Part shown: in pieces, positions 1 to 64,000 of the stretch
How the letters are laid out: every line of letters starts with the position of its first letter
Position numbering within the stretch: position 1 is the stretch's first letter
IMG/VR virus record: IMGVR_UViG_3300028797_000096
Span: 77,860 to 141,859 of that record
Source: a virus
Taxonomy: Duplodnaviria; Heunggongvirae; Uroviricota; Caudoviricetes
Reading direction: 5' to 3' (one strand)
DNA: 64,000 nucleotides
Notes under the pieces: model-generated
Database searches by the model: none
What the model was told of the DNA's origin: nothing
Seen by the model: only the letters and a program-made list of their open reading frames with translations
Position numbers and translations under genes: made by a program

Positions 1-121
1 GAGCACAATTTGACCAAAGAAAACAGTGATTTAGTGGTTGATAATACAAATGACCCTGAAAGTCACTGGATTGTAAAGGTTAAACCTGGTTTTTTACATA
101 CAACAATATAAGGAGCGTAAA

Positions 122-793
122 ATGACTACAGTAAACCGTAAAATCTTAGATAATGGTAATGTCGAAATGACAATCATTAGAGAAATACCTCGTTATAAAG
201 GGGAAGTATCTTGTGATAATATCATGTGTCAAGATATATTCTTAACTGAAGTTAAACAAAATGGTGTTTTAATCTATCCATTCGAATGCGGAACATTTGA
301 TGCATTCCAAACATGGGATGTTGATGAAGAAGAATTGAATGGTAATACAATGAGTGTTGCTAAACAAATTCTGCAAACGAAATTAGATGAACAATATGGT
401 AAGGATACTTATAAGGTATTCGTATTAGGTGTATATGAACATTCAAGCGTTGCATTCCATATAGTAGATAGTGATATATCTCAATCAGGTTGTCCAGATG
501 CTAGATGGGATGGTAGAAATTCAGGCTTCGTTGCTGTTCCAAATGATGAAAATCAACCTTGGAATAGTAAAAATGTTGACAAATTATCTCGTTTGTTAAC
601 ATCATTATATAACGGTGAAGTCTATGAATACATGATTGTAGACAACAGTTTGGATGATGATGACCCTGATAATGTAGTAGATTCATGTTGGTTCATAGAT
701 GGAATAGATGATACCGCATGCAAAGATTTTCGCAAGAATGCATTAGAGAAATATAATGTAGACTTCGAAAAGGTAGAAGTACGATACTTCTAA
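122..793 (+). CDS. hypothetical protein
   Basis: 223-aa ORF; AGGAG Shine-Dalgarno (taaggagcgtaaaATG); acidic DDDDPD tract near C-terminus. Confidence 0.6.
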   Translation: MTTVNRKILDNGNVEMTIIREIPRYKGEVSCDNIMCQDIFLTEVKQNGVLIYPFECGTFDAFQTWDVDEEELNGNTMSVAKQILQTKLDEQYGKDTYKVFVLGVYEHSSVAFHIVDSDISQSGCPDARWDGRNSGFVAVPNDENQPWNSKNVDKLSRLLTSLYNGEVYEYMIVDNSLDDDDPDNVVDSCWFIDGIDDTACKDFRKNALEKYNVDFEKVEVRYF

Positions 794-865
794 AAAAACG
801 CTTTACAACGATGAAAAAATGTTGTATAGTATAATTACATTCATATAAAACTAAGAGGTAAAAAG

Positions 866-1486
866 ATGTCAAAAGGTGGTAAACAAGCACCAAAACCTGT
901 TAGCGTAGATGGAAAAGTATATCCTTCTATTTATGCAGCAGCGTTAGCATTAAAAACAAGTCCGGGTAATATCACTTGGACAGTAAATCATACTGGTGTT
1001 TGGCACGGTATGAATATCAAATTAGTCAATAATCCATTTACAGCAGTATTGTCTAATGAAATGGCTGATAAATTAGGTATTACATCTGAAAAGTCTGTTG
1101 CAGATAAGAAAAGCGTAATGCCTAAATTGACAAAGAAAGGTGTTAGAGTTGAAAGTGATTCTAAAATCTTTCCTTCTATTAAAGCAGCAGCACTATACTT
1201 GAATGAAAATCGTTATAAATTGTGCAATATATTACGTCGTGACGGCAAATATAAAGCAGCAGATGGTGAAGTGTATAGAGCAATTGACCCTGCACATTCA
1301 AGAAACTTGAAAAAAGGCACTGGATATGTCCAAACAAAGATGAAATTGCCAGAAAGTAAACCAGTCGTTAATACTGTAGATACTTCATTAGCAAAATCTA
1401 TCTTGAAACAACATGTCAATGCATACTTACAGAAAGATTGCTATAAAGAAGCACGTGAATTGCTTGAAACAATTGAAAAACTGTAA
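866..1486 (+). CDS. DNA-binding protein with NUMOD1-like HTH repeats
   Basis: internal repeat GKVYPSIYAAALALK / SKIFPSIKAAALYLN resembling NUMOD1 helix-turn-helix modules of homing endonucleases; no nuclease motif seen. Confidence 0.5.
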   Translation: MSKGGKQAPKPVSVDGKVYPSIYAAALALKTSPGNITWTVNHTGVWHGMNIKLVNNPFTAVLSNEMADKLGITSEKSVADKKSVMPKLTKKGVRVESDSKIFPSIKAAALYLNENRYKLCNILRRDGKYKAADGEVYRAIDPAHSRNLKKGTGYVQTKMKLPESKPVVNTVDTSLAKSILKQHVNAYLQKDCYKEARELLETIEKL

Positions 1487-1575
1487 GAATCATATAGTAA
1501 ATGAATAATATAGAACAAGGTTGGAATATATCTTGTTCTATATATAAGTTTTAGAAAGTAAAGAAGGAGTAATAA

Positions 1576-1788
1576 ATGGCAGTAAAATCTAGAACACCTT
1601 ATACTTCAAAAGGAATGGTTGGAACAGTCAAATCAGGACATAGTGATATGTCTATCTTAAGAAGTATGTGTTCGGGAACTAAAAAACATAAAACATATAA
1701 TATAAAGCAAGCCCCAAAGAATCCAGATATTGCAGAAAGGCGGCATGAAAAGAAGCGTCAAATGCGATTGAAAAAGAAAGAAATGTAA
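1576..1788 (+). CDS. small basic protein
   Basis: 70-aa ORF, SD aaggag 7 nt upstream, Lys/Arg-rich C-terminus. Confidence 0.5.
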   Translation: MAVKSRTPYTSKGMVGTVKSGHSDMSILRSMCSGTKKHKTYNIKQAPKNPDIAERRHEKKRQMRLKKKEM

Positions 1789-1816
1789 GAGTTTCCTCTA
1801 AAGGATGAATGTAAAG

Positions 1817-1843
1817 TCCTGGTTATAACAACCAGGATTTTTT
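1817..1843 (+). terminator. rho-independent terminator
   Basis: TCCTGGTT-ataaca-AACCAGGA followed by TTTTTT. Confidence 0.7.
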
Positions 1844-1850
1844 AATTTTT

Positions 1851-2333
1851 GTGGTTAAATCTTTATGTTATAATATAAATAAACCAAAGGAGGTTAAAAT
1901 CGGGTACACAAATTATTGGCGAACAAAAAGAATACCAAAAAATGAATTGCCACAAGAATTTTTGACAGAAGTTGAGAATTCTTTAGATAAGATTATTAGC
2001 CAAGGAATACAATTGGCTGATGGTTCTGGAGAAAAATTGTATAAAAACGGTAAACAAATCGTTGATAAAGCAATGAAAGCAAATCCAGATTACTTTATCT
2101 TATCCTTAAATGGATACGGTGAAGATTGTTATGAATCATTTGTATTTGATACAAGTGGTGACCATAACTTTTGTAAGACAGCAAGATGCAATTACGATAT
2201 AGCAGTCAAGTGTATACTTATCTTAGCAGAAAAATACCAATTACTGTCTATAAACGGAGAAGGGTCTTACTGGTCTTTTGATGGAAAGCGTAGCGATGAG
2301 GAATACCAAGCCGCTGCAAAATTACTTAAATAA
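1851..2333 (+). CDS. hypothetical protein (start codon uncertain)
   Basis: ORF track starts at GTG directly after a terminator; a -10-like tataat and aaggagg SD lie inside the annotated 5' end, so the real start is probably a non-ATG codon about 1896. Confidence 0.45.
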   Translation: MVKSLCYNINKPKEVKIGYTNYWRTKRIPKNELPQEFLTEVENSLDKIISQGIQLADGSGEKLYKNGKQIVDKAMKANPDYFILSLNGYGEDCYESFVFDTSGDHNFCKTARCNYDIAVKCILILAEKYQLLSINGEGSYWSFDGKRSDEEYQAAAKLLK

Positions 2334-2344
2334 AGGAGTAATAA

Positions 2345-2689
2345 ATGGCTTACATAATTAAAGCATACGATTATGATGGTAAATTCTATGGATACTTTGC
2401 ACCACATCCAGATGACCTAGAAAATAAATCGTTTTCTTTCTATGAAGATGATGTTAAATTGGCAAAACAATTTAATTCATATATAGAAGCAAGTAATATG
2501 GTTGAACGCTTCCAAGACGGTAGTGATTTGGAATATATAATAATCAACTATAATCCAAATAACGGTGATTTACATGACTTCATTAAACAATGGGTTGCAA
2601 AACACTATGGTGAAAGTGAAGCCAATAATCCTTCTTGGAATATTGAATCATTAGCAAATGCAATTACAGAATACTTAAACAACAAATAA
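2345..2689 (+). CDS. hypothetical protein
   Basis: 114-aa ORF with SD aaaggagtaataaATG. Confidence 0.55.
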   Translation: MAYIIKAYDYDGKFYGYFAPHPDDLENKSFSFYEDDVKLAKQFNSYIEASNMVERFQDGSDLEYIIINYNPNNGDLHDFIKQWVAKHYGESEANNPSWNIESLANAITEYLNNK

Positions 2690-2701
2690 AAGGAGCGTAA
2701 A

Positions 2702-3079
2702 ATGGGATGCAGATGTGTAATCGTATCTAAAGATACAGATAGAACAAATGCTAATCAAAAGATTGGTATTTACTTACATAGTCATGGTGATATTGACACT
2801 GTTAAATACTTACTGAATGAAGTTAAATCCAAAGGACCTCGTAACGTAATGTCAGACCCTGCTTATGGTTGGGCCAGAGCATGTCAAATCATTGGTGATG
2901 TCTTAACTAGTGAAGCATTAAATTCCCCCTATGAAATAGCGCAATCACATGCGTATGAAACAGGTATGGGAATTGGTGTAGTTAAAACATTAGATTGCCA
3001 TAACTATGATAACGGTGTATATTATATCGACGAAAACTGGGATATAGTTAAACATACTGATGGTCAAGAGTTGGTATAA
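2702..3079 (+). CDS. hypothetical protein
   Basis: 125-aa ORF with SD aaaggagcgtaaaATG. Confidence 0.55.
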   Translation: MGCRCVIVSKDTDRTNANQKIGIYLHSHGDIDTVKYLLNEVKSKGPRNVMSDPAYGWARACQIIGDVLTSEALNSPYEIAQSHAYETGMGIGVVKTLDCHNYDNGVYYIDENWDIVKHTDGQELV

Positions 3080-3097
3080 TAACGAAGGAGAACTGGG

Positions 3098-3463
3098 ATG
3101 AAGGCAACTATAGAACAAGTACAAATTCAGTTGTCTAATCTTAAATTAGATAGGCAACATGGTCGTAAAGGGAAAGCATTAGATGATTCTACTGCTGAAC
3201 TAAAACGATTAAAGAATAACCTTGCTTCAAGACTCTGTAGGGCTAGATTAAAACAGGCCAAAGAGCTTGGAATTCCAGATAAAAGAGCTGAAAAATCTAT
3301 TCCAGGTGGGTTAACCGAAGTAGATATTCGTAGATTTAAGCAGTGTTTTGTCTATGAAAGCATTTTACCTAGTATTACTTACGTTAAACGTATGACTGGA
3401 TTAACAGATACCCAGATAGAACATGCATGTAAGTATACTAAGTTAAAGTGTGCTAAAGTGTAA
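3098..3463 (+). CDS. hypothetical protein
   Basis: 121-aa ORF, SD gaaggag, followed by tandem terminators. Confidence 0.55.
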   Translation: MKATIEQVQIQLSNLKLDRQHGRKGKALDDSTAELKRLKNNLASRLCRARLKQAKELGIPDKRAEKSIPGGLTEVDIRRFKQCFVYESILPSITYVKRMTGLTDTQIEHACKYTKLKCAKV

Positions 3464-3474
3464 AGATAATAGAA

Positions 3475-3514
3475 GGACTACCACTTTTTATCTATTTTAG
3501 TGGTAGTCTTTTTC
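3475..3514 (+). terminator. rho-independent terminator (first of tandem pair)
   Basis: GGACTACCACT...AGTGGTAGTC then TTTTT. Confidence 0.7.
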
Positions 3515-3539
3515 TATTATAATTGTAGTAGAAAATATG

Positions 3540-3578
3540 ACCAAGTTATTACTCATCCTGATAACTTGGTTTTGTTTT
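3540..3578 (+). terminator. rho-independent terminator (second of tandem pair)
   Basis: ACCAAGTTAT...ATAACTTGGT then TTTGTTTT. Confidence 0.6.
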
Positions 3579-3659
3579 CTAGTTAGAAGCAAACATCCTG
3601 AACATGATGTTAAACTGTTCTTTGTCTAACTACATAATACTAACTAAAGGAGGTCAATT

Positions 3660-4013
3660 ATGTCAAAGACAAAAACAAACCGTGGTGTTAGAGCCACATT
3701 AGGACTGTCAGATGAAGACATTAGCCGTTTGGTTGATGCTGATACAGCAGTCAAAGAAGCAAAACTGAAACTCGATGCATTGAAGCAAGAGTTAAGAGTA
3801 GATGATTTGTCATCTGGTTCTTATGTTGCTGAAGGCATTGGTGCAGTCATCAAAAACACTTCAATTCGAGGCACTGTCGACTATAAAAAGATGTTGTTAG
3901 AACATCCAGAAATTGATGTCGAACAGTATACCGAATACAAAGAAGTAAGTTCTTTGATCATTAGAAATATGCGTGTCAAGCCATCTGGTTTGTTATCACG
4001 TATTGTTAAATAA
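3660..4013 (+). CDS. hypothetical protein
   Basis: 117-aa ORF, SD aaaggagg. Confidence 0.55.
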   Translation: MSKTKTNRGVRATLGLSDEDISRLVDADTAVKEAKLKLDALKQELRVDDLSSGSYVAEGIGAVIKNTSIRGTVDYKKMLLEHPEIDVEQYTEYKEVSSLIIRNMRVKPSGLLSRIVK

Positions 4014-4036
4014 CTCGTAAAGCAAGAGGTGTAATT

Positions 4037-5083
4037 ATGTTAACCCTTAAAGAATGGTATGATAAACTTACACCTGTCGCTCAAAAGTGGGTCAAAAATC
4101 ATTGTAATGAATGGTTTGATGAATCAACACCAGACTATTACAAAGCAGACCTAATGGAAGAAGTCTCAGGTAATATTGTATCTGAGACTTCGCATCCTTT
4201 CATGTATGATGAAATCCGTGGTTCGGGTTGCAACATAAGTGAAGGAATTATCAATAGATACTGTAAAATATTACAATTAATTAATAAGACTCATCCGGAA
4301 ATCATTTCGGATAAGGATTATGATACACTTGTAATGCCCGGTATTTGTAGATCCGATATAGGTTATCTTGACGACCTTTGGCGATATGGAAGAACCCTTG
4401 AACAGAAAAAGCAATTGTTTTTACAGAAAGAATTGCAACAATCATCTAGTCTTTATTTAAAGGATTATTTGTTTACTGTAAGTGATTATAGTAAATTAGA
4501 TATAAACTTGATAAAGAAAGATACACTGGATCAAGGTATAATAGATATCATAGGATACGATAATGCTAAAGCATGGGCTATTGATCATCCGAAACGATTG
4601 GTTGATGGCTTAAGTGATTGCGAAGAATCGGAATTGTTTGATGAGTTATTCTTTGGTGACTCTGACGAAGATAATATCAAAGGTTGGAGTTCTGCCGTTA
4701 AGAGTAGAGTCTTATATGATCGTTATCATAATATGACTAACTTATCACGATTCAATGATTTCTTATATCGTATGGTTGCAGTAGATCATCATTATTTAAG
4801 ACACTTGGGTGATTATTTGGCTAATTATCCTGCGTTGGGTAATATGATTGCAACGGCTAAGAAACCAGAAAGCGAATTAGATGGTACTGAATCTGTAGCA
4901 AATCGTTTCAGATATAGTCCAGAGATTCGTAAGTTGGGTAAGATAGCAAATGCTTGTATTCGTAAGACTATAAGTAAGACTAATCATGGATCATTACATG
5001 AACATGGATCACTTGTTAAGTTATATAACTATAGTTATAAAGATATATACGATGCAATGTATCCAGATGAGATTGTATTATAA
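4037..5083 (+). CDS. hypothetical protein
   Basis: 348-aa ORF, SD agaggtg; no recognisable motif. Confidence 0.6.
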   Translation: MLTLKEWYDKLTPVAQKWVKNHCNEWFDESTPDYYKADLMEEVSGNIVSETSHPFMYDEIRGSGCNISEGIINRYCKILQLINKTHPEIISDKDYDTLVMPGICRSDIGYLDDLWRYGRTLEQKKQLFLQKELQQSSSLYLKDYLFTVSDYSKLDINLIKKDTLDQGIIDIIGYDNAKAWAIDHPKRLVDGLSDCEESELFDELFFGDSDEDNIKGWSSAVKSRVLYDRYHNMTNLSRFNDFLYRMVAVDHHYLRHLGDYLANYPALGNMIATAKKPESELDGTESVANRFRYSPEIRKLGKIANACIRKTISKTNHGSLHEHGSLVKLYNYSYKDIYDAMYPDEIVL

Positions 5084-5197
5084 GATCTTTGATGAAACAA
5101 GAACCGAAGCATATATACTTACGACCGAAAAAATTTAATTTCAGTGGTAGTATATATGCTTTATAATATTAATAGACAATAACACAAGGAGTAAAAA

Positions 5198-6439
5198 ATG
5201 TCTATTTCCGAAAACATGAAGGGCAAAATGTTAATGCCCGAATTTACCATTGACACTTTAGAACAAGAAAATGGTAAACACATTCCAGGTATCAAGCGTA
5301 TGTTTGATATCGCGTTAGCACTTAAAGACTCTGTTATGATTTGGGCAGGTCCAGGTGTTGGTAAATCCCAAGGTGTCTTACAGTGGAATCAAGAAAAGGT
5401 TGAAGAATATAATGCTCGTATTGCTGCGGGTGAAAAAGTTAAACCTTGGAATCCACAAGTATGTGACATTCGTTTGTCCATGAAAGAACCTGTAGATATG
5501 ATGGGTGTGCCTATTCCAAGTAAAAATGAGAAAGGTGAAACAGTCACTGTCTGGGCTATTCCAAGTATCTGGCCAAAAGATGATGGTGAGTTTTCAGGTG
5601 GAACAATCTTCTTAGACGAAATGAACCAAGGTCAAGCAGCAATTCTTAATGCTGCATTCCAGTTGGTACAAGATCGTGCATTAGGTGATTATAAAGTACC
5701 TAAAGGTTATATCATTATAGGTGCTTCGAATCCATCTGCGTTTAATGGAACAGTGACAGAGTTTAGTATTCCTTTGAGTAATCGTTTCAGTCACTTCAAT
5801 ATTAAAGTAGACTTTGATTCTTGGTTAAACTATCGTATGAATAATGGTGGAAACTTAGACGTCATGACATTCTTGAAGACACAAGACCAATCATTGTTGT
5901 TTGATCGTCAAGGTATGGAAGCCAAAGTTGGTAGTAGTTTAGCAGAAACAATGTATACAGATATTGTTGTCACTCCTCGTTCTTGGGAAGTTGTAGAAAA
6001 ATTGTTGAACTTACCAGAAGGAACTAAAGATACAGGTGGCTTTAGTATCGATGAAAAGAAATACTATGCAACTGGTCGTTTAGGTTTGGGTGTTGCTAAC
6101 AGATTGTTTACATTCATTAAAGATAAAAACAAATATCAAGATTGTATGGAAATCTTGAAAGATGGTAAACCATTCCGTGATGAATCAGGTGATCAATTCT
6201 GGGCAACACAAATGGCTTGTGTTAATGCTATCATCAATCAATCAGATGATAAAACTTGTCGTGATTATGTATTAAACTTTATTAATGCAACAAGACAATT
6301 AAAGTCTGACGCATATAAAGTTATTAATACGACAACTTTAGTCAGATGCAAACGATTGAAAGGTGCATTAAAAGTCTTCAATCCTTTGGCAGATGCTGGT
6401 GATTTGTTGGGTCTTGCAGCAACAGCAGTAAAAGCCTAA
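5198..6439 (+). CDS. MoxR-like AAA+ ATPase
   Basis: Walker A GPGVGKS, Walker B IFLDEMNQ, about 410 aa, directly upstream of a VWA-domain gene (classic MoxR/VWA pairing). Confidence 0.7.
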   Translation: MSISENMKGKMLMPEFTIDTLEQENGKHIPGIKRMFDIALALKDSVMIWAGPGVGKSQGVLQWNQEKVEEYNARIAAGEKVKPWNPQVCDIRLSMKEPVDMMGVPIPSKNEKGETVTVWAIPSIWPKDDGEFSGGTIFLDEMNQGQAAILNAAFQLVQDRALGDYKVPKGYIIIGASNPSAFNGTVTEFSIPLSNRFSHFNIKVDFDSWLNYRMNNGGNLDVMTFLKTQDQSLLFDRQGMEAKVGSSLAETMYTDIVVTPRSWEVVEKLLNLPEGTKDTGGFSIDEKKYYATGRLGLGVANRLFTFIKDKNKYQDCMEILKDGKPFRDESGDQFWATQMACVNAIINQSDDKTCRDYVLNFINATRQLKSDAYKVINTTTLVRCKRLKGALKVFNPLADAGDLLGLAATAVKA

Positions 6440-6494
6440 GTAAATAATCTAGGGAAGTCATTAAGATTTCCCTAGTAAAATCAAGGAGTTAGTT

Positions 6495-6902
6495 ATGTCA
6501 TACATAATTAAAGAAGTTAAACCAGATCATTTCTTAGAGATCGATCGAGTAATTCAAGGCTTAGACATTGTGACTGTAGTTGAACCAATTTACAGTCATC
6601 ATGCAGCAACTAAGTTTGATAGTATCGATGAATGTAAAAGTATCTTAGAGCAGATCAAACAAGAAGGCAATTATCATATAGATGAATGTGTTTTCTTAGA
6701 TCCTGATGAAATTGATGCCGAAATTCAACGTAAGAAGGAAGAAGAAGAAAAACGATTGCAAGAATTTGGTCAGGCTAAGATGCAAGAAGTAATCGATAAA
6801 TTGAAGAAAGCCGGTAAGACAGATGAAGAAATATCAGAAGTCTTAGACCAAGGTATTCGTATCGATAAAGAAGAATATGAACGAGTAATCAAAGGAGAAT
6901 AA
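6495..6902 (+). CDS. acidic coiled-coil protein
   Basis: 135 aa, Glu/Lys-rich heptad-like C-terminal half; sits between the MoxR and VWA genes. Confidence 0.5.
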   Translation: MSYIIKEVKPDHFLEIDRVIQGLDIVTVVEPIYSHHAATKFDSIDECKSILEQIKQEGNYHIDECVFLDPDEIDAEIQRKKEEEEKRLQEFGQAKMQEVIDKLKKAGKTDEEISEVLDQGIRIDKEEYERVIKGE

Positions 6903-6903
6903 G

Positions 6904-8301
6904 ATGGCTACTATAGATGTTAATAAGATCGTAGAAAATGCTATGATTAATTTAAGTCTAGACTTTCCAATCTATACGAATTTAATTACACGCATTGGTT
7001 ATCGAGTGACTCATGAAGGTACTAAAAGAGCAATAGCCTATACAAATGGAACTAGTATTACTATTAATGCTGATGAAGTAGAACGTTGGAACTTAGATCC
7101 AATGGTCGAATTCGAAGGTAAAATGGTTAACAGAACCATTACACAGAAAGAAATGCAGTTCTTGTTATGTCATGAATTATTGCATTTACTTGGGTTAACA
7201 CATGAGCGTATGAAGAATGTAAAACTTTATGTTGCAGATATAGCAGCTAATGATGAAGTCTTACGTAAATTTGAGATCTGGAATCAAGCAACAGATTATG
7301 AAATCAATAGTTTGTTGTGGAATAATGAAACTACAGATCCTGAATTTGGTGATAAGAAAAGACATCCTGTTGGTAATATGCCAGCAGTTGGTTGCTATAA
7401 AGATGAATATAAAGATATGACAGCAGAAGAAATTTACGCTAAATTAATCGAAAAAGAAAAGCGTGAAAATAATGGTATGCTGTTAAAACCTCAGAATCCA
7501 ATGGTAATACCAGGCGATGGTGATGATGATGACGAAAGTGATAACGGTAAATCCTTAGCAGTAAAAGGTATTGGTGGAACAGCATTAGATATGCACATGC
7601 CAATAGAAAGTGAAGATGCTAAGAATGAAATGTTATCTAAAATGTCAGAAGTATTTGGTAGTAAGGGTAATGGATTAGGTGAATCTGCGATTGATCGTAT
7701 GGTTAATAGAGTATATAAACCAGTACCATTCAATTGGAGAAAAGCATTAACTAAATACATTAGATCTTATATCAAATCAAATTATACTTGGAACAAACCA
7801 AGTAGAGCAGGTATTGCGAATAATTTGATCTTACCAAGTGCTGGTACTACACCAAGTCTGCACGTAGGTGTTGCAATTGATACTTCTGGATCTATTAGTG
7901 ATAAAGAAATCAATGCAATGATGGATCATGTCTTTACTATCTTACAGCAATTCAAGTCCTTCGAAGTTGATTTGTGGGCTTGCGGTAGTAAAGTATATGA
8001 AGAGTCACTTATCAAAATCACTAACCAGAATAAAAAGGATTTGGAGAAATTCAATCCAATATCTGATGGTGGTAATGATATGAGAAAGAACTTTAAGTTT
8101 GTCAGAGATCATTATAAAGGTAAAGATAAAATTGATCTATTGATAATCTTAAGTGACTTCATTGATCCTCTAGATGGTGATGACGAAACAACAAGTATTT
8201 GTCCTTGTGTATTCTTGTGTATCGATCATAAAGACTTTAAGAAACCATCCAAGATCAAGGGTGAAGTGTATCCGTTTTCAGTAGAAAATTGGAAAGACTA
8301 A
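6904..8301 (+). CDS. VWA-domain protein with N-terminal HExxH (DUF2201-like)
   Basis: MIDAS motif VGVAIDTSGSIS (DxSxS); N-terminal LLCHELLHLLG HExxH motif; architecture typical of VWA partners of MoxR ATPases. Confidence 0.7.
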   Translation: MATIDVNKIVENAMINLSLDFPIYTNLITRIGYRVTHEGTKRAIAYTNGTSITINADEVERWNLDPMVEFEGKMVNRTITQKEMQFLLCHELLHLLGLTHERMKNVKLYVADIAANDEVLRKFEIWNQATDYEINSLLWNNETTDPEFGDKKRHPVGNMPAVGCYKDEYKDMTAEEIYAKLIEKEKRENNGMLLKPQNPMVIPGDGDDDDESDNGKSLAVKGIGGTALDMHMPIESEDAKNEMLSKMSEVFGSKGNGLGESAIDRMVNRVYKPVPFNWRKALTKYIRSYIKSNYTWNKPSRAGIANNLILPSAGTTPSLHVGVAIDTSGSISDKEINAMMDHVFTILQQFKSFEVDLWACGSKVYEESLIKITNQNKKDLEKFNPISDGGNDMRKNFKFVRDHYKGKDKIDLLIILSDFIDPLDGDDETTSICPCVFLCIDHKDFKKPSKIKGEVYPFSVENWKD

Positions 8302-8355
8302 GTAAGACAAGGGGTTATGTAAAAATAACCCCTTCGTTAATTGAAGGAGAACCAG

Positions 8356-8739
8356 ATGACTAACAAGCAGATATTAAAGAAATTAGAATCTACCGAAGGA
8401 AGAGAAAATGCTAAAGCAGTAAAAGAACTCTTACCACAGTGGAACTTAAAAGAATCCTTTCCAGATGATCATAATAGCATGATGCGTTATATAAGAATGC
8501 ATCAATGGGATTATGAAGACTTTGGATTTGGTATGGAAATGATATTAACAAGAGTGTTTCAAAGATATATCTTGCGTTCATATTTTGATATGAAAGAATT
8601 TAGAAGTAATCATAGAAACGTCCTAACCTCTACTTGTATTGCATTAAGTAAGATGGAAGGATTGCTTATGAATACTCAAGATGAAAAAGCATATTGTTTG
8701 TATCATTATTCGTTAAATAAGTATTACGGACATAATTAA
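8356..8739 (+). CDS. hypothetical protein
   Basis: ORF track start 8341 is a TTG inside the SD (ttgaaggagaaccagATG); ATG at 8356 preferred. Confidence 0.5.
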   Translation: MTNKQILKKLESTEGRENAKAVKELLPQWNLKESFPDDHNSMMRYIRMHQWDYEDFGFGMEMILTRVFQRYILRSYFDMKEFRSNHRNVLTSTCIALSKMEGLLMNTQDEKAYCLYHYSLNKYYGHN

Positions 8740-8750
8740 AGGAGTATAAA

Positions 8751-9497
8751 ATGAAAATTACTCGTATTAATATGAAAGGCTATATAGATCATATAGATTA
8801 TGCTGATCTTACTAAAGGAGTTTTTACAGCAAAAAAGACTCGTGTATCAGATATATATGGTTCTTATAAAGCAGATGAATGTAATGAAGTAGAAATAGAT
8901 AGTAAAGATGTAAAAGATTTGGCAAAAAAATATAGTCATGTTATTAGTGTTAGTGATATAGTAGATTACTTGCAAAAGAAAAAGTTATTACCAGCAGGTA
9001 GAGTATTTATACCAAATAACGAATGGAAGTATGACTTTATTAATGATAAAGGTGTATATAATATCTATTATGATGATACAATTCCATCTAGTAAAAAAAG
9101 ACAATCAACTGGTGTTTTACATATCTTTCACTATAAAGACTTTGTTAAATTACCTGCAACTAAGAAAGAACAAGATATGCTAGATCATTTAGCAAATCGC
9201 GCAAGAATGAAATCTTTGAATAATTTAGTATTAAAAGATAATTTCTTGAAGATACTGAATGATAATAAGTATAACGTAGAATTATATAAAGATGGTGAAA
9301 CAGTATACTTTAAGAATAAAGCAGGATGGAATAGATTAGTTCATGATGCTATTACTTACTACTTAAACAATACAATCTTAAAAGAAATAAAATGTGAAAT
9401 TGTCATGCCATTATATACTAGTAGTCATGCATGTAAATGGAGTGATTCATTCTGTAATATAGGCGATTTAAAGATGATTGTAGGTGATAAAAAGTAA
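8751..9497 (+). CDS. paralog family A protein
   Basis: 248 aa; shares a TKKEQ...L.K.N and C-terminal A(I/L).YYLN motif with the 13367 and 14293 proteins. Confidence 0.6.
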   Translation: MKITRINMKGYIDHIDYADLTKGVFTAKKTRVSDIYGSYKADECNEVEIDSKDVKDLAKKYSHVISVSDIVDYLQKKKLLPAGRVFIPNNEWKYDFINDKGVYNIYYDDTIPSSKKRQSTGVLHIFHYKDFVKLPATKKEQDMLDHLANRARMKSLNNLVLKDNFLKILNDNKYNVELYKDGETVYFKNKAGWNRLVHDAITYYLNNTILKEIKCEIVMPLYTSSHACKWSDSFCNIGDLKMIVGDKK

Positions 9498-9506
9498 AAA
9501 TATTGT

Positions 9507-9537
9507 TTTACTATTTGTTTTAGATAGTATATAATCA
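9507..9537 (+). promoter_or_regulatory. phage promoter, GTTTTAC-N18-TATAAT variant
   Basis: tgTTTTACtatttgttttagatagTATATAAT upstream of a 15-codon mini-ORF. Confidence 0.4.
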
Positions 9538-9637
9538 TGTCGTATTCAGAATAAAAGGAGTATGACATGAAGTATATATCTAGAGTTACTTCAGGTAAGA
9601 TCTTGCGTAAGTAAGATTTTATTTTGACAATAAAAAT

Positions 9638-9672
9638 GACCGAATATTTTAAATGTATTCGGTCTTTTTTTT
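9638..9672 (+). terminator. rho-independent terminator
   Basis: GACCGAATA-ttttaaatg-TATTCGGTC then TTTTTTTT. Confidence 0.75.
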
Positions 9673-9703
9673 ATGCTAATATAAATTTATAACAAAAGGA
9701 TAT

Positions 9704-10141
9704 ATGATGAGAGCAGACCATTGGATACCTATTAATGAATATATCTTTAAACACAATGGTGCAGAAGATATGGTTAAAATATCTAATATCTTAGATTTAG
9801 TTGGTAAATGTATTTATGTTCGTCCACCACACGCACGTTATAGTTCATATTATACTTTGCCTAAATACTATATCATTGGTATAGATAAAAATAATAGTAC
9901 TTTTACTGTATACCAGATTAAAGAAACAGTAGTTAAACAATATCGAGAAAATACTTATGAAAATAGTGAGTATACTACTTTTAAGTTTGACTTAGGATTA
10001 AAGAAACATATTAAAGTTAAAATGAATGCCAAAAACAATTGGTTAAAGATAGGTACTAATATAATCCGTATACAAGATATAAAAGAAACAGACCTTAAAC
10101 AAACACAAGAAGTTTGTACTTATGAAAGAATGTATGACTAA
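9704..10141 (+). CDS. paralog family B protein
   Basis: 145 aa, same length and residue pattern as 11135..11572. Confidence 0.55.
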   Translation: MMRADHWIPINEYIFKHNGAEDMVKISNILDLVGKCIYVRPPHARYSSYYTLPKYYIIGIDKNNSTFTVYQIKETVVKQYRENTYENSEYTTFKFDLGLKKHIKVKMNAKNNWLKIGTNIIRIQDIKETDLKQTQEVCTYERMYD

Positions 10142-10152
10142 AGGAGTGTAAA

Positions 10153-19305: not shown

Positions 19306-19665
19306 ATGGGAATATATATAGAAGCTGAGAATTATTTGCAGATGAATATACCTAGACTGCTTGGTGAATTGACTAAAGCAGATAAAGAATGTTATGGGTG
19401 TAATATATGTGTATTTGCACCTTTTGGAAAAGAATATAAAGGTTTTAGTACAGTAAGTATATGTATATTGAATATTAGGTTAGCGTATAAACCGGAGATA
19501 TTAGCATATATTAGAGAAAAATTTGGATTTGAGGATGCATGGATATATAAAGATGATGATCATATATTAGATAAGTCAGGTATCTTTGGTAATCTTAATC
19601 TAGCATATAAAATACCAATAAGTTTAGTTGAGCAGCTTGCGGTATTATATAAGATAACTATTTAA
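19306..19665 (+). CDS. paralog family D small protein
   Basis: 119 aa; tandem paralog of 19695..20057 (YI.AENY.Q.N...L.ELTK.DKE.Y ... LAY..PI.L.E.LA.LYK..I). Confidence 0.55.
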   Translation: MGIYIEAENYLQMNIPRLLGELTKADKECYGCNICVFAPFGKEYKGFSTVSICILNIRLAYKPEILAYIREKFGFEDAWIYKDDDHILDKSGIFGNLNLAYKIPISLVEQLAVLYKITI

Positions 19666-19694
19666 TTCATATAGTAAATAAAAAGGATTTAAAT

Positions 19695-20057
19695 ATGTTA
19701 ATATATATACCTGCAGAGAATTATATACAGTTAAATTTATCTAAGATGCTTTCTGAATTGACAAAAGATGATAAAGAATCCTATGCACTTAGTATAAATG
19801 TATTTAAAATACCTTTTGGGGCAGAAAATGCAGATTTTTCTATGGTATATATAAGGGTAATGAATATTAAATTAGAGCATAAACAAAACTTTTTAGATAT
19901 ACTTAGAGAAAACTTTGGGTTAGATCCTATGTGGTTAACTAAAGATGAAGATTATATATATGAAAACGATGAAACAATAGCAAATTATAATTTAGCATAT
20001 CAAGTTCCGATTGGTTTAATTGAAAAGTTAGCGCTATTATATAAGTTAGCTATTTAA
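19695..20057 (+). CDS. paralog family D small protein
   Basis: 120 aa, tandem duplicate of previous gene. Confidence 0.55.
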   Translation: MLIYIPAENYIQLNLSKMLSELTKDDKESYALSINVFKIPFGAENADFSMVYIRVMNIKLEHKQNFLDILRENFGLDPMWLTKDEDYIYENDETIANYNLAYQVPIGLIEKLALLYKLAI

Positions 20058-20134
20058 TTGGTATAGTAAAATATACAGTAAAATCAAAGACTTAGACTTA
20101 GAATGTTTAAGTTTTTTAATTTTTTGAATTTTTT

Positions 20135-20165
20135 GCTTTACTTTTAATAAAAATTAATGTAAGAT
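20135..20165 (+). promoter_or_regulatory. phage promoter GCTTTAC-N18-TAAGAT
   Basis: ttttGCTTTACttttaataaaaattaatgTAAGAT, 16 nt before ATG 20181. Confidence 0.45.
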
Positions 20166-20180
20166 TGTAATAACTCAATA

Positions 20181-20516
20181 ATGAGTAATAGTAAAAAGGA
20201 CATGGAAATGAATAATGAAAATGTAATTTTTAATAAAGAAACAGTAGATACTGAAACTTTAAAGAAGTTAGGCATAAAATCTACTACAAGTACTTTGAAC
20301 TTAACGATACATGAAAAGCGCGTATTGGAATTGTTTAAAGATAAAGATACTGAATTGACTGTTGTTGATATAGTGTTGGGTTATTATAATAAATATACCA
20401 AAGACCATAGTAAAGAAAAGTTGATAAACCGAAATTACATGGGTTTAATTGTTTATAGAATGGCTCAAAAGAAGTTATTAAAAGCAGTTAAAAGAGGTGT
20501 ATATAAACTAATTTAA
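20181..20516 (+). CDS. hypothetical protein
   Basis: 111 aa; GCTTTAC promoter motif 40 nt upstream. Confidence 0.5.
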   Translation: MSNSKKDMEMNNENVIFNKETVDTETLKKLGIKSTTSTLNLTIHEKRVLELFKDKDTELTVVDIVLGYYNKYTKDHSKEKLINRNYMGLIVYRMAQKKLLKAVKRGVYKLI

Positions 20517-20530
20517 TAAAAAGATTAAAA

Positions 20531-21127
20531 ATGGAAAATAAAAGTAAAAAAAGATATTTATATATTGCAACAAATCCATGCTTATATGGATTTATTAAAA
20601 TTGGTATAACTAATAGTATAAATGGTAGAAAAGCTACTTTATCAAATACTAGTGTGTTAGAAGATTTTGAATTTGTTGCTTTATTTGAATGCCAAGATGC
20701 TGAAAAAAATGAAAAAGCTTTACATAAAGCTTTTGCTGCATATAGACATTATACCAGAACTGGTCGTGAAACAGAATTTTTTAGTGCAGATAAATTAGAT
20801 GAAGTTTTAAGTTTTGCTAGAACATCTTTACCTGGAAGTAAAGAAATTACACCTAATTCTACTAAAAAACGCCGTAATAATACTACGTTTGCTATGTTGA
20901 ATATTCCAATTGGTGCTAAGATTTATTATATGAATTGTCAATTACCAGCATGTACTGGTATTGTAATGCCAAAGAATAAAGTTCAATTTCCAGGTTTCGA
21001 TAAACCAGAAAGTGTATCAAAAATTGCCGGTAAATTAGCACCTGCAGATAAAACTAATTCTTTAAATGGTTATCAATTATTTTATTACAACAATAAAACT
21101 TTAGAAGAATTAAGACCAAACGAGTAA
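20531..21127 (+). CDS. T5orf172 / GIY-YIG-like domain protein
   Basis: N-terminal YLYIATNPCLYGFIKIGITNSINGRKATLSNTSVLEDFEFVALFEC...LHKAFAAYR matches the T5orf172 (MUG113-like) pattern. Confidence 0.55.
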   Translation: MENKSKKRYLYIATNPCLYGFIKIGITNSINGRKATLSNTSVLEDFEFVALFECQDAEKNEKALHKAFAAYRHYTRTGRETEFFSADKLDEVLSFARTSLPGSKEITPNSTKKRRNNTTFAMLNIPIGAKIYYMNCQLPACTGIVMPKNKVQFPGFDKPESVSKIAGKLAPADKTNSLNGYQLFYYNNKTLEELRPNE

Positions 21128-21211
21128 TATAATCAAGTCAAAAAGCTTAGATAGAAATATTTAGGCTTTTGACTTTACTATTTAATAAATATATATTATA
21201 ATAAAAATATA

Positions 21212-21607
21212 TTGGGGTTAATAAATAAAATGTCTAATTCTGGAAGATTTATTAAAGGACATAAAACTTGGAATAAAGGCCTTTTTGGTTGGCAAGGGGC
21301 TAATGCTACTAGTTTTACTAAAAAAGATATTGAAGCTAGACGTATTATTGGTAAGCCCAGAAAAGGTCGAGATGGTATGGTATGTAGTAGTGAAGAGAAA
21401 GTACCTGTAAGAAGCCGTAATGGTAAAGTATATATGCACCAGCGCAGAGTAAGTTATAGTAAATGGCTTATGGAAAAGGAATTAGGTAGAAAATTAAAAA
21501 GCAATGAAGTAGTTTATCATATAGATGGGGATAAGTTTAATAACGATTTAAATAATCTTGAAGTTATTACTAGAGCTGAATTATTAAAAAGAAATGGTAG
21601 GAGATAA
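21212..21607 (+). CDS. HNH_3 homing endonuclease
   Basis: FIKGHKTWNKG N-terminal motif and VVYHIDGDKFNNDLNNLEVITRAE HNH_3 motif. Confidence 0.6.
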   Translation: MGLINKMSNSGRFIKGHKTWNKGLFGWQGANATSFTKKDIEARRIIGKPRKGRDGMVCSSEEKVPVRSRNGKVYMHQRRVSYSKWLMEKELGRKLKSNEVVYHIDGDKFNNDLNNLEVITRAELLKRNGRR

Positions 21608-21609
21608 TT

Positions 21610-21984
21610 ATGATGACAGATACAGAAATTGCTACCGCAATAGTTTTTTATCTTTCTAATAAATTGAATATTAATGCAATTCCACAAGATTATACTAATG
21701 ATATTGCGTCTATAAGTCTTAATTATACTCCAAGTGATAAGGTTTTTAGTGTAGCATTAGATATAACTCATCATTTAACTAGTAAAGAAAATATTAATGA
21801 AATAGTAGAAAGAAATATAAAATGGTTTAATAATGATACAAAACGGAAATTAGGCTTAGATAAGCCAAGTCGAATATATAAAGATCTTATAAGTCAAAGT
21901 TGGATGCTTGCTAAAGTAATATTAATGTATGATTTAACAGAAGATATAGAAAATACTTTACTTGTATTATCTAAAATACAATAA
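21610..21984 (+). CDS. paralog family D-related small protein
   Basis: 124 aa; C-terminal ...ENTLLVLSKIQ tail shared with 22043, 22402, 19306 and 19695 proteins. Confidence 0.5.
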   Translation: MMTDTEIATAIVFYLSNKLNINAIPQDYTNDIASISLNYTPSDKVFSVALDITHHLTSKENINEIVERNIKWFNNDTKRKLGLDKPSRIYKDLISQSWMLAKVILMYDLTEDIENTLLVLSKIQ

Positions 21985-22042
21985 TTTGTTTTACATTTAA
22001 TTTGTAGCAAGTTATTATTTAAATAGATTAAAAGGTCATTCT

Positions 22043-22399
22043 ATGATATATAATAAAGAATATTTTGATATTGAAAAACTTTTGACACACTATATTCAAG
22101 ATGAATTAGGTGAAACAAAAGTTAATTTTCATATTAATTTTGCAGTTAAAGATACTTTACCAGAGCCTTATAATTATAAAGAATATCCGCCTTATATTAG
22201 AGTTGCTATAAGATCTAATGTATTAAATATAGAAGCTCAGTTGTGGATAAAAAATTGGTTTAAAAATACATTTGGATTAGATAAACCACATTTAGAAAGG
22301 GAATATGCGCATAGTAGTAAAGAAATTTTATATGAGATTTTATATAAAGTACCTGAAGAATTATATGATAAATTAAAAGTATTAAGTAAGATCAATTAG
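22043..22399 (+). CDS. paralog family D-related small protein
   Basis: 118 aa; C-terminal YDKLKVLSKIN. Confidence 0.5.
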   Translation: MIYNKEYFDIEKLLTHYIQDELGETKVNFHINFAVKDTLPEPYNYKEYPPYIRVAIRSNVLNIEAQLWIKNWFKNTFGLDKPHLEREYAHSSKEILYEILYKVPEELYDKLKVLSKIN

Positions 22400-22401
22400 T
22401 T

Positions 22402-22845
22402 ATGAAGACAGATAGAGATTTTTTGATAGAAGCTTTAAGAACGTATGTGGATACTAATGTCCGCAGCTGTTTTTATTGGAATAGTTTAAGTAGTTATGTA
22501 TATATTACAGATATATCTGAACTTAAAGTTAGAATTGAATTATCTTTTGGTATATCAAAGAATAAATATCTTAAAAGTTTTCGTAGATTTGCTATTAATA
22601 AACTAATTGAAAATTTAGAAAAAGATTTAGGTATTAAAAGTAAATTCAAAACAGATGTTAAATATAGTGAAGCTAGAATAATTGAAGATACATGGGGTTC
22701 AAAAGTAAATTATTGTGATATTAATGTTAAATACTTAATACCACGTGATTTATATAACAAATTAGAAATTTTAGCTAAAATAGATAAAGAAAGTATTATA
22801 GCTATGGCAAATGAACATGTTAAATGTTCGGAGGTTTTAGTATGA
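22402..22845 (+). CDS. paralog family D-related small protein
   Basis: 147 aa; LYNKLEILAKIDKES tail. Confidence 0.5.
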   Translation: MKTDRDFLIEALRTYVDTNVRSCFYWNSLSSYVYITDISELKVRIELSFGISKNKYLKSFRRFAINKLIENLEKDLGIKSKFKTDVKYSEARIIEDTWGSKVNYCDINVKYLIPRDLYNKLEILAKIDKESIIAMANEHVKCSEVLV

Positions 22846-23216
22846 GTAATTTCTTTGTACCTTATGGTAAATGGGTAATTTGTCATGCTTTAAAAGATTA
22901 TCTAGAAAGTTTAATTTTTCCTATTCCTAATACTGATGAAGCAATTCCTGGTAAATCTTTAGGAATAGCAGATATAATTGTAGGAACTGTTAATGCTCAA
23001 TTAAATAATGTATCTATTGTAGTTTTATTTCATAATGACTGGAGTCCTAATAATTTAGAGTTTGAATTAGTAGAAAAACATCTTAGTAACTTATTAAAAG
23101 ATTGGAATAAAGTTATAGATTTTAAGCACAACGGTATAGAGTTTATTGGTAATACCGAGTTAATGACTAATTTAGGCAATTTTTTAAGAATGGGTGGATA
23201 TATTGTTGTAAAATAA
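22842..23216 (+). CDS. hypothetical protein
   Basis: ATG at 22842 (MSNFFVPYG...) preferred over overlapping upstream start at 22824. Confidence 0.5.
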   Translation: MSNFFVPYGKWVICHALKDYLESLIFPIPNTDEAIPGKSLGIADIIVGTVNAQLNNVSIVVLFHNDWSPNNLEFELVEKHLSNLLKDWNKVIDFKHNGIEFIGNTELMTNLGNFLRMGGYIVVK

Positions 23217-23254
23217 GCTTAAAATTTATATAACAAAAAGTTTATTGTTTTTCT

Positions 23255-23285
23255 GCTTTACTTTTAATATTTTATATACTATTAT
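23255..23285 (+). promoter_or_regulatory. phage promoter GCTTTAC-N18-TATTAT
   Basis: ctGCTTTACttttaatattttatatacTATTAT. Confidence 0.45.
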
Positions 23286-23317
23286 AATAATATAGTTAAA
23301 AACCAAAAGGGGTAAAA

Positions 23318-23650
23318 ATGGCAACAAATCATAATATGACATTAAAACAACCTTATTTTAATTTGATTAAAGAAGGTAAAAAAACTATTGAATTACGTTT
23401 ATATGATGCTAAAAGACGTAAAATTGAAATTGGAGACACTATTACTTTTCAAAATGGTGATAATTTTCATACAGTACAAGTAAAAGGCTTTTTTACTGCA
23501 CCTACTTTTAAAGAATTGTTTAGATATATTGATCCTAAATATGCTGGATTGGGAACTGTTGAAAATGCGATTAAGATTATGGAACAGTTTTATGATAAAG
23601 AAGCACAAGGTAAATTTGGTGTAGTAGGTATTTGTATAGAAAATATATAA
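23318..23650 (+). CDS. ASCH/PUA-like domain protein
   Basis: 110 aa; LKQPYFNLIKEGKKTIELRLYDAKRRKIEIGDTITFQNG resembles the ASCH domain. Confidence 0.45.
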   Translation: MATNHNMTLKQPYFNLIKEGKKTIELRLYDAKRRKIEIGDTITFQNGDNFHTVQVKGFFTAPTFKELFRYIDPKYAGLGTVENAIKIMEQFYDKEAQGKFGVVGICIENI

Positions 23651-23663
23651 TAAAGGATTTTAA

Positions 23664-24182
23664 ATGAGTACTATTTCTTATGAATTATCAAATGTCTATA
23701 ATCCAAAGCATGAACCATTTTATGGACAAGTTGCTTGGTTAACTAGAGATATTTTGGACAGTTATGAAGGGCATTGGGATTGGTTACAATATAAATTCTT
23801 TCCGGGATTAAAAGAAGGTAAACGTGGGTATAGCTTTGCAATAGATCCATATTCTAAGCAAGTAATTACTACTAAAAGAGGTATTATTCCTGTATATACC
23901 TTAGCGGGTTGTGCTTTATTAAAAGATGAACCAGATGAAAAAAAATTATGTTGTTTATTTGTAGATCCAAATTATAGAGGTCAAAAAATTGCAAGTAAAT
24001 TGATTGAAGATAGTTTCGAAGTATTGAAAACGAATAAACCAGTTATGACAGTATCTCAACAGAATTTAAGTATGTTACAGAAACTGATTGATAGATATGG
24101 TTTTGAATTAACATCAGTTAAAGAATCTGTATACAAACCTGGTATTAAAGAATATTTTTATAATGAAGGTTTAGCTAGATAA
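23664..24182 (+). CDS. GNAT family acetyltransferase
   Basis: motif A-like CCLFVDPNYRGQKIASKLIEDS. Confidence 0.5.
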   Translation: MSTISYELSNVYNPKHEPFYGQVAWLTRDILDSYEGHWDWLQYKFFPGLKEGKRGYSFAIDPYSKQVITTKRGIIPVYTLAGCALLKDEPDEKKLCCLFVDPNYRGQKIASKLIEDSFEVLKTNKPVMTVSQQNLSMLQKLIDRYGFELTSVKESVYKPGIKEYFYNEGLAR

Positions 24183-24199
24183 ATTAAAAAGGATATTAA

Positions 24200-24499
24200 A
24201 TGTTAAAAAATAGTAGTATTGAAATTATTAAAAACGCTTTAGAAACAAATAATGAAGAACATGTTGCATTTCTTTCACAAAGATGTATTGAATTTGTTGA
24301 TAAAATAAAAGAAATATGTAAAGACGATGAAGAAGGTCCTGAAAAAGAAAGAGTTATTTCTATATTAATAGATAAGTGTTTAGCTGTCATAAGAAGCGAT
24401 ATAGAAAAAAGGATAAATGGACAAAATAAAGAATTTGTGTCTAAAATGTGTGAAGTTTTAGCTAATGTAAGTAGGAATGAATTATTAAAAAATCAATAG
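24200..24499 (+). CDS. hypothetical protein
   Basis: 99-aa ORF. Confidence 0.5.
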   Translation: MLKNSSIEIIKNALETNNEEHVAFLSQRCIEFVDKIKEICKDDEEGPEKERVISILIDKCLAVIRSDIEKRINGQNKEFVSKMCEVLANVSRNELLKNQ

Positions 24500-24501
24500 T
24501 T

Positions 24502-24909
24502 TTAGAATTTATTCCAAGGTTTACCGTTTTTATCAATATAAGTAAAAGGTCTAACTTCTATAGAATAATCTATTGGATATCCTACTAGAAAATTATATTC
24601 ATCGTCATATTTAAGTAACTTTGAATATATTTCTTTTGTGTCAGGTACTGATGGACCAGCATATTCTGAAAGATCTTTATGAATAAGATTGGCTAGAGTT
24701 TTTCTAGCTTCTTTTTTATTTTTATATAAGATAGCCTCTTCTTTAGAATTCACCCAACTACTACCATTATAATAAAGTGTAGGACCAGGAATATCTTTTG
24801 CATTTTGTTTTAATGCATATACTTCATGCTTTAATGTGATATATTCTTTTAAAGTATTTTCTAATAACGATCTTAGCTTACTCATATAAAAATCCTTGAT
24901 TCTATTCAC
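24502..24909 (-). CDS. hypothetical protein (minus strand)
   Basis: 135-aa ORF on minus strand in a gap between plus-strand genes. Confidence 0.5.
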   Translation of the reverse strand: MNRIKDFYMSKLRSLLENTLKEYITLKHEVYALKQNAKDIPGPTLYYNGSSWVNSKEEAILYKNKKEARKTLANLIHKDLSEYAGPSVPDTKEIYSKLLKYDDEYNFLVGYPIDYSIEVRPFTYIDKNGKPWNKF

Positions 24910-24946
24910 TTATAATAGAACTTAGTTACAAAGAATTAAATTTTTT

Positions 24947-24977
24947 GCTTTACTTTTTAAAACGATTATTGTATATT
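24947..24977 (+). promoter_or_regulatory. phage promoter GCTTTAC-N18-TATATT
   Basis: ttttttGCTTTACtttttaaaacgattattgTATATT upstream of the sigma-r4-like gene. Confidence 0.45.
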
Positions 24978-25001
24978 TAACATAAAATAAAGGTATTAAA
25001 A

Positions 25002-26195
25002 ATGGATGAGCAATTAAAAAAAGCTGTTACACAATTATTAAAAAAAGATTTTTCTCTTGATTGGATTTGTAATTCTTTAAATTTAAAAAGAGAAGATGTA
25101 TTAAAAGCTTTTTCTAATGATAAAAAAGGCAAACCTAGTGTAATCACGAAAGAACTTAAACAATTAAAAACTTTAAATAGATTACAAATAAAAGAAACTA
25201 AAGCTAAATTTAAACAAGCCATTATTAATAGAGTTATAGAAACATATAAAAATTATCCAGAGTTATCAGTTAAAGAAAAAGCTATTAAAGCGGGTATAGA
25301 ATTTTCACGCTTTACTAATATTTCACATAAATTAGGTTTAAAACAACCTCAATATATACCACCTTTAGAAAAAAGAAAACAAAAACAGGCAATTAGAGAT
25401 ATGTATAGTAAAGGTATTTATACATATCAAGCTGTTGCAGATAAATTTGGAATTACAAGAGAACGAGTTCGTCAAATTGTTTCAGATATTTATACAGAGT
25501 TTAAAGCTCAAGGCAAAACACATAAAATTGTTAAAAAAGTATTGTGTGGTAAAAATTCACCTTCATATAAAAAAAGTTTAGAAAATTATAATGATATGAT
25601 TAATGTGTTTAAAATTGCAAAAATACATTATAATAAAAGTATATTAAATTTAAATGAAATAACCATTGCTTACCATAATTTGTATGGTAAAAAAAAGAAA
25701 ATTAAACCTAGTCATTTGATTTGGGCAAGTTTGTATAAATATATAAATAATAATGAATTAAAAGAAAATGGTGTAGAAATTAAAAGAATAGATAAAAATA
25801 AATATACTTTATTAATAGACAAACCTTTAAATAAAGAGGAAATTCCAATGATAGAAAATTTGTTTACAGTAAGTGAAAGTGAAGCAAAAAAATTAAAATT
25901 GTCTTCTTATACTATAAATATATATAGAAGTATGGAATTTTTGCGTGTGTTTTGGATTGCTTTAAAAGATTATAATAAAGATAAATTAACATTAAATGAA
26001 TTAACTACTGCTTATTATAATTTATATGGAGCTAAAAATTCAGCTAAAGTATTAACCAGAAAACAAATTAGTACAAAATTACATAATATTCGGCATAGAG
26101 AAAATTGTAGTTATATAGAAAATGTCAAAAATGCCAAAGGATTATATAGATTAACCGAAGCAGGTAAAGATTATGCTGCTAAAATGTTTAAGTAA
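25002..26195 (+). CDS. sigma-70 region-4-like HTH protein with internal tandem repeat
   Basis: KQAIRDMYSKGIYTYQAVADKFGITRERVRQIVSD closely resembles sigma70 region 4.2 (VTRERIRQIEAKAL); internal repeat LNEITIAYHNLYGKKKK / LNELTTAYYNLYGAKNS; GCTTTAC promoter upstream. Confidence 0.55.
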   Translation: MDEQLKKAVTQLLKKDFSLDWICNSLNLKREDVLKAFSNDKKGKPSVITKELKQLKTLNRLQIKETKAKFKQAIINRVIETYKNYPELSVKEKAIKAGIEFSRFTNISHKLGLKQPQYIPPLEKRKQKQAIRDMYSKGIYTYQAVADKFGITRERVRQIVSDIYTEFKAQGKTHKIVKKVLCGKNSPSYKKSLENYNDMINVFKIAKIHYNKSILNLNEITIAYHNLYGKKKKIKPSHLIWASLYKYINNNELKENGVEIKRIDKNKYTLLIDKPLNKEEIPMIENLFTVSESEAKKLKLSSYTINIYRSMEFLRVFWIALKDYNKDKLTLNELTTAYYNLYGAKNSAKVLTRKQISTKLHNIRHRENCSYIENVKNAKGLYRLTEAGKDYAAKMFK

Positions 26196-26206
26196 AGGAG
26201 TAAGAT

Positions 26207-26518
26207 ATGTTACCTTCTAGTGAAAAATATTTAATGCAAAGATATGAAAAGAAAGAAGATTTTGAATATTTACGCGGTTTAATTGATACTTGTATAAAAG
26301 CTTATAATGAAATATCTAAAGAATTAATTAATGGTGAAATAACCATAGATGATAAAAAATACAGTGAATTTGATTTACGTATGGGTATGGTTCAAGCTTG
26401 CATGGGAATGATTACAGATAAAGCAGAAGAAATTAAATGCAAACCAAATCCTGAAACATTAGAAGATATTAAAAAAGTTTTAACTAATGAATTAATCAGT
26501 GAATTTATGGAAGATTAA
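26207..26518 (+). CDS. hypothetical protein
   Basis: 103 aa, SD aaaggagtaagatATG. Confidence 0.5.
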   Translation: MLPSSEKYLMQRYEKKEDFEYLRGLIDTCIKAYNEISKELINGEITIDDKKYSEFDLRMGMVQACMGMITDKAEEIKCKPNPETLEDIKKVLTNELISEFMED

Positions 26519-26519
26519 A

Positions 26520-26924
26520 ATGCATGAATTAGAAAATACTAGATTTAAAAAAATATCAACCTCTTCTGGTGATTGGCTTATTTATGAAAATGGAGATGTT
26601 GAAAGTTATAATATTTTTAATTTTTATTATTCTATTCATCTATTTTGGCCGCCTAAAGAACAGCCTATTGTGCTAAGTGGAAAATATGTAGAATTTCCTC
26701 ATTCGGATTATTTAGTTTATGATAATAATAAATTTAGTTATTTTAAACTTATTAAAAATCCTGATACATTTAATTATTTATCACCAATGTATTATGAATT
26801 GGTTTGGGAATGCGATAATAAAGATTTAATTAAATTTTATATAAAATTAATAGATTCAGGTTTAACTATAGATTCAGTAGTATTAGAAGAATTTTTAAAT
26901 ATGGCAAAAAAATTAAAGGCCTAA
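26520..26924 (+). CDS. hypothetical protein
   Basis: ATG 26520 (MHELENT...) preferred over overlapping start 26499. Confidence 0.5.
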   Translation: MHELENTRFKKISTSSGDWLIYENGDVESYNIFNFYYSIHLFWPPKEQPIVLSGKYVEFPHSDYLVYDNNKFSYFKLIKNPDTFNYLSPMYYELVWECDNKDLIKFYIKLIDSGLTIDSVVLEEFLNMAKKLKA

Positions 26925-26940
26925 TTAAAGGCCTTTTTCT
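26915..26940. terminator. bidirectional hairpin between convergent genes
   Basis: AAAGGCC-taattaaa-GGCCTTT with T-run; lies between 26520..26924(+) and 26942..27442(-). Confidence 0.55.
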
Positions 26941-26941
26941 T

Positions 26942-27442
26942 TTATCTTACTATATCCCAGAAAGAATACTCTTTAGTTCCTACTCTTATTACAGTAAAAT
27001 TCATAAATGGAAATTCACCAGATCCAAAGAAAGCATGATAGTCTGCTTTATCATATAAAGTAATTTGATCAACAGCAACTTTATCTAATTGTCCATTCAT
27101 TACCAATTGTTCTTCCATATAAGGATCTTGTGCTCCTCTTTTATCCTTTTGTCTTTCCAGATAAGTTACAAATCTATCCCATAAATCTGTTACACAAGTT
27201 TCAAACATTAAATTTTTAGTATTAAATGTAATATTCTTGTGTGTATTATACATATTACGAAATACAGTATAATTATCTAAGCAAGATAAATTAACTGGAT
27301 ATTTTTCTGAATCTTGTTTACGTTGATGGAAAATTTTTATGAAGTTTTCACAAAATTGTTCTTTACAAACAGATATGACATTATCAATATCATAATCTTC
27401 ACGAAATGCCCAGAAATCGAGGGCAGTAGTCTCTTTTAACAT
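26942..27442 (-). CDS. hypothetical protein (minus strand)
   Basis: 166-aa minus-strand ORF convergent with 26520..26924; bidirectional hairpin between them. Confidence 0.5.
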   Translation of the reverse strand: MLKETTALDFWAFREDYDIDNVISVCKEQFCENFIKIFHQRKQDSEKYPVNLSCLDNYTVFRNMYNTHKNITFNTKNLMFETCVTDLWDRFVTYLERQKDKRGAQDPYMEEQLVMNGQLDKVAVDQITLYDKADYHAFFGSGEFPFMNFTVIRVGTKEYSFWDIVR

Positions 27443-27539
27443 TTTTTACTCTTTTAGTTCCGCCACTTGATATTATCGCATGGAAATTATGAAGTCGCAG
27501 TCATTGCTACTTCTTATTATATAGAACATAAATTTTATG

Positions 27540-27570
27540 GCTTTACATTATAAAATATTTAACTTATAAT
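27540..27570 (+). promoter_or_regulatory. phage promoter GCTTTAC-N18-TATAAT
   Basis: atgGCTTTACattataaaatatttaactTATAAT. Confidence 0.45.
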
Positions 27571-27596
27571 AAAAAATGTAAAATAAAGGATATTTT

Positions 27597-28274
27597 ATGA
27601 AATTTGAAAAAGAGATTACTAATACATTAAAAGTTGGTATATTATTTCAACTTTTACATAGGCATCTAATACGTGATATCGAATCTGAATATTATAAGCA
27701 AGCATATGAAGAAATGCTAAATGGTAATGCATATAGAATTAATTGGGGAATTAAAGAAGATGTACATTTTGTATTAGCTTTACGTTTAGGTAAAGGTAAT
27801 GAAGATACTCTTTTTTCAGCAGAAAAAGATGGGGATAAATTAATTATTAATATTTGGTTATCTTATTTAGAAAGTTTAGTCTTATATAGAGAAATAAACA
27901 AAAAAGCTTTTATAGTACGTAGAATTGAAAGTTTATCAAGTATAATTATTTGGTATATGCTTTCTTTACTGAATGAAGACAAACAAAATATAGATTATAA
28001 TTCAATTAATTTTGAAAAAAATACAAAAAAATTCTTTAATTTAAATAAAGTAAAGACAGCTTTTAATGGAGTTATTTCATTATGTTTATTATGTGATGAT
28101 AAAATCATAACAAAAAATACACCTAAACAAGAAGTTGTAGATGTAATAAAGCAAACAATGGAAAATGATGCTATGCTTTCAGGTATAACTAAGTATTTGG
28201 AATCTTTAAATCAATCAGGTTATGATGATTTAGTAGAATATTGTGAAGAATTATTTGAAAAAAATAAGGAGTAA
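27597..28274 (+). CDS. hypothetical protein
   Basis: 225 aa; GGCTTTAC promoter variant upstream. Confidence 0.5.
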   Translation: MKFEKEITNTLKVGILFQLLHRHLIRDIESEYYKQAYEEMLNGNAYRINWGIKEDVHFVLALRLGKGNEDTLFSAEKDGDKLIINIWLSYLESLVLYREINKKAFIVRRIESLSSIIIWYMLSLLNEDKQNIDYNSINFEKNTKKFFNLNKVKTAFNGVISLCLLCDDKIITKNTPKQEVVDVIKQTMENDAMLSGITKYLESLNQSGYDDLVEYCEELFEKNKE

Positions 28275-28277
28275 ATT

Positions 28278-28493
28278 ATGAAAAGAATTATTTTAGGGAT
28301 ATGCGATTATTTTAAAGATTGTCGTCATGATAGATTAATGAAAAAAGCAGAAAAACTTAATTGTAAGTTATATGAACCAGCTTCTAGATTATTTAAAAAG
28401 AATATAGTTGGTTATGTAGTATCATCAGAATGGAAAGAAGGACCAATGATTTACTATATTTTACAACGATTTATGAAACGGAAAAAATTTTAA
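28278..28493 (+). CDS. hypothetical protein
   Basis: 71 aa, SD aataaggagtaaattATG. Confidence 0.45.
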   Translation: MKRIILGICDYFKDCRHDRLMKKAEKLNCKLYEPASRLFKKNIVGYVVSSEWKEGPMIYYILQRFMKRKKF

Positions 28494-28499
28494 TTTTTT

Positions 28500-28529
28500 G
28501 CTTTACTTTTTAAAAAATTACGTTATTAT
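28500..28529 (+). promoter_or_regulatory. phage promoter GCTTTAC-N17-TATTAT
   Basis: ttttttGCTTTACtttttaaaaaattacgtTATTAT. Confidence 0.4.
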
Positions 28530-28802
28530 ATATAATAAGTAAAGTGTTGAAACGGTAAGTTATTGTTTTCGTCATTTTTCTGATGTGTCTATAAACGGTT
28601 GTACTTTGTATAGTTTGTTTTTAGTCATAAATTTAATGAATGCTTTATATATTAAGCTAGCAAAAATATATAAAGTTAAACAATGATCGCTATAGGGGTA
28701 ACCTCCTTAGGATTAAATATCTGGATAGATATTAAAATCCGCTCCTATTTAGTGGAATTGAATTCATTTATCTAACATCAATTGTAATTATTTTTTATAC
28801 TT

Positions 28803-28833
28803 TAAGCTTCTTCTTTTTGAAGAAGCTTTTTTT
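28803..28833 (+). terminator. rho-independent terminator
   Basis: AAGCTTCTTC-tttttg-AAGAAGCTT then TTTTTTT, immediately followed by a promoter. Confidence 0.8.
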
Positions 28834-28863
28834 TGTTTTACTTTTAATATTTATTTGTTATAA
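28834..28863 (+). promoter_or_regulatory. phage promoter GTTTTAC-N17-TATAAT
   Basis: tttGTTTTACttttaatatttatttgtTATAAT directly after the terminator, 7 nt before ATG 28871. Confidence 0.5.
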
Positions 28864-28870
28864 TATAAAT

Positions 28871-29377
28871 ATGGCCAGTGAAGGTAATACATTTTTAAGA
28901 ATAAATTTTCCATCATTAAATACAAGTAAGTTTGTTGCTGCTTTGTATGATATGTGGTATAATCCTACTACTCCAATTCCATATAAATATGAATTAGATA
29001 AAATTACACATGATCCTAAAACTAGTATAATTACATTTAATTTTGTTGCTACTTTAGGTAATTATCCTTTTGTTTTAAAAATGATAGATACACGTATTCA
29101 TGAATGGTTTAGTTTTATAGAAGAAAAATTAGGCTTAGGCTATAATAATCTTATTGAAATGATTAAAAAAGAATTGTCTGCGGATAAATTGAATTGGGAA
29201 ATATCTTTTATGTATAATCTTCCAAAAGACAAATTAGATCGTATTGAAATTTTATTAAGAATGGAAGGATATTATAAAGAAAATGATTCTAACATGGCAT
29301 ATATGTTTAAAAATTGTACAAATTTAAAAGAGGTAAATTTTTCATCTTTAATGAATATTAGCATTGAACATAAATAA
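28871..29377 (+). CDS. hypothetical protein, C-terminal LRR_5-like segment
   Basis: ORF track start 28817 lies inside a terminator hairpin plus promoter, so ATG 28871 (MASEGNTF...) is preferred; C-terminus AYMFKNCTNLKEVNFSSLMNIS resembles BspA-type LRR. Confidence 0.45.
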   Translation: MASEGNTFLRINFPSLNTSKFVAALYDMWYNPTTPIPYKYELDKITHDPKTSIITFNFVATLGNYPFVLKMIDTRIHEWFSFIEEKLGLGYNNLIEMIKKELSADKLNWEISFMYNLPKDKLDRIEILLRMEGYYKENDSNMAYMFKNCTNLKEVNFSSLMNISIEHK

Positions 29378-29384
29378 AATAATG

Positions 29385-29414
29385 GCTTTACATTGTTAGA
29401 ATTTTTATTATAAT
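29385..29414 (+). promoter_or_regulatory. phage promoter GCTTTAC-N17-TATAAT
   Basis: atgGCTTTACattgttagaatttttatTATAAT. Confidence 0.5.
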
Positions 29415-29438
29415 AAAAATATAATAAAAAGGTTTAAA

Positions 29439-30431
29439 ATGATAAATACTTGGAATTATAGATATAGTAATAATATGTGGTATGCATCTCTTTTTGCATT
29501 TAGACATCCTATTCGTTTTATAAAAGAATTTAAGGATAATATGTATACTTGGCCTTCATTGGAAAATACAATTCGTGAAAAATGGATGAAGTTATATAAA
29601 AGATTACCATTTCAAAAGGCTTGTCGTTGGTTAGGTTCTGAATTAATTGAGCGCGTATCTGATAGTAAAATATTAGATACTTTTGAATGTAGAACACGTG
29701 ATGCAAATACTAAATATTATTTTGCAACATGTCATTTTGGTTACATTAAATTTGAAGAAAAACAATACACTTATAAAGGTAAAGCTTGTAATTTATTTAT
29801 GGACTTTACAGTAGCCGGTTTAGTTGGTGATGAATCTGCTAAAACAAAAGCAGAACAAACTAAAACTAAAGTTAAAGTACTTTATAAAGGTTGGGTATTT
29901 TCTAAAAAGAAAGCAGAAAAAGTATTAAAACAAGTTATTAAAAAGAATCCTAAAATCTATAAATCTGAATATCAAAATTATCCAGAAGCTGCAATACCAT
30001 ACTTAGTGGAATATCCAGAGCATATGTTAAATCTTTTGAATACTGGTAAATTGCCTTGGAATGATATAGATAGTAAGCATTTATGTGATATCTATAATAA
30101 TAGCAAAGATAATATTGAAAAGCTTTGGTGTTATGTAATGTATTTGTTATCTTGTAGAAATGATTTTAATGCACATGCTGAATTAACAGATATAGCTTCA
30201 ACATGTGATTGGTACTTGTTTAATAAAGCTAGAATGAAAGATCCTATAGTAGATGCACATTATGCTTTGTTAATGAAACAAGGTAAAGAAAAACAGGCTA
30301 AAAAATATATAAGCTTAGTAAGAAAAGATAATAAAAATTATAAAGAAAGTTCTATGAAAGAGATTAAAGAAAAAATTAATAAATTAAAAGAGTATTATTT
30401 AAATATGCCTTTTAATTATTATAGAATTTAA
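29439..30431 (+). CDS. hypothetical protein
   Basis: 330 aa, Lys-rich. Confidence 0.55.
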   Translation: MINTWNYRYSNNMWYASLFAFRHPIRFIKEFKDNMYTWPSLENTIREKWMKLYKRLPFQKACRWLGSELIERVSDSKILDTFECRTRDANTKYYFATCHFGYIKFEEKQYTYKGKACNLFMDFTVAGLVGDESAKTKAEQTKTKVKVLYKGWVFSKKKAEKVLKQVIKKNPKIYKSEYQNYPEAAIPYLVEYPEHMLNLLNTGKLPWNDIDSKHLCDIYNNSKDNIEKLWCYVMYLLSCRNDFNAHAELTDIASTCDWYLFNKARMKDPIVDAHYALLMKQGKEKQAKKYISLVRKDNKNYKESSMKEIKEKINKLKEYYLNMPFNYYRI

Positions 30432-30441
30432 GGAGTATGAG

Positions 30442-30594
30442 ATGTTTGCAGCTATAGAAAATAAAGTAGAAGATTGTAAAATAGTTTGTACAGGTCAATC
30501 GAAAGGTCAGGTTAAGCGTATACTTTGCCAAATGGGTTTAGACTGGAATCAATATCGAATAATAGATTTGGATGCTCCAGATATCTATAGATAA
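30442..30594 (+). CDS. small hypothetical protein
   Basis: 50-aa ORF not in track, SD aaggag 6 nt upstream. Confidence 0.35.
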   Translation: MFAAIENKVEDCKIVCTGQSKGQVKRILCQMGLDWNQYRIIDLDAPDIYR

Positions 30595-30604
30595 AGGAAA
30601 TTAA

Positions 30605-30799
30605 ATGGGCTTTATATTTAGAAAAAGTTTAAATTTAGGCTTGTTTCGTGTTAATTTAAGTAAACATGGATTTGGTTTTAGTTTTGGTATGCCTGGTTTT
30701 AGAAAAACATATGGTAGTAATGGTATAAATCGTACTACTTATAATATTCCAGGTACAGGAATATCTTATGTTAAAACAAGTAAAAGGAAAAGTAAATGA
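30605..30799 (+). CDS. DUF4236-like small protein
   Basis: MGFIFRKSLNLGLFRVNLSKHGFGFSFGMPGFRKT matches the DUF4236 pattern. Confidence 0.5.
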   Translation: MGFIFRKSLNLGLFRVNLSKHGFGFSFGMPGFRKTYGSNGINRTTYNIPGTGISYVKTSKRKSK

Positions 30800-31026
30800 A
30801 AACTAGGACAAAATTAAATGTAGCAGAATATCTTGAAAAAAATTTAAAAGATGATCCAGCTAAGGAATTAATATTAGAGTATATAAGTTATTTAGAAAAA
30901 AGAGCTGAATCTTTAGATAAAATTAGAGCTTCCGGTAGAAAATATATAGATAAAAATAAAGAAAAAAAAGCAGAATATAATCGTATGCGCTATTTAAAAA
31001 GAAAAGAGGCAAAAAATGAAAAATAA
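30796..31026 (+). CDS. hypothetical protein
   Basis: 76 aa, basic. Confidence 0.45.
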   Translation: MKTRTKLNVAEYLEKNLKDDPAKELILEYISYLEKRAESLDKIRASGRKYIDKNKEKKAEYNRMRYLKRKEAKNEK

Positions 31027-31366
31027 AAAAATTGATAAATTATTTGTACAATGTGATTGTGGATCTGAATATATAGTTTTAGAACCACAAGATATAGATT
31101 GCTTAGAATGTGGTTTGTATATGGGTGTTTTAGCAAATGCTTATCATAAACCTTCATTTTGGCATAGATTTAGACATATTTGGTATACATTGAAACATGG
31201 TAAACCTTATACAGATCAGGTATGTTTAGATTTAGACAAAGTTAAAAAATTAGAAATGTATTTGAAAAGTTATATTGCTATGGCCGAATTAGATAAAAAG
31301 TATAGAAATAAAAAAGATAATAAATCTAATATGATTTTAATTTATCCTACTAAAAAAGGAAAATAA
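31016..31366 (+). CDS. zinc-ribbon protein
   Basis: CDCGSEY...CLECG cysteine pairs. Confidence 0.45.
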   Translation: MKNKKIDKLFVQCDCGSEYIVLEPQDIDCLECGLYMGVLANAYHKPSFWHRFRHIWYTLKHGKPYTDQVCLDLDKVKKLEMYLKSYIAMAELDKKYRNKKDNKSNMILIYPTKKGK

Positions 31367-31367
31367 C

Positions 31368-31562
31368 ATGTTAGAATTTTTTAAAATCTTAGGTCTAACT
31401 ATATTGGGTATTATTGCTTTTGTTATAATTGCGTTTTTCGGCATATGGTTATTACTTTGGATATGGCCAATTATAATTATAGCTTTACCTATTGCTTTAG
31501 TTATTTATTTAATCCAATTATATAAAATAGCTAAGCCAACAAAGAAAAATAGAAAGAAATAA
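31368..31562 (+). CDS. small hydrophobic membrane protein
   Basis: 64 aa, two TM segments, basic C-terminus (holin-like topology, unproven). Confidence 0.45.
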   Translation: MLEFFKILGLTILGIIAFVIIAFFGIWLLLWIWPIIIIALPIALVIYLIQLYKIAKPTKKNRKK

Positions 31563-31576
31563 AAAAGGAGTAAACA

Positions 31577-32431
31577 ATGAAATGGAAAAAGTTTTATTTT
31601 GTACCAAATAATGGTTATAATATGGATAATGAAAATGTTACAGATTTTATATTATCTGCTTTATTTACCGGTGCATTGTGGATTTTGTGTTTAATTCTTA
31701 TTTTTGGATCTTGGTTTACTGTAGCTGAAGGTGAAAGAGCCATCTTAACTACTTTTGGTAAAGCTTCGAATCATATATATGAAGCAGGTTTACATATCAA
31801 GTGTCCAATTATTCAAGATGTAAAAACTTTTGATATTAAAACGATTCGTGCTGATTATAAAACACAAACTTATACAAAAGATATTCAAACAGCAAATATT
31901 ACTGTGTCATATTCATATAATTTGATTAGTAATGATATTATTGAAACATATAAAACATACGGTAATCAATGGCAAGAACGTATTTTATATCCTAACTTAG
32001 AACAAGCCGTTAAAGCTGAAGTGGGTACATGGAATGCAGATCAAATGGTTGCTAATCGTGATAAAGTAGCAGATAATATTTTAAAATCACTACAATCTCG
32101 TATGATTGAACATAAATATCCTGTTACTATTACAAATTTTCAAATGATTAATATTGATTATTCTGATCAATTTGAAAAATCTATTGAAAAGAAAGTAGTT
32201 GCAGAACAAGAAGCTTTAGAAGAAGAAAATCGTACTAAACAAGTTGAACAAAAAGCTAAACAGCAAGTTATTAGTGCAAAAAGTGAAGCTGAATCTATGC
32301 GTATTCGTGCAAATGCTTTAGCAAATAATCCAAAATTAGTTAATTATGAATTTGTTCAAAAATGGGATGGTAAATTGCCACAAATTATGACTGGTGATTC
32401 TATGCCAATTTTAATGAATTTAAATAAATAA
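31577..32431 (+). CDS. SPFH/band-7 (prohibitin-like) domain membrane protein
   Basis: N-terminal TM then ERAILTTFGKASNHIYEAGLHIKCPIIQDVKTFDIKTI typical of SPFH domains; coiled-coil C-terminal region. Confidence 0.6.
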   Translation: MKWKKFYFVPNNGYNMDNENVTDFILSALFTGALWILCLILIFGSWFTVAEGERAILTTFGKASNHIYEAGLHIKCPIIQDVKTFDIKTIRADYKTQTYTKDIQTANITVSYSYNLISNDIIETYKTYGNQWQERILYPNLEQAVKAEVGTWNADQMVANRDKVADNILKSLQSRMIEHKYPVTITNFQMINIDYSDQFEKSIEKKVVAEQEALEEENRTKQVEQKAKQQVISAKSEAESMRIRANALANNPKLVNYEFVQKWDGKLPQIMTGDSMPILMNLNK

Positions 32432-32456
32432 TTATTAAGGAAAAAAAGGCGAAGTT

Positions 32457-33710
32457 ATGTTATTTAAAACATTTGATAATGGATTAGTTTTATTATATGA
32501 AAAAAATAAAGTTAATAATAAAGATGCTTTTCATGTAAATGTTTTAACAGGTAGTGCTTTAGAAGAATCAAATGAAAAAGGAATTAATCATTTGGTTGAG
32601 CATTTAATGTTCAAAGCAAGTCATAAAAGAACGACTAAACAAATATCTGAAGAATTAGAACAACAAGGTGCTATTGTTAATGCATGGACTAATTATGATA
32701 ATGTTCGTTTTCATTTTGAATGTTTACCAGAAAAACTTGAAAAATGTGCTGAAATATATGCAGATATGTTGTTAAATAAAAATATTAGTAAAGAAGAATT
32801 TGAAAAAGAAAAGTCTATTGTATGCCAAGAAATTGCTATGTATGAAGATAATTTTGAAGCAACAAATGAAACAAATTATTTTCATGAATTTTTAAGTATG
32901 GAAGATGTGGCTGGCTCTATTAAAAGTGTTAAAAAAATTACATTAAAACAAGTAAACGATTTTATTTATAATACATATATACCAAGAAATATGGTAATTT
33001 CTGTATGTTCACATTTATCATTTCGTAAGATTTGTAAAATTGTTGAAAAATATTTTGGTATAAAACATTGTTATCTTTCTACACAAAAAGATATGCGTAA
33101 GATATGGAGTGAAAAAGCGGCTACTGCTTTTAATTTAGATATAAAGAAAAAATCTCCATATAAACAAAAGAAAAATACTGCACAAGTACAAGTATTACAT
33201 GCATATTATTTAAAAGATATTATGACTACACCAAGAATGTTAACTATATTAGAGGTTGCTTTATCAGGTGGATTATCTGCGCCTTTAATTAAAGAGATTC
33301 GTGAAAAATATGGTATTTGTTATAGTATTTATGCAGATGGGGTTGTTTTATATCCAAATCAGTTTAATAATAAATTACCACAAATTATATTAATTAAATC
33401 AAGTACAGAAAAGAAACATTTAAAACAATATTTAGCTGCAGTAGATGAAGTAGTTAAGAATTTACCAAAGCTTATATCAGATATTGATATTGAGCGTAGT
33501 GTAAATACTCTTCGTACTGCTGGGTTAAAAGCAACTGATATTGCAAGTACAAATTTCTTTTGGTATTTAAATCCAAAAACTTATCTTTGTAATATTTCAG
33601 CTGCAAAAGAAAGTGAACTAATTAACAAATGTGCAAATGATATTATAAGAAGTTTAGCTCAACGATTATCAGTTGCAGATTGTGATATTAGTATTTTAGG
33701 TAATATTTAA
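32457..33710 (+). CDS. M16 (pitrilysin/insulinase) family zinc peptidase
   Basis: inverted zinc motif GINHLVEHLMFK (HxxEH) about 45 residues from N-terminus; 417 aa. Confidence 0.65.
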   Translation: MLFKTFDNGLVLLYEKNKVNNKDAFHVNVLTGSALEESNEKGINHLVEHLMFKASHKRTTKQISEELEQQGAIVNAWTNYDNVRFHFECLPEKLEKCAEIYADMLLNKNISKEEFEKEKSIVCQEIAMYEDNFEATNETNYFHEFLSMEDVAGSIKSVKKITLKQVNDFIYNTYIPRNMVISVCSHLSFRKICKIVEKYFGIKHCYLSTQKDMRKIWSEKAATAFNLDIKKKSPYKQKKNTAQVQVLHAYYLKDIMTTPRMLTILEVALSGGLSAPLIKEIREKYGICYSIYADGVVLYPNQFNNKLPQIILIKSSTEKKHLKQYLAAVDEVVKNLPKLISDIDIERSVNTLRTAGLKATDIASTNFFWYLNPKTYLCNISAAKESELINKCANDIIRSLAQRLSVADCDISILGNI

Positions 33711-33724
33711 TTAAGGAGTAAACT

Positions 33725-34033
33725 ATGAAAAAACTTATTATTACCTCAATTATCGCTTTAACAACAACTTGTGGCTTTGCTTCAGATTATTATATTCCAC
33801 AAGAAACTACATCTGAAGTATTTACTCGTCAACAAGTACAAGTAACTAATGATTGTTATGGTTCAGTATGTAATAAACGTGTAGCTATGCCTTCATATAA
33901 AATGGCTCCAGTTACAGTTCATACTGGTCGTACAGTTACAGTTAAAGATCATTACGATGTGTATCAACCACGAGTAGTTTATGACAAAGTAGATAGTTAT
34001 ACAACTACTAAAACATGTACATATTGTGATTAA
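33725..34033 (+). CDS. lipoprotein
   Basis: signal peptide with lipobox TTCGFAS. Confidence 0.5.
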   Translation: MKKLIITSIIALTTTCGFASDYYIPQETTSEVFTRQQVQVTNDCYGSVCNKRVAMPSYKMAPVTVHTGRTVTVKDHYDVYQPRVVYDKVDSYTTTKTCTYCD

Positions 34034-34101
34034 TCAGAAAGGGATAAATGTTAATAGGTATTTATCCCTTTTTCCAAATATAAAAGTAAAGGAGGATATT
34101 A

Positions 34102-34470
34102 ATGTATATAAGTTTAAAACAAAATAAAAATTTATTATGTGAAGTTGGTATATATACAATAAAAGCAGATAATATAATAGCAAAGCCTTGGTCAGTATCT
34201 ATACATTCATATATTAATATAGAAAATTATTCAAATGCTTTATTAAAAATTTCAGAAGAACTTCAGCAAGATTTCATAAAAGATTTTAAAATGATCCAAG
34301 GTTTTAGGCAAGATTATTTTGAACAAATATCTAAAGAGTTTCCTGTTCCAAATTGCTATGATTTAAGTGATGAAAATTTAACTAAAGATGAATTTAAGAT
34401 TATTTGTATAATTAGAGAAAAAATACAAAAATTAGCAGATAAATGGAATATGGAATATAATGAAGATTAA
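34102..34470 (+). CDS. hypothetical protein
   Basis: 122 aa, SD aaggagg. Confidence 0.5.
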   Translation: MYISLKQNKNLLCEVGIYTIKADNIIAKPWSVSIHSYINIENYSNALLKISEELQQDFIKDFKMIQGFRQDYFEQISKEFPVPNCYDLSDENLTKDEFKIICIIREKIQKLADKWNMEYNED

Positions 34471-34482
34471 AGGAGTTAAAAT

Positions 34483-35052
34483 ATGACTAAAACATATAAA
34501 AAAATAGAAGTTGAAGAAATCAAAACATATAAATGTTCTGATGGTAAAATTTTTAATACTAAAGAAGCAGCTGAAAAGCATGAAAAAATTTTAGCAAATC
34601 CAGATTGTAGAATTGAAATGTTAGAAGAAAGAATTCAAGATTTGGAGATATTGGTTGATTCATTGCGAAATAAAGTATTAGCTTTAGAATTTCATAGACT
34701 TAATCCAGCAAAACCTCATCCAGATATTGTAGGTCCACAATGGCCACCATATCCTTATAATGAACCGTTGCGTTTTGATGAAGAAGCTAAAAAAGTTAAA
34801 TTACCAGCAGAACCCGGTAATGTAGTATATGATTCAGTAGAATTATCTAAATTATCAGATGAAGAATTAATAAAAAGAGGATATAATGTAACTTATGCGG
34901 GTCATAACAGATCGATTATTCCACGTGTAGATTTAAGTACTGTTTGTGGTAATGTAACTACTCCACCTGAATATATTGGTAATCCTTTGGATAATCAAGA
35001 TTGTGGTTCAAATTGTGGTAGTAATTCAGGTATATATGGGAATAATAAATGA
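34483..35052 (+). CDS. hypothetical protein
   Basis: 189 aa, followed by terminator and promoter. Confidence 0.5.
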   Translation: MTKTYKKIEVEEIKTYKCSDGKIFNTKEAAEKHEKILANPDCRIEMLEERIQDLEILVDSLRNKVLALEFHRLNPAKPHPDIVGPQWPPYPYNEPLRFDEEAKKVKLPAEPGNVVYDSVELSKLSDEELIKRGYNVTYAGHNRSIIPRVDLSTVCGNVTTPPEYIGNPLDNQDCGSNCGSNSGIYGNNK

Positions 35053-35066
35053 TAAATAAAATTACT

Positions 35067-35096
35067 GCTTTACTTTTGTAAAAAATGTACTATATT
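35067..35096 (+). promoter_or_regulatory. phage promoter GCTTTAC-N17-TATATT
   Basis: actGCTTTACttttgtaaaaaatgtacTATATT. Confidence 0.45.
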
Positions 35097-35156
35097 ATAT
35101 AATGTATTAAAAAACTTCATGTTTTTATACATTTTTTAAACTCTGAATACACTCTA

Positions 35157-35192
35157 AATCACCAGATTTTATATTTGGTGATTTTTTGTTTT
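35157..35192 (+). terminator. rho-independent terminator
   Basis: AAATCACCA-gattttatattt-GGTGATTT then TTTTGTTTT; upstream of the Pnkp gene. Confidence 0.65.
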
Positions 35193-35239
35193 ACAATTAT
35201 TATAAAAAATTATATAATATAAATATAAAGAGGTAATAA

Positions 35240-37441
35240 ATGAAGATCTTGTTAGTTTTAAGAGGTATTCCAGGTTCTGGTAAATCTACTTGGATTAAAG
35301 AAAGAGATTTAGAAGCATACGTTTTAAGTACCGATGCTATTCGTTTATTATACTCTTCTCCAGAACAAACTATAAAAGGTAAATATATTGTTTCTAATAA
35401 ACATGATAAACATGTTTGGGCTTTCTTTAAAGAAAGATTAGAAGATCGTATGAAGAATGGTGATTTTACTATATTAGATGCTACACATACCAAAGAATCT
35501 TATTTAAAAGATTATAAAAAATTGTGTAAAGAATATAATTATCGTATGATTATTGTAGATTTTTCTTCTGTTGATTTAGATACTTGTAAAGAAAGAAATT
35601 TAATGCGGGAAAGTTATAAACAAGTACCAAATGAAGTATTAGATCGTATGTATAATCAAATAAAAGTACCATTACAAAATAAATATGAAATTTATGATTA
35701 TAATGAATTTCCTAATTTAGATAATTTTGTATATAAAATAGATGGTAATAAATGGAAAGAAGTAGTAATATTTGGTGATATACATAATTGTTATGATCCA
35801 ATAAGAAAATACTTTGAAGCATCTCCAGAATCTGATCAAAAATTATACATCTTTATTGGTGATTATTTTGATCGTGGTATTCAAGCTAAAGAAGTATTAC
35901 AGTTTTGTTTAGACCACTGTGAAAAAGAAAACTTTGTATTTTTACAAGGTAATCATGAAATATGGGCTAAGAATTATGTAAGAGATGGTGAAGCTGCTAA
36001 AATGACACCAGATTTCAAAGATTCTTTAGTACAGTTTGGTGAATTAAAAGATCAATTAAGTAAGTTTACTAGAAGATTAAAAGTAGCAGTAAATGTTAGT
36101 TTTTACTGTCAGGGTATTTATCATAGATTTTCTATTACTCATGGTGGATTAAGCTTTCCTTTAGATTATCGTACTTCTGCAATACAATGTATTAAAGGAG
36201 TAGGTGATTATGATGATTTAGATGAAGTAGAAAAAGCTTTTGGTAGTATTAATGAAAAAATGACTATGCAAGTATTAAACTACAAATGCTATAATGTACA
36301 TGGTCATCGTAATGTAACTAATAATCCAATTATAAGTGCAGACGGCTATAGTATTAACTTAGAAGGTAAAGTTGAATTTGGTGGTAATTTAAGAATAGTT
36401 GAATTATCTTATACAGACAAAATGAATATATTACCAATAGAAATACCAAATACAATTTATAACAAAGATATACAAATTCCTTCTAGTAGACATGATAATC
36501 CAATTATTCAACAATTGGATAGTAGTAGTTTAATACATAAAAAAGATTTGGGTGATGGTATAGTTTCTTATAACTTTAGTAGAGAAGCTTTTTATAGCCA
36601 AAAATGGAATAAATTAACTACTACAGCGAGAGGCTTATTTGTTGATACTAAGACAAATCAAGTAGTTGCTAGATCTTATCCTAAATTTTTTGAAGCAGAA
36701 CAGCATCCATCTACACAATGGAGAAATTTAGAAAAGACATTAGTATTTCCAGTAACTGCTTATTTGAAAGAAAATGGCTTTTTAGGTATTGTATCTGTAT
36801 ATAATGATCAATTATTTATTGCATCTAAATCTACAAATCAAGGCGAATATAAAGAAAACTTTGAGCGTATATTAAAAACACATACAAATATTGATAAATT
36901 AAAAGAATATTTAAAAGCTAATAATTGTTCCGCTATATTTGAATGTGTAGATCCACATAATGATCCGCATATTATTGAATATGTCAATGAAAAAGTTGTA
37001 TTATTAGATATAGTACAGAATGATTTTACAGATACATTTAAATCTTATGATGATGTATGGGAATTAGCTAAACAAATAGGATGTAAACCAAAAGAAATGT
37101 GTAAAGTATTTAATACCTTTGCTGAATTAAAATCTTTTATTGAAGCATTTGATAAAGATTTTCATGAAGAAATAGAAGGTTTTGTATTTGTAGATCAGAA
37201 TAATTTTATGATTAAATATAAAACACCTTTCTATAAATTCTGGAAAGACATGCGTAGAATGAAAGAATATATTAATAAAGGTGATAATGATAAATATTTT
37301 GCCGCTAAAAATGTAAAGTCTGAACAAACAAATTTGATGAATGATTTGTTTAGTTTTATGACAGGTATTAAAAATGGTGGTATTGATTTAGATACATTAT
37401 CCATTATTGATATTAAAAACAGTTATTATAATAAGGATTAA
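35240..37441 (+). CDS. Pnkp-like polynucleotide kinase / calcineurin-type phosphoesterase with C-terminal ligase-like domain
   Basis: P-loop LRGIPGSGKST; metallophosphoesterase motifs GDIHN, GDYFDRG, GNHE; C-terminal third has ligase-like elements (ARGLFVD, EGFVFV, KYKTPFYK) reminiscent of bacterial Pnkp RNA-repair enzymes. Confidence 0.65.
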   Translation: MKILLVLRGIPGSGKSTWIKERDLEAYVLSTDAIRLLYSSPEQTIKGKYIVSNKHDKHVWAFFKERLEDRMKNGDFTILDATHTKESYLKDYKKLCKEYNYRMIIVDFSSVDLDTCKERNLMRESYKQVPNEVLDRMYNQIKVPLQNKYEIYDYNEFPNLDNFVYKIDGNKWKEVVIFGDIHNCYDPIRKYFEASPESDQKLYIFIGDYFDRGIQAKEVLQFCLDHCEKENFVFLQGNHEIWAKNYVRDGEAAKMTPDFKDSLVQFGELKDQLSKFTRRLKVAVNVSFYCQGIYHRFSITHGGLSFPLDYRTSAIQCIKGVGDYDDLDEVEKAFGSINEKMTMQVLNYKCYNVHGHRNVTNNPIISADGYSINLEGKVEFGGNLRIVELSYTDKMNILPIEIPNTIYNKDIQIPSSRHDNPIIQQLDSSSLIHKKDLGDGIVSYNFSREAFYSQKWNKLTTTARGLFVDTKTNQVVARSYPKFFEAEQHPSTQWRNLEKTLVFPVTAYLKENGFLGIVSVYNDQLFIASKSTNQGEYKENFERILKTHTNIDKLKEYLKANNCSAIFECVDPHNDPHIIEYVNEKVVLLDIVQNDFTDTFKSYDDVWELAKQIGCKPKEMCKVFNTFAELKSFIEAFDKDFHEEIEGFVFVDQNNFMIKYKTPFYKFWKDMRRMKEYINKGDNDKYFAAKNVKSEQTNLMNDLFSFMTGIKNGGIDLDTLSIIDIKNSYYNKD

Positions 37442-37452
37442 AGGAGAAAAGT

Positions 37453-37620
37453 ATGGTAGAAAAAATTACTTGCCCATATTGTGGAGAATCTTTATATAGG
37501 CATCCAAAACAATATATATTAGATAAAGAATATATATATTATTGTAAAAAATGTCAACAAGAATTTAATAAAACCATAACAAATGCTGAAAGACTGAAAA
37601 AGTTCTTGTATAAGAAGTAA
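37453..37620 (+). CDS. small zinc-ribbon protein
   Basis: 55-aa ORF not in track: CPYCG...CKKC, SD aaggag. Confidence 0.45.
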   Translation: MVEKITCPYCGESLYRHPKQYILDKEYIYYCKKCQQEFNKTITNAERLKKFLYKK

Positions 37621-37635
37621 TTAAAGGAAAATAAA

Positions 37636-38010
37636 ATGAATATGGAATATATACCTTCAAAGCCAAAAGGTCAAAATGGATATATTAGTGATAACTTAGC
37701 TGCGTCTATAAACAGTGCAATAGCTTGTGCTAATCTTAGTATAAGCCATGAAGAATGCGTACAAAGACTAAATGAAACAGAACAATGTAGTAATTGTGCT
37801 CATTATGGTTGGGTAGGTAATTATAATGCATGCGCTGATGGTAGCTGGTTTAAGATTTTAAGAGATGGCCCGTTATCAGTAAGTTATTGTGGTTGGTGTA
37901 GGCATTTTGTAAACAAATCTTCACCGGAAGGTAAAGCAATTCAATATTCAAAATATAAAAAATGGTTATTAAAAGGCATGGGATTTCACAATGAAAGAGA
38001 ATCAAGATAA
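37636..38010 (+). CDS. cysteine-rich protein
   Basis: CSNCAHYGW...CADGSW...CGWCRH. Confidence 0.45.
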   Translation: MNMEYIPSKPKGQNGYISDNLAASINSAIACANLSISHEECVQRLNETEQCSNCAHYGWVGNYNACADGSWFKILRDGPLSVSYCGWCRHFVNKSSPEGKAIQYSKYKKWLLKGMGFHNERESR

Positions 38011-38221
38011 TAAACAACCACAACAATCTTCTAAAACTTTATTTTCTATTCCTTTGAATGGATGTTTATCAGTAATTATTTTATCAGCTCTAGCTGTTAT
38101 AGCGGTTAAGGGTTGTAAAATGATGAATATGAAATATGAAGAACAAAAAGTCCAGCATGAAATGTATATGGATAGTATTAATAAAGTAAGAAATGATACA
38201 ATAAATTATAGAGGTAAATAA
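37991..38221 (+). CDS. small membrane protein
   Basis: TM segment CLSVIILSALAVIAV. Confidence 0.4.
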   Translation: MKENQDNKQPQQSSKTLFSIPLNGCLSVIILSALAVIAVKGCKMMNMKYEEQKVQHEMYMDSINKVRNDTINYRGK

Positions 38222-38245
38222 ATGAATAAACAAAAAGGAGTAAAA

Positions 38246-38806
38246 ATGTTTCACAAAATAGCACAAATTTGTCAAACTATTTTAATTGCATTTATATTTG
38301 TTTATACTATATTATTAATTTGGTCTCCAGATGTATTTGCTGATACTATAAAGGGTAAAGCAAAAGTTATTGATGGTGATACTATAGAAATACAAGGCGA
38401 AAAAATTCGTTTACAATGTATTGATACTCCAGAAAGTTCATATCGTGGTAAAATTCAATATTGTTTAGATAATGAAACAGATTGTGGATTTTATGCTAAA
38501 AAAGTATTGTTAGAAACAGTTAGAAATAAAGAAATTGTCTGTGAATATACCAAAAGAGATGTATATGGTAGAATTCTTGGTATGTGTCAAGAATATTATT
38601 GGAATATAGAATGGGATTATGAAGGTACTTTAAATTATAGAATGGTTACAGAAGGTTATGCTTGGTGGTATAATGGTGGAAAAGAATGTAAACCGTTCAA
38701 AGAAGCAATGGAAGAAGCACAGAAGTATGAAAAAGGTTTATGGTGGAGTGGTTATGGTGGATTTAAAGAGCCTAAACTTTGGAGAAAAACAAGGAGTAAT
38801 GATTAA
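38246..38806 (+). CDS. membrane-anchored staphylococcal-nuclease (SNase)-like nuclease
   Basis: N-terminal TM then KAKVIDGDTIEIQGEKIRLQCIDTPES matching SNase; ATG 38246 with SD aaaaggag preferred. Confidence 0.6.
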   Translation: MFHKIAQICQTILIAFIFVYTILLIWSPDVFADTIKGKAKVIDGDTIEIQGEKIRLQCIDTPESSYRGKIQYCLDNETDCGFYAKKVLLETVRNKEIVCEYTKRDVYGRILGMCQEYYWNIEWDYEGTLNYRMVTEGYAWWYNGGKECKPFKEAMEEAQKYEKGLWWSGYGGFKEPKLWRKTRSND

Positions 38807-39006
38807 TGGAATATGAAGTTATAGATTTAGAAGAAGCACTAAAATTACTTATACAAGGAAAATATGTATATTATCCAAGTATATATGGTACAGTCTTAAT
38901 GCAACAAATAGATCCAGAATATTGTCCTAAAGATTCTTCTTGGTCTGAGATAGCAAATTTATTATATTATAATCCATTATATAAAAGAGTATATAAGGAG
39001 GATTAA
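38806..39006 (+). CDS. hypothetical protein
   Basis: 66-aa ORF. Confidence 0.4.
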   Translation: MEYEVIDLEEALKLLIQGKYVYYPSIYGTVLMQQIDPEYCPKDSSWSEIANLLYYNPLYKRVYKED

Positions 39007-39390
39007 ATGATTAGATGGTATAAAGGAACAGATCCAGTAGAACCAGATGAAAGTAAACAGATATTGTTTTATGCTGGAGGTAGTTCGTTACCTTATCTTG
39101 GATTTTATTATAAGCATAGTGATAGATTTGGTGATTGGAAAGCAGAAGATGTACAAAAATGGCAATATATAGAAGAGATATTAAGTTTAGCTAATCAAGC
39201 TCCAGAAAAAAGATATACTTTTAGTGCTATGAGTTTAGGCTCAAAGCTTTATCCAATGAAAGTAGAAGGTCCGGGCTCAACAGATTATTGGTGGACAGAT
39301 AAAATAGAAGAAGCTATGACTTGGCCAGAAAAAGAAATGGTAGAAATTATTGCTAATGAATATTGTGATACAGAAATAGTAGAGATATAG
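39007..39390 (+). CDS. hypothetical protein
   Basis: 127-aa ORF, SD aaggagg. Confidence 0.5.
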   Translation: MIRWYKGTDPVEPDESKQILFYAGGSSLPYLGFYYKHSDRFGDWKAEDVQKWQYIEEILSLANQAPEKRYTFSAMSLGSKLYPMKVEGPGSTDYWWTDKIEEAMTWPEKEMVEIIANEYCDTEIVEI

Positions 39391-39392
39391 TA

Positions 39393-39623
39393 ATGACTTG
39401 TTTAAAAGATATTAAATATTTAACTAAAAAGAAGGTTTTATCTTTACAACCGATATATTATGCACAGCCGGGTTTAAATATCGGGAATAAAAGAGGAAAA
39501 TGGTCTGTAATAAAATTAGAAGGTGAAAAATTAGAAAAGGCACTTGATAACTATTTATTATATAATGATTATTTATGTTTTACTACAGAAAAAGAAGCTT
39601 TAGATTTAATAAAAGGAAAATAA
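39393..39623 (+). CDS. hypothetical protein
   Basis: 76-aa ORF. Confidence 0.45.
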   Translation: MTCLKDIKYLTKKKVLSLQPIYYAQPGLNIGNKRGKWSVIKLEGEKLEKALDNYLLYNDYLCFTTEKEALDLIKGK

Positions 39624-39660
39624 AAAATTGGAATACATAGAATAACTTCGGAGTAATAAA

Positions 39661-40053
39661 ATGAAAAAGTTTTTACAAAATTGGTGGAATAAAATAGATA
39701 ATATTCTTTATTTTCAATTTGTTTTTTCATACAGGTATATTAGTATATCTTTGAAAATTTTTGATTTAGGATTTAATTTTTCATTTTATTTACCGATTAC
39801 GTTATATAAGTTTAGGCAGATAGATTTTATAGATTATAATTCAAAAGTAAAAAATAACAAAAGATATTTACAGCAATTATCTTTAAGTGATAGTTGTCAT
39901 ACAGGCATTGAAATAGATATACCAAAACCAATTGGTCATCATGGTTTGACATTTGAGATTGCCCTGCTTGGTTTGTTTTATATATTTAATTATTTTGATA
40001 TGCGGGAATGGGATTATAAAACAAATAGTTATAAAGAAGTAAAGGAGAAATAA
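39661..40053 (+). CDS. hypothetical protein
   Basis: 130-aa ORF, SD ggagtaataaaATG. Confidence 0.45.
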   Translation: MKKFLQNWWNKIDNILYFQFVFSYRYISISLKIFDLGFNFSFYLPITLYKFRQIDFIDYNSKVKNNKRYLQQLSLSDSCHTGIEIDIPKPIGHHGLTFEIALLGLFYIFNYFDMREWDYKTNSYKEVKEK

Positions 40054-40683
40054 ATGGGATATAGAAATTATTTTGCTGTTATAGAAAAAGAAGAAGCTGA
40101 TAAAATTTTGAATTTATCTCACGAAGAACAAATGAAACTTACTGCAAAGCAAGTAAGAGAAGAATGGTCTGGTTGTAGTGATGAAGAAGAAATAGTTGCT
40201 AAGTATTTAAAAGATGATGTAGTAAATACCTATGCACTTAGAAATTATTTAAAACCAGAAGAAATAGTAGAATGTGGTAAATATTTTGATTATGATGTTG
40301 CACAAAAAATAAAAGAAGATTGTAGAGACTATTCAGATGAAGATACTGAATTTTGTATAGTTAAACCAGAAGCTTTATTGATTTGTGCAGATTTTTATAG
40401 AAATAATACTGTTAAATATTATGAATCTGTGATTAGATCTTTTGATATGACTGATGAAGAATGTTTAGAAGATAAAGATATGGGTTACCGTAGACCTAAT
40501 TTAGTATCAGCTTTTCGTCATCAAATATATGATTTGAAAGCATTAAAAATAGATAAAGAATCAGTATTAAAGCATAAAACATTGATAGATACTTGGGAAT
40601 ATGAATATGATATGTTTAATATGTTGCATATGTATAAGAATATAGATTGGGATAAATATTATTTAATTTGGCAAGGTTATTAA
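40054..40683 (+). CDS. hypothetical acidic protein
   Basis: 209-aa ORF. Confidence 0.5.
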   Translation: MGYRNYFAVIEKEEADKILNLSHEEQMKLTAKQVREEWSGCSDEEEIVAKYLKDDVVNTYALRNYLKPEEIVECGKYFDYDVAQKIKEDCRDYSDEDTEFCIVKPEALLICADFYRNNTVKYYESVIRSFDMTDEECLEDKDMGYRRPNLVSAFRHQIYDLKALKIDKESVLKHKTLIDTWEYEYDMFNMLHMYKNIDWDKYYLIWQGY

Positions 40684-40684
40684 A

Positions 40685-40879
40685 ATGAAACGCTTTTTAG
40701 TATTATTTTTAATGACTTCTTTGTGTTTAGGCTGTAGTTTACCGACACCTGGAGTAAAACCTACGCCTTATACAAATGATAATTTACAAGAAAGTGATAT
40801 AAATAGAGATAATTTAGATGTAGAGTATAAAATCCCTATAGATATACTTATATGGGCAACTGAAAAAACTATAAAATAA
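40685..40879 (+). CDS. small lipoprotein
   Basis: lipobox LCLGCS. Confidence 0.5.
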   Translation: MKRFLVLFLMTSLCLGCSLPTPGVKPTPYTNDNLQESDINRDNLDVEYKIPIDILIWATEKTIK

Positions 40880-40903
40880 AGGTCATTTTGATGGCCTTTT
40901 TTA
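40879..40903 (+). terminator. rho-independent terminator
   Basis: AAGGTCAT-tttg-ATGGCCTT then TTTTATT (one mismatch in the stem), followed by GCTTTAC promoter. Confidence 0.55.
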
Positions 40904-40905
40904 TT

Positions 40906-40935
40906 GCTTTACTATTATAATAAATAGTTTATAAT
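40906..40935 (+). promoter_or_regulatory. phage promoter GCTTTAC-N17-TATAAT
   Basis: ttattGCTTTACtattataataaatagttTATAAT. Confidence 0.5.
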
Positions 40936-40957
40936 AATATAATAAAAGAGGTAAAAA

Positions 40958-41434
40958 ATGAAAAAGCAAAAGTTACCAAACGATTTAATTAAGAACATTT
41001 GTATGATTAATTCTACAAGTGGGTTGTTTCAATGTATGGATGAATGCGCTAATAATCCAGAATTTAATTTTGAAAATCCATTTGATAAAAAAGTATATAG
41101 TTTTTCAATTAATGATTGGTTAGATATGCATTTTATTATTACCAAAGAAACAAGTACTCCGGCTTTTCCGGTTTATTTAGATATTAGTACATGTACAGAT
41201 ATTAAACAATTAATATATCAATTATTAAATTCTAAAGAAGATACAATTGATTATACTATTTTAACACTTTCTTTTTGGAAAAGAGCTAGTAAAGAGGTTG
41301 TAAAAGAATATGGGTTATTTGGTGATGATCCAGTATTTTATCAAGGTTTAAAAGTAACAAGATGGTTTGTACCTAATATAAAAAATTATCAAATACCTAC
41401 TGATGAAATGATAAATTCAGTTAAAAGGATATAG
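40958..41434 (+). CDS. hypothetical protein
   Basis: 158 aa; terminator plus GCTTTAC promoter upstream. Confidence 0.5.
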   Translation: MKKQKLPNDLIKNICMINSTSGLFQCMDECANNPEFNFENPFDKKVYSFSINDWLDMHFIITKETSTPAFPVYLDISTCTDIKQLIYQLLNSKEDTIDYTILTLSFWKRASKEVVKEYGLFGDDPVFYQGLKVTRWFVPNIKNYQIPTDEMINSVKRI

Positions 41435-41436
41435 TT

Positions 41437-42051
41437 ATGAAAAATAAAACAATATTATGGTTATTATTAATTTTTTGGGCAGCGATATTTTTTGTTGCAG
41501 GAATTATAAATGCTAAAGCAGAAAATTGGGTTACTTCACCAAGTAAAATGTATATGCCAGGAAATATTTATAATACAGCAATTATAAATAGTACAAATAC
41601 TGTAAATACTACTTCTAATAATAAATTTGATAGTTGTAAAAATCCAGGTACAGTAAGAAAAATTATAGTAGATAAATCTGATAAAACTTTACAGCTTTTA
41701 GATGTTAATGGATGTATAGTTAAACAATATGATAATATTCGTTTAGGTAAAAATGAAGGACCAAAGCATTGTGAAGGTGATTCTAAAACACCAGAAGGTA
41801 TTTATCATATTATAGAAAAAAGAAATTCTAAGTATGTTAAATTTTTAGCCTTGGATTATCCACAAGCTAAAGATATTAAAAAAGCAAAAGAATTAGGATG
41901 TAAACCAGGTGATTCGATTGGTATTCATAGTTGGATTGAAGGTTTACCAAAAGAAGGTTCACAAGGTTGTATTACTGTATGGACTAAAAAAGATATTCTT
42001 GAAATTAATGATTTAGTTAGTGTAGGTACTGAAGTAGAAATTAGGAAATAA
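41437..42051 (+). CDS. secreted L,D-transpeptidase (YkuD)-like protein
   Basis: signal/TM N-terminus; GDSIGIHSWIEGLPKEGSQGCITVW resembles the YkuD His..Ser.Gly-Cys catalytic region. Confidence 0.45.
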   Translation: MKNKTILWLLLIFWAAIFFVAGIINAKAENWVTSPSKMYMPGNIYNTAIINSTNTVNTTSNNKFDSCKNPGTVRKIIVDKSDKTLQLLDVNGCIVKQYDNIRLGKNEGPKHCEGDSKTPEGIYHIIEKRNSKYVKFLALDYPQAKDIKKAKELGCKPGDSIGIHSWIEGLPKEGSQGCITVWTKKDILEINDLVSVGTEVEIRK

Positions 42052-42054
42052 CTA

Positions 42055-42384
42055 ATGCAAACTAATAGTGAAAAATTTACCATATGGAAACGACAGTTTG
42101 AAGATGAGATTAGTACTTATTTAAATACTGTTTGTGAAAAATTAAGACTTACAATGAGTATTAGTTGTAATGGTAAATATAATATTGATATTCAAGTATT
42201 TGGAGTAAAAGATAAACTTGACTATTTATTAAAAACAGTTAAAGATCATAAAGTGTGTACATATCTTACTATGGAAAATATTGATAGCCAAATATCACCA
42301 TATATGGCAATGACTTTGCATTTTAAAGAAAAAACAGAAAAAGAATTAAAAGCTAAACTTACTCTGTTAAAAATTTTAATTTAA
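42055..42384 (+). CDS. hypothetical protein
   Basis: 109-aa ORF. Confidence 0.45.
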   Translation: MQTNSEKFTIWKRQFEDEISTYLNTVCEKLRLTMSISCNGKYNIDIQVFGVKDKLDYLLKTVKDHKVCTYLTMENIDSQISPYMAMTLHFKEKTEKELKAKLTLLKILI

Positions 42385-42451
42385 ATTAGAAATTTTAATT
42401 TTACTTTTTTCTTTTTTTATGTTATATTTTTAATATAAAAAAGGAGAAAAG

Positions 42452-42817
42452 ATGCCTAAGAAAAATTTTCAATATAAGCAGCTTTCTGAGGATGTCTGGT
42501 ATACAGATAGTTTGAAAGGTTGGTTCATCGTTAAGGATAAGCAAGTATATGTTTTAAAGAAAGGTTCTATTATAAGTGATGATATGATTGAATTTGGAAC
42601 CAAGATATTTAGAACATATCAAAGACTTGCTGATGCTAAGGTGGGACTTGAAAATCTTCTACGAGATAGAGTAGAAATGATAAAGAAGCAGGAGGACCTT
42701 TTCAATGAATTACAAAAAAATAATAAAATCGATAAAAAAGAAAATCAAACGAGTATTGACTACGGACAATTGGATAAAGAAGCCGAAAGACTTAAAGCGA
42801 AATGGGGGCTTAGGTAA
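42452..42817 (+). CDS. hypothetical protein
   Basis: 121 aa; overlaps next ORF by 113 nt across poly-A tracts. Confidence 0.45.
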   Translation: MPKKNFQYKQLSEDVWYTDSLKGWFIVKDKQVYVLKKGSIISDDMIEFGTKIFRTYQRLADAKVGLENLLRDRVEMIKKQEDLFNELQKNNKIDKKENQTSIDYGQLDKEAERLKAKWGLR

Positions 42818-43130
42818 AGAATATATAATTGTTAATAAAAATAATTTTACAGAAGTTATTTTAAATCATTTAACAAGACATTTATATGATATAACCGTAA
42901 CATTTAAAGGATTGGATTTTTATGAATTAAATCTTTTAATTTGGGGTGATGAAATGCATAATCTTAGAAAGCTTTTACCTTTTGGAATTAAAATAGAGGA
43001 TATAACAAGTACAAAAAAAGAATATACAATAATAGTAGTAGAATTATCAAAAGATTTAAAAGAAGCATATATACAATTAGATAAAACAAATTTTCTTCTT
43101 TATGTAAAGAATTTGTTAAAAGGATATTAA
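42705..43130 (+). CDS. hypothetical protein (start uncertain, possible frameshift fusion with previous ORF)
   Basis: 141-aa ORF in another frame overlapping 42452..42817; A-rich homopolymers at 42712-42745. Confidence 0.4.
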   Translation: MNYKKIIKSIKKKIKRVLTTDNWIKKPKDLKRNGGLGKEYIIVNKNNFTEVILNHLTRHLYDITVTFKGLDFYELNLLIWGDEMHNLRKLLPFGIKIEDITSTKKEYTIIVVELSKDLKEAYIQLDKTNFLLYVKNLLKGY

Positions 43131-43131
43131 T

Positions 43132-43614
43132 ATGGCAATAAGAGAAATAGTTAATCAAGATAATGAAATTCTTCGTAAAATTGCAGATCCAATAATAGAA
43201 TCTGATAGGGTTGATATTTCTCTTGAAAATTTAATTTATGATATGGTTCAAACTGTAAAAAGTGTAGATGGTGCGGGTTTAGCAGCACCTCAAGTAGGAA
43301 TATCTAAAAGAGTTATTGTTGTAAAAGATATAAATAAAGAAGGAAATTTTTTCGAAATGATTAACCCTGAAATTATTTGGACATCTTTTGATAAGCAATA
43401 TGAATTTGAAGGTTGTTTAAGTGTATTAGGAAAAGATGGTAAACCTATTCATGAAAGAGTAGAGAGATATAAAAGGATAAGAGTTAAATGGGAAGATGTT
43501 GATGGCAATTTACATGAAGAATTAATCAAAGATCCGTTAACGAGTAGAATTATACAGCATGAAACTGATCATTTAAATGGAAAGTTGTTTACAGACTATT
43601 TACAAAAGGAGTAA
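43132..43614 (+). CDS. def: peptide deformylase
   Basis: all three PDF motifs: GAGLAAPQVG, EGCLSV, QHETDHLNG. Confidence 0.85.
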   Translation: MAIREIVNQDNEILRKIADPIIESDRVDISLENLIYDMVQTVKSVDGAGLAAPQVGISKRVIVVKDINKEGNFFEMINPEIIWTSFDKQYEFEGCLSVLGKDGKPIHERVERYKRIRVKWEDVDGNLHEELIKDPLTSRIIQHETDHLNGKLFTDYLQKE

Positions 43615-43617
43615 TAT

Positions 43618-44217
43618 ATGTCAGAAATGTTACATTGTTGTGATAAAGATTTGAATACTATTCAACCTTATGATAGAGATGTAGTACATAAAGAAGGTAT
43701 TTGGCATAAGACTTCTCATGTATGGTTTTATGATCGAGAAGGATATGTATATTTCCAAGTAAGAGCGGATGCAGATAAATTATATACTACTGCTTCTGGA
43801 CATGTATTAGCGGGTGAAGATCCTAAAATGACAGCTTATAGAGAAACAGCAGAAGAAATAGGTATAAATATAAATACAAATAATTTAGAATTAATAGAAA
43901 TAGATAGCTGGAAATCAGATACAGAAACTAAGCATGATCATGCATATGCTTATATTTATTTATATGAAATTGCAGCAGGATTTATTGGTTTTAGCGTTAA
44001 TACTACAGAAGTAACTGATATTATTAAGATTAAAGCCGAAGATTTATTAGGATATTTATTAGGTTTACCATTTGAATGTGATCAATATTCGATTTGGGAA
44101 AGAAAGAATTTAAAACATAAAAAAGATTTGTTATTAATGAATGGTGAAGTTGGTATATTAAAATATGGTAGAATATTACAAGCTATACATAATAGGACTA
44201 AAAAAGAGGACAAATAG
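43618..44217 (+). CDS. Nudix hydrolase
   Basis: Nudix box GHVLAGEDPKMTAYRETAEEIGI. Confidence 0.7.
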   Translation: MSEMLHCCDKDLNTIQPYDRDVVHKEGIWHKTSHVWFYDREGYVYFQVRADADKLYTTASGHVLAGEDPKMTAYRETAEEIGININTNNLELIEIDSWKSDTETKHDHAYAYIYLYEIAAGFIGFSVNTTEVTDIIKIKAEDLLGYLLGLPFECDQYSIWERKNLKHKKDLLLMNGEVGILKYGRILQAIHNRTKKEDK

Positions 44218-44219
44218 GT

Positions 44220-44876
44220 ATGCATAATTACAAATTTGGTGTTACACCTGCCGAATTAAAAGAAGCAAGAAAACTTATTATTCAAGATATTAAATCTAAT
44301 AATAAAGTTAATAATCCTATTTGTAATATGACTCTTCAAGATTATTTTGATATAATTAAAGAATGTGTATTGGGTTCCTGTGATGAAAATGGTATAATAA
44401 CTGATCCATATACTGGTTGTTGGTATAGTGAATCAAAAAGACAAGATATGAGAAAACTATCATCTATAGAAGTTGCTAAAGCTTGGATGGATGGTAGAGG
44501 TTTATTTACTGAACATTTTAATTCTCAATTATGGGCTGATGAAAAACATCAAGGTAATTGGGATAATATAGGTCAACATGACCAAAATCAATGGTATCAT
44601 GAAGATAGACTAAATGATCCATTATGGTTTAAAGAATGTGTTCAAGTTATAGGTCATGCTGGACATCCTACAGAAATGGTAACATGCGGTAATTTTAATC
44701 CTTATGAATATGAACCAAATAAATGGTGTATGAGATTTGGAACCTTTAGTAGGAGTAGTTATTATATGCTTAAAGGTTATCTATATATGAAAAAGAAAGG
44801 TATATCGGTTTTTATAGATGGTGCTAAAGAATATCTTACAATTAAACAAAAAGGAAAATTAAATGGCAAATATTAA
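44220..44876 (+). CDS. hypothetical protein
   Basis: 218-aa ORF, Trp/His-rich. Confidence 0.5.
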   Translation: MHNYKFGVTPAELKEARKLIIQDIKSNNKVNNPICNMTLQDYFDIIKECVLGSCDENGIITDPYTGCWYSESKRQDMRKLSSIEVAKAWMDGRGLFTEHFNSQLWADEKHQGNWDNIGQHDQNQWYHEDRLNDPLWFKECVQVIGHAGHPTEMVTCGNFNPYEYEPNKWCMRFGTFSRSSYYMLKGYLYMKKKGISVFIDGAKEYLTIKQKGKLNGKY

Positions 44877-45084
44877 AGCAAATGCATATGCAGCGGAAAG
44901 ATGTAAAACCCCATTGTTTAAACATGAAGATAGAAGATGGCATGTTGATTATGTTGAAAACGATAAATGGACAGAGAAATCTTTTATGGACCCAGAAAAA
45001 GCATATGAATTTTATTTGAGTATTTTTCATAAATTAGAAAAAGAATATACAAGAAAAAATAGAGAAGGTAAAGGTAGTAGATAA
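44863..45084 (+). CDS. hypothetical protein
   Basis: 73-aa ORF. Confidence 0.45.
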   Translation: MANIKANAYAAERCKTPLFKHEDRRWHVDYVENDKWTEKSFMDPEKAYEFYLSIFHKLEKEYTRKNREGKGSR

Positions 45085-45482
45085 TGGATAAAATACCAGC
45101 AATTTTTTGTGATATAGATGGTGTAGTTACGCATAAATTTGCTATTCCTAATTATGATCATTTTGGTGAACCTAATGAAAAGATGATATCTGTAATCGAA
45201 CAGCTTGGTCAAAAGTTTACTATCGTATTCATTACAGGTCGTTGGGCTATGGGTCAAGAAAAAGTAGAAAAATTACTTAATGAACTATTTCCAAATATTA
45301 AAAAGAAAGTATTTTGTAAACCACATGATTACCCCGGTACTACTGCTGAATTTAAACTCGATATGATTAAAAAGTTAGAAGAAAAAGGCTATGAGTTTAA
45401 TTTAGGCTTAGATGATCACAGCGCAGTAGTTGGTTTAATGCATAATCATGGTATATTTATGGCACAAGTATTATCAGATTAA
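45084..45482 (+). CDS. HAD-superfamily phosphatase
   Basis: motif I FCDIDGVVT (DxDGV) at N-terminus. Confidence 0.55.
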   Translation: MDKIPAIFCDIDGVVTHKFAIPNYDHFGEPNEKMISVIEQLGQKFTIVFITGRWAMGQEKVEKLLNELFPNIKKKVFCKPHDYPGTTAEFKLDMIKKLEEKGYEFNLGLDDHSAVVGLMHNHGIFMAQVLSD

Positions 45483-45496
45483 AACAGAAAATAAAT

Positions 45497-45527
45497 GCTT
45501 TACTTTTAAGAAAAATAGTTCTATAAT
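45497..45527 (+). promoter_or_regulatory. phage promoter GCTTTAC-N18-TATAAT
   Basis: aatGCTTTACttttaagaaaaatagttcTATAAT. Confidence 0.5.
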
Positions 45528-45641
45528 ATAATTATTGTAAAAAAATAAGAAAGGGTTTATACGCTTTCCTCTGTTTTAATAAGGAGTTTTTGTGAATCGG
45601 TTAAATTCTCAATTTTAAATAAAATATTGAGGAGGTATAAA

Positions 45642-46127
45642 ATGAACATGGTTAATCCATCTGCGAATAAAATTATTTTGGGTAGTTATCCAGGTTTGGT
45701 ATCTAATTTACGTAGTGAGTATTATAGTCATCCAAATAATAGTTTTTGGACATTATTAAATATTCCTACTAAAGATAAAGATGATAACAAAATTTCTTAT
45801 ATAGAAAAAATAAAAAGGTTAGCAGAAAAAGATATTGGTGTATGGGATGTATTATCTGCTTGTTCTAGATTAGATAAAAATAATAAAGAAACAAGTCTAG
45901 ATAAAAATATATCTTTACAACAATATAATAATTTAGAAAAACTAATTAATAAAGATCTATATTTTAATGGACAAACTGCTTTTAAAGAATTTTCTAAAAT
46001 CGTAAAACAACAAAATTTATCATTTGATTTAGATAAATTACAAAAACATGTTTTACCTTCTAGCAGTGGTTTGTATAGAAATAATCTAGATAAAAGAAAA
46101 GAAATATGGAATAACTTTTTTAATTAG
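45642..46127 (+). CDS. hypothetical protein
   Basis: ATG 45642 with SD gaggagg preferred; ORF track start 45627 is TTG inside the SD. Confidence 0.5.
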   Translation: MNMVNPSANKIILGSYPGLVSNLRSEYYSHPNNSFWTLLNIPTKDKDDNKISYIEKIKRLAEKDIGVWDVLSACSRLDKNNKETSLDKNISLQQYNNLEKLINKDLYFNGQTAFKEFSKIVKQQNLSFDLDKLQKHVLPSSSGLYRNNLDKRKEIWNNFFN

Positions 46128-46135
46128 TAACTAAT

Positions 46136-46172
46136 GGGCGAGCGCCGGAGTCGGAGAGCCGGGGCAGACTGT
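46136..46172 (+). tRNA. tRNA-Tyr(GUA) exon 1 (intron-interrupted)
   Basis: GGGCGAG acceptor, CCGG D-stem, GCAGA anticodon stem, loop CUGU|; near-identical to E. coli tRNA-Tyr core (GCAGACTGTAAATCTGC) once spliced to exon 2. Confidence 0.65.
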
Positions 46173-46352
46173 AAAAAATTGCAGCCTTATATAGTAATAT
46201 ATAAGTGAAAATTTGGCTAAGTCGGGGAAAGCTAAGTTAAATGATATGCTAATCCCGAGCTAGGAGAAATCCGAGTGTAGAGACTTTACACCAGACATCT
46301 TATTGAGATGAAGAGAAAGTCCAGACTACAATGTGAAAACAATGTAGCAATG
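46173..46352 (+). ncRNA. group I intron (about 180 nt, ORF-less) in tRNA-Tyr anticodon loop
   Basis: inserted after U35; internal guide GCAG pairs with exon end CUGU with a U-G wobble at the splice site; shares GTGTAGAGACT and AAGTCCAGACTACAA blocks with the tRNA-Leu intron; ends in G before exon 2. Confidence 0.6.
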
Positions 46353-46402
46353 AAATCTGTTGTCTTATGACTGAGTTGGTTCGACTCCAACCTCTCCCAC
46401 CA
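46353..46402 (+). tRNA. tRNA-Tyr(GUA) exon 2
   Basis: AAA-TCTGT anticodon 3' half, 14-nt variable arm, GTTGG-TTCGACT-CCAAC T-arm, CTCTCCC-A-CCA. Confidence 0.65.
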
Positions 46403-47594
46403 CAAATGAAATCCTAGAACAACTGCTATGACATCTTAGTAATGTTATCAGCTCTAGGTAAAGATACAAGGGGATGAGTTAAATTCGACAGTATATTTTT
46501 ACTGGACTCGGTTTCAATACCGATATCTCCACCATAAAGTTTGGTGATATTTAGTTTATTACGAATAGAACATTTGGTACTAGACCAAAAGAAGCATAAG
46601 GGACATTGCAATATCACCGATACAGTTTACTAAATAATTACAAAAGATTATTTAATTGACTGGCATGATAAATGAACCAGCGAACGATAACTATAAATTA
46701 AGTGCAATAGCTGCTTGATTTAAATAAAGTTATCAATCGGAGCTGGGTAGAGCTTGGCAACAGAATCTACCAAATTTATTTGCGGGCTTAGCTCAAAAAG
46801 TATAGAAAAATATTTGGCTCGTGGGAATGCATAGTGTGTTCACCTGACTGTCACTCAGGAAATCAGATGGGGGCGGTACCCATACGAGTCGCCATAAAGT
46901 TTGGGTAAGTAGTGTGAAGTATAGCACACAGCACACTGGGCTGAAGTGTTAGGGGAAGTGCCTAACCAATAATCCCACCCTCAATTTAGCTGAGACTGCA
47001 GTAGTAGGCTAAATCCCTTGACTAACGTTCCTGGTCAGAACGATCGTCACTAGTCGATAGTAGTCGGAGTTTAATGCAGGTGTGACTTCGTTAGGTTAGG
47101 CCAACTAAATTCTGCATTTTTAATGTTTATACTTATTTCGAGTGAAATAGTCTCGAATGTATTGGTGTTCGACAATACAGCTTGCTGTAACAAGTCCAAG
47201 GGAAAGAATAGGAAACCTGAAAGAGCTCTAGTAAGGTGGAATTGGAAGTATAAATGTTTACTGTTGATATACTTTTATGTATATTAATTTCGGGTTTGAT
47301 AGGCCGGTTAGCTTGTACTCTTACAAGTCAGTGATCTAAATTCCGGGTCTTACTATCATTCTCCGCTTAAATTCCTATTAGCATTAGCTAGTATGGATTG
47401 CCAGAATGTAGAAATGCATTTTTGGTTTTTGGGGTAAAGTTTCAACTACTGATTGGACACCTCAATCCGAACATCACGGAGTTCAGCTAGTGATGCTCGA
47501 CTGAACATATTTCTGGGCCTTGACCAATGGTCGAGGATTTGCCGAGGCTTTTGGTGTTATTGAGCCATCGTAGAGAATCAAAACACCTTTATAT

Positions 47595-47669
47595 TGGCGT
47601 GTAGCTCAACGGCAGAGCTTTCGGCTGTTAACCGAATGGTTGTCCGTTCGAATCGGACCACGCCAGCCA
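47595..47669 (+). tRNA. tRNA-Asn(GUU)
   Basis: TGGCGTG/CACGCCA acceptor, anticodon loop CTGTTAA, GTCCG-TTCGAAT-CGGAC T-arm, encoded CCA. Confidence 0.85.
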
Positions 47670-47676
47670 TGTTTCT

Positions 47677-47751
47677 GGCCCCATCGTCTAATGGTTAGGA
47701 CACCGCCCTTTCAAGGCGAGAATCCCGGTTCAAATCCGAGTGGGGCTGCCA
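47677..47751 (+). tRNA. tRNA-Glu(UUC)
   Basis: GGCCCCA acceptor, anticodon loop CTTTCAA, GGTTCAAATCC T-loop, CCA. Confidence 0.75.
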
Positions 47752-47757
47752 ATTTAT

Positions 47758-47831
47758 TGGAGCATAGTTTAATGGTAGAACCCGGGATTTTGGTTCCCGT
47801 TATCTTGGTCCGAATCCAGGTGCTCCAACCA
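47758..47831 (+). tRNA. tRNA-Gln(UUG)
   Basis: TGGAGCA/TGCTCCA acceptor, anticodon stem CGGGA/TCCCG, loop TTTTGGT, CCA. Confidence 0.8.
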
Positions 47832-48024
47832 TTAAGTTTTACAGAAGTGTCTACTATTAGTTACGTATGAGGCTATAAAGGTAGGAATACGTATCAAAGA
47901 CAGCCTACTAATAAGCACGAAATAATTTTGGTAAGACTTATTAGAGGAAAGTTTTTCTTTTAGCATTGGCTAGAAGTATTACCTGAAAGTTAATATGAAA
48001 AAGTTATTAGCTTTCTTGGTCTAT

Positions 48025-48101
48025 GCTTGTTTAGCTCAGTTGGCTAGAGCATCTGCTTTACACGCAGAGGGTCAGGAGTTCGAGTCTCTTAACAAGCACC
48101 A
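48025..48101 (+). tRNA. tRNA-Val(UAC)
   Basis: GCTTGTT/AACAAGC acceptor, anticodon loop TTTACAC, GGAGTTCGAGTCTC T-arm, CCA. Confidence 0.85.
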
Positions 48102-48124
48102 AAAAATTTAAAAAAAGGAAATTA

Positions 48125-48616
48125 ATGAAAGCAATTTGTCCAAAATGTGGAATAGAATTTGAAAATGATACAAATCGAAAATTTTGTTCAAGAAAATGTG
48201 TAAATAGTCGTAATATTTCACAAGAAACAAAAAAGAAAATTTCAAATAAAATGAAAGCCAGATATCAAGAACCTGAATACAGAAAACAAATTTTGAATTT
48301 AAATAGAAAATTAGGTAATCATTTACATGAAGAAAAATTAAAAAGATTTGTAAAAGCAAAAAATGGGCAAATTTTAGATATTACATATGGGGAATTAGAA
48401 GAATACCAAAAAACTCATTTGGTATGTGAAATTTGTGGTAAAACTGAAATTGCTTCACATAACATAATAAAAAAGATATATCGAAATTATGTCGTGATCA
48501 TGATCATAAAACTTCTAAATTTCGTGGATTATTATGTAGTAATTGTAACAGAAAGTTAGGTTGGTTTGAAAATTTTAAAGATGAAATTTTCAAATATTTG
48601 AATAAAAAGCACCAGT
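48125..48616 (+). pseudogene. NUMOD3 + Endonuclease-VII/HNH-type homing endonuclease with frameshift
   Basis: N-terminal NUMOD3-like SQETKKKISNKMK; frame 2 reads ...LVCEICGKTEIASHNIIKK then must shift to frame 1 (DISKLCRDHDHKTSKFRGLLCSNCNRKLGWF) at the A6 run 48468-48473 to restore the CxxC...DHDH...RGLLC..CN motif. Confidence 0.6.
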
Positions 48617-48682
48617 AGTTTAATAGTAGAATGTAACCTTGCCAAGGTTAAGACCTCGGAGCATAACCGGGTTGGTGCACCA
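48609..48682 (+). tRNA. tRNA-Gly(GCC)-like, atypical arms
   Basis: GCACCAG/TTGGTGC acceptor, perfect anticodon stem TAACC/GGTTA with loop TTGCCAA, CCA; D-arm weak and T-loop AGCATAA non-canonical; overlaps the stop of the HNH pseudogene. Confidence 0.45.
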
Positions 48683-48684
48683 AT

Positions 48685-48774
48685 GGACAGATGGTAGAGT
48701 GGCTGAATACACTGGTCTTGAAAACCGGCATACCAGCAATGGTATCGGGGGTTCGAATCCCTCTCTGTCCGCCA
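48685..48774 (+). tRNA. tRNA-Ser(UGA)
   Basis: GGACAGA/TCTGTCC acceptor, loop CTTGAAA, long variable arm, GGGGTTCGAATCCC T-arm, CCA. Confidence 0.85.
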
Positions 48775-48782
48775 TTTTTTAA

Positions 48783-48872
48783 AGGAGTGGTGGTAGAGCG
48801 GTTTAATACAGCTGATTACTAATCAGCCGAAGCAGTAATGTTTCCGGGGGTTCAAATCCCTCCCACTCCGCC
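48783..48872 (+). tRNA. class II tRNA (Ser-like) with anticodon loop TTACTAA (anticodon ACU?)
   Basis: GGAGTGG/CCACTCC acceptor, GAGCGGTTTAA D-loop as in tRNA-Ser, perfect anticodon stem GCTGA/TCAGC, long variable arm, GGGGTTCAAATCCC, CCA; A at position 34 is unusual. Confidence 0.6.
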
Positions 48873-48888
48873 ATTACTTTATTAATTT

Positions 48889-48923
48889 TGGCCCTGTGGC
48901 GGAATTGGTAGACGCTGCAGACT
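48889..48923 (+). tRNA. tRNA-Leu(UAA) exon 1 (intron-interrupted)
   Basis: GGCCCTG acceptor, GGCGGAATTGGTAGACGC D-arm, GCAGA anticodon stem, loop CUU| ; intron inserted after U34 as in cyanobacterial/plastid tRNA-Leu(UAA). Confidence 0.65.
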
Positions 48924-49628
48924 TAGACGAAAATGAGTGTATCATAATTTATTGAAAAAGTAGTTCTATATCATAAGGAGTTAATCCTATGAAAAATAGA
49001 ATTACAGATCAAGAAATGATTGATATTATCATTAAGTCTCAAACAATGGCTTTAGCTGCTAAAAGATGTGGTATGGCATATACAACATTTATTAGGCATG
49101 CTAAAAGATTGGGTATTTATAAACCTAATCAAGGCGGAAAAGGTACTGAGAAAAAAAGATCTGCTAAAATATCTATAGAAGAAATTTTAGCAGGAAAGTA
49201 TCCTCAGTATCAAACATATAAATTAAAAACAAGATTAATAGATGAAGGATATAAAGAAGATAAGTGTGAGAAATGTGGGTGGTGTGAAAAATTAAAAAAT
49301 AGCAAATATACTCCATGCGAATTACATCATATCGATGGAAATCCTGAAAATCATTTATTATCTAATTTAATTATATTGTGTCCAAATTGCCATTCCTTAA
49401 CTAAATCTTATAGGTTTAGAAGAGGTAAGACTAATGAGCAACAAGGTAGGAAACTTCTCGATTGAATGCTGTCAAATTCGGTGAAAGGTTTTATAATCCT
49501 AACGCCGAGCGAAGCCTAGAAATAGGAACGTGTAGAGACTTAACGGCAGCCACCTAAGTAGAAATATATGGTGAAGACAAAGTCCAGACTACAAACAAGA
49601 AATTGGTAGTGAAAGCTATAGTAGTAAG
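48924..49628 (+). ncRNA. group I intron (Azoarcus / cyanobacterial tRNA-Leu type) carrying an HNH ORF
   Basis: 705 nt; guide GAGT pairs with exon end ACUU (U-G at splice site); core blocks TGTCAAATTCGGTGAAA and GTGTAGAGACTTAACGGCAGCCACCTAAG match the Azoarcus pre-tRNA-Ile intron recalled from memory; terminal G at 49628. Confidence 0.65.
48989..49465 (+). CDS. intron-encoded HNH homing endonuclease
   Basis: CEKCGWCEKL...CELHHIDGNPENHLLSNLIILCPNCH (HNH with two Cys pairs); lies wholly inside the tRNA-Leu group I intron; SD aaggag. Confidence 0.7.
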   Translation: MKNRITDQEMIDIIIKSQTMALAAKRCGMAYTTFIRHAKRLGIYKPNQGGKGTEKKRSAKISIEEILAGKYPQYQTYKLKTRLIDEGYKEDKCEKCGWCEKLKNSKYTPCELHHIDGNPENHLLSNLIILCPNCHSLTKSYRFRRGKTNEQQGRKLLD

Positions 49629-49682
49629 AAAATCTGTTGACAGTTAAATGTCGTACCGGTTCGATTCCGGTCAGGGCCACCA
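49629..49682 (+). tRNA. tRNA-Leu(UAA) exon 2
   Basis: AAAA-TCTGT, variable arm TGACAGTTAAATGTCGT, ACCGG-TTCGATT-CCGGT, CAGGGCC-A-CCA pairing exactly with exon 1 acceptor. Confidence 0.65.
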
Positions 49683-49694
49683 AAAAATTTATAT

Positions 49695-49770
49695 GGGGTT
49701 GTAGCTCAGTTGGTAGAGCATCTGCTTTGCAAGCAGAGAGTCGTCAGTTCGAGTCTGATCAGCTCCACCA
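49695..49770 (+). tRNA. tRNA-Ala(UGC)
   Basis: G3-U70 wobble identity pair, anticodon loop TTTGCAA, CCA. Confidence 0.8.
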
Positions 49771-49771
49771 T

Positions 49772-49848
49772 AGGAAGGTAGTTCAGATGGTTAGAATGTC
49801 GCTCTGATACAGCGAAGGTCGTGAGTTCGAATCTCACTCTTCCTACCA
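49772..49848 (+). tRNA. tRNA-Ile(GAU)
   Basis: AGGAAGG acceptor, anticodon loop CTGATAC, GTGAGTTCGAATCTCAC, CCA. Confidence 0.8.
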
Positions 49849-49856
49849 TAGTTTAT

Positions 49857-49932
49857 GCCTGCTTAGTTCAGTTGGTAGAACGACTGATTTGTAATCAGTA
49901 AGTCGGCGGTTCAAGTCCGTCAGCAGGCACCA
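49857..49932 (+). tRNA. tRNA-Thr(UGU)
   Basis: GCCTGCT/AGCAGGC acceptor, anticodon loop TTTGTAA, CCA. Confidence 0.8.
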
Positions 49933-50321
49933 GAGATTAGTAGGTAATCGTAGTATAGAGATAAAAGCCTTGAATCGTATATCCAATATATTTGAATGGA
50001 CGCCGTAGTCAGTAAAGGGACCTACTAAGTAAGAGATTTTGATAATAAAAAATAGGTTGAGCACATAGTGTTAACTCCAGGTTAGTCATGACTGCTGAGC
50101 ACAGACCGATCATGAAGTAACATACTTGAAACGATAGAGTAGGGTTACAGTTATCAAAATAGTGTTGGGGTAGAGTCTATATAATATATTAAGCATGTTT
50201 ATGCAATCCTTGGATGTTTATATTTGATTGACTCTACAACAATTTTAACCGGATATTAGTGAATGATAATTATTTATTATGCCTAATATCTATAAGTCTA
50301 AGAAAAACATAAGGAAAAAAT

Positions 50322-50747
50322 ATGTTTATTAATACAAATGGAGGTTTGATTGATACTCCAGAACGCTTAATCAATCATTTTGCATCTCTTCCTGAATATA
50401 CTGATATTCAGAAGTCTTTAATTGAAGATCATTGTGCTTGCTGTGCTAAAAGCTTTGCTAGAGGTGTTGGTAAAGTTACAAAAGAAGAGGTATGGTTTGG
50501 TGCTTTAGATGTGTTTCCATATATATCTAATAAGCATGAATTTACCAATGAAGATTTTTTAATTAAAAGATGGGGTATTGATTGGCAAAAAGCTAGGTTA
50601 AAAGAAAGACCAGATGTAGATATTGATAAATCTACTAAAAGTCAATTAGGAAAGATTTTTTACGATGCCTTATTGAGAGATAAAAACGCTATTTATAAAT
50701 GGCGTAGAGTAGAAGGCAAATATTTTGAATATTGTCGTATAAAATAG
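50322..50747 (+). CDS. hypothetical protein
   Basis: 141-aa ORF within tRNA island; CACCAK motif. Confidence 0.5.
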   Translation: MFINTNGGLIDTPERLINHFASLPEYTDIQKSLIEDHCACCAKSFARGVGKVTKEEVWFGALDVFPYISNKHEFTNEDFLIKRWGIDWQKARLKERPDVDIDKSTKSQLGKIFYDALLRDKNAIYKWRRVEGKYFEYCRIK

Positions 50748-50835
50748 TTCAAATATAAAAGGGTGGGACAATTGCTATGATGTTTTAGTAACATTATCAA
50801 TCCCACCCAATGAGTTTAAAATAAGAGGTAAAATC

Positions 50836-51108
50836 ATGTCATTTAACCGTAAACAAACACCAATTGCAACAAACGATCATTGGAATTTATATTTATTAGG
50901 ATTTTGTAAAGAAAATGTTCGTAAAGCTGTGTTAATTAATTATCTTACTAATGATGAATTATCTGCAAAAGTTAATGTAGGTGCAGATATTACTGGTAAA
51001 AATACACAATATACTGTAATTGAAGCGGTTGATGAAAAAACAAATCATTTAGTTGATTTTACTAAAACATTTGTTGTTCCGGGTAAATATGTTAAAACTC
51101 GTGGATAA
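50836..51108 (+). CDS. hypothetical protein
   Basis: 90-aa ORF, SD aagaggtaaaatcATG. Confidence 0.5.
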   Translation: MSFNRKQTPIATNDHWNLYLLGFCKENVRKAVLINYLTNDELSAKVNVGADITGKNTQYTVIEAVDEKTNHLVDFTKTFVVPGKYVKTRG

Positions 51109-51377
51109 TAAATATTAAAAGTTTTGGTCTTATAGGTCAAAGACTAAAATGACGGGGACAGCCTGAAGATAGGAGGCTGCTGCTTGGATCGGCAATATAG
51201 GGTCTCACAAAATACATAAGATTGACCTCACAGTGTTTTCACGCTGATAATCTTATGGTGAGTGTATGCAAAACCTGATTGAGTTGGTTCAAATCCAGAC
51301 AGTTAGGTAGGCAAGGTGTTGGAGCATGAACACACTTAGATGGGTTGCTCCTTATAGTTTTATAGGAAGGATATGAT

Positions 51378-51611
51378 ATGAAAGATATATGTACTGAAAT
51401 TATAAAAGAGTTAGAAAAAATGGGATATACTGCATTTCAAATAACTCCAGAGATGTCTATTCATGAAGATTTAGGTTTAGATTCATTAGATACTATTGAA
51501 TTGGTTGCTAAATTAGAAGAAAAATTTGATATTCGTATAAAAGATGATGATTTAGTAGATGTAAAAACGATTCAAGATATTGTAGATATTGCTAATAAAT
51601 ATTTAAAATGA
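51378..51611 (+). CDS. acyl carrier protein
   Basis: 77 aa acidic; phosphopantetheine attachment motif DLGLDSLDTIELVAKLEEKFDIRI. Confidence 0.8.
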   Translation: MKDICTEIIKELEKMGYTAFQITPEMSIHEDLGLDSLDTIELVAKLEEKFDIRIKDDDLVDVKTIQDIVDIANKYLK

Positions 51612-51734
51612 GAGTTTAACCGATAAAAGAAATAGTTCTATATAATATGAAAAAAATAAATGTATGTTTTTGGCCATGCTTTCCTAGTACCTTTGGAGGT
51701 AAGTGTTAATCATACTTTTATAGAAGATTAGATA

Positions 51735-51764
51735 CCTCCAGAAATAAAAAGCTGGAGGTTTTTT
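51735..51764 (+). terminator. rho-independent terminator after the ACP gene
   Basis: CCTCCAG-aaataaaaag-CTGGAGG then TTTTTT. Confidence 0.8.
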
Positions 51765-51853
51765 AATTGAGTTTGGTAGTTGTAGTATAATCAATACACT
51801 TCCCAATGGGGTAGAAGAGATGTAAGTAAAATCTTATCGATTACCACAGTTTA

Positions 51854-51931
51854 TCGGAATGTAGGATAATCTGGTTATTCCGCCTGTTTTGGGTACAGGA
51901 GACTCCCGGTTCAAATCCGGGCATTCCGACC
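51854..51931 (+). tRNA. tRNA-Pro(UGG)
   Basis: CGGAATG/CATTCCG acceptor, anticodon loop TTTGGGT, CCCGGTTCAAATCCGGG, CCA. Confidence 0.8.
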
Positions 51932-51937
51932 AGTTTT

Positions 51938-52014
51938 TGGCTGGGTAGCTCAGTTGGTAGAGCAAGGGACTGAAAATCCCTGTGTCAGTGGTTCGATCCC
52001 GCTCTCAGCCACCA
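51938..52014 (+). tRNA. tRNA-Phe(GAA)
   Basis: GCTCAGTTGGTAGAGC D-arm, anticodon loop CTGAAAA, CCA. Confidence 0.85.
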
Positions 52015-52019
52015 ATCTT

Positions 52020-52093
52020 GGCCAGGTGGCAGAATGATTATGCAGAGGACTGCAAATCCTTGTACATCGGTTTGATTCCGGTCCTGGCCTCCA
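52020..52093 (+). tRNA. tRNA-Cys(GCA)
   Basis: GGCCAGG/CCTGGCC acceptor, anticodon loop CTGCAAA, discriminator U, CCA. Confidence 0.75.
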
Positions 52094-52098
52094 AATCT

Positions 52099-52172
52099 AG
52101 GTCATTAGTTTAGTGATAAAACAAAGATCTCCAAAATCTTAGTCGGTGGTTTGATTCCATCATGACCTGCCA
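52099..52172 (+). tRNA. tRNA-Trp(CCA)
   Basis: AGGTCAT/ATGACCT acceptor, anticodon loop CTCCAAA, CCA. Confidence 0.75.
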
Positions 52173-52303
52173 TTATTTTGGAAATTTAGTTAAAAAAAGT
52201 ATTTACAAATAAAAATAAATGTATATAATATATAATATCTACTTGCTGCCATACTAGATTTCCCAGTTACCATCGTAGTAAGTACAGCAAGTAGGTAGTT
52301 TAT

Positions 52304-52380
<77 letters not shown>

Positions 52381-52571
52381 AGATTTATAAGGTCTTGAAA
52401 GTTGGTGTCAATGCTTTCTGGATTAAATTCCAAAGACCTTGCCAGTTTAAGGGTTATTGTCGTATTTAACCAATTATTTTTGCTCTTCAATAACCCTTAA
52501 TTCATTGCTTTCAAGAAGAAAACCTCGACTAAAGTTCTATTAAATATAGGATTTTTATCGGGGTATTTTTT

Positions 52572-52805
52572 ATGTCAAAAATGCAAAAAGAATCTGTTGG
52601 TTGGCATAATAATTATCACATGTATAAACTCGTTGATGGTGTAGGGCAAGAACACTACTGGGCAGAGTCGGATTATGTGGGAGAAGGTTATGTAACTGTA
52701 ACAGGGGAAAATGTCGATCAACTTAAATTAGCAATAGATGATATAAATCTCCGCATGAAAATCTTTTCTACTTTACATCGAAAATATAGAAAAAGGTGTA
52801 AGTAA
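52572..52805 (+). CDS. hypothetical protein
   Basis: 77-aa ORF. Confidence 0.45.
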   Translation: MSKMQKESVGWHNNYHMYKLVDGVGQEHYWAESDYVGEGYVTVTGENVDQLKLAIDDINLRMKIFSTLHRKYRKRCK

Positions 52806-52806
52806 T

Positions 52807-53220
52807 ATGCCTGATCCACAACCTAAAAGAAAAAGAATTGGCTTTCGGTTTAATGGTGAAGAGGATCTAGAGCCAATGAAAAATTTAAACACAGTGGAAG
52901 AAGAAGTAGAACCTAAAGAAGAAGGAAACGAAGAAGATACACAAAATAATTCAACTGTAATGTTAGAAGATTATATTCCAGGAGCTATTTATGATGGTAA
53001 TGGTAATATAGTAACATATGAATTATTTAGAGCCAAACTTAGAAAAGTAAAAGCTGAAGCAAAAAGTTTACGCAGAACATCTTTTGGAAAAACTCTTCTT
53101 TATCTATCATTAGCTGCTTCTATTGCACTATTAAGTTATGGAGTATATAATAAGTATTTAAGTAGTAATGCTAAAAAAGCTACTATTACAAATACAGTTG
53201 TAAAAGAAAGACAAAGATAA
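52807..53220 (+). CDS. membrane protein
   Basis: acidic N-terminal half, C-terminal TM LLYLSLAASIALLSYGVY. Confidence 0.5.
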   Translation: MPDPQPKRKRIGFRFNGEEDLEPMKNLNTVEEEVEPKEEGNEEDTQNNSTVMLEDYIPGAIYDGNGNIVTYELFRAKLRKVKAEAKSLRRTSFGKTLLYLSLAASIALLSYGVYNKYLSSNAKKATITNTVVKERQR

Positions 53221-53233
53221 AAAGTAGGTAATT

Positions 53234-53449
53234 ATGAATAATGGTATATCGGCATCTAAATATGCTGAAGGTATGATTTGGCCTCCTCATTTTGATTCAG
53301 GTTTAAAAAAGTGGATTTTGTCATATAAAAAAGATGGCAAAGTTTGTGTATTACAATTTGATAATCCTACACTTGCTTGTGCTACATATATAACTAAGTT
53401 TAATCAATATAAAAATAGTTACTTGCAAGATTTAAGTAAGCATAAATAA
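53234..53449 (+). CDS. hypothetical protein
   Basis: 71-aa ORF. Confidence 0.45.
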   Translation: MNNGISASKYAEGMIWPPHFDSGLKKWILSYKKDGKVCVLQFDNPTLACATYITKFNQYKNSYLQDLSKHK

Positions 53450-53463
53450 GGAAGAGTTATAAC

Positions 53464-53664
53464 ATGTATGATTTAACTACCATGAAAGCTATTATGGAAA
53501 GTGATAAATATGCTTTATACATTATAAAAGAATTATCTAAAAATAAATATGAAGGTATTCGTTTAGATAAGAAAAATAATCATCAGGTTGGTGTTTATAT
53601 AGAAAAAACTAATACTCCTAAACCTCCTTATAGAGTAATTGGATTTATTCAAAATAATAGATAA
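53464..53664 (+). CDS. hypothetical protein
   Basis: 66-aa ORF. Confidence 0.45.
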   Translation: MYDLTTMKAIMESDKYALYIIKELSKNKYEGIRLDKKNNHQVGVYIEKTNTPKPPYRVIGFIQNNR

Positions 53665-53843
53665 AAAATTAATTTAAGTAATTCGGTCATATATTATTTA
53701 TAAAGTTCTATTTAATGTAATATTGGTAGTATAGAAACGCAATATTCTTATTTAAATAGAAAACTGCATTTATAAGGAAAGAATTCTTATATCTATACTA
53801 CATGATATAAGAATTTTTTTTTATATTAGAAAGGAAAGATAAA

Positions 53844-54137
53844 ATGGCAACAAAAGTAGAATTAAACAAAACATATCATTGTCAATCTCCAGCTATTGGA
53901 AGTGGTGTTATTCAAGTAATCGGTGGTTCTGTAACTTTAAAAGGATCTAATATTACTGAATATGATACAAAGGGTAAATTAATTGTTCCAGCTTTTTCTG
54001 AATTGGTAGCAACTGGTGATACTTTAGAGGAAGGAATTCATACATTAACAGGTTTGTGTGAATGGATTGGTTTTGACGGTAGTGCTACAGAAGTTTGGAT
54101 TAAAATGGGTGTAGATCAACGTATCGAACCAAAATAA
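53844..54137 (+). CDS. small structural (tail-module) protein
   Basis: 97 aa, Gly/Thr/Val-rich, first gene of the fibre cluster. Confidence 0.45.
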   Translation: MATKVELNKTYHCQSPAIGSGVIQVIGGSVTLKGSNITEYDTKGKLIVPAFSELVATGDTLEEGIHTLTGLCEWIGFDGSATEVWIKMGVDQRIEPK

Positions 54138-54158
54138 TTATAGGAAGGAGACAATACG

Positions 54159-55205
54159 ATGAGTTTAGTATTAGGTCAAGGTTTAATTTTTAATGGATTT
54201 GGTGGCGGCGGTTCTGATCCACATAATTTAGGTTGGTATGTAGATCTAAATGCTTTAGAAACTGCCCATCCGGTTGGCACATCTGGTGATTATGCTATTT
54301 TAGGCTCAACAGATACTGTGTGGGTATGGGATGAAGATACCATAGCTTGGGTTGATACAGATACAAAAGGTCAAGTAACTACTGTTAATAACCAAACAGG
54401 TGATGTTGTTGTTCAAGAAACATTAGTATCTGGTACTAATATTAAAACAATTAACGGTAGTAATGTTTTAGGTTCAGGTAATTTAGAAATTGCATCTTAT
54501 TTAAATTTTCCTTCTAGTTGGCCAACAACTTCTGCTACTACAACTAAAGCTTTTTGTGATGTTGTAGCTGGAGATTCTACTGCTATAGAAGGTAAAATGT
54601 ATTTAGGTGAAGTTAGATGGAATGATTTACCAGCAGAGATGGTAAATGCAGAAGTTACCGTTAAAATCATGAAAGGCTCAAGTGCTTCAAATAAAGTTAT
54701 TTTACTTGAAATGACAAGCGGTAATCGTGCTCCATATAAATGGCAATATACATATTGGAATCAAGGTGGATCAGTAAGTGGTTGGATTGGCTTTCAACCT
54801 GAATTACCAAGTCAAACTGGTCAATCGGGTAAGTACTTAACAACTAATGGCAGTAGTATGTCATGGTCTACTGTTGATGCTTTGCCTTCACAATCTGGTC
54901 AATCAGGTAAATATTTAACAACCGATGGTACTACAGCAAGTTGGACAGAAGTAGATGCTTTACCTGCGCAAACTAGTCAATTGGGTAAATTTTTAACAAC
55001 TAACGGTACAGCTGCTTCTTGGTCTGGATTAGCTCTGTCAAATATTAGTGATGTTACGGCTACAACTTCAGAAGTTAATAAATTACATGGTGTAACAGTA
55101 ACAACTAATGAAATTAATTATTTAGATGGCGTTTCAAGCAATATCCAAAATCAACTAACAAATAAAGTTGTATTTAGAAAATGGACTACAACTCCTAATA
55201 ATTAA
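54159..55205 (+). CDS. tail fibre protein with three LPSQSGQSGKYLTTxG..SW repeats
   Basis: Gly-rich N-terminus; repeats LPSQTGQSGKYLTTNGSSMSWS, LPSQSGQSGKYLTTDGTTASWT, LPAQTSQLGKFLTTNGTAASWS; the motif is shared with the 60305 and 62382 proteins. Confidence 0.65.
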   Translation: MSLVLGQGLIFNGFGGGGSDPHNLGWYVDLNALETAHPVGTSGDYAILGSTDTVWVWDEDTIAWVDTDTKGQVTTVNNQTGDVVVQETLVSGTNIKTINGSNVLGSGNLEIASYLNFPSSWPTTSATTTKAFCDVVAGDSTAIEGKMYLGEVRWNDLPAEMVNAEVTVKIMKGSSASNKVILLEMTSGNRAPYKWQYTYWNQGGSVSGWIGFQPELPSQTGQSGKYLTTNGSSMSWSTVDALPSQSGQSGKYLTTDGTTASWTEVDALPAQTSQLGKFLTTNGTAASWSGLALSNISDVTATTSEVNKLHGVTVTTNEINYLDGVSSNIQNQLTNKVVFRKWTTTPNN

Positions 55206-55233
55206 TAAAATACAAAAATAAAGAGTATTAAAT

Positions 55234-57810
55234 ATGGCTAAACTTATAATCGGTGAGTCTAATCCAATCCCAGCTAAAATTTTAGAGCAAAAAGTTCCTT
55301 TGCCTTTTAGTGAAATCTCTTCAAACTATGAAGTAGTAGAAGGTAAGTTGTGTAAAAGAACTACTTCAACAGAAGAACTTTTATCTATTTGGCCCAAACC
55401 TGGTGATATGGAAGGAGTTACCAATTTAGGTGAAGGTGTATTTAAAGATGCGGCAAAAAATTGGACAGCGAATCAGCGAGATGCTCTTACAAAGATAGAT
55501 TTTTCTTCTTTGACTAGTCTTACTAATAAAAATGTTTTATATGATGCATTTTATACAGGTCAATATCCAAATGTAACTGAAATTGATTTTTCAAATTTAA
55601 AAGAAATAAATGTAGAAGGGGCTACTGGTAATGCGAATGGTACTTTAAATTATACTTTTTATCAGTTACGTACGACTACTTATGGAAAACCAATAACTAT
55701 AAACTTTAATTCCTTAGAAAAAATAAAAGGTAAATATACTTGTTGGTATACTTTTTATGGATGTAAGGATTTATATTATGTGGATTTTCCTAAATTAAAA
55801 GAAATAACAACAGACGGAACAGGCAATGCAGCATATTATATGTTTAGTAACACAAAAGATTTAATAGAAGCTAGATTTGAAAGCTTAAAAAGAATTGAAG
55901 GTACTACGGGTCTCTTTGGTGGAGGAAATGCTTCTGGAATTCAAAAAATATATATGCCAGCTTTAAAGCAAATAGAAAATTCTAATGATATGTTTAAAAA
56001 CTGCGCAAATTTAACCGAAGTTGTTCTTGGTACTTCAGATTTGATTTTAGGACCTAGTCATGAGGGTATTAATGCAACAAATGGCTTATTTTATAATTGT
56101 ACAGGTTTAACCTCTATTAATTTAGATAGCGTAATAAAAATAGATGAAAGAGGAGCTTGTTGTGCGTTTAAACAATGCTCTAATTTACAGCATGTTAGTT
56201 TAGCTAACCTTAAAGAAATTGGACCGGCAGGTGGTTGGGAAATATTTCAATATTGTACATCTTTAACTTCTATAAGTTTTGATAGTTTGATGTTATTAAA
56301 GGATAATCAAGCATTATATTTAGCATTTAGAGGATGTACAAGTTTAACAGATATATATTTTCCTAAATTAGGTGATATAGATGCTCCTGCTGTTGAAGGT
56401 TTAGTTGAAGATTGTACAGATGTAAAAATACATTTTTCTAAAGATTTATATCCACTACTTATAAATAAATATGGAGATTGGTTTATTGAAAATTTATTAG
56501 CTAGGGTAAGTGGAACAAATACTTCACTTTTATTTGATTTACCTGAATTAGAAAAAGTAAAGGTTACAATTTTAGCAGATTTTGTTAAAAGAAGTTATAC
56601 TACTACAAATACATTTTGTAAGACTATTATATATAATAGAGAAACTGATTTTTATGAAGAATCAAGTAATGTTGATATCGTATATGATGATAATTTAGGT
56701 TGTGGAGTAAGTACAATTGAAATATTTAAGGATAAGTTAACTGAGCAAACAGAATTATATATACATAAAACTGATAAAACAAATTATAGTATGTATAGAT
56801 TAGAAGAAGCTTTTATTACTATAAAATTACCTCATGAAAAAGGTACTCCTTGGGAAAATAATATAGAAGTAGATTTACGTGCGGCAACAAGACCTTTTGA
56901 TTTAAAATGTATAAGTATTGAAGTAGGCAATGAAGATATTGTACATGGTCAAGGTGGATTTATGGTTGGGCCTAACTTAGGTACTGATAGAATAATAGCA
57001 TATGATGGTCATCCTGCTACTAATAATTATCGTACATTTTATGTTGGTCATACAACAAATGATTCTGATTTATATATATATTATAATTTGAGTCCAAGAG
57101 ATACGTATAACTATGAGTATTTAGAGTCTTATCCATACGCATATAGTGTTAAAACTCCTCAACCTCTTTTACTTAATTTTCCTGAATATACAATTCATTC
57201 AGATTGGACCGCTAATGATTTTATAGTAGTTACAACATTTTCACCTAGCGAAGCAGGCGAATGGTGGTCACTTGCAGAAAGAATTGAAGGGGCTAGCACG
57301 CCTGTAATGTTAGCTAAATTCTGTTGTACTGATGGAAGTATAAATTCGAGTTTTAGATCAGTAAATTTGTCTAATTGTATTTCTGATAATTTATTTAAAC
57401 ATGGTACAAAATTACAAATAGACATTGATAGTAGATTTGAACATTATCCAGAATTAGATGATGCTTTAGTTTATATGGGTTTAGTAAAAGAACCTAATAG
57501 AAATTATACATACAATGAAGTTGTTCAATTACAGTGGTCAAATTTATTCTATCATTCGACTGCAATTTTAGATTCTCAATTTGCTGGTACTGTTAGTAAT
57601 GGGGAAATATGGTCTCCTGATGTTCCGGGTGAAGGAAAGTATGTAGGCATGTCACATTCATTTTGTATAACTAAAGAAGCTTTATTATTACAAGGTTGGG
57701 TAGAGGGTGATCCATTATGGCTACAAATTGGTCAATGTAATGCTTCTAATGTACAAGATCCAGCGTCGATACAACTTTATATAAAAAATATTTTAATAAG
57801 GGAAGATTAA
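55234..57810 (+). CDS. BspA-type leucine-rich-repeat (LRR_5) receptor-binding-like protein
   Basis: 858 aa; about 12 repeats of the F..C..L..I.FP.L..I pattern (e.g. YMFSNTKDLIEARFESLKRIEG, MFKNCANLTEVVLG); N-terminus MAKLI shared with the next gene. Confidence 0.6.
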   Translation: MAKLIIGESNPIPAKILEQKVPLPFSEISSNYEVVEGKLCKRTTSTEELLSIWPKPGDMEGVTNLGEGVFKDAAKNWTANQRDALTKIDFSSLTSLTNKNVLYDAFYTGQYPNVTEIDFSNLKEINVEGATGNANGTLNYTFYQLRTTTYGKPITINFNSLEKIKGKYTCWYTFYGCKDLYYVDFPKLKEITTDGTGNAAYYMFSNTKDLIEARFESLKRIEGTTGLFGGGNASGIQKIYMPALKQIENSNDMFKNCANLTEVVLGTSDLILGPSHEGINATNGLFYNCTGLTSINLDSVIKIDERGACCAFKQCSNLQHVSLANLKEIGPAGGWEIFQYCTSLTSISFDSLMLLKDNQALYLAFRGCTSLTDIYFPKLGDIDAPAVEGLVEDCTDVKIHFSKDLYPLLINKYGDWFIENLLARVSGTNTSLLFDLPELEKVKVTILADFVKRSYTTTNTFCKTIIYNRETDFYEESSNVDIVYDDNLGCGVSTIEIFKDKLTEQTELYIHKTDKTNYSMYRLEEAFITIKLPHEKGTPWENNIEVDLRAATRPFDLKCISIEVGNEDIVHGQGGFMVGPNLGTDRIIAYDGHPATNNYRTFYVGHTTNDSDLYIYYNLSPRDTYNYEYLESYPYAYSVKTPQPLLLNFPEYTIHSDWTANDFIVVTTFSPSEAGEWWSLAERIEGASTPVMLAKFCCTDGSINSSFRSVNLSNCISDNLFKHGTKLQIDIDSRFEHYPELDDALVYMGLVKEPNRNYTYNEVVQLQWSNLFYHSTAILDSQFAGTVSNGEIWSPDVPGEGKYVGMSHSFCITKEALLLQGWVEGDPLWLQIGQCNASNVQDPASIQLYIKNILIRED

Positions 57811-57811
57811 G

Positions 57812-60241
57812 ATGGCTAAATTAATAAATGATGATTCTGTACAGACTTTAATTAAAAATCTTAATGTACCTACACATATAAGTGGTACAAAACAGGTATA
57901 TCATGCAGATGAAAATGGCGTTTTAGTAGTAGGTCCTTCATATGAAGAGCTAGCTTCATCTATTTGGCCAGATTTTGATATGACAGGTGTTACTGATTTA
58001 GGTACAGAAGTATTTTATAGTGTATATGATAAGATAACTGATCCTAGTATTAGGAAAATTAATTTATCTTCTTTAACAAGTATTACCGGGGATAAATGTT
58101 TAACTTATGCATTTAGAAGCAATTCTAGTACACCTGGTTGTTATAATATTTCAGATATTGATTTTTCAAATGTAGTTACTATAGCAAATACAGGAACTAC
58201 TAATTATGGGCCATTAGAAGGAGCTTTTCAGTATTTTCATAATAATACTTCAGGAGTACCTGTAAGACTACGCTTTGATAATTTACAAGAAATTACAGGT
58301 GCTTATGCAATATCTCAAGCTTTTCAATATACCAGAGATATTTATGAATTATCTATGCCTAAATTAAAACGAATATCAACAGGAGCGCAAGTCGCAGCAA
58401 ATGCATTTAGTTATTGTTATAATTTACAAACAGTAAATTTTGAGCATTTAGAATATATACAAAATGCATATAATATGTTTATGAGTTGTCCAGAATTAAC
58501 TAGTGTAACTTTAGATAATATAAGTTATATTGAAAATTGTTATGGTATGTTTAAAGGTTGTTCAAACTTAAATCACGTTGATTTTGGATCAGAAGCGGAT
58601 AATCTTACATTATATGACAATCACACTAGTGGTACTGCACCGACAAGCGTGACAGGAACTACTAATGGTATATTTGAAAATTGTTATTCTTTAGAGACGA
58701 TTGATTTAGAATATATACAATATATTGAAGAGCTAGGTGCAGTTGGAATATTTAAAAACTGTACTAGTTTAAAACATTATGATGATGAAGGATATGATAG
58801 ATGGGGACCTCTTGAATTTACTTCATTAAAAAGAATTGGTAAGAATGGATTAAATCTAGGTTTTTATGGATGTAGTAATACTCCAGCTATATATTTTAAT
58901 ATGCTTGATATAGTAGAATCATATGGATTACGTTTTGCTTTTGGTAATTGTACATCTCTAAGAGATGTATATTTTCCAAAATTAAGTGATTTCAATATAA
59001 ACTTTTTAGATCAAGCTTTTTATAATTGTGGTAATGTAAACGTTCATTTTTCATCTAGCTTAGCTAATAATCAAGATATATTAGATGCTATTGCTGCAGC
59101 TGGAGGTGAAAATATAAATGCAATATTTGATCAACCTGCATTACCTACCTTTAATGTAGTAATTTATACATATGAACCTGCACAAGATGGAATAGGTTTT
59201 ATATATAAAGGTAAAAATTATTCTAATAATTTTCAATCAGAATGGGATTCTGAACGGTCTTGTTATAAATTTTATCAATCTATTGTTTATTTAGGCGAAG
59301 ATGATAATATATATGTATATAATAAACGTACAATAGTTACAACACCTGGAGTAGTATGTATAAAAACAGTAAATAATGATAATTCTGATATGGAATTTGA
59401 TTTACGTGTTCCAGATCAAGATCCTAATTTAGTTACTGTAAATTGGCAAGCAAATCAGCTTGTTAATTCAATTTTATTTAATGTTTATAATACAGCTGGT
59501 ACGACACTTATATGTGGAAATGTATATGATATAACAGAAAGTACTAGTGGTGCATTTGGATATTTTACACCAAATTCTTTCTTAGTTGAAGGAGATTTTA
59601 CTACATCTACTGCGGGATATTTACCACAAAGTTATTCTATAATTCCAGCACCTGTTACAGGTGAATTAATCGATATTGCATTCCAACCTGTTGAAACTAT
59701 TATGACTATTACTGCTGCAGATTCTAATTTATTAACTCCAGCAATTGCAGAAGGTGATAAATGGTCTATAGAAAATCTTCAAGATTATACAACGAGTGAA
59801 TATGAAGATGTAATAAGAATACATCAAGACAGTTATGCAAAAGCCTGGGAAACTGCTAAAGGTATAGAATTTACTATGCCAAATAATATAGATAATTTTA
59901 TATTCACTATATATGCTAATGCAGATAGTGAAAAGAATTATGATTTTGGATATATTGCTTTAAGAAATACAATAAGTACTATACCAGCAACCACTGGTAA
60001 TGCAAATGGTACAAATGTTAAATATTGGAAAGATTCTTTAGGTATATTACTTATGAAAGATACAGATAATCATAATGGTTGTAATATTCAAGAATGGAGT
60101 GCAACAGCTACTAGAAGTCAAATTGAATCACTTTTAGGTAGTGGTCCATATTATATACAGATAGGATTTAGCCAAGATAGTAGTACTACTAAATGGACAA
60201 ATTCTTTCTATGTAAAAGAAATAAAAGTCCAAGGTTATTAA
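57812..60241 (+). CDS. BspA-type LRR (LRR_5) receptor-binding-like protein, paralog
   Basis: 809 aa; same repeat architecture (AFSYCYNLQTVNFEHLEYIQNAYNMFMSCPELTSVTLDNISYIENCYGMFKGCSNLNHVDF). Confidence 0.6.
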   Translation: MAKLINDDSVQTLIKNLNVPTHISGTKQVYHADENGVLVVGPSYEELASSIWPDFDMTGVTDLGTEVFYSVYDKITDPSIRKINLSSLTSITGDKCLTYAFRSNSSTPGCYNISDIDFSNVVTIANTGTTNYGPLEGAFQYFHNNTSGVPVRLRFDNLQEITGAYAISQAFQYTRDIYELSMPKLKRISTGAQVAANAFSYCYNLQTVNFEHLEYIQNAYNMFMSCPELTSVTLDNISYIENCYGMFKGCSNLNHVDFGSEADNLTLYDNHTSGTAPTSVTGTTNGIFENCYSLETIDLEYIQYIEELGAVGIFKNCTSLKHYDDEGYDRWGPLEFTSLKRIGKNGLNLGFYGCSNTPAIYFNMLDIVESYGLRFAFGNCTSLRDVYFPKLSDFNINFLDQAFYNCGNVNVHFSSSLANNQDILDAIAAAGGENINAIFDQPALPTFNVVIYTYEPAQDGIGFIYKGKNYSNNFQSEWDSERSCYKFYQSIVYLGEDDNIYVYNKRTIVTTPGVVCIKTVNNDNSDMEFDLRVPDQDPNLVTVNWQANQLVNSILFNVYNTAGTTLICGNVYDITESTSGAFGYFTPNSFLVEGDFTTSTAGYLPQSYSIIPAPVTGELIDIAFQPVETIMTITAADSNLLTPAIAEGDKWSIENLQDYTTSEYEDVIRIHQDSYAKAWETAKGIEFTMPNNIDNFIFTIYANADSEKNYDFGYIALRNTISTIPATTGNANGTNVKYWKDSLGILLMKDTDNHNGCNIQEWSATATRSQIESLLGSGPYYIQIGFSQDSSTTKWTNSFYVKEIKVQGY

Positions 60242-60304
60242 AGAAAATTAAACAAAATAAAACAAGTTCTAACTATAGAATAATAAAGTGAAGGAAAGTA
60301 GAAA

Positions 60305-62365
60305 ATGCCAAATACATATACAGATACCGCAGTTGCAAGTCTTGTTATAAACAAGATGACTCAAGAACAGTATGATGCTTTAGCTGAAAAATCAGATACA
60401 GAGTTATATTTGATTGATGGTGGTGAAACTGCAGTTTATGCAGAACAAATGATAGAAATGCCTAATGCTGAAGCTGCTAAATTGGGTAATATTATACAAT
60501 ATGCAGGTTTAACTGATCAAGATTACACAAATGGTTATTTCTATAAATGTAATATTACAAGTGGTTCACCGGCATCTGTTACTATAACACAAACGATAGG
60601 TAGTAGTTTAAGTGATTTAGCGGTTAATATTACTACTTTTGAAAACTATGTGCACCCTTCTGGTGATGAAACAATTGATTTTGAATATGTAGTAATACCT
60701 GGTACAATGAATTGTGTAGATACAGCAGGTGAAATAGGAATTGCTTGTAATAATGTAGATGAATTTATTGCAGGACTTGCTACGGCGTGTGGTTATACAG
60801 TAGATCTTACAGTAGAAAATCTTAATGATTCTAATTCTATTTTTACCTATTATCCTAATAATGCATCAGATGAACGTTTGACTTGGAATATGGGTAATGG
60901 TAGTTGGCTTCCAGACACATTGTTAGCTTATTTTAGTTTTGCTGAAACACCTTTAAATGATATTAGTTGGACTACTTCTCCAGTTACACAAGGTTCCTAT
61001 TATTGGAGTGATGGTTTTGATGAAGTAAATCTACTTAATTATGGTATTGTATATTCAGGTACTCCAGTAGGTGGTGATGAAATTGAAGTAGATTATGTTG
61101 CTTCAACAGCTGTGTATAGTTGGGTACAGCTTAATGTACAACCGGGCGTAACAGTTGTAGATAATTATGGTTCAACTTCTACTACTTCTGCCTTGTCTGC
61201 AAATATGGGTCATGATTTAAATGAACGTTTAACTTCAGTTGAAGGTCGTGGTCGTTATTTGTCAACTTGGGATTGTACAACTGGTTTAGCCGGAACAAAT
61301 CCACCGGAATCTCCATATACATATAAAGCAGGTGATTATTTTATTGTAAGTACTGTTGGTGTTACAAATTATAAACCAAGTGGTAGTAGTTATACAACTG
61401 GTGTAGCTTCCTCTACTGTTGAAACAGGTACAGTTAAAATAAATGATACATATCAATTTGATGGAACAAATTGGACATTATTAAATAATACAGCTGGTGA
61501 TGTATTACCTTCACAATCTGGAAATAGCGGTAAGTTCTTAACAACTGATGGGACAACAACAAGTTGGGGTGAAGCATTAGTTAATAAAAGATTAGCTTCT
61601 CAAACTGGTGATTTAGTAATTGGTGATAATGCTTCCGCAAATGGTGCGCAAGAAGGTGCTACAGCTGTTGGTCAATACGCACAAAGCGGTTCAAAAGGTA
61701 CATCGGTTGGATATGCTGCATCAGCAAGTTCTCGTGGTACAGCTATTGGTAATAATGCACAAACAACTGATACTTATGCTACAGCTATTGGTATGAGTGC
61801 TAAAGCTACTGCAACTAATGCAATCCAATTAGGTGTTGGTGCAAACGGTGCAGATGTAACTAATGCTAATGCAAATACATTTAAAGTCGGTAATGCAAAC
61901 GGTAATTTTGAATTGATGAGTGCAGACGGTACAATTCCAGAGGCTCGTTTAGCAAGTATGAGTGGTGTTAGTGCAGGTCAAGGCTTAGTATTAGATAATA
62001 ATTTAAATGCAGTATGGGGAAACATTGATCCATTACCATCACAATCTGGTCATGCTGGTAAAGTATTAACTACAAATGGTGTATATACATCTTGGACAGA
62101 ATTAATTAAGTCTCCAACTACTGCTCCTGTATTATTAGGCGGTACTGGTGCAGGTGCTTGGGATAGTAGTACAAATACTCAAACTGTAACAGTACAAGGA
62201 GTAACCTCTACTAATGCTATCTTTATTAGTCCAGCACCCGCAAGTTCATTGGATTATGCAACAGCCGGGGTGATTTGTACAAATCAAAATTTAAATAGTT
62301 TAACATTTAGTTGCAATACAATACCTGTAAATGATCTTACTGTTAATGTAGTAATTTTAGGATAA
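60305..62365 (+). CDS. tail fibre protein with YadA/Hep_Hag-like alanine-glycine repeats
   Basis: 686 aa; LPSQSGNSGKFLTTDGTTTSW and PLPSQSGHAGKVLTTNGVYTSW motifs; ATAVGQYAQSGSKGTSVGYAASASSRGTAIGNNAQTTDTYATAIGMSAKATATNAIQLG head-like repeats. Confidence 0.65.
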   Translation: MPNTYTDTAVASLVINKMTQEQYDALAEKSDTELYLIDGGETAVYAEQMIEMPNAEAAKLGNIIQYAGLTDQDYTNGYFYKCNITSGSPASVTITQTIGSSLSDLAVNITTFENYVHPSGDETIDFEYVVIPGTMNCVDTAGEIGIACNNVDEFIAGLATACGYTVDLTVENLNDSNSIFTYYPNNASDERLTWNMGNGSWLPDTLLAYFSFAETPLNDISWTTSPVTQGSYYWSDGFDEVNLLNYGIVYSGTPVGGDEIEVDYVASTAVYSWVQLNVQPGVTVVDNYGSTSTTSALSANMGHDLNERLTSVEGRGRYLSTWDCTTGLAGTNPPESPYTYKAGDYFIVSTVGVTNYKPSGSSYTTGVASSTVETGTVKINDTYQFDGTNWTLLNNTAGDVLPSQSGNSGKFLTTDGTTTSWGEALVNKRLASQTGDLVIGDNASANGAQEGATAVGQYAQSGSKGTSVGYAASASSRGTAIGNNAQTTDTYATAIGMSAKATATNAIQLGVGANGADVTNANANTFKVGNANGNFELMSADGTIPEARLASMSGVSAGQGLVLDNNLNAVWGNIDPLPSQSGHAGKVLTTNGVYTSWTELIKSPTTAPVLLGGTGAGAWDSSTNTQTVTVQGVTSTNAIFISPAPASSLDYATAGVICTNQNLNSLTFSCNTIPVNDLTVNVVILG

Positions 62366-62381
62366 ATAGGAGTATACAAAT

Positions 62382-62726
62382 ATGACACTTATAAATAGTT
62401 ATGTAACAGCATATACACAAGATATACAAGTTACTACAATGCCTACGGCAAATGCTGATAATTTAGGTAGAGTAGTACAATTCGTAGGTACTACTACTAG
62501 TACTTATACAAATGGATACTTCTATGAATGTGTTTCAGATGGTGATCCTACACCTACATATTCTTGGACACAACTAGATGTACAACCTGCATCTGGTGGA
62601 TCTCCATTACCAAGTCAAACAGGTCAAGCAGGTAAATTCTTAGTAACAGATGGTACTAATGCATCTTGGAGTGATGTAACAAATAGATCTAAAGTTACTT
62701 TAAGAACATGGTCAGATCAACAATAG
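62382..62726 (+). CDS. short fibre-module protein (partial paralog of 60305 fibre)
   Basis: TNGYFYEC and YSWTQLDVQP match TNGYFYKC / YSWVQLNVQP of the 60305 protein; one PLPSQTGQAGKFLVTDGTNASW repeat. Confidence 0.55.
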   Translation: MTLINSYVTAYTQDIQVTTMPTANADNLGRVVQFVGTTTSTYTNGYFYECVSDGDPTPTYSWTQLDVQPASGGSPLPSQTGQAGKFLVTDGTNASWSDVTNRSKVTLRTWSDQQ

Positions 62727-62916
62727 CATATATATTTAGGAAATAAAATATGCTTAGCTATTTAGCACATGGTACAAAAAGAGTTTCTCTAGCAACTATT
62801 ATTAAAGTACTCACTATACCTGCTGGTGTAGCATCTCGTATAGTACAAAATTGAGTAGTAATAGGCTCAGTTTGAAATAATAAAAATTTTAAAATAAAGA
62901 TATAGGAGTAATAGAT

Positions 62917-64000
62917 ATGGGAAAACTTATGATGGGAACTTCAGCAATAGCACCCGCAGTAACTTATGTGCAAGAAGTTGAAGGTATGCCTTCCTATATT
63001 CCAACCTCTAAGGGTTATACTTTTGATAATAATACTTTAACTAGTTATGATTTATTACACAATCAATATAGTACTTATCCAGCTAAAGATATTGGAACAG
63101 ATATTTTATCTCGTGCATTTTCTAAAGAATCTTCAAATGAAATGGGGGAAGTTAGTTTTAATGGTGATCCTAATTTAGTAGCTGTAGATTTGGATTCTTT
63201 ACTTACAGTTACTGGTGATAGAGCAATGTATGCAGCTTTTGCAGCTTGTGAAAATTTGGCTACTATTTCTATTGCAAATTTAAAATCTATAAAAGCAGAT
63301 TCGGTATTTGCAAGGGCTTTTTGTGGTACTTGGCAATATATGGATGAAGAAACTTGGGAAGAAAAGCCTGGTATTCATCCTGCATATACATCTTTAAGTT
63401 TTCCTGAATTAGAAGAAATTGAAGGAGATAATGTATTTGAATATACATTTTGGTGTTGTGAAAATTTAACAAGTGTTACCTTTCCTAAGTTAAAAAAGAT
63501 CACCGGTGATTGGGTATTTAAATATACATTTGGTTATTCACAAATACCTTCGATTGAATTTACAAGTTTAGAAGAAGTAAATGGAGACCGTGTATTTAGT
63601 TCTGCATTCGTATATAGCGGACAAACTTCACCTGCAACTGGAGGTAAAACAGGTCCTGCAATTAGAGTTACTTATCCTGCATTAAAGAAAGTAACAGGTG
63701 ACTATACAATGTATAATACGTATAGTTATCGTGGTTCAGATATTACTACTTTTGCATTACCTAATCTTCAATATGTAGAAGGTACCTGTGCAATGGGATC
63801 TCTTGCTTCTAATAATGTAAATTTAGTTAATGTAGACTTAGGTAAACTTGAAACCGTTAAAGGTGATAATGCAATGTCATATTTCTTTTCGGGTTGTACA
63901 AGTTTAACTGAGATATCGTTTCCATCATTAAAGAATGACTTTGGTACATATAAAACTCAATTTAACAAGATGTTAAATAATTGCACAGGTGTAACAGTAC
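62917..64000 (+). CDS. BspA-type LRR protein (third paralog, runs off window end)
   Basis: ORF open from ATG 62917 (MGKLMMG...) to the window end; repeats such as AAFAACENLATISIANLKSI, FWCCENLTSVTFPKLKKI, FSGCTSLTEISFPSLKN; SD ataggag. Confidence 0.55.
   Translation, partial: MGKLMMGTSAIAPAVTYVQEVEGMPSYIPTSKGYTFDNNTLTSYDLLHNQYSTYPAKDIGTDILSRAFSKESSNEMGEVSFNGDPNLVAVDLDSLLTVTGDRAMYAAFAACENLATISIANLKSIKADSVFARAFCGTWQYMDEETWEEKPGIHPAYTSLSFPELEEIEGDNVFEYTFWCCENLTSVTFPKLKKITGDWVFKYTFGYSQIPSIEFTSLEEVNGDRVFSSAFVYSGQTSPATGGKTGPAIRVTYPALKKVTGDYTMYNTYSYRGSDITTFALPNLQYVEGTCAMGSLASNNVNLVNVDLGKLETVKGDNAMSYFFSGCTSLTEISFPSLKNDFGTYKTQFNKMLNNCTGVTV

Follow-up and report, generated by a model that had tools for sequence, protein, structure and literature searches.

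A conserved MoxR-class ATPase and VWA/HExxH protein pair as a candidate chaperone–protease module of an uncultured giant phage

The closest described counterparts of the gene pair analyzed here are gp24 and gp25 of phage N4—an AAA ATPase and a vWFA/DUF2201 protein that belong to the 14-gene core of N4-like phages (Schitoviridae). In N4, both are middle genes, expressed before the structural genes; in N4-like phages, the pair lies beside nucleotide-metabolism genes (dCTP deaminase, thymidylate synthase). The pair has also been described explicitly in jumbo phages: for "group 2.2," Iyer et al. 2021 (Viruses 13:63) reported a MoxR AAA+ chaperone paired with a vWA cochaperone carrying a fused N-terminal metallopeptidase, and proposed that it serves virion assembly with peptidolytic processing. 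In Escherichia phage 121Q, the adjacent genes gp563 and gp564 adjoin virion structural genes, with dCTP deaminase and thymidylate synthase also among the neighbors. Beyond these pairs, a role has been proposed for one viral precedent only: in the archaeal Acidianus two-tailed virus (ATV), the MoxR–vWA system has been reported as required for tail assembly/development, and the VWA protein lacks a peptidase domain. The literature searched contains no experiments on any phage orthologue of the pair.

In cells, RavA–ViaA, NorQ–NorD, CbbQ–CbbO, and BchI–BchD likewise combine a ring-forming AAA+ ATPase of this class with a VWA/MIDAS partner encoded next to it; the cellular VWA proteins lack the HExxH peptidase domain, and the enzymes they act on are respiratory or biosynthetic. 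The best characterized MoxR–VWA pairs are enzyme activases or cofactor-insertion chaperones. Midasin (Rea1), which acts in eukaryotic ribosome assembly, shares with the ATPase family studied here an AAA_5 signature around a helix-2 insert, but it is one giant polypeptide of six fused AAA domains without a peptidase, and the kinship is class-level rather than orthologous. MoxR–vWA systems are also widely used in prokaryotic conflict systems, including ternary ones (Kaur et al. 2020) with a VMAP, beta-propeller, or effector as third component.

The window analyzed here is a 64,000-nt stretch from the ~230-kb genome of an uncultured phage known from metagenomes only. It encodes, on the + strand, a 413-aa, 46-kDa MoxR-like (AAA_5/Midasin-class) AAA+ ATPase (5198–6439), a 135-aa acidic protein (6495–6902), and a 465-aa protein joining a zincin-like (DUF2201_N) domain to a VWA (DUF2201) domain (6904–8301), each ORF preceded by an AAGGAG-type ribosome-binding site. 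An initial annotation of the locus had placed these three ORFs and their motifs correctly; the end it gave, 8334, lies 33 nt past the VWA stop codon and takes in most of a hairpin at 8306–8338 (+; MFE −17.1 kcal/mol, z = −3.6) that follows the VWA gene directly and has no U-tract on the + strand. Another hairpin without a U-tract (6449–6475, +; 11-bp stem, MFE −16.3 kcal/mol, z = −4.6) separates the ATPase and acidic-protein genes and may be a processing or stability element.

Two intrinsic-terminator-like hairpins on the + strand—one with a U-tract at 3539–3581 (dG −22.1 kcal/mol, z = −6.9), the other with a T8 tract at 9638–9674 (z = −6.2)—bracket seven + strand genes (3660–9497), which we infer to be co-transcribed. 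First in this putative unit is a 117-aa protein (3660–4013, +), whose orthologues (33–46% identity) stand upstream in 12 loci. Directly upstream of the ATPase, a 348-aa protein (4037–5083, +) matches nothing in Pfam, PHROG, NCBIfam, or PADLOC; it has syntenic orthologues in the same clade at 25–36% identity, mostly full-length, in loci L008–L014, L020, and L021, with short partial matches in L015 and L016, and this synteny suggests that it is part of the module. On the other side of the VWA gene, a 127-aa basic protein (8356–8739, +; ATG at 8356 with a GAAGGAG site preferred as its start over TTG at 8341) is syntenic in most clade members, with orthologues (30–54% identity) downstream in 10 loci. 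The surroundings of the ATPase/VWA pair in the window are small genes in a non-structural region.

The ATPase has a Walker A P-loop (A50-GPGVGKS-57; 5345–5368, +) and a Walker B motif (TIFLDE, residues 136–141; 5603–5620, +). Across an alignment of 50 homologues (22–76% identity), G53, K56, D140, E141, N178, R196, and R261 are invariant; by analogy with the usual AAA+ layout, N178 (GASN) would be sensor 1, R196 (SNRF) the arginine finger, and R261 (TPRSW) sensor 2. By homology and motifs, the two Walker motifs and the predicted sensor 1, arginine finger, and sensor 2 are all intact. The MoxR-type assignment of the initial annotation stands, although it is reached indirectly: the direct AAA_5/MoxR match it expected did not appear, as the window ATPase has no Pfam family at E < 0.1, no NCBIfam match, no AAA_lid match, and no PDB match by single sequence or close-clade profile. 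PHROGs assigns it to phrog_1297 "ATPase" (5.6e-59), and Pfam on 50 diverse homologues returns AAA_5 in 43/50, AAA_3 in 18/50, and bpMoxR in 17/50. Among solved structures, the family profile matches Midasin best (1.4e-29 summed; 8e-12 for the best single AAA domain) and also finds McrB, MoxR 2r44 (1.7e-5), CbbQ (3.9e-5), RavA (5.4e-5), and NorQ (1.5e-4); the similarity to cellular MoxR systems is remote (E 1e-4 to 1e-5) and seen with the family profile only, and the window ATPase lacks the characteristic C-terminal domains of RavA, NorQ, CbbQ, and BchI. A fold search was uninformative because the AF2 model is poor in the ATPase core. Through its homologues, the protein can be placed, indirectly, in the MoxR/AAA_5/Midasin class.

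The bpMoxR matches, to the model of ternary conflict systems, are mostly weaker than those to AAA_5. Together with homologues assigned to metagenome-assembled genomes of Lachnospiraceae, Clostridia, or Bacilli, they could point to a bacterial MoxR–vWA conflict (defense) system carried by a prophage or by a bacterial contig binned wrongly. Such an origin is highly improbable: the window and its relatives belong to 190- to 260-kb sequences with a capsid-like gene, 14–15 tRNAs, a Pnkp/RNA-ligase gene, and dense one-strand small ORFs; 13 of the related loci come from the IMG/VR viral collection; and the neighbors of the pair contain no VMAP, beta-propeller, or effector domain. PADLOC gave nothing better than E 0.003, from unrelated models only, and the link to defense or counter-defense raised in the initial annotation thus found no match there. 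Its description of the phage as T4-like is not borne out either. The matches listed for the capsid-like protein (16716–18257, − strand) include no Straboviridae (T4-type) phage, the best being Xanthomonas phiXF1 (34%), Pseudomonas QdP_Psa3, and phages of Listeria, Bacillus, Maribacter, and Rhizobium; a nucleotide search found no match to any deposited phage. The early region in which it placed the genes is putative, and the N4 counterparts are middle genes. The lineage, uncultured, is also distinct from group 2.2, to whose listed relatives the capsid-like protein is unrelated.

The 465-aa protein matches Pfam DUF2201_N (PF13203; 54.5 bits, cut-off 23.2; residues 81–312) and, marginally, DUF2201 (PF09967; 28.4 bits, cut-off 26.4; residues 322–403), in that N-to-C order, with which precomputed domain matches agree for almost all homologues; VWA_CoxE, also anticipated by the initial annotation, is not among the matches. 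In PHROGs, it belongs to phrog_1314 (1.1e-56). The putative zinc-binding/catalytic motif HELLH (residues 90–94; 7171–7185, +) occurs once in the protein, and H90, E91, and H94 show no variation in 30 clade members or in 13 sequences that range over N4-like phages, phiTE, and distant metagenomic relatives, at identities of 24–55%. T47, G49, and a WNxAxDxxIN motif (N127, A129, D131, I134, N135) are likewise invariant. In the VWA domain, the MIDAS DxSxS motif (DTSGS, residues 326–330; 7879–7893, +) has invariant D326, S328, and S330, and D418 is invariant as well; at the position of the MIDAS Thr, the window protein (Asn391) and most of its close relatives have Asn, and Thr is found in sequences further away (P0219, P0234, P0238, phiTE, St11Ph5). 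The VWA fold is supported by fold and profile matches that include NorD, BchD, and the MIDAS domain of Midasin, and VWA matches fill the fold-search lists. For the N-terminal domain, Pfam gives sub-threshold matches only, centered on the HExxH helix (YbeY, M10, M43), and comparison with zincins (botulinum light chain, minigluzincins, BepA) is non-significant (E ~0.5). Homology and motifs together describe a VWA domain with a predicted MIDAS metal site, preceded by a zincin-like HExxH domain.

Gene order is constant: ATPase then VWA, on the same strand, at 16/16 related metagenomic or viral loci and two distant ones (18/18 informative loci), and again in three phage genera, those of N4-like St11Ph5, phiTE, and 121Q. 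The full trio, which the initial annotation had suggested looking for in related phages, is conserved within the phage's own clade. One related contig has two pairs, whose paralogues are 53% and 34% identical, the two genes diverging together. Relatives of the ATPase number >200 close homologues and ~7,500 family representatives and are encoded in 718 phage records of the collection searched; the VWA protein has >230 close homologues. The pair occurs across many phage groups that are unrelated to one another and have different hosts. These large homologue families with invariant functional motifs indicate that the gene trio is beyond chance. Bacillus phage G gp566 (AAA_3, 35.9 bits, cut-off 27) matches the window ATPase at 2e-25; the three proteins scanned downstream of it contain no DUF2201 domain.

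The N4-like pair shares with the window phrog_1297 and phrog_1314 in the same order on the same strand, and gp25-type proteins combine DUF2201_N and DUF2201 with HExxH and MIDAS. By tblastn, the window ATPase finds St11Ph5 gp24 (1e-14, 89% coverage) and the VWA protein finds LUZ7 "N4 gp25-like" (9e-6, 85% coverage). Judged from these sequence comparisons, the window pair is orthologous to gp24/gp25, at an identity of only 23–25%. At 413 and 465 aa, the window proteins exceed their N4-like counterparts of 350 and 391 aa, the ATPase having an extra C-terminal helical domain and the VWA protein a variable acidic/Gly-rich linker, and the phage itself is far larger than the ~70-kb N4-like podoviruses. 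The 121Q-type protein is 28–29% identical to the window VWA protein over 62% of its length; the acidic protein and the 348-aa upstream gene are absent from the published jumbo-phage description. The ATPase/VWA pair is, in short, a conserved module known from earlier descriptions of N4-like phages and other large phages, and the novelty implied by the initial annotation was set too high.

We read the pair as a two-component chaperone and protease module of the giant phage, with a probability of roughly one-half. Its parts differ in strength. The molecular identity, a MoxR-class ATPase with a VWA/zincin-like protein, is predicted with high confidence. The mechanism, built on analogy with RavA–ViaA, NorQ–NorD, CbbQ–CbbO, and Midasin, could go either way: the ATPase would form a hexameric ring, the VWA domain would dock on it while its MIDAS grips an acidic residue of a client protein, and ATP hydrolysis would remodel the client, so that the attached metallopeptidase cuts it or the complex matures. 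The constant gene order and the two pairs diverging together argue for functional coupling. The putative status of DUF2201_N as a peptidase, the non-significant zincin matches, the missing Pfam match of the window ATPase, the Asn at the MIDAS Thr position, and the phage G ATPase with no DUF2201 domain in the three downstream proteins scanned all count against a chaperone/protease.

Only tentatively can a biological role be named: the pair may carry out a core step of phage intracellular development in which a protein assembly encoded by the phage is matured or processed, comparable to the virion proteins considered by Iyer et al. 2021. The tail-assembly requirement reported for ATV and the position of the 121Q pair next to virion structural genes favor this role. 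The gene context is mixed—small genes in the window, nucleotide metabolism in N4-like phages, NrdD near the pair in related locus L025—and gives no clear pointer to morphogenesis. Several ATPase relatives carry inteins in the P-loop, at the exact site GPG/intein/C-GKS. P-loop inteins are typical of highly conserved, essential genes. Because of these inteins, the N4 core-gene status, the 54–81% ATPase identity across the clade's fetched loci, and the 718 phage records, a core function is favored and an accessory host-attack function is less likely.

One form of host attack would be a takeover or counter-defense protease that recognizes and cuts or dismantles a host protein, for instance a defense or stress-response complex, soon after infection. 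The frequency of MoxR–vWA pairs in prokaryotic conflict systems, the non-structural setting of the window pair, and the middle-phase timing in N4, ahead of the structural genes, are all compatible with it. So is the tempo of evolution: the VWA protein (35–67% identity across the clade) and the acidic protein (20–49%) diverge much faster than the ATPase, which fits an arms race because such divergence is expected of a target-binding surface. Counter-defense genes, however, are usually patchy and dispensable, whereas this pair is core to a whole phage family and present in many unrelated groups; the P-loop inteins and the PADLOC result point the same way. We consider this role unlikely.

A little less likely still is an activase or cofactor-insertion chaperone, on the model of CbbQ–CbbO, NorQ–NorD, CoxD–CoxE, and BchI–BchD, that remodels a phage or host metalloenzyme, for instance in nucleotide metabolism, its HExxH domain binding metal or substrate instead of cutting protein. 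This is the mode of the best characterized MoxR–VWA pairs, of which NorQ, CbbQ, NorD, and BchD appear among the profile and fold matches of the window pair, and dCTP deaminase, thymidylate synthase, or NrdD neighbors the pair in N4-like phages, 121Q, and L025. Yet these enzymes vary by phage and none adjoins the pair in the window, and a full HExxH with its catalytic Glu is invariant across very wide divergence, a pattern more in line with catalysis than with a purely structural role.

The middle gene sets this clade apart from the N4-like phages. Its product, a putative coiled-coil protein in the initial annotation, is acidic, as annotated (pI 4.68, 26% D+E, net charge −15), with a C-terminal half very rich in charged residues (36/67), and has nothing significant in Pfam, PHROGs, PADLOC, or PDB; none of the 47 protein clusters of its family in the collection has a Pfam domain or informative name. 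Positional orthologues in 11 related loci span 129–280 aa, pI 4.2–4.8, and 20–49% identity, which marks a fast-evolving, clade-specific family with no relatives recognizable by sequence. It may be a clade-specific accessory that serves the ATPase/VWA pair as adaptor, regulator, or client. Independence from the pair—a DNA mimic or host-interfering protein, say, inserted by chance between two co-transcribed genes—is a serious competitor that we rate somewhat below even. The ATPase and VWA genes abut (0–15 nt apart) where the acidic gene is missing, in sister lineages L007, L017, L019, and L022; the slot is empty in N4-like phages and 121Q; in phiTE it holds an HNH_3 (HNH homing) endonuclease; and the family has no detectable relatives elsewhere. 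Against independence, position, orientation, and acidity are kept in 12 loci despite identity down to 20%, and the stop codon lies 1 nt before the VWA start, a spacing suggestive of translational coupling. An acidic partner is also plausible in view of the carboxylate side chains that MIDAS sites bind.

A bolder version, which we put forward as speculation with the odds well against it, is a three-part machine in this jumbo-phage clade. The acidic protein would be a dedicated MIDAS ligand—pseudo-substrate, inhibitor, or adaptor—that gates the metallopeptidase, and the ATPase would free or deliver it at a set time of infection; with the conserved 348-aa protein, the whole would amount to a new kind of regulated protease system in giant phages, one that might target host proteins. 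On this view, the related contig with two co-diverged pairs would encode two different client specificities.

Few conserved gene pairs of large virulent phages are as widespread as the MoxR-like ATPase/VWA-metallopeptidase pair, and the window leaves unchanged what is known of this kind of system while adding a divergent lineage, uncultured giant phages of ~230–260 kb. In tractable relatives, the predicted catalytic Glu91, MIDAS Asp326, and Walker Lys56 offer experimental handles. The clues added—extreme ATPase conservation with P-loop inteins, a clade-specific acidic protein, and two co-diverged pairs in one relative—point to an important and specific machine.

The three genes were recovered on the plus strand exactly as the initial annotation had placed them: an ATPase gene (5198–6439, 413 aa), an acidic-protein gene (6495–6902, 135 aa), and a VWA-protein gene (6904–8301, 465 aa), each with an AAGGAG-type ribosome-binding site upstream. 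The quoted motifs were likewise all found. In the ATPase, Walker A occupies residues 50–57 (A50-GPGVGKS-57; window 5345–5368, plus strand) and fits [AG]x4GK[ST], and Walker B occupies residues 136–141 (TIFLDE); in the VWA protein, a single HExxH (HELLH) lies at residues 90–94 and a MIDAS motif (DTSGS) at residues 326–330. The middle protein is acidic as claimed, with a pI of 4.68, 26% Asp+Glu, and a net charge of −15.

The AAA_5/MoxR domain expected of the ATPase did not appear in the window protein itself, which matched no Pfam family at E < 0.1 and no NCBIfam model, but was recovered in its homologues. PDB sequence searches returned nothing with the window protein alone or with a close-clade profile, so that its class was reachable only via a broad family profile. 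The protein matches phrog_1297 ("ATPase," 5.6e-59; PHROGs), and tblastn placed relatives in 718 phage records, many of them annotated MoxR; Bacillus phage G gp566, which matches at 2e-25, itself passes Pfam AAA_3. An exhaustive profile search yielded 7,519 family representatives, and Pfam matches among 50 diverse ones were to AAA_5 (43/50), AAA_3 (18/50), and bpMoxR (17/50). Searched against structures, the 50-sequence profile matched Midasin (1.4e-29), McrB (5e-8), Cytophaga MoxR 2r44 (1.7e-5), CbbQ (3.9e-5), RavA (5.4e-5), and NorQ (1.5e-4). On the strength of these family, tblastn, homologue, and broad-profile matches, the window protein can be securely assigned by sequence comparison to the MoxR-class AAA+ ATPases.

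Seven functional residues (G53, K56, D140, E141, N178, R196, and R261) are invariant in the 50-homologue set; their probable roles are in Walker A, Walker B, sensor 1, the arginine finger, and sensor 2. The remaining invariant columns are G103, G296, and the start Met. AF2 modeled the ATPase core poorly, and a fold search with that model was uninformative. In the close homologues P0033, P0034, P0045, P0048, and P0241 (567–688 aa), an intein splits Walker A (GPG|intein|C-GKS); these inteins match Pfam Intein_splicing or Hint, one also HNH_3, and the window copy carries none. Inteins in the P-loop typically mark genes that are important and strongly conserved.

The VWA protein bears out the expected DUF2201_N domain (PF13203, "putative metallopeptidase domain"; 54.5 bits against a Pfam cut-off of 23.2) and also matches DUF2201 (PF09967, "VWA-like domain"; 28.4 bits against 26.4), with weaker Pfam matches to generic VWA and to several zincin families centered on the HExxH helix. 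Conservation in this region, on which the earlier reading depended, is strict: in alignments of 19 and 30 sequences, H90, E91, H94, N127, A129, D131, I134, and N135 are invariant, as are the MIDAS residues D326, S328, S330, and D418. The invariance extends to an N-terminal-domain alignment of 13 sequences, among them N4-like, phiTE, and distant metagenomic relatives at 24–55% identity. The MIDAS threonine position is Asn391 in the window protein and Thr in more distant members. The two domains are joined by a linker of variable, acidic/Gly-rich sequence (approximately residues 185–235; pLDDT <50). Searched by itself as a profile, the N-terminal domain had no significant solved relative; the matches obtained, at E of about 0.5, were to zincins (botulinum light chain, minigluzincins, and BepA) and lay around HExxH in every case. 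Fold searches surfaced no match for this peptidase domain, their lists being filled by VWA matches.

The VWA protein also matches phrog_1314 (1.1e-56; PHROGs), a family labeled "HNH endonuclease." Because Pfam finds no HNH domain in the protein, we regard this label as a probable misannotation copied into many GenBank records. A mix-up with "N4 gp25" may lie behind it, as may the HNH homing endonucleases that adjoin DUF2201 genes in some phages. DUF2201 records bearing the label include NC_070873.1 gp25 and NC_025447.1 gp564, and "T4-gp25-like Zn-dependent hydrolase" occurs as an alternative label.

A DUF2201 gene lies 3′ of the ATPase gene on the same strand in every related locus with enough sequence: 16 metagenome and IMG/VR loci, with ATPase identity from 81% down to 29%, plus the distant L024 and L025. 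The same order occurs in the N4-like phage St11Ph5 (gp24/gp25) and in 121Q (gp563/gp564), and it is kept in Pectobacterium phage phiTE with an HNH_3 homing endonuclease between the two genes. Phage G may be an exception: a scan of the three proteins encoded downstream of its ATPase gene detected no DUF2201 domain. The 148-kb viral contig IMGVR_UViG_3300031992_000024 carries two ATPase–VWA pairs 27 kb apart (L017 and L019, at about 99.6–112.7 and 126.6–139.8 kb), both without the acidic gene. Its paralogous ATPases are 53% identical and its VWA proteins 34% identical; each pair therefore diverged as a unit. Either the pair was truly duplicated and now has two specificities, or the contig is a chimeric assembly. 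The ATPase and VWA genes are encoded and inherited together, which points to a functional pair.

An acidic gene stands between the ATPase and VWA genes in 11 related loci, but it is absent from L007, L017, L019, and L022, loci of sister lineages in which the ATPase and VWA genes abut, 0–15 nt apart; the 454-nt gap at a further locus, L016, contained no ORF. The positional orthologues (129–280 aa, pI 4.2–4.8, 20–49% identity) have in common the N-terminal motif YV[IV]K...[FI]DR.V...I.T.VEP....AT.F.S, after which comes a strongly charged stretch. Searches with Pfam, PHROGs, PADLOC, and a PDB profile gave no significant relative or fold, only clade members and compositional matches. A profile run against 5.8 billion proteins found only 47 clusters, none with a Pfam domain or informative name; one is the ATPase neighbor gene in a mis-binned "Lachnospiraceae" genome. 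The acidic protein therefore constitutes a clade-specific family without known relatives. In the window the VWA gene starts 1 nt after the acidic gene's stop codon. The acidic protein may work with the ATPase–VWA pair or, on a rival reading, be unrelated to it.

Terminator-like hairpins bearing U-tracts flank seven plus-strand genes (3660–9497), the module included: two in tandem upstream (3474–3513, read by eye, and 3539–3581, found by scan) and one downstream (9638–9674, found by scan). This flanking suggests that the seven genes form one transcription unit. The gap behind the ATPase gene and that behind the VWA gene each contain a stable hairpin lacking a U-tract (6449–6475; ΔG −16.3 kcal/mol, z −4.6; and 8306–8338; ΔG −17.1 kcal/mol, z −3.6, respectively); these may be processing or stability elements. 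A shared AGTGGTAGT motif 5′ of two genes was rejected as a promoter element, its 19 matches being unenriched against 11.9 ± 3.2 expected.

Around the module, a 117-aa protein, a 348-aa protein directly 5′ of the ATPase, and a 127-aa protein 3′ of the VWA gene are syntenic in the same clade; the upstream 117-, 121-, and 348-aa proteins and their orthologues gave no family matches. In L007, the gene just 5′ of the ATPase (4357–4782) encodes a 141-aa Sigma70_r4 protein (3.2e-9), which we rejected as an orthologue of the window's upstream genes, there being no BLAST match at an E-value limit of 1e-4. The 248-aa protein 3′ of the module (8751–9497), assigned to no family, has two weak paralogues a few kb away (13367–14092 and 14293–15045; 25–30% identity, E 1e-10 and 3e-7).

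The T4-like type given in the initial annotation finds no support; the phage is an uncultured giant phage. Its capsid-like protein (16716–18257, minus strand; 513 aa, phrog_138) is 34% identical to a protein of Xanthomonas phage phiXF1 and also resembles proteins of Pseudomonas QdP_Psa3 and of phages of Listeria, Bacillus, Maribacter, and Rhizobium; among the matches listed there is no T4-type phage. It is the lone minus-strand gene of an otherwise plus-strand region and is preceded by ~1.7 kb almost free of ORFs (15046–16715); across 15046–18257, the GC skew becomes negative and GC content increases to 0.356. The locus had no nucleotide match by megablast among 50,697 phage records, and metagenomic contigs with the same proteins are 190–260 kb long. 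The window is rich in small genes of unknown function. It carries a cluster of 14 tRNA genes by ARAGORN (47595–52380), a fifteenth found by Rfam and missed by ARAGORN (48609–48679), and, upstream of the cluster, a Pnkp/RNA-ligase fusion of tRNA-repair type (35240–37441; 733 aa, phrog_8238, 5.9e-175). Three large consecutive ORFs (858, 809, and 686 aa; 55234–62365) show at best marginal family matches, and the 858-aa protein (55–58 kb) had no tblastn match in the 50,697 phage records. Low GC content (24–39%), strong Shine–Dalgarno sites, and the bins of assignment hint at a Firmicutes host.

Sequence evidence establishes an intact MoxR-class ATPase together with a VWA/MIDAS protein bearing a conserved HExxH domain. 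By analogy with RavA–ViaA, NorQ–NorD, CbbQ–CbbO, and Midasin, the ATPase would assemble as a hexameric ring with the VWA domain docked onto it; the MIDAS site would grip an acidic client residue, and remodeling powered by ATP would either present the client to the fused zincin domain or mature a complex. Rival readings make the pair a host-directed protease or an enzyme activase. A defense context had also been suggested; PADLOC defense-system models gave no meaningful match for the module.

Such pairs are already on record. N4 gp24 (AAA ATPase) and gp25 (vWFA), functionally uncharacterized middle genes, belong to the 14-gene core of N4-like phages, and phage 0305phi8-36 was recognized in 2007 as carrying a MoxR pair. 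Iyer et al. (2021, Viruses 13:63) described a MoxR and vWA-metallopeptidase pair in jumbo phages and, taking the Acidianus two-tailed virus system as a parallel, proposed that it serves in virion assembly coupled to peptidolytic processing. The varying gene neighborhood of the pair speaks against a simple morphogenesis reading. The literature searched, which took in genome-wide phage knock-down and transposon studies, yielded no experimental data on N4 gp24/gp25, other phage orthologues, DUF2201, or phage MoxR. We favor a core developmental role, in which the pair would mature or process an assembly of phage proteins, over counter-defense: the two genes belong to the core set of an entire phage family, they occur in many phage groups that are unrelated and differ in host, the ATPase is 54–81% identical among the clade's fetched loci, and inteins have settled in the ATPase P-loop of several relatives. 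The initial annotation was thus largely right at the molecular level, wrong in phage type, and overstated in novelty: the window trio is a divergent new example of an already known phage module, its sole new element being the clade-specific acidic third gene.

Follow-up and report, generated by a model that had tools for sequence, protein, structure and literature searches.

A phage protein with three helix-turn-helix modules, one of them sigma70 region 4-like, and two winged helices: a candidate early DNA-binding regulator

Based on structure prediction, profile searches and the promoter of its gene, the phage protein P0001 is proposed, with moderate confidence, to be an early-expressed, sequence-specific double-stranded-DNA-binding regulator built only of DNA-binding modules. 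P0001 is very basic (pI 9.86; 81 Lys and Arg residues versus 40 Asp and Glu residues) and consists solely of DNA-binding modules, which makes a phage DNA-binding regulator its most likely identity. A role as a sigma factor is precluded by the absence of regions 2 and 3 and by the failure of whole-protein sigma models.

Gene and transcription unit

The DNA derives from an uncultured phage with a 231-kb genome, of which a 64-kb stretch (the window) was examined. The gene for P0001 (25002..26195, plus strand, ATG start; 397 amino acids) is the first of a three-gene, terminator-closed unit. The two small orphan open reading frames (ORFs) downstream, 26207-26518 and 26499-26924 (span 26207..26924, plus strand), are co-transcribed with it and have no family matches, and a bidirectional stem-loop terminator (26915..26936) separates the unit from a convergent minus-strand gene at 26942-27442. 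No replication genes lie near the P0001 gene, no nuclease gene adjoins it within the window, and no iteron-like direct or tandem repeats other than the promoter copies were detected around the gene or in the 14.5-30.5 kb interval. The window also holds several free-standing HNH, T5orf172 and NUMOD1 genes. K-mer and repeat searches of the window revealed no second promoter class, operator or iterons, and no binding site for P0001 was identified in it. PHROG scans of 40 window ORFs, with 64 of the 231 kb in view, gave no MotA, AsiA, gp55 or sigma factor, and a Pfam scan of ten ORFs, mostly among those 40, added none.

Modular architecture of P0001

The AlphaFold2 model built from a 15-sequence alignment (mf97c8b8aed30; mean pLDDT 87.6) shows three successive helix-turn-helix (HTH) modules, the third of them region 4-like, followed by two winged helices; a model from the single sequence was unusable (pLDDT 50.5), which the alignment cured. 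In this model, the N-terminal 120 residues consist of two small HTHs and a long helix. Module 1 is a three-helix HTH at residues 1-38 (25002..25115, plus strand), after which the long helix spans residues 46-84, and module 2, supported by both model and alignment, is a three-helix HTH at residues ~70-112 (25209..25337, plus strand) with the motif YPELS..KA.KAGI. Module 1 is present in the relatives P0003, P0004 and P0009 and absent from P0002, P0005 and P0006; module 2 is kept in all seven aligned family members, with P86 and K114 invariant. All modules are basic, with pI values of 9.3-10.3. A whole-chain Foldseek comparison with the PDB retrieved tandem winged-helix proteins (MukE, cullin and ESCRT-II) as weak matches, only at E values of at least 4e-3. 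The resemblance was taken to be one of fold only, and no kleisin-partner role was read into it. In the viral structure library BFVD, the weak matches were enriched for homing endonucleases and transposases, and included LAGLIDADG, HNH and other endonucleases and a transposase; no nuclease domain of the HNH, GIY-YIG, LAGLIDADG or similar type was detected in P0001 itself.

Module 3 (residues 122-169; 25365..25508, plus strand) is a sigma70 region 4-like HTH, as indicated by Pfam, a PDB sequence search and the model. The initial annotation had placed a region 4.2-type HTH at residues ~120-160 and had let this assignment depend on a sigma region 4 profile match. Both are borne out by Pfam Sigma70_r4 (PF04545), the only family over its cutoff in P0001, which matches residues 126-161 (25377-25484) with E = 2.1e-6 and 27.6 bits against a curated cutoff of 24.1. 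When residues 115-175 were compared with all PDB sequences, 39 of the 40 hits were sigma-factor region 4.2, among them chains 1ku3 and 1ku7 of Taq sigmaA region 4; the shortness of the segment keeps the single E values weak (0.0025 to 1). The string highlighted in the annotation, AIRDMYSKGIYTYQAVADKFGITRERVRQIVSDIY, corresponds to residues 130-164, and the recognition helix TRERVRQI to residues 152-159. The pattern YT..V...FG(I/V)TRER(I/V)RQI is nearly identical to that of the primary sigma factors of Thermus aquaticus (1KU3/1KU7) and Bacillus subtilis (SigA, 7CKQ).

In contrast to sigma70, P0001 has no regions 1.2, 2 and 3 and therefore lacks their core binding and -10 recognition, and its region 4-like module is embedded among other DNA-binding domains. 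Sigma70_r2 and Sigma70_r3 gave no Pfam match even at E <= 10, and the NCBIfam whole-protein models fail by a wide margin (TIGR02937, sigma70-ECF, 18.0 bits versus a cutoff of 42.9; RpoS models, 14-17 bits versus 379-394). Within module 3, the model contains only three helices, preceded by a proline-rich linker, so that the first helix of region 4.1 is missing, and the recognition helix lacks conservation in its C-terminal half, where VSDIYTEFK stands in place of the sigma sequence AKALRKLRH. Module 3 may be derived from sigma70 region 4.2 or convergent with it.

The TRERVRQI HTH is a promiscuous phage module found in many non-sigma proteins. It occurs in the HTH arrays P0007, P0008, P0014, P0015, P0020 and P0021, of which P0008 also bears NUMOD1, and three times in the HNH endonuclease fusion P0011. 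An IMG/VR scan with the block comprising the second HTH and the region 4-like HTH yielded 36 loci, all encoding other proteins with this HTH in many architectures and none (0/36) with a winged-helix domain. Compared with P0011 and P0008, whose module IR..Y..G.YTY..LG.KFG.TRERIRQI is ~33-35% identical over the matched stretch, P0001 has a single copy, lacks nuclease and NUMOD domains, and carries a pair of winged helices absent from those proteins. Because the module is reused in so many non-sigma contexts, a Sigma70_r4 match in a phage protein is shown to be weak evidence for sigma function. The suggestion that P0001 is a sigma mimic gains no positive support, and the companion suggestion of an anti-sigma factor found none either: Pfam, PHROGs and NCBIfam scans of P0001 gave no homology to an anti-sigma family of the AsiA or Rsd type, and MotA (MotA_activ, MotCF) and AsiA domains were undetected in it.

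The C-terminal part of P0001 consists of two copies of a winged-helix domain, here termed "AYYN", located by alignment and model at residues 187-272 (winged helix 1; 25560..25817, plus strand) and 302-396 (winged helix 2; 25905..26189, plus strand). The duplication described in the initial annotation is real, but its units are entire winged-helix domains of ~85-95 amino acids in the model rather than repeats of ~55. Residues 188-235 and 302-349 share 22 of 48 positions, the repeats score 102 by Smith-Waterman, whereas shuffles average 33.7 (sd 6.2; z = 11; 0 of 5000 shuffles reach 102), and the duplication is visible in the DNA (25604-25696 versus 25946-26038, 75% identity over 93 nt). Each repeat shows helices H1-H2-H3 and then a beta-hairpin wing after the recognition helix, as in winged helices. 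The motif LF..SE.EAKKL (residues 286-300) precedes winged helix 2 and also heads stand-alone homologues. Fold matches of the repeats are generic winged helices, mostly MarR/PadR regulators. Unlike MarR, PadR and DtxR proteins, the repeats of P0001 are in tandem in one chain rather than in a homodimer and are fused to three HTHs; neither they nor the stand-alone homologues match a Pfam family or a PHROG, and a PDB profile search gave E >= 0.38.

Stand-alone "AYYN" proteins of ~110 amino acids occur in phages and mobile elements. One of them, P0013, adjoins a DUF5906 primase/helicase-like gene in a mobile element, and a paralogue of 111 amino acids is encoded in the window itself (20181..20516, plus strand; hmmsearch with the domain profile, E = 1.6e-9), behind a GCTTTAC promoter (20135) of its own, with a T5orf172 gene and an HNH gene immediately downstream of it.

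The GCTTTAC promoters

As noted in the initial annotation, the P0001 gene lies behind a GCTTTAC promoter (24947..24977, plus strand), in which GCTTTAC (24947-24953) is 18 nt upstream of TATATT; a 17-nt spacer separates the -35 hexamer TTTACT (24949-24954) from the -10 element TATATT (24972-24977), which ends 24 nt ahead of the ATG. The window contains 27 copies of GCTTTAC where 7.6 would be expected, and 0 of 100 shuffles reach 27. Of these copies, 18 are on the plus strand, 11 of them between genes and with a suitably spaced -10 element, versus none of the nine minus-strand copies. The intragenic copy at 25309, which has no -10 element at the right distance, was rejected as a promoter. The family comprises ~17-21 plus-strand intergenic promoters with the consensus t-G-C/T-TTTAC-t-n-TT, 17-18 nt, TATAAT, and in 17 intergenic promoters the distance from TTTAC down to the -10 element is 17-19 nt, most often 18, which puts TTTAC in the -35 position. 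The most over-represented 12-mer of the window is TGCTTTACTTTT (7 copies versus 0.01 expected). These promoters are carried by plus-strand small-ORF genes, not by the capsid gene or other minus-strand genes. A scan with the generic sigma70 consensus gave 20 matches where 25.6 were expected, no enrichment in DNA so rich in A/T, and the weight is placed on the specific GCTTTAC family only. An excess of AAGGAG Shine-Dalgarno strings agrees with a host that uses canonical sigmaA promoters.

GCTTTAC had been regarded as an unusual -35 element, a view that does not hold: with the hexamer TTTACt, a 17-bp spacer and TATAAT, the family closely resembles the early promoters of T4, in which GTTTAC at -36 to -31 is read by host sigma70 polymerase without phage factors (PMC1524935, PMC2988021). 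The two share the G before the TTTAC core, the 17-bp spacing to TATAAT, the A/T-rich upstream sequence and a position ahead of numerous small novel ORFs and tRNAs, whereas the phage family differs from the T4 promoters (-35 GTTTAC, UP-like A/T tract) in an extra C/T (G-C/T-TTTAC) and a conserved downstream TT. The T4-type early sequence features are all present in the family: a -35 of the form G(N)TTTAC, TATAAT after 17 bp of spacer, and A/T richness further upstream. By analogy with T4, the GCTTTAC promoters probably depend on the sigma factor of the host.

The phage motif TGCTTTAC also contains the T4 MotA-box string TGCTTtA. MotA boxes are centred at -30, 12+/-1 bp from the -10 element, and replace the -35 element (PMC2988021); the motif of this phage is at -35, 18 nt from the -10 element, and its identity as a MotA box was rejected on this spacing. 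Like MotA, P0001 is probably an early phage protein with beta "wings" in its DNA-binding domains, but its repeats are canonical winged helices rather than the double-wing fold, it has no MotA_activ or MotCF, and no AsiA partner was found among the ORFs scanned.

Relatives and conservation

Only about six full-length relatives of P0001 exist among 1.8 billion cluster representatives, and the family was recovered solely by a full HMMER scan of these. A word-indexed search of 5.8 billion proteins returned just the query, P0006 and P0013, even with alignments, its prefilter being saturated by lysine-rich words; among 50,697 phage records, neither megablast nor tblastn matched the region or the protein, and an IMG/VR scan with the whole of P0001 gave no relatives. 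The relatives are syntenic in four sister contigs. They co-occur with the GCTTTAC motif in sister phages, as the initial annotation had expected of a protein kept in phages that share the motif, and lie directly behind it once (L003). Between phages that share 86% identity in their capsid proteins, P0001 retains just 38%; the relatives diverge fast and vary in module number and domain content, a pattern seen as compatible with accessory or arms-race genes no less than with regulators. In P0002, the closest relative, the TRERVRQI recognition helix has been lost, and the module is therefore dispensable in at least one lineage. In L004, a neighbouring HNH_3 gene is the orthologue of window gene 21212-21607, which is 3.4 kb away in the window, so that the adjacency is not conserved. 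The capsid protein of the phage is at most 34% identical to that of any INPHARED phage, the best being Xanthomonas phage phiXF1, and the phage is only distantly related to T4.

Possible role of P0001 and alternative explanations

A possible course of events can be proposed from these data. Host RNA polymerase with its primary sigma factor would transcribe the P0001 gene right after infection from the T4-early-type promoter (TTTACT, 17 nt, TATATT). P0001 could then bind a long or composite DNA site via several of its five modules and, as a regulator that works on its own, control transcription in the phage programme by turning a subset of promoters either off or on. A -35-like sequence is plausible as part of this site because the region 4.2-like recognition helix keeps TRERxRQ. 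The two winged helices arose by duplication. P0001 would not be a subunit of RNA polymerase and would not be needed for reading GCTTTAC promoters.

An improbable alternative is that P0001 is a region 4 surrogate, with its HTH docking on the beta-flap in place of, or beside, host sigma region 4, while the HTH and winged helices direct the polymerase to GCTTTAC or another phage promoter class. P0001 would then exemplify a modified sigma appropriation or supply the "region 4 half" of a split sigma, both equally improbable; it might dock on the flap by itself or pair with a region 2-only, gp55-like factor encoded elsewhere on the 231-kb genome, the winged helices giving a new upstream-element specificity; that pairing is no more probable. 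In favour of the surrogate reading are the Sigma70_r4 match above the cutoff, a recognition helix that equals that of primary sigmas in TRERxRQ, the joint occurrence of P0001 relatives and the motif in sister phages, a 12-mer that is longer than a sigma hexamer and includes the MotA-box string TGCTTtA, and the lack of MotA, AsiA and gp55 homologues among the 40 window ORFs scanned. However, the P0001 gene itself is transcribed from a GCTTTAC promoter, and this promoter class must therefore work before P0001 exists; the motif occupies the -35 position and not that of a MotA box; and the nearly identical GTTTAC of T4 is read by unmodified host polymerase (PMC1524935). The missing first helix of region 4.1, the replaced C-terminal half of the recognition helix, the loss of TRERVRQI in P0002 and the frequency of the module in proteins that are clearly not polymerase subunits also argue against docking, and the proposal that P0001 is a specificity factor for GCTTTAC is left with no positive support. 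The same helix could instead be directed at the host, P0001 occupying host -35 elements (TTGACA) or coating the nucleoid, so that host transcription is shut off while the TTTAC promoters of the phage escape. The TRERxRQ residues shared with primary sigmas are the positions that contact the -35 bases in the sigmaA region 4/-35 DNA structure 1KU7, the phage promoters depart from TTGACA at the third position, and the early-type promoter, the very basic protein and a fast divergence suited to host-interaction genes agree with such a role. It is nevertheless a rather unlikely one: it is purely inferential, five specific-looking modules exceed the needs of a simple occluder, and T4 promoters of the same TTTAC type operate with no protein of this kind (PMC1524935).

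The surroundings of the module 3 and winged-helix homologues point in other directions. P0001 might originate from a homing endonuclease whose DNA-recognition part was domesticated or orphaned, or might be the targeting partner of a separately encoded nuclease, since its nearest region 4-like relatives outside the family are P0011, with HNH and three HTHs, and the P0008 array with its NUMOD1 tail, which adjoins an HNH_3/NUMOD4 gene (L008). The BFVD matches to endonucleases and a transposase, the free-standing HNH, T5orf172 and NUMOD1 genes of the window, the stand-alone paralogue just upstream of two such genes, the variable domain content and the fast divergence are in line with this origin. 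It is nonetheless unlikely, given that P0001 has no nuclease domain, that no nuclease gene adjoins it in the window and that the HNH_3 adjacency of L004 is not conserved. Homing genes are typically sporadic in distribution, unlike the syntenic relatives in the four sister contigs. Tandem winged helices are used by the plasmid initiators RepA/RepE, by ORC/Cdc6 and by TubR, and P0001 might accordingly bind a replication origin or partition site, as the Foldseek matches to tandem winged-helix proteins and the position of P0013 beside a primase/helicase-like gene would allow. This role is very unlikely: the fold matches are generic and dominated by MarR/PadR proteins, there are no replication genes nearby, and the iterons or tandem repeats expected of a Rep_3/RepA-type system are absent near the gene and from 14.5-30.5 kb except for the promoter copies.

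If P0001 is indeed an early DNA-binding regulator, it would add an undescribed architecture, three HTHs plus two winged helices, to the phage early DNA-binding proteins, together with an undescribed winged-helix subfamily. Engagement of RNA polymerase by the region 4-like module would be of far greater importance. A region 4 surrogate would represent MotA/AsiA-independent sigma appropriation or a split sigma in a lineage distant from T4. In T4-like phages without MotA, the early-to-middle switch and the early shut-off are still open questions (PMC1524935, PMC2988021).

Gene Organization and Domain Architecture

The ORF at 25002..26195 (plus strand) encodes a 397-aa protein, P0001, and lies behind a genuine GCTTTAC promoter, in which the heptamer at 24947 (+) gives TTTACT, a 17-nt spacer, and TATATT, which ends 24 nt 5′ of the ATG. 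The gene heads a three-gene unit with the orphan ORFs 26207-26518 and 26499-26924, at the end of which lies a bidirectional terminator (26915-26936); its neighbors are all orphans. The sigma region-4.2-like helix-turn-helix (HTH) described in the initial annotation was confirmed by Pfam Sigma70_r4, which matches residues 126-161 above its curated cutoff of 24.1 bits (27.6 bits, E = 2.1e-6). Among the matches of residues 115-175 to all PDB sequences, 39 of 40 were sigma factors, all aligned over region 4.2, such as B. subtilis SigA (fgvTRERiRQI) and the Taq sigmaA region 4 chains 1KU3/1KU7; the shortness of the segment keeps the individual E-values weak (0.0025 to 1). The internal duplication is also real: residues 188-235 are 46% identical to residues 302-349, with an alignment score of 102 against 33.7 ± 6.2 for shuffles (z = 11; 0 of 5000 as high), and the repeat is visible in the DNA (25604-25696 and 25946-26038, 75% identity over 93 nt).

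Besides this match, scans of P0001 with Pfam, PHROGs, and NCBIfam found no family; sigma regions 2 and 3, MotA, AsiA, and nuclease domains were not detected, and whole-protein sigma models scored far under threshold. The pLDDT of the AlphaFold2 model was 50.5 from the single sequence and 87.6 with a 15-sequence alignment, and it is on the model from this shallow alignment that the structural inferences are based. Five modules are predicted: a three-helix HTH (HTH 1, residues 1-38) followed by a long helix (46-84), a second three-helix HTH (about 70-112), the sigma region-4-like unit (122-169), and two winged helices (187-272 and 302-396) sharing a layout of helix, short strand, helix, helix, and β-hairpin. 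Foldseek searches with the model gave only weak matches to tandem winged-helix proteins. All modules are basic (pI 9.3-10.3; full protein 9.86, with 81 K+R and 40 D+E). Since five basic HTH or winged-helix modules and no other family were found, P0001 consists solely of predicted DNA-binding modules strung together.

The GCTTTAC Promoter Family

The window contains 27 copies of GCTTTAC where 7.6 would be expected. An alignment of seventeen intergenic plus-strand sites gives an A/T-rich tract, t, G, C/T, TTTAC, t, n, TT, followed after 17-19 nt (mostly 18) by TATAAT, and TGCTTTACTTTT is the most over-represented 12-mer of the window (7 versus 0.01 expected). Set against TTGACA, the hexamer TTTACt with its 17-bp spacer has the canonical geometry of primary-sigma promoters. 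The early -35 element of T4 is GTTTAC at -36 to -31, and T4 early promoters are excellent for host polymerase, with no phage factor required (PMC1524935; PMC2988021). The string TGCTTTA is also that of the T4 MotA box; however, MotA boxes are centred at -30, 12±1 bp from the -10 element (PMC2988021), and this identity was rejected because the distance in the window is 18-19 bp. The motif is therefore a -35 element rather than a MotA box. Strong AAGGAG ribosome-binding strings are enriched (e.g., AAGGAGTAA, 13 copies versus 0.93 expected), which suggests a host whose sigmaA promoters are of the conventional type.

In the window, no GCTTTAC-type promoter was found at minus-strand genes, including the capsid gene, in keeping with a putative distinct class of promoters that, as in T4, acts later. 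The capsid gene (16716-18257 (-), region to 18583) runs opposite to almost all other genes; its orthologue in contig L004 (86% identical) belongs to the Pfam Gp23 family, and TATAAAATA, ~45 nt 5′ of the capsid ATG, may be a late-promoter analogue of T4 TATAAATA. Two unusually long non-coding stretches, 28494-28816 (323 bp) and 15046-16715 (about 1.7 kb, with only two very short ORF calls), carry or adjoin several early-type promoters (15218, 15990, 16295, 28502, and 28835), some of which have no obvious gene directly behind them; small RNAs or ORFs of very short length may be encoded in these stretches.

Relatives and Module Reuse

No counterpart of P0001 was found among 50,697 deposited phage genomes, and the capsid protein of this phage is at most 34% identical to those of deposited phages (best, Xanthomonas phage phiXF1). 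Metagenomic contigs carrying P0001 reach 231,566 bp. When 1.8 billion cluster representatives were scanned in full with HMMER, only 21 proteins were recovered with E <= 1e-3, and these form three groups. About six are true family members (P0002-P0006 and P0009), in which HTH 1 is present or absent and the winged helices number 0, 1, or 2; the closest relative, P0002, no longer carries the TRERVRQI recognition helix. About six others (P0012, P0013, P0016-P0019) are stand-alone proteins of 103-130 aa built from a short N-terminal motif and a single winged helix. The signature of this "AYYN" winged helix, ELTL.EIT.AYYN.F...K..I..KL......IE.V.G.RG.YRL, defines a subfamily with no sequence match in Pfam, PHROG, or PDB. 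One stand-alone paralogue is encoded at 20181-20516 (+; E = 1.6e-9), another directly follows P0002 in sister contig L002, and P0013 is encoded in a mobile element, with CBASS, Fic, and a DUF5906 gene as neighbors.

The third group has only the region-4-like HTH in common with P0001 and includes arrays of 3-6 copies (P0007, P0008, P0010, P0014, P0015, P0020, P0021) and an HNH endonuclease with three (P0011); P0008 has a C-terminal NUMOD1 module and adjoins an HNH_3/NUMOD4 gene. An IMG/VR scan for the block YS.G.YTY / TRER[IV]RQI gave 36 loci, in which the TRERVRQI-type helix occurs in true sigma factors, HNH fusions, HTH arrays, and several further architectures, and the AYYN winged helix in none of the 36. 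Phages thus reuse this HTH widely as a module, and by itself it is no indicator of sigma function. In the libraries searched, neither the full-length architecture nor the AYYN subfamily has been described; an early multi-HTH DNA-binding protein is of a familiar phage kind. At five of the loci (L011, L022, L023, L029, L041), the matching ORF encodes a ~139-aa viral protein with a sigma region-4.2-like HTH (GITRERVRQIV) and a C-terminal IPNMGKKTIEEICKRLEENG that, by eye only, resembles the RNA polymerase alpha-CTD helix-hairpin-helix.

The gene is syntenic in sister contigs, where it follows an acetyltransferase gene (L002) or precedes orthologues of minus-strand gene 26942-27442 (L003) or of 27597-28274 (L005). 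Compared with L004, capsid identity is 86% and that of the P0001-family protein only 38%; the gene has been passed down within the clade, and its evolution is fast and modular. Elsewhere, 19306-19665 and 19695-20057 (+) form a tandem pair of paralogues, 74% identical in DNA across 125 nt, whose proteins match one L004 ORF (52% and 87% identity), with conserved inter-gene junction repeats at 19270, 19654, and 20046.

Possible Function of P0001

With about an even chance, P0001 is an early, free-standing DNA-binding regulator of the phage transcription programme. It would be made early by host polymerase, could use several of its five modules to engage a DNA site that is long or composite, and would regulate phage transcription. 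With TRERxRQ retained, such a site might plausibly include a -35-like sequence; searches of the 64 kb covered, out of 231 kb, identified no binding site. The analysis shows the architecture, charge, promoter type, operon organization, and family distribution, whereas DNA binding, timing, regulatory role, and target are inferred.

The initial annotation had instead proposed a specificity factor for GCTTTAC, or an anti-sigma or sigma mimic. Neither of the two outcomes named there as refuting it occurred: the region 4 profile matched, and homologues exist in phages with the same motif, once directly behind GCTTTAC (L003). Common descent by itself, however, would produce such co-occurrence, and no anti-sigma feature was found in P0001. 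A polymerase-docking surrogate of region 4 would agree with the Sigma70_r4 match and with the long, conserved motif, yet it is improbable, as is sigma appropriation independent of MotA/AsiA or by a split sigma: the gene itself depends on a GCTTTAC promoter, T4 uses such a motif with no special factor, region 2 is absent, the modelled unit lacks the first helix of region 4.1, the recognition helix departs after RQI (VSDIYTEFK versus EAKALRKLR of sigma), one orthologue (P0002) has lost it, and the module is frequent in non-polymerase proteins.

Descent from a homing-endonuclease recognition module is unlikely, though less so than such docking; HTH relatives with HNH/NUMOD, weak BFVD matches rich in endonucleases, and nuclease genes adjoining the AYYN paralogue argue for it, and the syntenic gene position and the lack of a nuclease domain argue against it. 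Slightly less likely is a host-directed -35 occluder or nucleoid binder, a purely inferential reading with which the sigma-like helix, early promoter, and basic charge are consistent. Binding to an origin or partition site, suggested by fold matches to ORC and TubR, is the least probable, as window repeat searches found no iterons. The AYYN paralogue at 20181-20516 (+) itself lies behind a GCTTTAC promoter and is directly followed by a T5orf172/MUG113 (GIY-YIG-like) gene (20531-21127) and then a free-standing HNH gene (21212-21607); 20181-21607 (+) may be a DNA-binder and nuclease unit.

tRNA Cluster and RNA Repair

The tRNA cluster at 47595-52380 (+) contains 14 tRNAs by ARAGORN or 15 by Rfam, among which lies an HNH endonuclease gene (48989-49465). 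Group I intron matches at 46162-46345 (56.8 bits) and 49397-49609 (65.1 bits) (+) exceed the Rfam gathering score, both surfacing only in the sensitive E-value mode. Behind each comes a segment resembling the 3′ half of a tRNA, with CCACCA as its last bases; some tRNA genes of the cluster are thus apparently split by introns. The structured-looking 51109-51377 had no Rfam match. A 733-aa polynucleotide kinase, phosphatase, and RNA ligase fusion (35240-37441 (+); phrog_8238, E = 6e-175), a Pnkp-like RNA-repair enzyme, has two early-type promoters in tandem ahead of it (35067 and 35188).

Follow-up and report, generated by a model that had tools for sequence, protein, structure and literature searches.

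Does a phage gene for an SPFH/Band 7 protein that lies directly upstream of an M16 zinc peptidase gene signal a membrane scaffold working with its own protease, or have two independent accessory genes come to lie side by side? The question is raised by positions 31368-34033 of a 64,000-nt stretch of viral DNA, referred to here as the window, where four plus-strand open reading frames were confirmed at the coordinates of an initial annotation. That annotation described a membrane module consisting of a small hydrophobic protein, an SPFH/prohibitin-like protein, an M16 peptidase and a lipoprotein. Both SPFH and M16 are conserved in an uncultivated clade of ~200-275 kb gut and rumen phages. The more probable explanation of their adjacency is chance: two independent accessory genes in a fluid neighbourhood rather than a new scaffold-protease system.

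The window is assigned to a phage because it encodes a major-head-like protein (phrog_138) and 14 tRNA genes, and because proteins identical to its own, the M16 peptidase included, are found on contigs as long as 231 kb. Phage origin is also indicated by genes for an ATPase, an HNH endonuclease and a trifunctional kinase-phosphatase-RNA ligase; the GC content is ~26-34%. When the region was compared with deposited phages by megablast there was no match, i.e., no close deposited relative was found at the DNA level. M16 homologs with 36-100% identity are carried by contigs of 200-275 kb, and the samples that yielded clade contigs were of pig gut, Hadza human gut and water-buffalo rumen. The clade also encodes genes for a secreted L,D-transpeptidase (YkuD) and a secreted nuclease (SNase), and in one of its phages, L010, a prohead protease of the T4 type (Peptidase_S77) is present. 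Screening seven proteins with PADLOC gave no match to a defence system.

The 284-aa protein (31577..32431, + strand) belongs to the SPFH/Band 7 superfamily, as first proposed. It combines a Band_7 domain (Pfam, 1.2e-30; 107 bits against a gathering cutoff of 23.6) with a membrane anchor, a single N-terminal TM segment at about residues 24-46 within a hydrophobic stretch spanning residues 21-52. The protein matches phrog_200 at 3e-50. Its best PDB match is prohibitin-2 (2e-20); prohibitin-1 is also matched, HflC and HflK more weakly, and the C-terminal helical region aligns with PHB2 to residue 258. Assignment as an HflC or HflK equivalog was rejected, the NCBIfam scores being 67 bits for hflC (cutoff 134) and 46 bits for hflK (cutoff 159). 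Nor was the paired K/C arrangement found, all loci having a single SPFH gene. Averaged over 106 homologs, 3.5 K+R residues precede the TM helix, against 1.1 in the 15 residues that follow. Under the positive-inside rule such a charge pattern predicts an N-in topology, which would place the SPFH domain on the non-cytoplasmic side as in prohibitin and HflK/C; the prediction is drawn from that rule and from homology. For prokaryotic prohibitins a periplasmic orientation has been suggested, and no NfeD partner was found (Hinderhofer et al.; PMC2636767). Homologs that are 70-97% identical occur on more than 100 clusters, and the SPFH gene is evidently a common phage gene since relatives were found in 465 phage records. 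We know of no phage SPFH protein with an established function.

The next gene (32457..33710, + strand) encodes an M16B zinc metallopeptidase of 417 aa. Pfam recognizes both Peptidase_M16 (1.2e-25) and Peptidase_M16_C (9.3e-16), each well over its gathering score; profile searches thus bore out the M16 name as well as the SPFH name, and failed for neither. The inverted zinc motif, HxxEH, reads HLVEH at residues 45-49 and is aligned with HFLEH in both 3HDI and MPP-beta. Across 35 aligned members of the phage M16 family, H45, E48, H49, E118, E125, R282, E283 and Y289 are invariant. The third zinc ligand, a Glu ~76 residues downstream of HxxEH, is present as E125 (another Glu, E118, being equally invariant). 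The R282/Y289 pair in the C-terminal domain aligns with the R and Y of the Bacillus halodurans peptidase BHP; in M16 enzymes it is this motif that makes the active site complete (PMC12731061, section 3.2). Judged from these residues, the protein is a complete M16B enzyme with all of its active-site residues present.

The predicted fold agrees. The AlphaFold model (pLDDT 92.5, pTM 0.90) has 3hdi_A as its top Foldseek match (TM 0.78), with further M16B chains from bacteria and MPP-beta ranking next, and 3hdi_A is also the best PDB match by sequence (3.5e-24). Against the top PDB M16B chains the model gives TM values of 0.73-0.79, and it has the features of an M16B chain: ~50 kDa and two homologous alpha/beta domains forming half a clam-shell. 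Neither a signal peptide nor a TM helix was predicted. The protein is probably cytoplasmic, because it contains no hydrophobic segment and its N-terminus opens directly with the first conserved strand. A tandem M16 heterodimer was considered and rejected, and a homodimer is inferred as the fitting form since a second M16 gene was detected in none of the clade loci. The best NCBIfam match, to the YfmH family, reaches 79 bits where 250 are required, and no equivalog was assigned. The nearest cellular relatives are from Clostridia, with 28-34% identity, which suggests a Bacillota/Clostridia host.

M16 is uncommon in deposited phages (9 of 50,697 records), and 17 structural matches were found in BFVD. 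PHROGs holds no family for M16 or for three of its small neighbours (sp102, tm64 and o116). Single-protein scans of IMG/VR with M16 and with SPFH gave no matches; IMG/VR matches came only from an alignment-based scan. Neither phage M16 peptidases nor an SPFH-M16 pairing was found in the literature, nor does either topic come up in two papers on jumbo phages, gastrointestinal and multi-habitat. To our knowledge, no prokaryotic M16B of this type has a known physiological substrate.

The small proteins around this pair differ in character. The first open reading frame, tm64 (31368..31562, + strand), encodes a 64-aa two-TM hairpin by hydropathy and charge, in agreement with the double-TM mini-protein described before. 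Residues 1-56 are hydrophobic with a central, proline-containing WIWP, and the C-terminal tail carries a charge of +7 from seven K/R residues. The shape is that of a holin; Pfam, PHROG and NCBIfam gave no family match, and no endolysin was identified nearby. L102, the closest relative, was the only lineage to yield a tm64 homolog (69% identity). Upstream lies o116 (31016..31366, + strand), a 116-aa cytoplasmic protein with cysteines in a CxC...CxxC arrangement, for which Pfam, PHROG and NCBIfam gave no match. No other gene accompanies SPFH on its upstream side as constantly: homologs of o116 directly precede SPFH in L102, L104, L193 and L007.

Downstream of M16 is a clade-specific 102-aa protein, sp102 (33725..34033, + strand), with a predicted SPase I signal peptide. 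It had been read as a lipoprotein, a reading that the family does not sustain. The window protein has T-T-T-C where the lipobox is [LVI][ASTVI][GAS]C, and Cys16 is not conserved: in an alignment of 23 members most read PVFASD, and F18-A19-S20-D21 are invariant. Because FASD is invariant, cleavage by SPase I after Ala19 and secretion of the mature protein are indicated. The C-terminus carries a conserved motif, HYDVYQP...SYTTTxTCxYC, which includes a CxxC. None of the 65 homologs, all clade-restricted, contains a Pfam domain, and the AlphaFold model is unusable (pLDDT 47.6). Two further unannotated genes, o122 and o189 (34102..35052, + strand), share this neighbourhood; their homologs lie close to M16 and sp102 in three lineages (L008, L113 and L194) and close to SPFH in a fourth, L108.

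The genes are closely packed, with gaps of 1-25 nt in the block and an AGGAG-like site at each gene. A candidate terminator, a 15-bp hairpin followed by U residues, lies after sp102 (34036..34073, + strand); its RNA fold has an energy of -15.8 kcal/mol (z = -3.8), and none of 200 shuffled sequences folds as well. Farther downstream, a consensus scan found a terminator-like hairpin at 35156-35184 and then a promoter-like site at 35190-35218 (+ strand; TTTACA-17-TATAAT, 11 of 12 consensus positions) ahead of the Pnkp/RNA-ligase gene. Co-transcription from o116 to sp102 is plausible on this layout, though the layout is generic in tightly packed phage genes, and SPFH and M16 are likely co-transcribed. 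Their position on the same strand, directly adjacent, with a 25-nt gap and no intervening terminator, is the starting point for a functional SPFH-M16 module, in which a cage of SPFH would bring in or control the peptidase, so that membrane proteostasis is remodelled or envelope proteins are processed. SPFH proteins do pair with proteases in cells, but the known partners are the membrane-anchored FtsH or NfeD and not M16, and prokaryotic prohibitin-type SPFH proteins lack an operonic protease partner (PMC2636767). An SPFH-protease operon of the stomatin-NfeD type was also considered and rejected: there is no NfeD match among the neighbours, M16 has no TM helix and the adjacency is infrequent.

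How infrequent was determined in 14 sampled lineages, which are represented by metagenomic contigs and are not fully independent. In three of them, the window phage, L193 and L007, SPFH is the gene immediately before M16. The initial annotation rightly called an SPFH-M16 pairing unusual. These three lineages span 55-100% M16 identity. L193 has 58% identity to the window in M16 and 89% in SPFH, and L007 has 55% and 82%, respectively; in the same phage pairs the two proteins thus diverged at different rates (82-89% for SPFH vs 55-58% for M16). The adjacency is absent from other relatives, some of them closer in M16. In L012 (M16 87%) a 92-aa membrane protein is upstream of M16 and SPFH is not adjacent; in L110/L113 (73%) SPFH is absent from the 10 kb around M16; in L111 (67%) Pnkp is upstream and SPFH is not adjacent. 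L194 (53%) has o116 and M16-YkuD, with other small open reading frames occupying the gap and SPFH not adjacent. All seven lineages at 47% M16 identity or below (L008, L013, L014, L018, L019, L016 and L010) lack the adjacency.

SPFH likewise occurs in other settings. L102 (SPFH 87%) and L104 (79%) have the order o116-(tm64)-SPFH and then Pnkp directly, L108 has SNase-SPFH-o122, and L105 has YkuD, a 127-aa protein, SPFH and dCMP deaminase. Clusters P0005 (M16) and P0081 (SPFH) each have a longest contig of 245,244 bp; on this ground the 245-kb relative appears to retain the two genes separately, more than 10 kb apart. The persistence of both genes when separated argues against an obligatory coupling in cis. 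They are nevertheless always found in one loose neighbourhood, and an interaction in trans is conceivable. M16 has neighbours more frequent than SPFH: YkuD lies within ~2.5 kb in eight lineages and SNase is adjacent in five. sp102 is within ~2.5 kb of M16 in four.

The search for co-occurrence was carried beyond the clade. Scanning 161 distant M16 loci, most of them bacterial and 2.24 Mb altogether, detected no SPFH gene within ~10 kb of M16; the search was a single-sequence tblastn, and the same query readily found phage SPFH proteins of 27-32% identity. The annotations of Phage G and MaAM05 show no SPFH in the 5 kb around M16, and a third contig that was checked is unannotated. The patchy distribution is compatible with two histories. 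The SPFH-M16 adjacency may be ancestral to its subclade, at 53% identity or above, and have been broken at least three times, or it may have been assembled repeatedly.

Chance adjacency of two independent genes, the favoured reading, would result from a fluid gene order within a 10-15 kb neighbourhood that includes o116, YkuD, SNase, sp102, o122, o189 and Pnkp. M16 would be a cytoplasmic M16B "peptidasome", a homodimeric clam-shell by analogy with BHP, in which every chain contributes an HxxEH...E zinc site together with an R/Y pair. Its chamber would enclose and cleave short unfolded peptides, as expected from the class of BHP (PMC12731061), and its likely role would be peptide clearance or recycling inside the infected cell. 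SPFH would be anchored N-in by its one N-terminal helix and, by analogy with prohibitin and HflK/C, assemble at the outer surface of the host membrane as a ring or cage, where it could organise or shield membrane proteins. Its partners would more probably be its more constant companions, o116 and tm64, than M16, and SPFH and M16 probably lie on opposite sides of the membrane. sp102 would be a small Sec-exported protein. In this scheme the domain identities, the conservation of catalytic residues, the fold, the lack of export signals in M16 and the synteny pattern are observations; oligomeric states, topology, substrates and physiological roles are inferred.

Other roles for these genes are less probable, and direct support exists for none of the three that concern processing, exported neighbours or a membrane module. 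An unlikely one is that M16 is a processing protease which matures virion proteins or other phage precursors, in the manner of poxvirus G1 or the mitochondrial processing peptidase. Poxvirus G1 metalloproteases and MPP-beta are indeed among the structural matches of M16, and the M16 of Bacillus phage G (gp2) adjoins the large terminase. On the other hand, L010 has a prohead protease of its own, the window M16 is surrounded by accessory genes of non-structural type, ~14 kb away from the gene for the major head protein, and its closest structural relative is of the closed-chamber BHP type that is classed with the peptide-degrading "peptidasomes" (PMC12731061).

It is decidedly unlikely that the phage M16B serves throughout this jumbo-phage clade as a "peptidasome" with a dedicated task, either clearing the signal peptides of exported neighbours or destroying host peptide signals or toxins, with SPFH-M16 cooperation at the membrane in the subclade where the genes adjoin. 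A narrower proposal ties M16 to sp102, YkuD and SNase, whose cleaved signal peptides it would degrade (PreP-like); alternatively, it would mature a small peptide (AlbE/F- or PqqF-like). All three proteins have N-terminal signal sequences and recur close to M16, but neither strict adjacency nor a fixed order is seen, no RiPP-type maturase was found among the Pfam-scanned neighbours, and the linkage may reflect merely a shared expression region. No bacterial M16B is known from experiment to clear signal peptides. This role is very doubtful. As for a partnership of the HflK/C-FtsH or stomatin-NfeD kind, with which the locus had been compared, it is highly improbable and goes unsupported because the genes adjoin in only 3 of 14 lineages, a peptidase without TM helix or signal peptide faces an SPFH domain predicted to lie outside the cytoplasm, none of the 161 distant loci has an SPFH gene nearby, and the precedents involve FtsH and NfeD.

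What appears to be a scaffold-protease operon is thus a lineage-specific adjacency, and recognizing it as such avoids over-interpretation. An intact M16B peptidase is now on record as conserved in a clade of uncultivated phages of ~230 kb from gut and rumen. SPFH and M16 are new proteins of known families; M16B is uncommon in phages, yet its presence there is no surprise in kind. A phage that needs its M16B could provide a tractable route to the substrates of the bacterial M16B enzymes.

Among known systems, the phage M16 is closest to BHP (BH2405, PDB 3HDI), a YmxG-type M16B from B. halodurans that is its best match in both sequence and structure. The two are of the same length class (413 aa for BHP vs 417 aa), both carry the HxxEH motif and the R/Y pair in one chain, and the zinc site of BHP, HFLEH46-50...E126 (PMC12731061, table), has a spacing identical to H45xxE48H49...E125. 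They share only ~22% identity, however, and the gene here is a phage gene; BHP is homodimeric, as the phage enzyme would be. The M16-like peptidases of other viruses (Bacillus phage G gp2, giant-virus M16 and poxvirus G1) have the same fold and likewise belong to large-genome viruses, but their identity to the phage M16 is 25% or less and their genomic contexts differ; the giant-virus enzymes are single chains of ~900 aa, unlike the 417-aa phage protein. The phage SPFH resembles the prokaryotic prohibitin-like SPFH4 (Hinderhofer et al. 2009) in its Band_7 domain, its single N-terminal TM segment and the lack of an NfeD partner. It differs from HflK/HflC, which are encoded by a K/C gene pair, in being the product of a single gene that scores under both NCBIfam cutoffs. 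A parallel is also found in Kayvirus, where MbpS, a PHROG 200 relative, adjoins the holin-like MbpV (PMC7150955), much as tm64 with its charged tail lies just upstream of the phage SPFH gene.

The SPFH (prohibitin-like) gene of the window is preceded, directly upstream of a 64-aa two-TM gene, by a gene for a 116-aa protein, o116 (31016-31366), whose cysteines are arranged as CxC...CxxC and for which a search for a family match found none. In the clade, the uncultivated gut and rumen phages related to the window phage, four further lineages (L102, L104, L193, and L007) have o116 immediately upstream of SPFH, and the SPFH gene keeps o116 beside it more consistently than it does the M16 peptidase gene. 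Among the neighbours of M16, the most constant in the sampled lineages are a phage-encoded L,D-transpeptidase (YkuD, 41437-42051) and a staphylococcal-type nuclease (SNase, 38222-38806). Both are present in most of the clade lineages sampled, and in the window each carries an N-terminal signal or TM sequence. A secreted L,D-transpeptidase carried by a phage may merit separate attention.

Other parts of the window encode proteins and RNAs of varied kinds. A trifunctional, Pnkp-like kinase-phosphatase-RNA ligase (35240-37441) matches phrog_8238 (6e-175); in the pig-gut relative L104, an ORF that faintly matches LAGLIDADG splits the corresponding gene (5951-9204). In the array of 14 tRNA genes (47595-52380), one tRNA-Ser (48784-48873) has an unusual anticodon, ACT, and is adjoined by a normal tRNA-Ser(TGA). 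The 397-aa protein at 25002-26195 is possibly a phage sigma-like factor, with a match to Sigma70 region 4 (2e-6). The 64-aa DUF4236 protein (30605-30799; 8e-16) matched several PHROG families that are far longer, and these matches were confined to the families' N-terminal parts.

The gene set of the relatives L007, L010, L105, and L110 is broad, spanning metabolic and proteostasis functions: carbamoyl-phosphate synthase, ornithine carbamoyltransferase, peptide deformylase, and dCMP deaminase, together with ClpB-like and DnaJ-like proteins, YqeY, and ferredoxin. L113, of the same lineage as L110, is a single 245,208 bp contig from water-buffalo rumen (JAFZWP010000001.1), deposited as "MAG: Bacilli bacterium RGIG8164". 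This contig is evidently a phage genome belonging to the clade of the window phage, and the public label "Bacilli bacterium RGIG8164" is therefore misleading as taxonomy.

Follow-up and report, generated by a model that had tools for sequence, protein, structure and literature searches.

A predicted single-chain RNA repair enzyme from a phage combines Pnkp-type healing domains with a Trl1-type ligase domain

A single phage gene encodes a protein that blends two known forms of RNA repair enzyme, namely the healing domains of bacterial Pnkp and a sealing domain of the Trl1 type. The protein is probably a self-contained “heal-and-seal” RNA repair enzyme that would restore RNAs cut in infection. 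It belongs to a very large family found in both phages and bacteria. RNA heal-and-seal repair has been characterised in three forms: T4 Pnkp with Rnl1, bacterial Pnkp/Hen1, and fungal and plant Trl1 with Tpt1. The gene lies in the window, which here means the whole 64,000-nt stretch of DNA that was analysed (Table 1). An earlier sequence-only reading of it was confirmed as an observation and partly supported as an interpretation. The analysis shows the domain identities, the folds, the conservation of all catalytic residues, and a genomic association of family members with tRNA and RNA repair genes; the three activities, the RNA target, and the biological role are inferred. The source of the gene is a giant gut phage.

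Table 1. Coordinates of the enzyme gene, its predicted domains, and nearby signals in the window.
Feature	Position	Strand	Remarks
Terminator-like hairpin, 12-bp stem AAATCACCAGAT/ATTTGGTGATTT, then T-run	35156..35194	+	sequence read
Sigma-70-like promoter candidate, TTTACA / 17-nt spacer / TATAAT, 11/12 matches	35190..35218	+	consensus match only
Ribosome-binding site AGAGG, 5 nt 5' of start codon	35230..35234	+	sequence read directly
ORF, 733 aa + stop	35240..37441	+	predicted trifunctional RNA repair enzyme (kinase, phosphoesterase, ligase); PHROG 8238 member
Polynucleotide 5'-kinase domain, aa 1-160	35240..35719	+	P-loop G9/G14-K15-S16, catalytic D32, R35, R123
Binuclear metallophosphoesterase domain, aa 165-404	35732..36451	+	predicted 2',3'-cyclic phosphodiesterase / phosphomonoesterase
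Linker, aa 405-437	36452..36550	+	partly disordered; pLDDT < 50 at aa 412-418 (full-length model)
ATP-dependent RNA ligase adenylyltransferase domain, aa 438-661	36551..37222	+	motifs I, III, IV, V
Helical ligase C-domain, Trl1 (Rnl6)-like, aa 662-733	37223..37438	+	structure superposition + profile alignment
tRNA island, 15 Rfam-supported tRNAs + one intron-containing tRNA	47595..52380	+	context only

The hairpin marks the end of the upstream unit, within a 187-nt intergenic gap; three terminator-like sites were found versus 0.5 expected. The promoter candidate sits 21 nt 5' of the ATG, in AT-rich DNA where promoter-like sites are not enriched over shuffles (38 versus 30.8 ± 5.6). An antisense ORF with a TTG start (35200-35493, 97 aa) falls within conserved kinase coding sequence and was for that reason discarded as spurious.

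The kinase, the phosphoesterase, and the ATP-dependent ligase follow one another in the order that had been read from the sequence (kinase, metallophosphoesterase, nucleotidyltransferase-like region). The key residues of the phosphoesterase are D180, H182, D208, R212, N238, H239, H301, H354, and H356. The ligase carries motif I (K510-E-N-G), motif III (E568), motif IV (E646-G647), and motif V (K659/K661), together with R464/K482/F483 of its N-subdomain. Its H577 aligns to CthTrl1 His227, and K669 and R672 of the C-domain, which ends in a SIIDI(K/R)xxY helix, align to R334 and R337. All three active sites are invariant in the family and fused in one chain. The full-length model has a pTM of 0.58, which leaves the inter-domain geometry uncertain and the domain arrangement without a confident prediction.

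The N-terminal P-loop kinase would phosphorylate the 5'-OH, and the bacterial-Pnkp-type binuclear metallophosphoesterase in the middle would open the cyclic phosphate, possibly through a 2'-phosphomonoester as in the characterised homologue. In the C-terminal ligase, K510 would be adenylylated and AMP transferred to the 5'-phosphate, after which attack by the 3'-OH would join the ends. During infection, the enzyme probably restores tRNAs of the host or encoded by the phage, or other RNAs of translation, which may be cut by host anticodon nucleases or other ribotoxins. It would be a one-protein counter to tRNA-cleaving defences in the phage-host conflict, and possibly a new single-chain reagent for repairing or ligating RNA. 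No measured activity was found for any family member in the literature searched.

The kinase and phosphatase domains are nearest to those of Clostridium thermocellum Pnkp (CthPnkp; Pnkp/Hen1; TIGR04075), which has the same domain order. As in bacterial Pnkp, there is an N-terminal P-loop polynucleotide 5'-kinase and a central lambda-phosphatase-like binuclear metallophosphoesterase that serves as the 3' end-healing domain. The earlier assignment to the bacterial Pnkp type stands for these two domains and falls for the third. The ligase is Trl1-like, no C-terminal Pnkp-type (Rnl4) ligase domain was found, and the protein matches the TIGR04075 equivalog model only in part (3.9e-18). The close known system for the ligase is the LIG domain of fungal tRNA ligase Trl1 (Rnl6 clade; PDB 6N0T/6N0V/6N67, 9QW7, 9R3W). 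In the predicted structure, 306 of 329 residues superpose on Trl1-LIG versus 246 on T4 Rnl1, and the C-terminal nucleotidyltransferase fold proposed earlier is present. The profile alignment with Trl1 extends to the end of the Trl1 C-domain; the hhalign alignment with T4 Rnl1 ends directly after motif V. Of the Rnl1 adenylyltransferase domain, the window ligase has motifs I, III, IV, and V as well as the Rnl1-like N-subdomain. They are followed by a helical C-domain of the kind that distinguishes Rnl6, the Trl1-type LIG, where it is all-helical and about 80 aa long (PMC6379707). The C-domain of T4 Rnl1 is of another, larger type (about 120 aa) that is responsible for tRNA specificity and reads tRNA shape; this type is absent, and the window C-domain comprises 72 aa. 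The homology of the C-domain to Trl1 rests mainly on the predicted structure and the full-length profile alignment, because a C-domain-only profile (A6, 65 positions) gave no PDB match at E <= 10 and pairwise hhalign of the C-domain alone gave only weak in-register matches. Against the T4 Rnl1 C-domain, the profile gave an E of 0.35, and no homology was detected.

The window ligase is a relative of the fungal tRNA-splicing ligase and not of the bacterial Pnkp ligase. It is an autonomous Trl1/Rnl1-superfamily enzyme, and therefore a Hen1 activator is not needed. In the viral fold library, the ligase module is also found on its own, as the phage protein A0A8S5TYL2 (TM 0.87). Bacterial Pnkp has its partner Hen1 encoded alongside; Pfam sweeps for Hen1 or another methyltransferase family, the partner implied by the sequence-only reading, found none among about 90 window ORFs. 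A Pnkp/Hen1-type system would have its ligase domain activated by Hen1 and its junction 2'-O-methylated against re-cleavage. The domain order, the nearness of the healing domains to CthPnkp, and the partial TIGR04075 match would fit such a system, but it is already refuted for the ligase domain and is exceedingly improbable here. In the literature found, the Trl1 (Rnl6) clade is treated as fungal, with plant and kinetoplastid candidates.

The architecture also differs from that of other repair systems. Full-length fungal and plant Trl1 has the order LIG-KIN-CPD with a 2H-family cyclic phosphodiesterase, whereas the window enzyme has the order KIN-phosphoesterase-LIG and a metallophosphoesterase as its 3' healing domain. 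T4 Pnkp and Rnl1, which act in tRNA restriction-repair against PrrC, are two proteins instead of one chain. The 3'-phosphatase of T4 Pnkp is of the HAD/DxDxT type, and the ORF has no HAD domain, as had been recognised from the sequence. The baculovirus AcNPV ORF86 Pnk/Pnl, reportedly described by Martins and Shuman in 2004, likewise joins three functions in one viral chain, with a ligase of the Rnl1 superfamily, a polynucleotide kinase, and a 3'-phosphatase. Its ligase is reported to be N-terminal and its phosphatase HAD-type.

The window protein matches PHROG 8238 (“RNA ligase”) over its full length (E 5.9e-175, residues 1-708 against profile positions 1-710 of 737). Members of this family from Staphylococcus phage Twort (ORF008), SPbeta-like phages (e.g., Goe11_c00950), and Fusobacterium phage phiKSUM (CDS0128) share the three domains at full length with about 35% identity, as well as the catalytic residues and the triad discussed below. 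They are annotated as “RNA ligase”, “hypothetical protein”, or “serine/threonine phosphatase”, and no biochemical study of them was found in the literature searched. A 100% identical protein (P0001) occurs on contigs of up to 231,566 bp. Together with relatives on jumbo-phage contigs of about 220-250 kb, some of them from human-gut (Hadza) samples, the window protein forms a distinct subclade whose members are 68-85% identical to one another. A near-identity DNA search with the section from 30 to 45 kb of the window gave no match in 50,697 phage records, and there is therefore no annotated close relative. A role outside repair was also considered, either as a tail-fibre attachment catalyst (cf. 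the second activity of T4 gp63/Rnl1) or as a NinI-like Ser/Thr protein phosphatase. The ligase part is hit by PHROG 562 (“RNA ligase and tail fiber protein attachment catalyst”; 4e-28), PHROG 246 (NinI-like phosphatase) matches at 7e-19, and some homologues are annotated as “putative serine/threonine protein phosphatase”. Such a role is nevertheless highly unlikely, given the three invariant active sites fused in one chain, a phosphoesterase whose structure resembles the RNA-end phosphatase of CthPnkp more than lambda phosphatase or PP1, and chromosomal copies within RNA-repair operons of bacteria without tail fibres.

The sealing chemistry can be approached through a triad of residues. In CthLIG, the His-Arg-Arg triad H227, R334, and R337 binds the RNA 2'-PO4, and in fungal Trl1 these residues have no role besides 2'-PO4 recognition (PMC11404444). 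The window enzyme has this triad with K669, a conservative substitution and not the literal Arg of Trl1. H577 is conserved in 93/93 sequences and R672 in 92/92; at position 669, 78 sequences have Lys and 14 have Arg. In T4 Rnl1 the triad is missing: the His position falls in an alignment gap, and motif V is followed by “LHSTK”. The favoured view, held at about even odds and by analogy with fungal Trl1, is that the ligase recognises its substrate by the 2'-phosphate which the phosphoesterase leaves behind; Tpt1/KptA, where present, or the enzyme's own monoesterase would then take this phosphate off. A fuller proposal is more tentative, somewhat short of even: the ligase would truly belong, as a prokaryotic/viral member, to the Trl1 (Rnl6) clade, the phosphoesterase would open >p to 2'-PO4, the H577/K669/R672 pocket would read it, and the 2'-PO4 remaining at the junction would be removed by Tpt1/KptA where present or by the enzyme's own monoesterase. 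T4-type chemistry, which concerns the sealing sub-mechanism and not the repair function, is a serious alternative, though likewise below an even chance. The phosphoesterase would then strip the phosphate to 2'-OH/3'-OH, as wild-type CthPnkp and T4 Pnkp do, the ligase would make a clean phosphodiester, and the triad would bind another RNA phosphate. CthPnkp His189 is needed for the phosphomonoesterase (PMC2190708); its equivalent, His182, is kept in the window enzyme and 76/93 relatives. Wild-type CthPnkp supplies substrates to T4 Rnl1 but not to the yeast ligase (PMC1920235), and the predominance of Lys at position 669 points the same way. Plant Trl1 requires a 2'-P without these arginines (PMC12440814), so the triad is an imperfect predictor of this need. 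T4-type chemistry is less easily reconciled with a triad that is invariant across 93 very divergent enzymes and has its sole known fungal role in 2'-PO4 recognition.

The distribution of Tpt1, whose known substrate is RNA 2'-PO4, bears on both readings. Probes for Tpt1, Thg1-like, RlaP, and WYL proteins found none in the six-frame translation of the window, and Tpt1/KptA is absent from six phage neighbourhoods of relatives. The kptA neighbourhoods of phiCD211 and an Erwinia jumbo phage have no such ligase beside kptA, and cultured phages with the enzyme share scarcely any genera with those carrying KptA. The absence from the window and the six neighbourhoods and the small genus overlap favour T4-type chemistry; against it, enzymes of the His182/Lys669 type share an operon with Tpt1 in one clade. 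This link and the natural Gln variants at the His189-equivalent position, such as a Gln182/RxxR enzyme from Saccharibacteria (L033), are indirect evidence for sealing of the Rnl6 kind, which needs a 3'-OH,2'-PO4 end and leaves a 2'-PO4 at the junction. In bacteria, operons with the order Tpt1 - Thg1-like - enzyme occur under WYL regulators, among them a Phascolarctobacterium operon with or without RlaP (L055/L054), and offer a concrete system for testing 2'-phosphate chemistry. A working 2'-phosphate pocket would mean that phages and bacteria, too, ligate tRNA by yeast-type chemistry. Passages in two papers pose the function of Tpt1/KptA in organisms without a yeast-type ligase as an open question (PMC6097658, PMC6573784), which a functional pocket would address. 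On that reading, the RNA 2'-PO4 substrates of bacterial and phage Tpt1/KptA would naturally arise from this family, which would also be a candidate for the origin of the eukaryotic tRNA-splicing ligase. If the enzyme follows the T4 pathway, its gene is one more phage RNA repair gene, compact but otherwise ordinary.

Family members are genomically associated with tRNA and RNA repair genes. The bacterial operon partners are tRNA-centred (Thg1-like, RlaP), PTH2 lies upstream of the enzyme gene in one locus (L012), and in Saccharibacteria the gene adjoins ValRS-like and TsaD-like ORFs, as judged by sequence inspection only. These associations weigh against a target other than tRNA, such as phage mRNAs or rRNA cut by toxin-antitoxin RNases, type III CRISPR or Cas13 collateral RNases, or colicin-like rRNases, or the processing of phage intron or tmRNA-like transcripts. 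Such a target is unlikely, but several observations would suit it: the T4 Rnl1-type tRNA-specificity C-domain is missing, fungal Trl1 reads RNA ends and not the shape of the tRNA (PMC11404444), no tRNA gene adjoins the enzyme gene, and a DEAD-box helicase comes after the enzyme-Tpt1 pair in another locus (L018). The large tRNA island noted earlier is indeed present, with a somewhat lower count than the 17 tRNAs given then. It lies about 10 kb downstream of the enzyme gene; the link between them is circumstantial, and the island tRNAs are possible substrates or a parallel counter-measure. No anticodon nuclease target was identified in the window. The neighbours of the gene in the window are mostly orphans, and neighbours differ even between 74%-identical phage relatives. 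Neither among the phage relatives nor across 88 related loci in 49 clades was a recurrent or universal partner found, and three of the four largest non-enzyme neighbour clusters were antisense artefacts inside the enzyme gene. Elsewhere in the window, a separate small HAD_PNKP-like ORF lies at 45084-45482.

The open reading frame was placed exactly by the sequence-only reading (35240-37441, + strand, ATG start, 733 aa), and its observation of a three-domain RNA repair ORF is confirmed. The P-loop GIPGSGKST can be read in the translation, as can the phosphoesterase motifs GDIHN, GDYFDRG and GNHE, and three Pfam domains follow one another along the protein (feature table). A hairpin, a promoter-like site and a ribosome-binding site stand in front of the gene, which looks as if it opens its own transcription unit. 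The small zinc-ribbon ORF behind it is probably co-transcribed, because of the short spacing after the stop codon; relatives do not conserve this ORF beside the gene.

Features of the window and of selected homologous loci
Feature	Position	Details
Hairpin and T-run	35156-35194	Upstream of repair gene
Promoter-like site	35190-35218	Near consensus, TTTACA-17-TATAAT; upstream of repair gene
Ribosome-binding site	5 nt ahead of ATG of repair gene	AGAGG
AAA_33 kinase	aa 4-142 of window ORF	Pfam, 8e-21, over curated cutoff
Metallophos	aa 175-313 of window ORF	Pfam, 3e-13, over curated cutoff
RNA_lig_T4_1	aa 463-665 of window ORF	Pfam, 8e-38, whole profile, over curated cutoff
Zinc-ribbon ORF	37453-37620 (+)	55 aa; begins 12 nt past repair-gene stop; own GGAG ribosome-binding site
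SPFH/Band 7, M16 (insulinase-type) peptidase, YkuD	31577-33710 and 41437-42051 (+)	Cargo rare for a phage
Peptide deformylase, then directly NUDIX hydrolase	43132-44217 (+)	Deformylase PF01327, 6e-40
HAD phosphatase	45084-45482 (+)	132 aa; DxDxT motif (FCDIDGV)
UDG-like ORF	45627-46127	
Group I intron match	46162-46345 (+)	56.8 bits, E 1e-12, over gathering threshold
Candidate two-piece (permuted) tmRNA	~46440-46809 (+)	Tag peptide EPANDNYKLSAIAA* (lowered-stringency ARAGORN)
alpha_tmRNA (Rfam)	46622-46774	Sub-threshold, 36.4 bits against gathering score 50, E 9e-8
tRNA island	47595-52380	About 10 kb downstream of repair gene
tRNA no. 15	48609-48679 (+)	Rfam, 49.2 bits; missed by ARAGORN
Class II tRNA gene	48890-49682 (+)	Split in anticodon loop by 702-nt intron
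ORF in tRNA intron	48989-49465	Weak HNH match
Group I intron core in tRNA intron	49397-49609	65.1 bits, over Rfam gathering threshold
PTH2 (peptidyl-tRNA hydrolase), L012	7556-7990	Directly upstream of homologue P0085; phage contig ERZ1667813 scaffold_1130
KptA, L024		36 nt upstream of enzyme
KptA, L055 type		KptA - Thg1-like - enzyme
KptA, L018		Enzyme stop overlaps KptA start; DEAD-box helicase next; chromosomal

The healing module had been described as bacterial-Pnkp-like, and this was right. Across 68 homologues (39–85% identity), G14-K15-S16, D32, R35 and R123 of the kinase never vary, and the phosphoesterase motifs, whose conservation had been marked for checking, retain the full binuclear-metal and phosphate-binding set (D180, H182, D208, R212, N238, H239, H301, H354, H356). 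Inteins typically settle in catalytic motifs. Three relatives (P0007, P0038 and P0019) carry one directly after the phosphoesterase GNHE, and P0019 has a second, with an HNH domain, inside the kinase P-loop; both sites are therefore independently marked as functional.

The interpretation of the sequence-only reading is partly supported: it was right on the type of function and on the healing module, but wrong on the family (Pnkp/Hen1) and the ligase type; the ligase falls into the Rnl1/Rnl6 clade and not with the Rnl4 of Pnkp. The nucleotidyltransferase fold of the C-terminal domain was borne out. In the homologue alignment, motif I (K510-E-N-G), motif III (E568), motif IV (E646-G647) and motif V (K659/K661) are invariant, as are R464, K482 and F483 of the ligase N-subdomain. 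In the ligase-domain comparison, Rnl5 and Rnl2 stood at about 13. Ligases of the Rnl1/Rnl6 clade act without Hen1, and no methyltransferase was found among the about 90 window ORFs checked for a Hen1-like partner.

RNA ligases are sorted into clades by the domain attached to their adenylyltransferase core, and Trl1-LIG is the founder of Rnl6 because its C-domain, helical and about 80 aa long, is unique; just 252 residues of Trl1 and T4 Rnl1 are superposed, none of them in the C-domain (PMC6379707). The predicted model superposed over 306 of 329 residues on Trl1-LIG versus 246 on T4 Rnl1, the extra 60 or so residues corresponding to the 72-aa C-terminal helical region. The family profile matched the Trl1-LIG of C. 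glabrata with E 3.5e-34 and that of Chaetomium with 2e-23. These fungal alignments reach the last C-domain helix (phage SIIDIRxxY versus fungal GIIKLRN(E/D)F); alignments with T4 Rnl1 (E about 2e-11) end at the close of motif V. A profile of the C-domain only gave no PDB match, and its pairwise hhalign comparison with two fungal C-domains was weak and in register (E 0.003 and 0.0014, probability 10–18%), with E 0.35 for the T4 Rnl1 C-domain as a control. The window ligase is likely a member of Rnl6, a call that depends chiefly on predicted structure and full-length alignment because the C-domain-only searches are weak.

There is a high probability that the window ORF encodes an autonomous trifunctional RNA heal-and-seal enzyme, one that most probably shields the tRNA pool against host ribonucleases during infection. 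Compared with bacterial Pnkp and Trl1, Pnkp-type healing is fused to a probable Trl1-type sealing domain, a combination that looks new in the literature searched. PHROG 8238 matches the protein over its full length (E 6e-175), and more than 1193 homologues were found, with all three Pfam domains in all but 5 among the 120 listed. Among cultured phages, the window protein is covered to at least 80% by 112 records, at about 35% identity and annotated as 'RNA ligase', 'hypothetical' or 'Ser/Thr phosphatase', and species-representative bacterial assemblies hold 294 loci with family members. The window gene is a new member of this catalogued family, which is uncharacterised as far as the literature search showed. 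No universal neighbour of the enzyme exists across 88 loci from 49 clades, which fits a self-sufficient enzyme, and phage neighbourhoods differ even among close relatives.

Fungal Trl1 seals 3'-OH,2'-PO4 ends only, and in Chaetomium LIG the residues that impose this need are His227, Arg334 and Arg337, which touch neither ATP nor metal and whose mutants adenylylate RNA 60- to 580-fold more slowly (PMC11404444; PMC12440814). The Shuman laboratory predicted the 2'-PO4 need of Mucorales ligases from two conserved arginines, and this was later confirmed (PMC10946426). In the phage enzyme, the three residues align with H577, K669 and R672, respectively. The comparison took in 93 enzymes of 49 clades (clustered at 70% identity): H577 occurs in 93 of 93 and R672 in 92 of 92, and at position 669 there are 78 enzymes with Lys and 14 with Arg, the Arg giving a literal RxxR. 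The pattern is kept in Twort ORF008, an SPbeta-like Goe11 protein and Fusobacterium phage phiKSUM; T4 Rnl1 differs: the His position is a gap, and LHSTK follows motif V. The triad is suggestive of 2'-PO4 recognition but not diagnostic, because plant Trl1 requires the 2'-phosphate without these arginines (PMC12440814).

A phosphoesterase of the same kind, that of C. thermocellum Pnkp, turns 2',3'-cyclic phosphate ends into 2'-phosphomonoesters; in its wild-type form the enzyme goes on to strip the 2'-phosphate and T4 Rnl1 seals those ends, whereas H189D loses the monoesterase, leaves the 2'-PO4 and shifts repair onto the yeast ligase (PMC1920235, PMC2190708). The equivalent residue, H182, is kept in the window enzyme and 76 of 93 relatives; the other 17, from Saccharibacteria, one Helicobacter locus and two Paenibacillus loci, have Gln. 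Residues 182 and 669 pair as (His,Lys) in 74 enzymes, (Gln,Arg) in 13, (Gln,Lys) in 4 and (His,Arg) in 1, and all 13 (Gln,Arg) enzymes come from one Saccharibacteria lineage, which means few independent co-variation events. In these bacteria (L033, the oral taxon 488 chromosome CP128407.1, and about 12 related loci), Gln182 is combined with the literal fungal-type RxxR in the ligase. Such enzymes nevertheless form a natural counterpart of the laboratory 'reprogramming' mutation and possess the most Trl1-like pocket. The Saccharibacteria gene is chromosomal, in a conserved neighbourhood beside ORFs that on sequence inspection resemble ValRS and TsaD.

The presence of H182 counts against a 2'-phosphate route in the window phage and favours T4-like sealing. 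The same is true of the surroundings: Tpt1, Thg1-like, RlaP and WYL genes were not found within the 64-kb window or six phage neighbourhoods, and the cultured phages encoding KptA (98 records, including Erwinia/Dickeya jumbo phages, C. difficile phiCD211-like phages and others) barely overlap in genus with those encoding the enzyme. T4-like sealing by the window enzyme is a serious possibility, if a tentative one. Bacterial loci point toward a 2'-phosphate. With an E. coli KptA probe, 9 loci were found in which a Tpt1/KptA gene (PF01885 1.5e-40 and 9e-43) adjoins the enzyme gene and shares its strand, and the linked enzymes are of the His182/Lys669 type, as in the window. They form one clade of three sub-lineages (60%, 73% and at least 93% identity); the KptA genes co-diverged with them (60–67% identity), and gene order differs per sub-lineage. 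The linkage supports a 2'-phosphate intermediate and would be compatible with Tpt1 acting after sealing, as in yeast, or before it. Action on a terminal 2'-phosphate ahead of sealing was proposed for phage systems (PMC7824862, PMC9503650), and has been shown for a subset of Tpt1 enzymes (PMC6573784). For the window enzyme, Trl1-like 2'-phosphate-dependent sealing has at most an even chance.

Phascolarctobacterium operons (L055, L054) also encode a Thg1-like tRNA 5'-end repair polymerase (PF04446 2.5e-31, plus Thg1C), RlaP (PF10127 3e-93) and WYL/WCX regulators, and in unrelated clades (L083, L081) RlaP and a Thg1-like gene again turn up close to the enzyme. A peptidyl-tRNA hydrolase gene precedes the enzyme on one phage contig. 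These neighbours speak strongly for a family function in RNA repair, namely the repair of tRNA. The bacterial loci L055, L054, L024 and L018 are RNA repair operons whose general order is WYL/WCX regulators, Tpt1/KptA, Thg1-like and the trifunctional enzyme; some have RlaP as well. The L018 pair lies downstream of an ORF that resembles IleRS on inspection, and NADAR and HD-domain genes lie 2-3 kb further upstream of the L012 PTH2. Of more interest than the phage gene as such are the implications of its family, which suggests a branch of the 'fungal' Rnl6 ligases in prokaryotes and viruses and offers a concrete, testable source of 2'-phosphate RNA that bacterial and phage Tpt1/KptA could act on.

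The window belongs to a jumbo phage of an uncultured lineage with relatives in gut and rumen samples, because a 100% identical protein is present on metagenomic contigs of up to 231,566 bp and 68-85%-identical proteins on contigs of 220-250 kb with T4-like structural genes, some of which come from the human gut (Hadza samples); in addition, a copy at 77% identity is carried by a 245-kb contig that was binned into a 'Bacilli bacterium' MAG from rumen. No DNA-level resemblance was found among 50,697 phage records. GC content is low (24-34%), and nearly every gene lies on one strand. The window encodes a T4 Gp23-like major capsid protein, MoxR-like ATPase, HNH endonuclease, SNase, NUDIX, peptide deformylase, M16 peptidase and many orphans.

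The tRNA island proposed earlier exists, at some distance from the repair gene rather than next to it, and the count of 17 is corrected to 14 by ARAGORN, 15 by Rfam and 16 with the intron-containing tRNA. The latter is Ser(aga) according to ARAGORN; its exons (GGCCCTGTGGCGGAATTGGTAGACGC...CTTA / AAATCTGT...) look like tRNA-Leu(UAA), the classic group I intron host. Its intron was missed by the whole-window gathering scan and caught with laxer filters. A second group I match follows shortly after the UDG-like ORF; the 1.5 kb in which it lies hold no ORF of at least 90 aa. The tmRNA candidate, if real, would be a phage-encoded ribosome-rescue RNA adjoining the island. Together with the tRNAs and the repair enzyme, this candidate and the deformylase/NUDIX pair suggest that functions in translation support are clustered here. 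Between the repair gene and the island, the HAD ORF matches PF25109, the PNKP phosphatase-domain family (4e-7, 30.6 bits, cutoff 27.6), and could be a separate polynucleotide 3'-phosphatase or a nucleotide phosphatase. Elsewhere, the M16 peptidase comes with an inactive partner domain, and YkuD is an L,D-transpeptidase domain protein.
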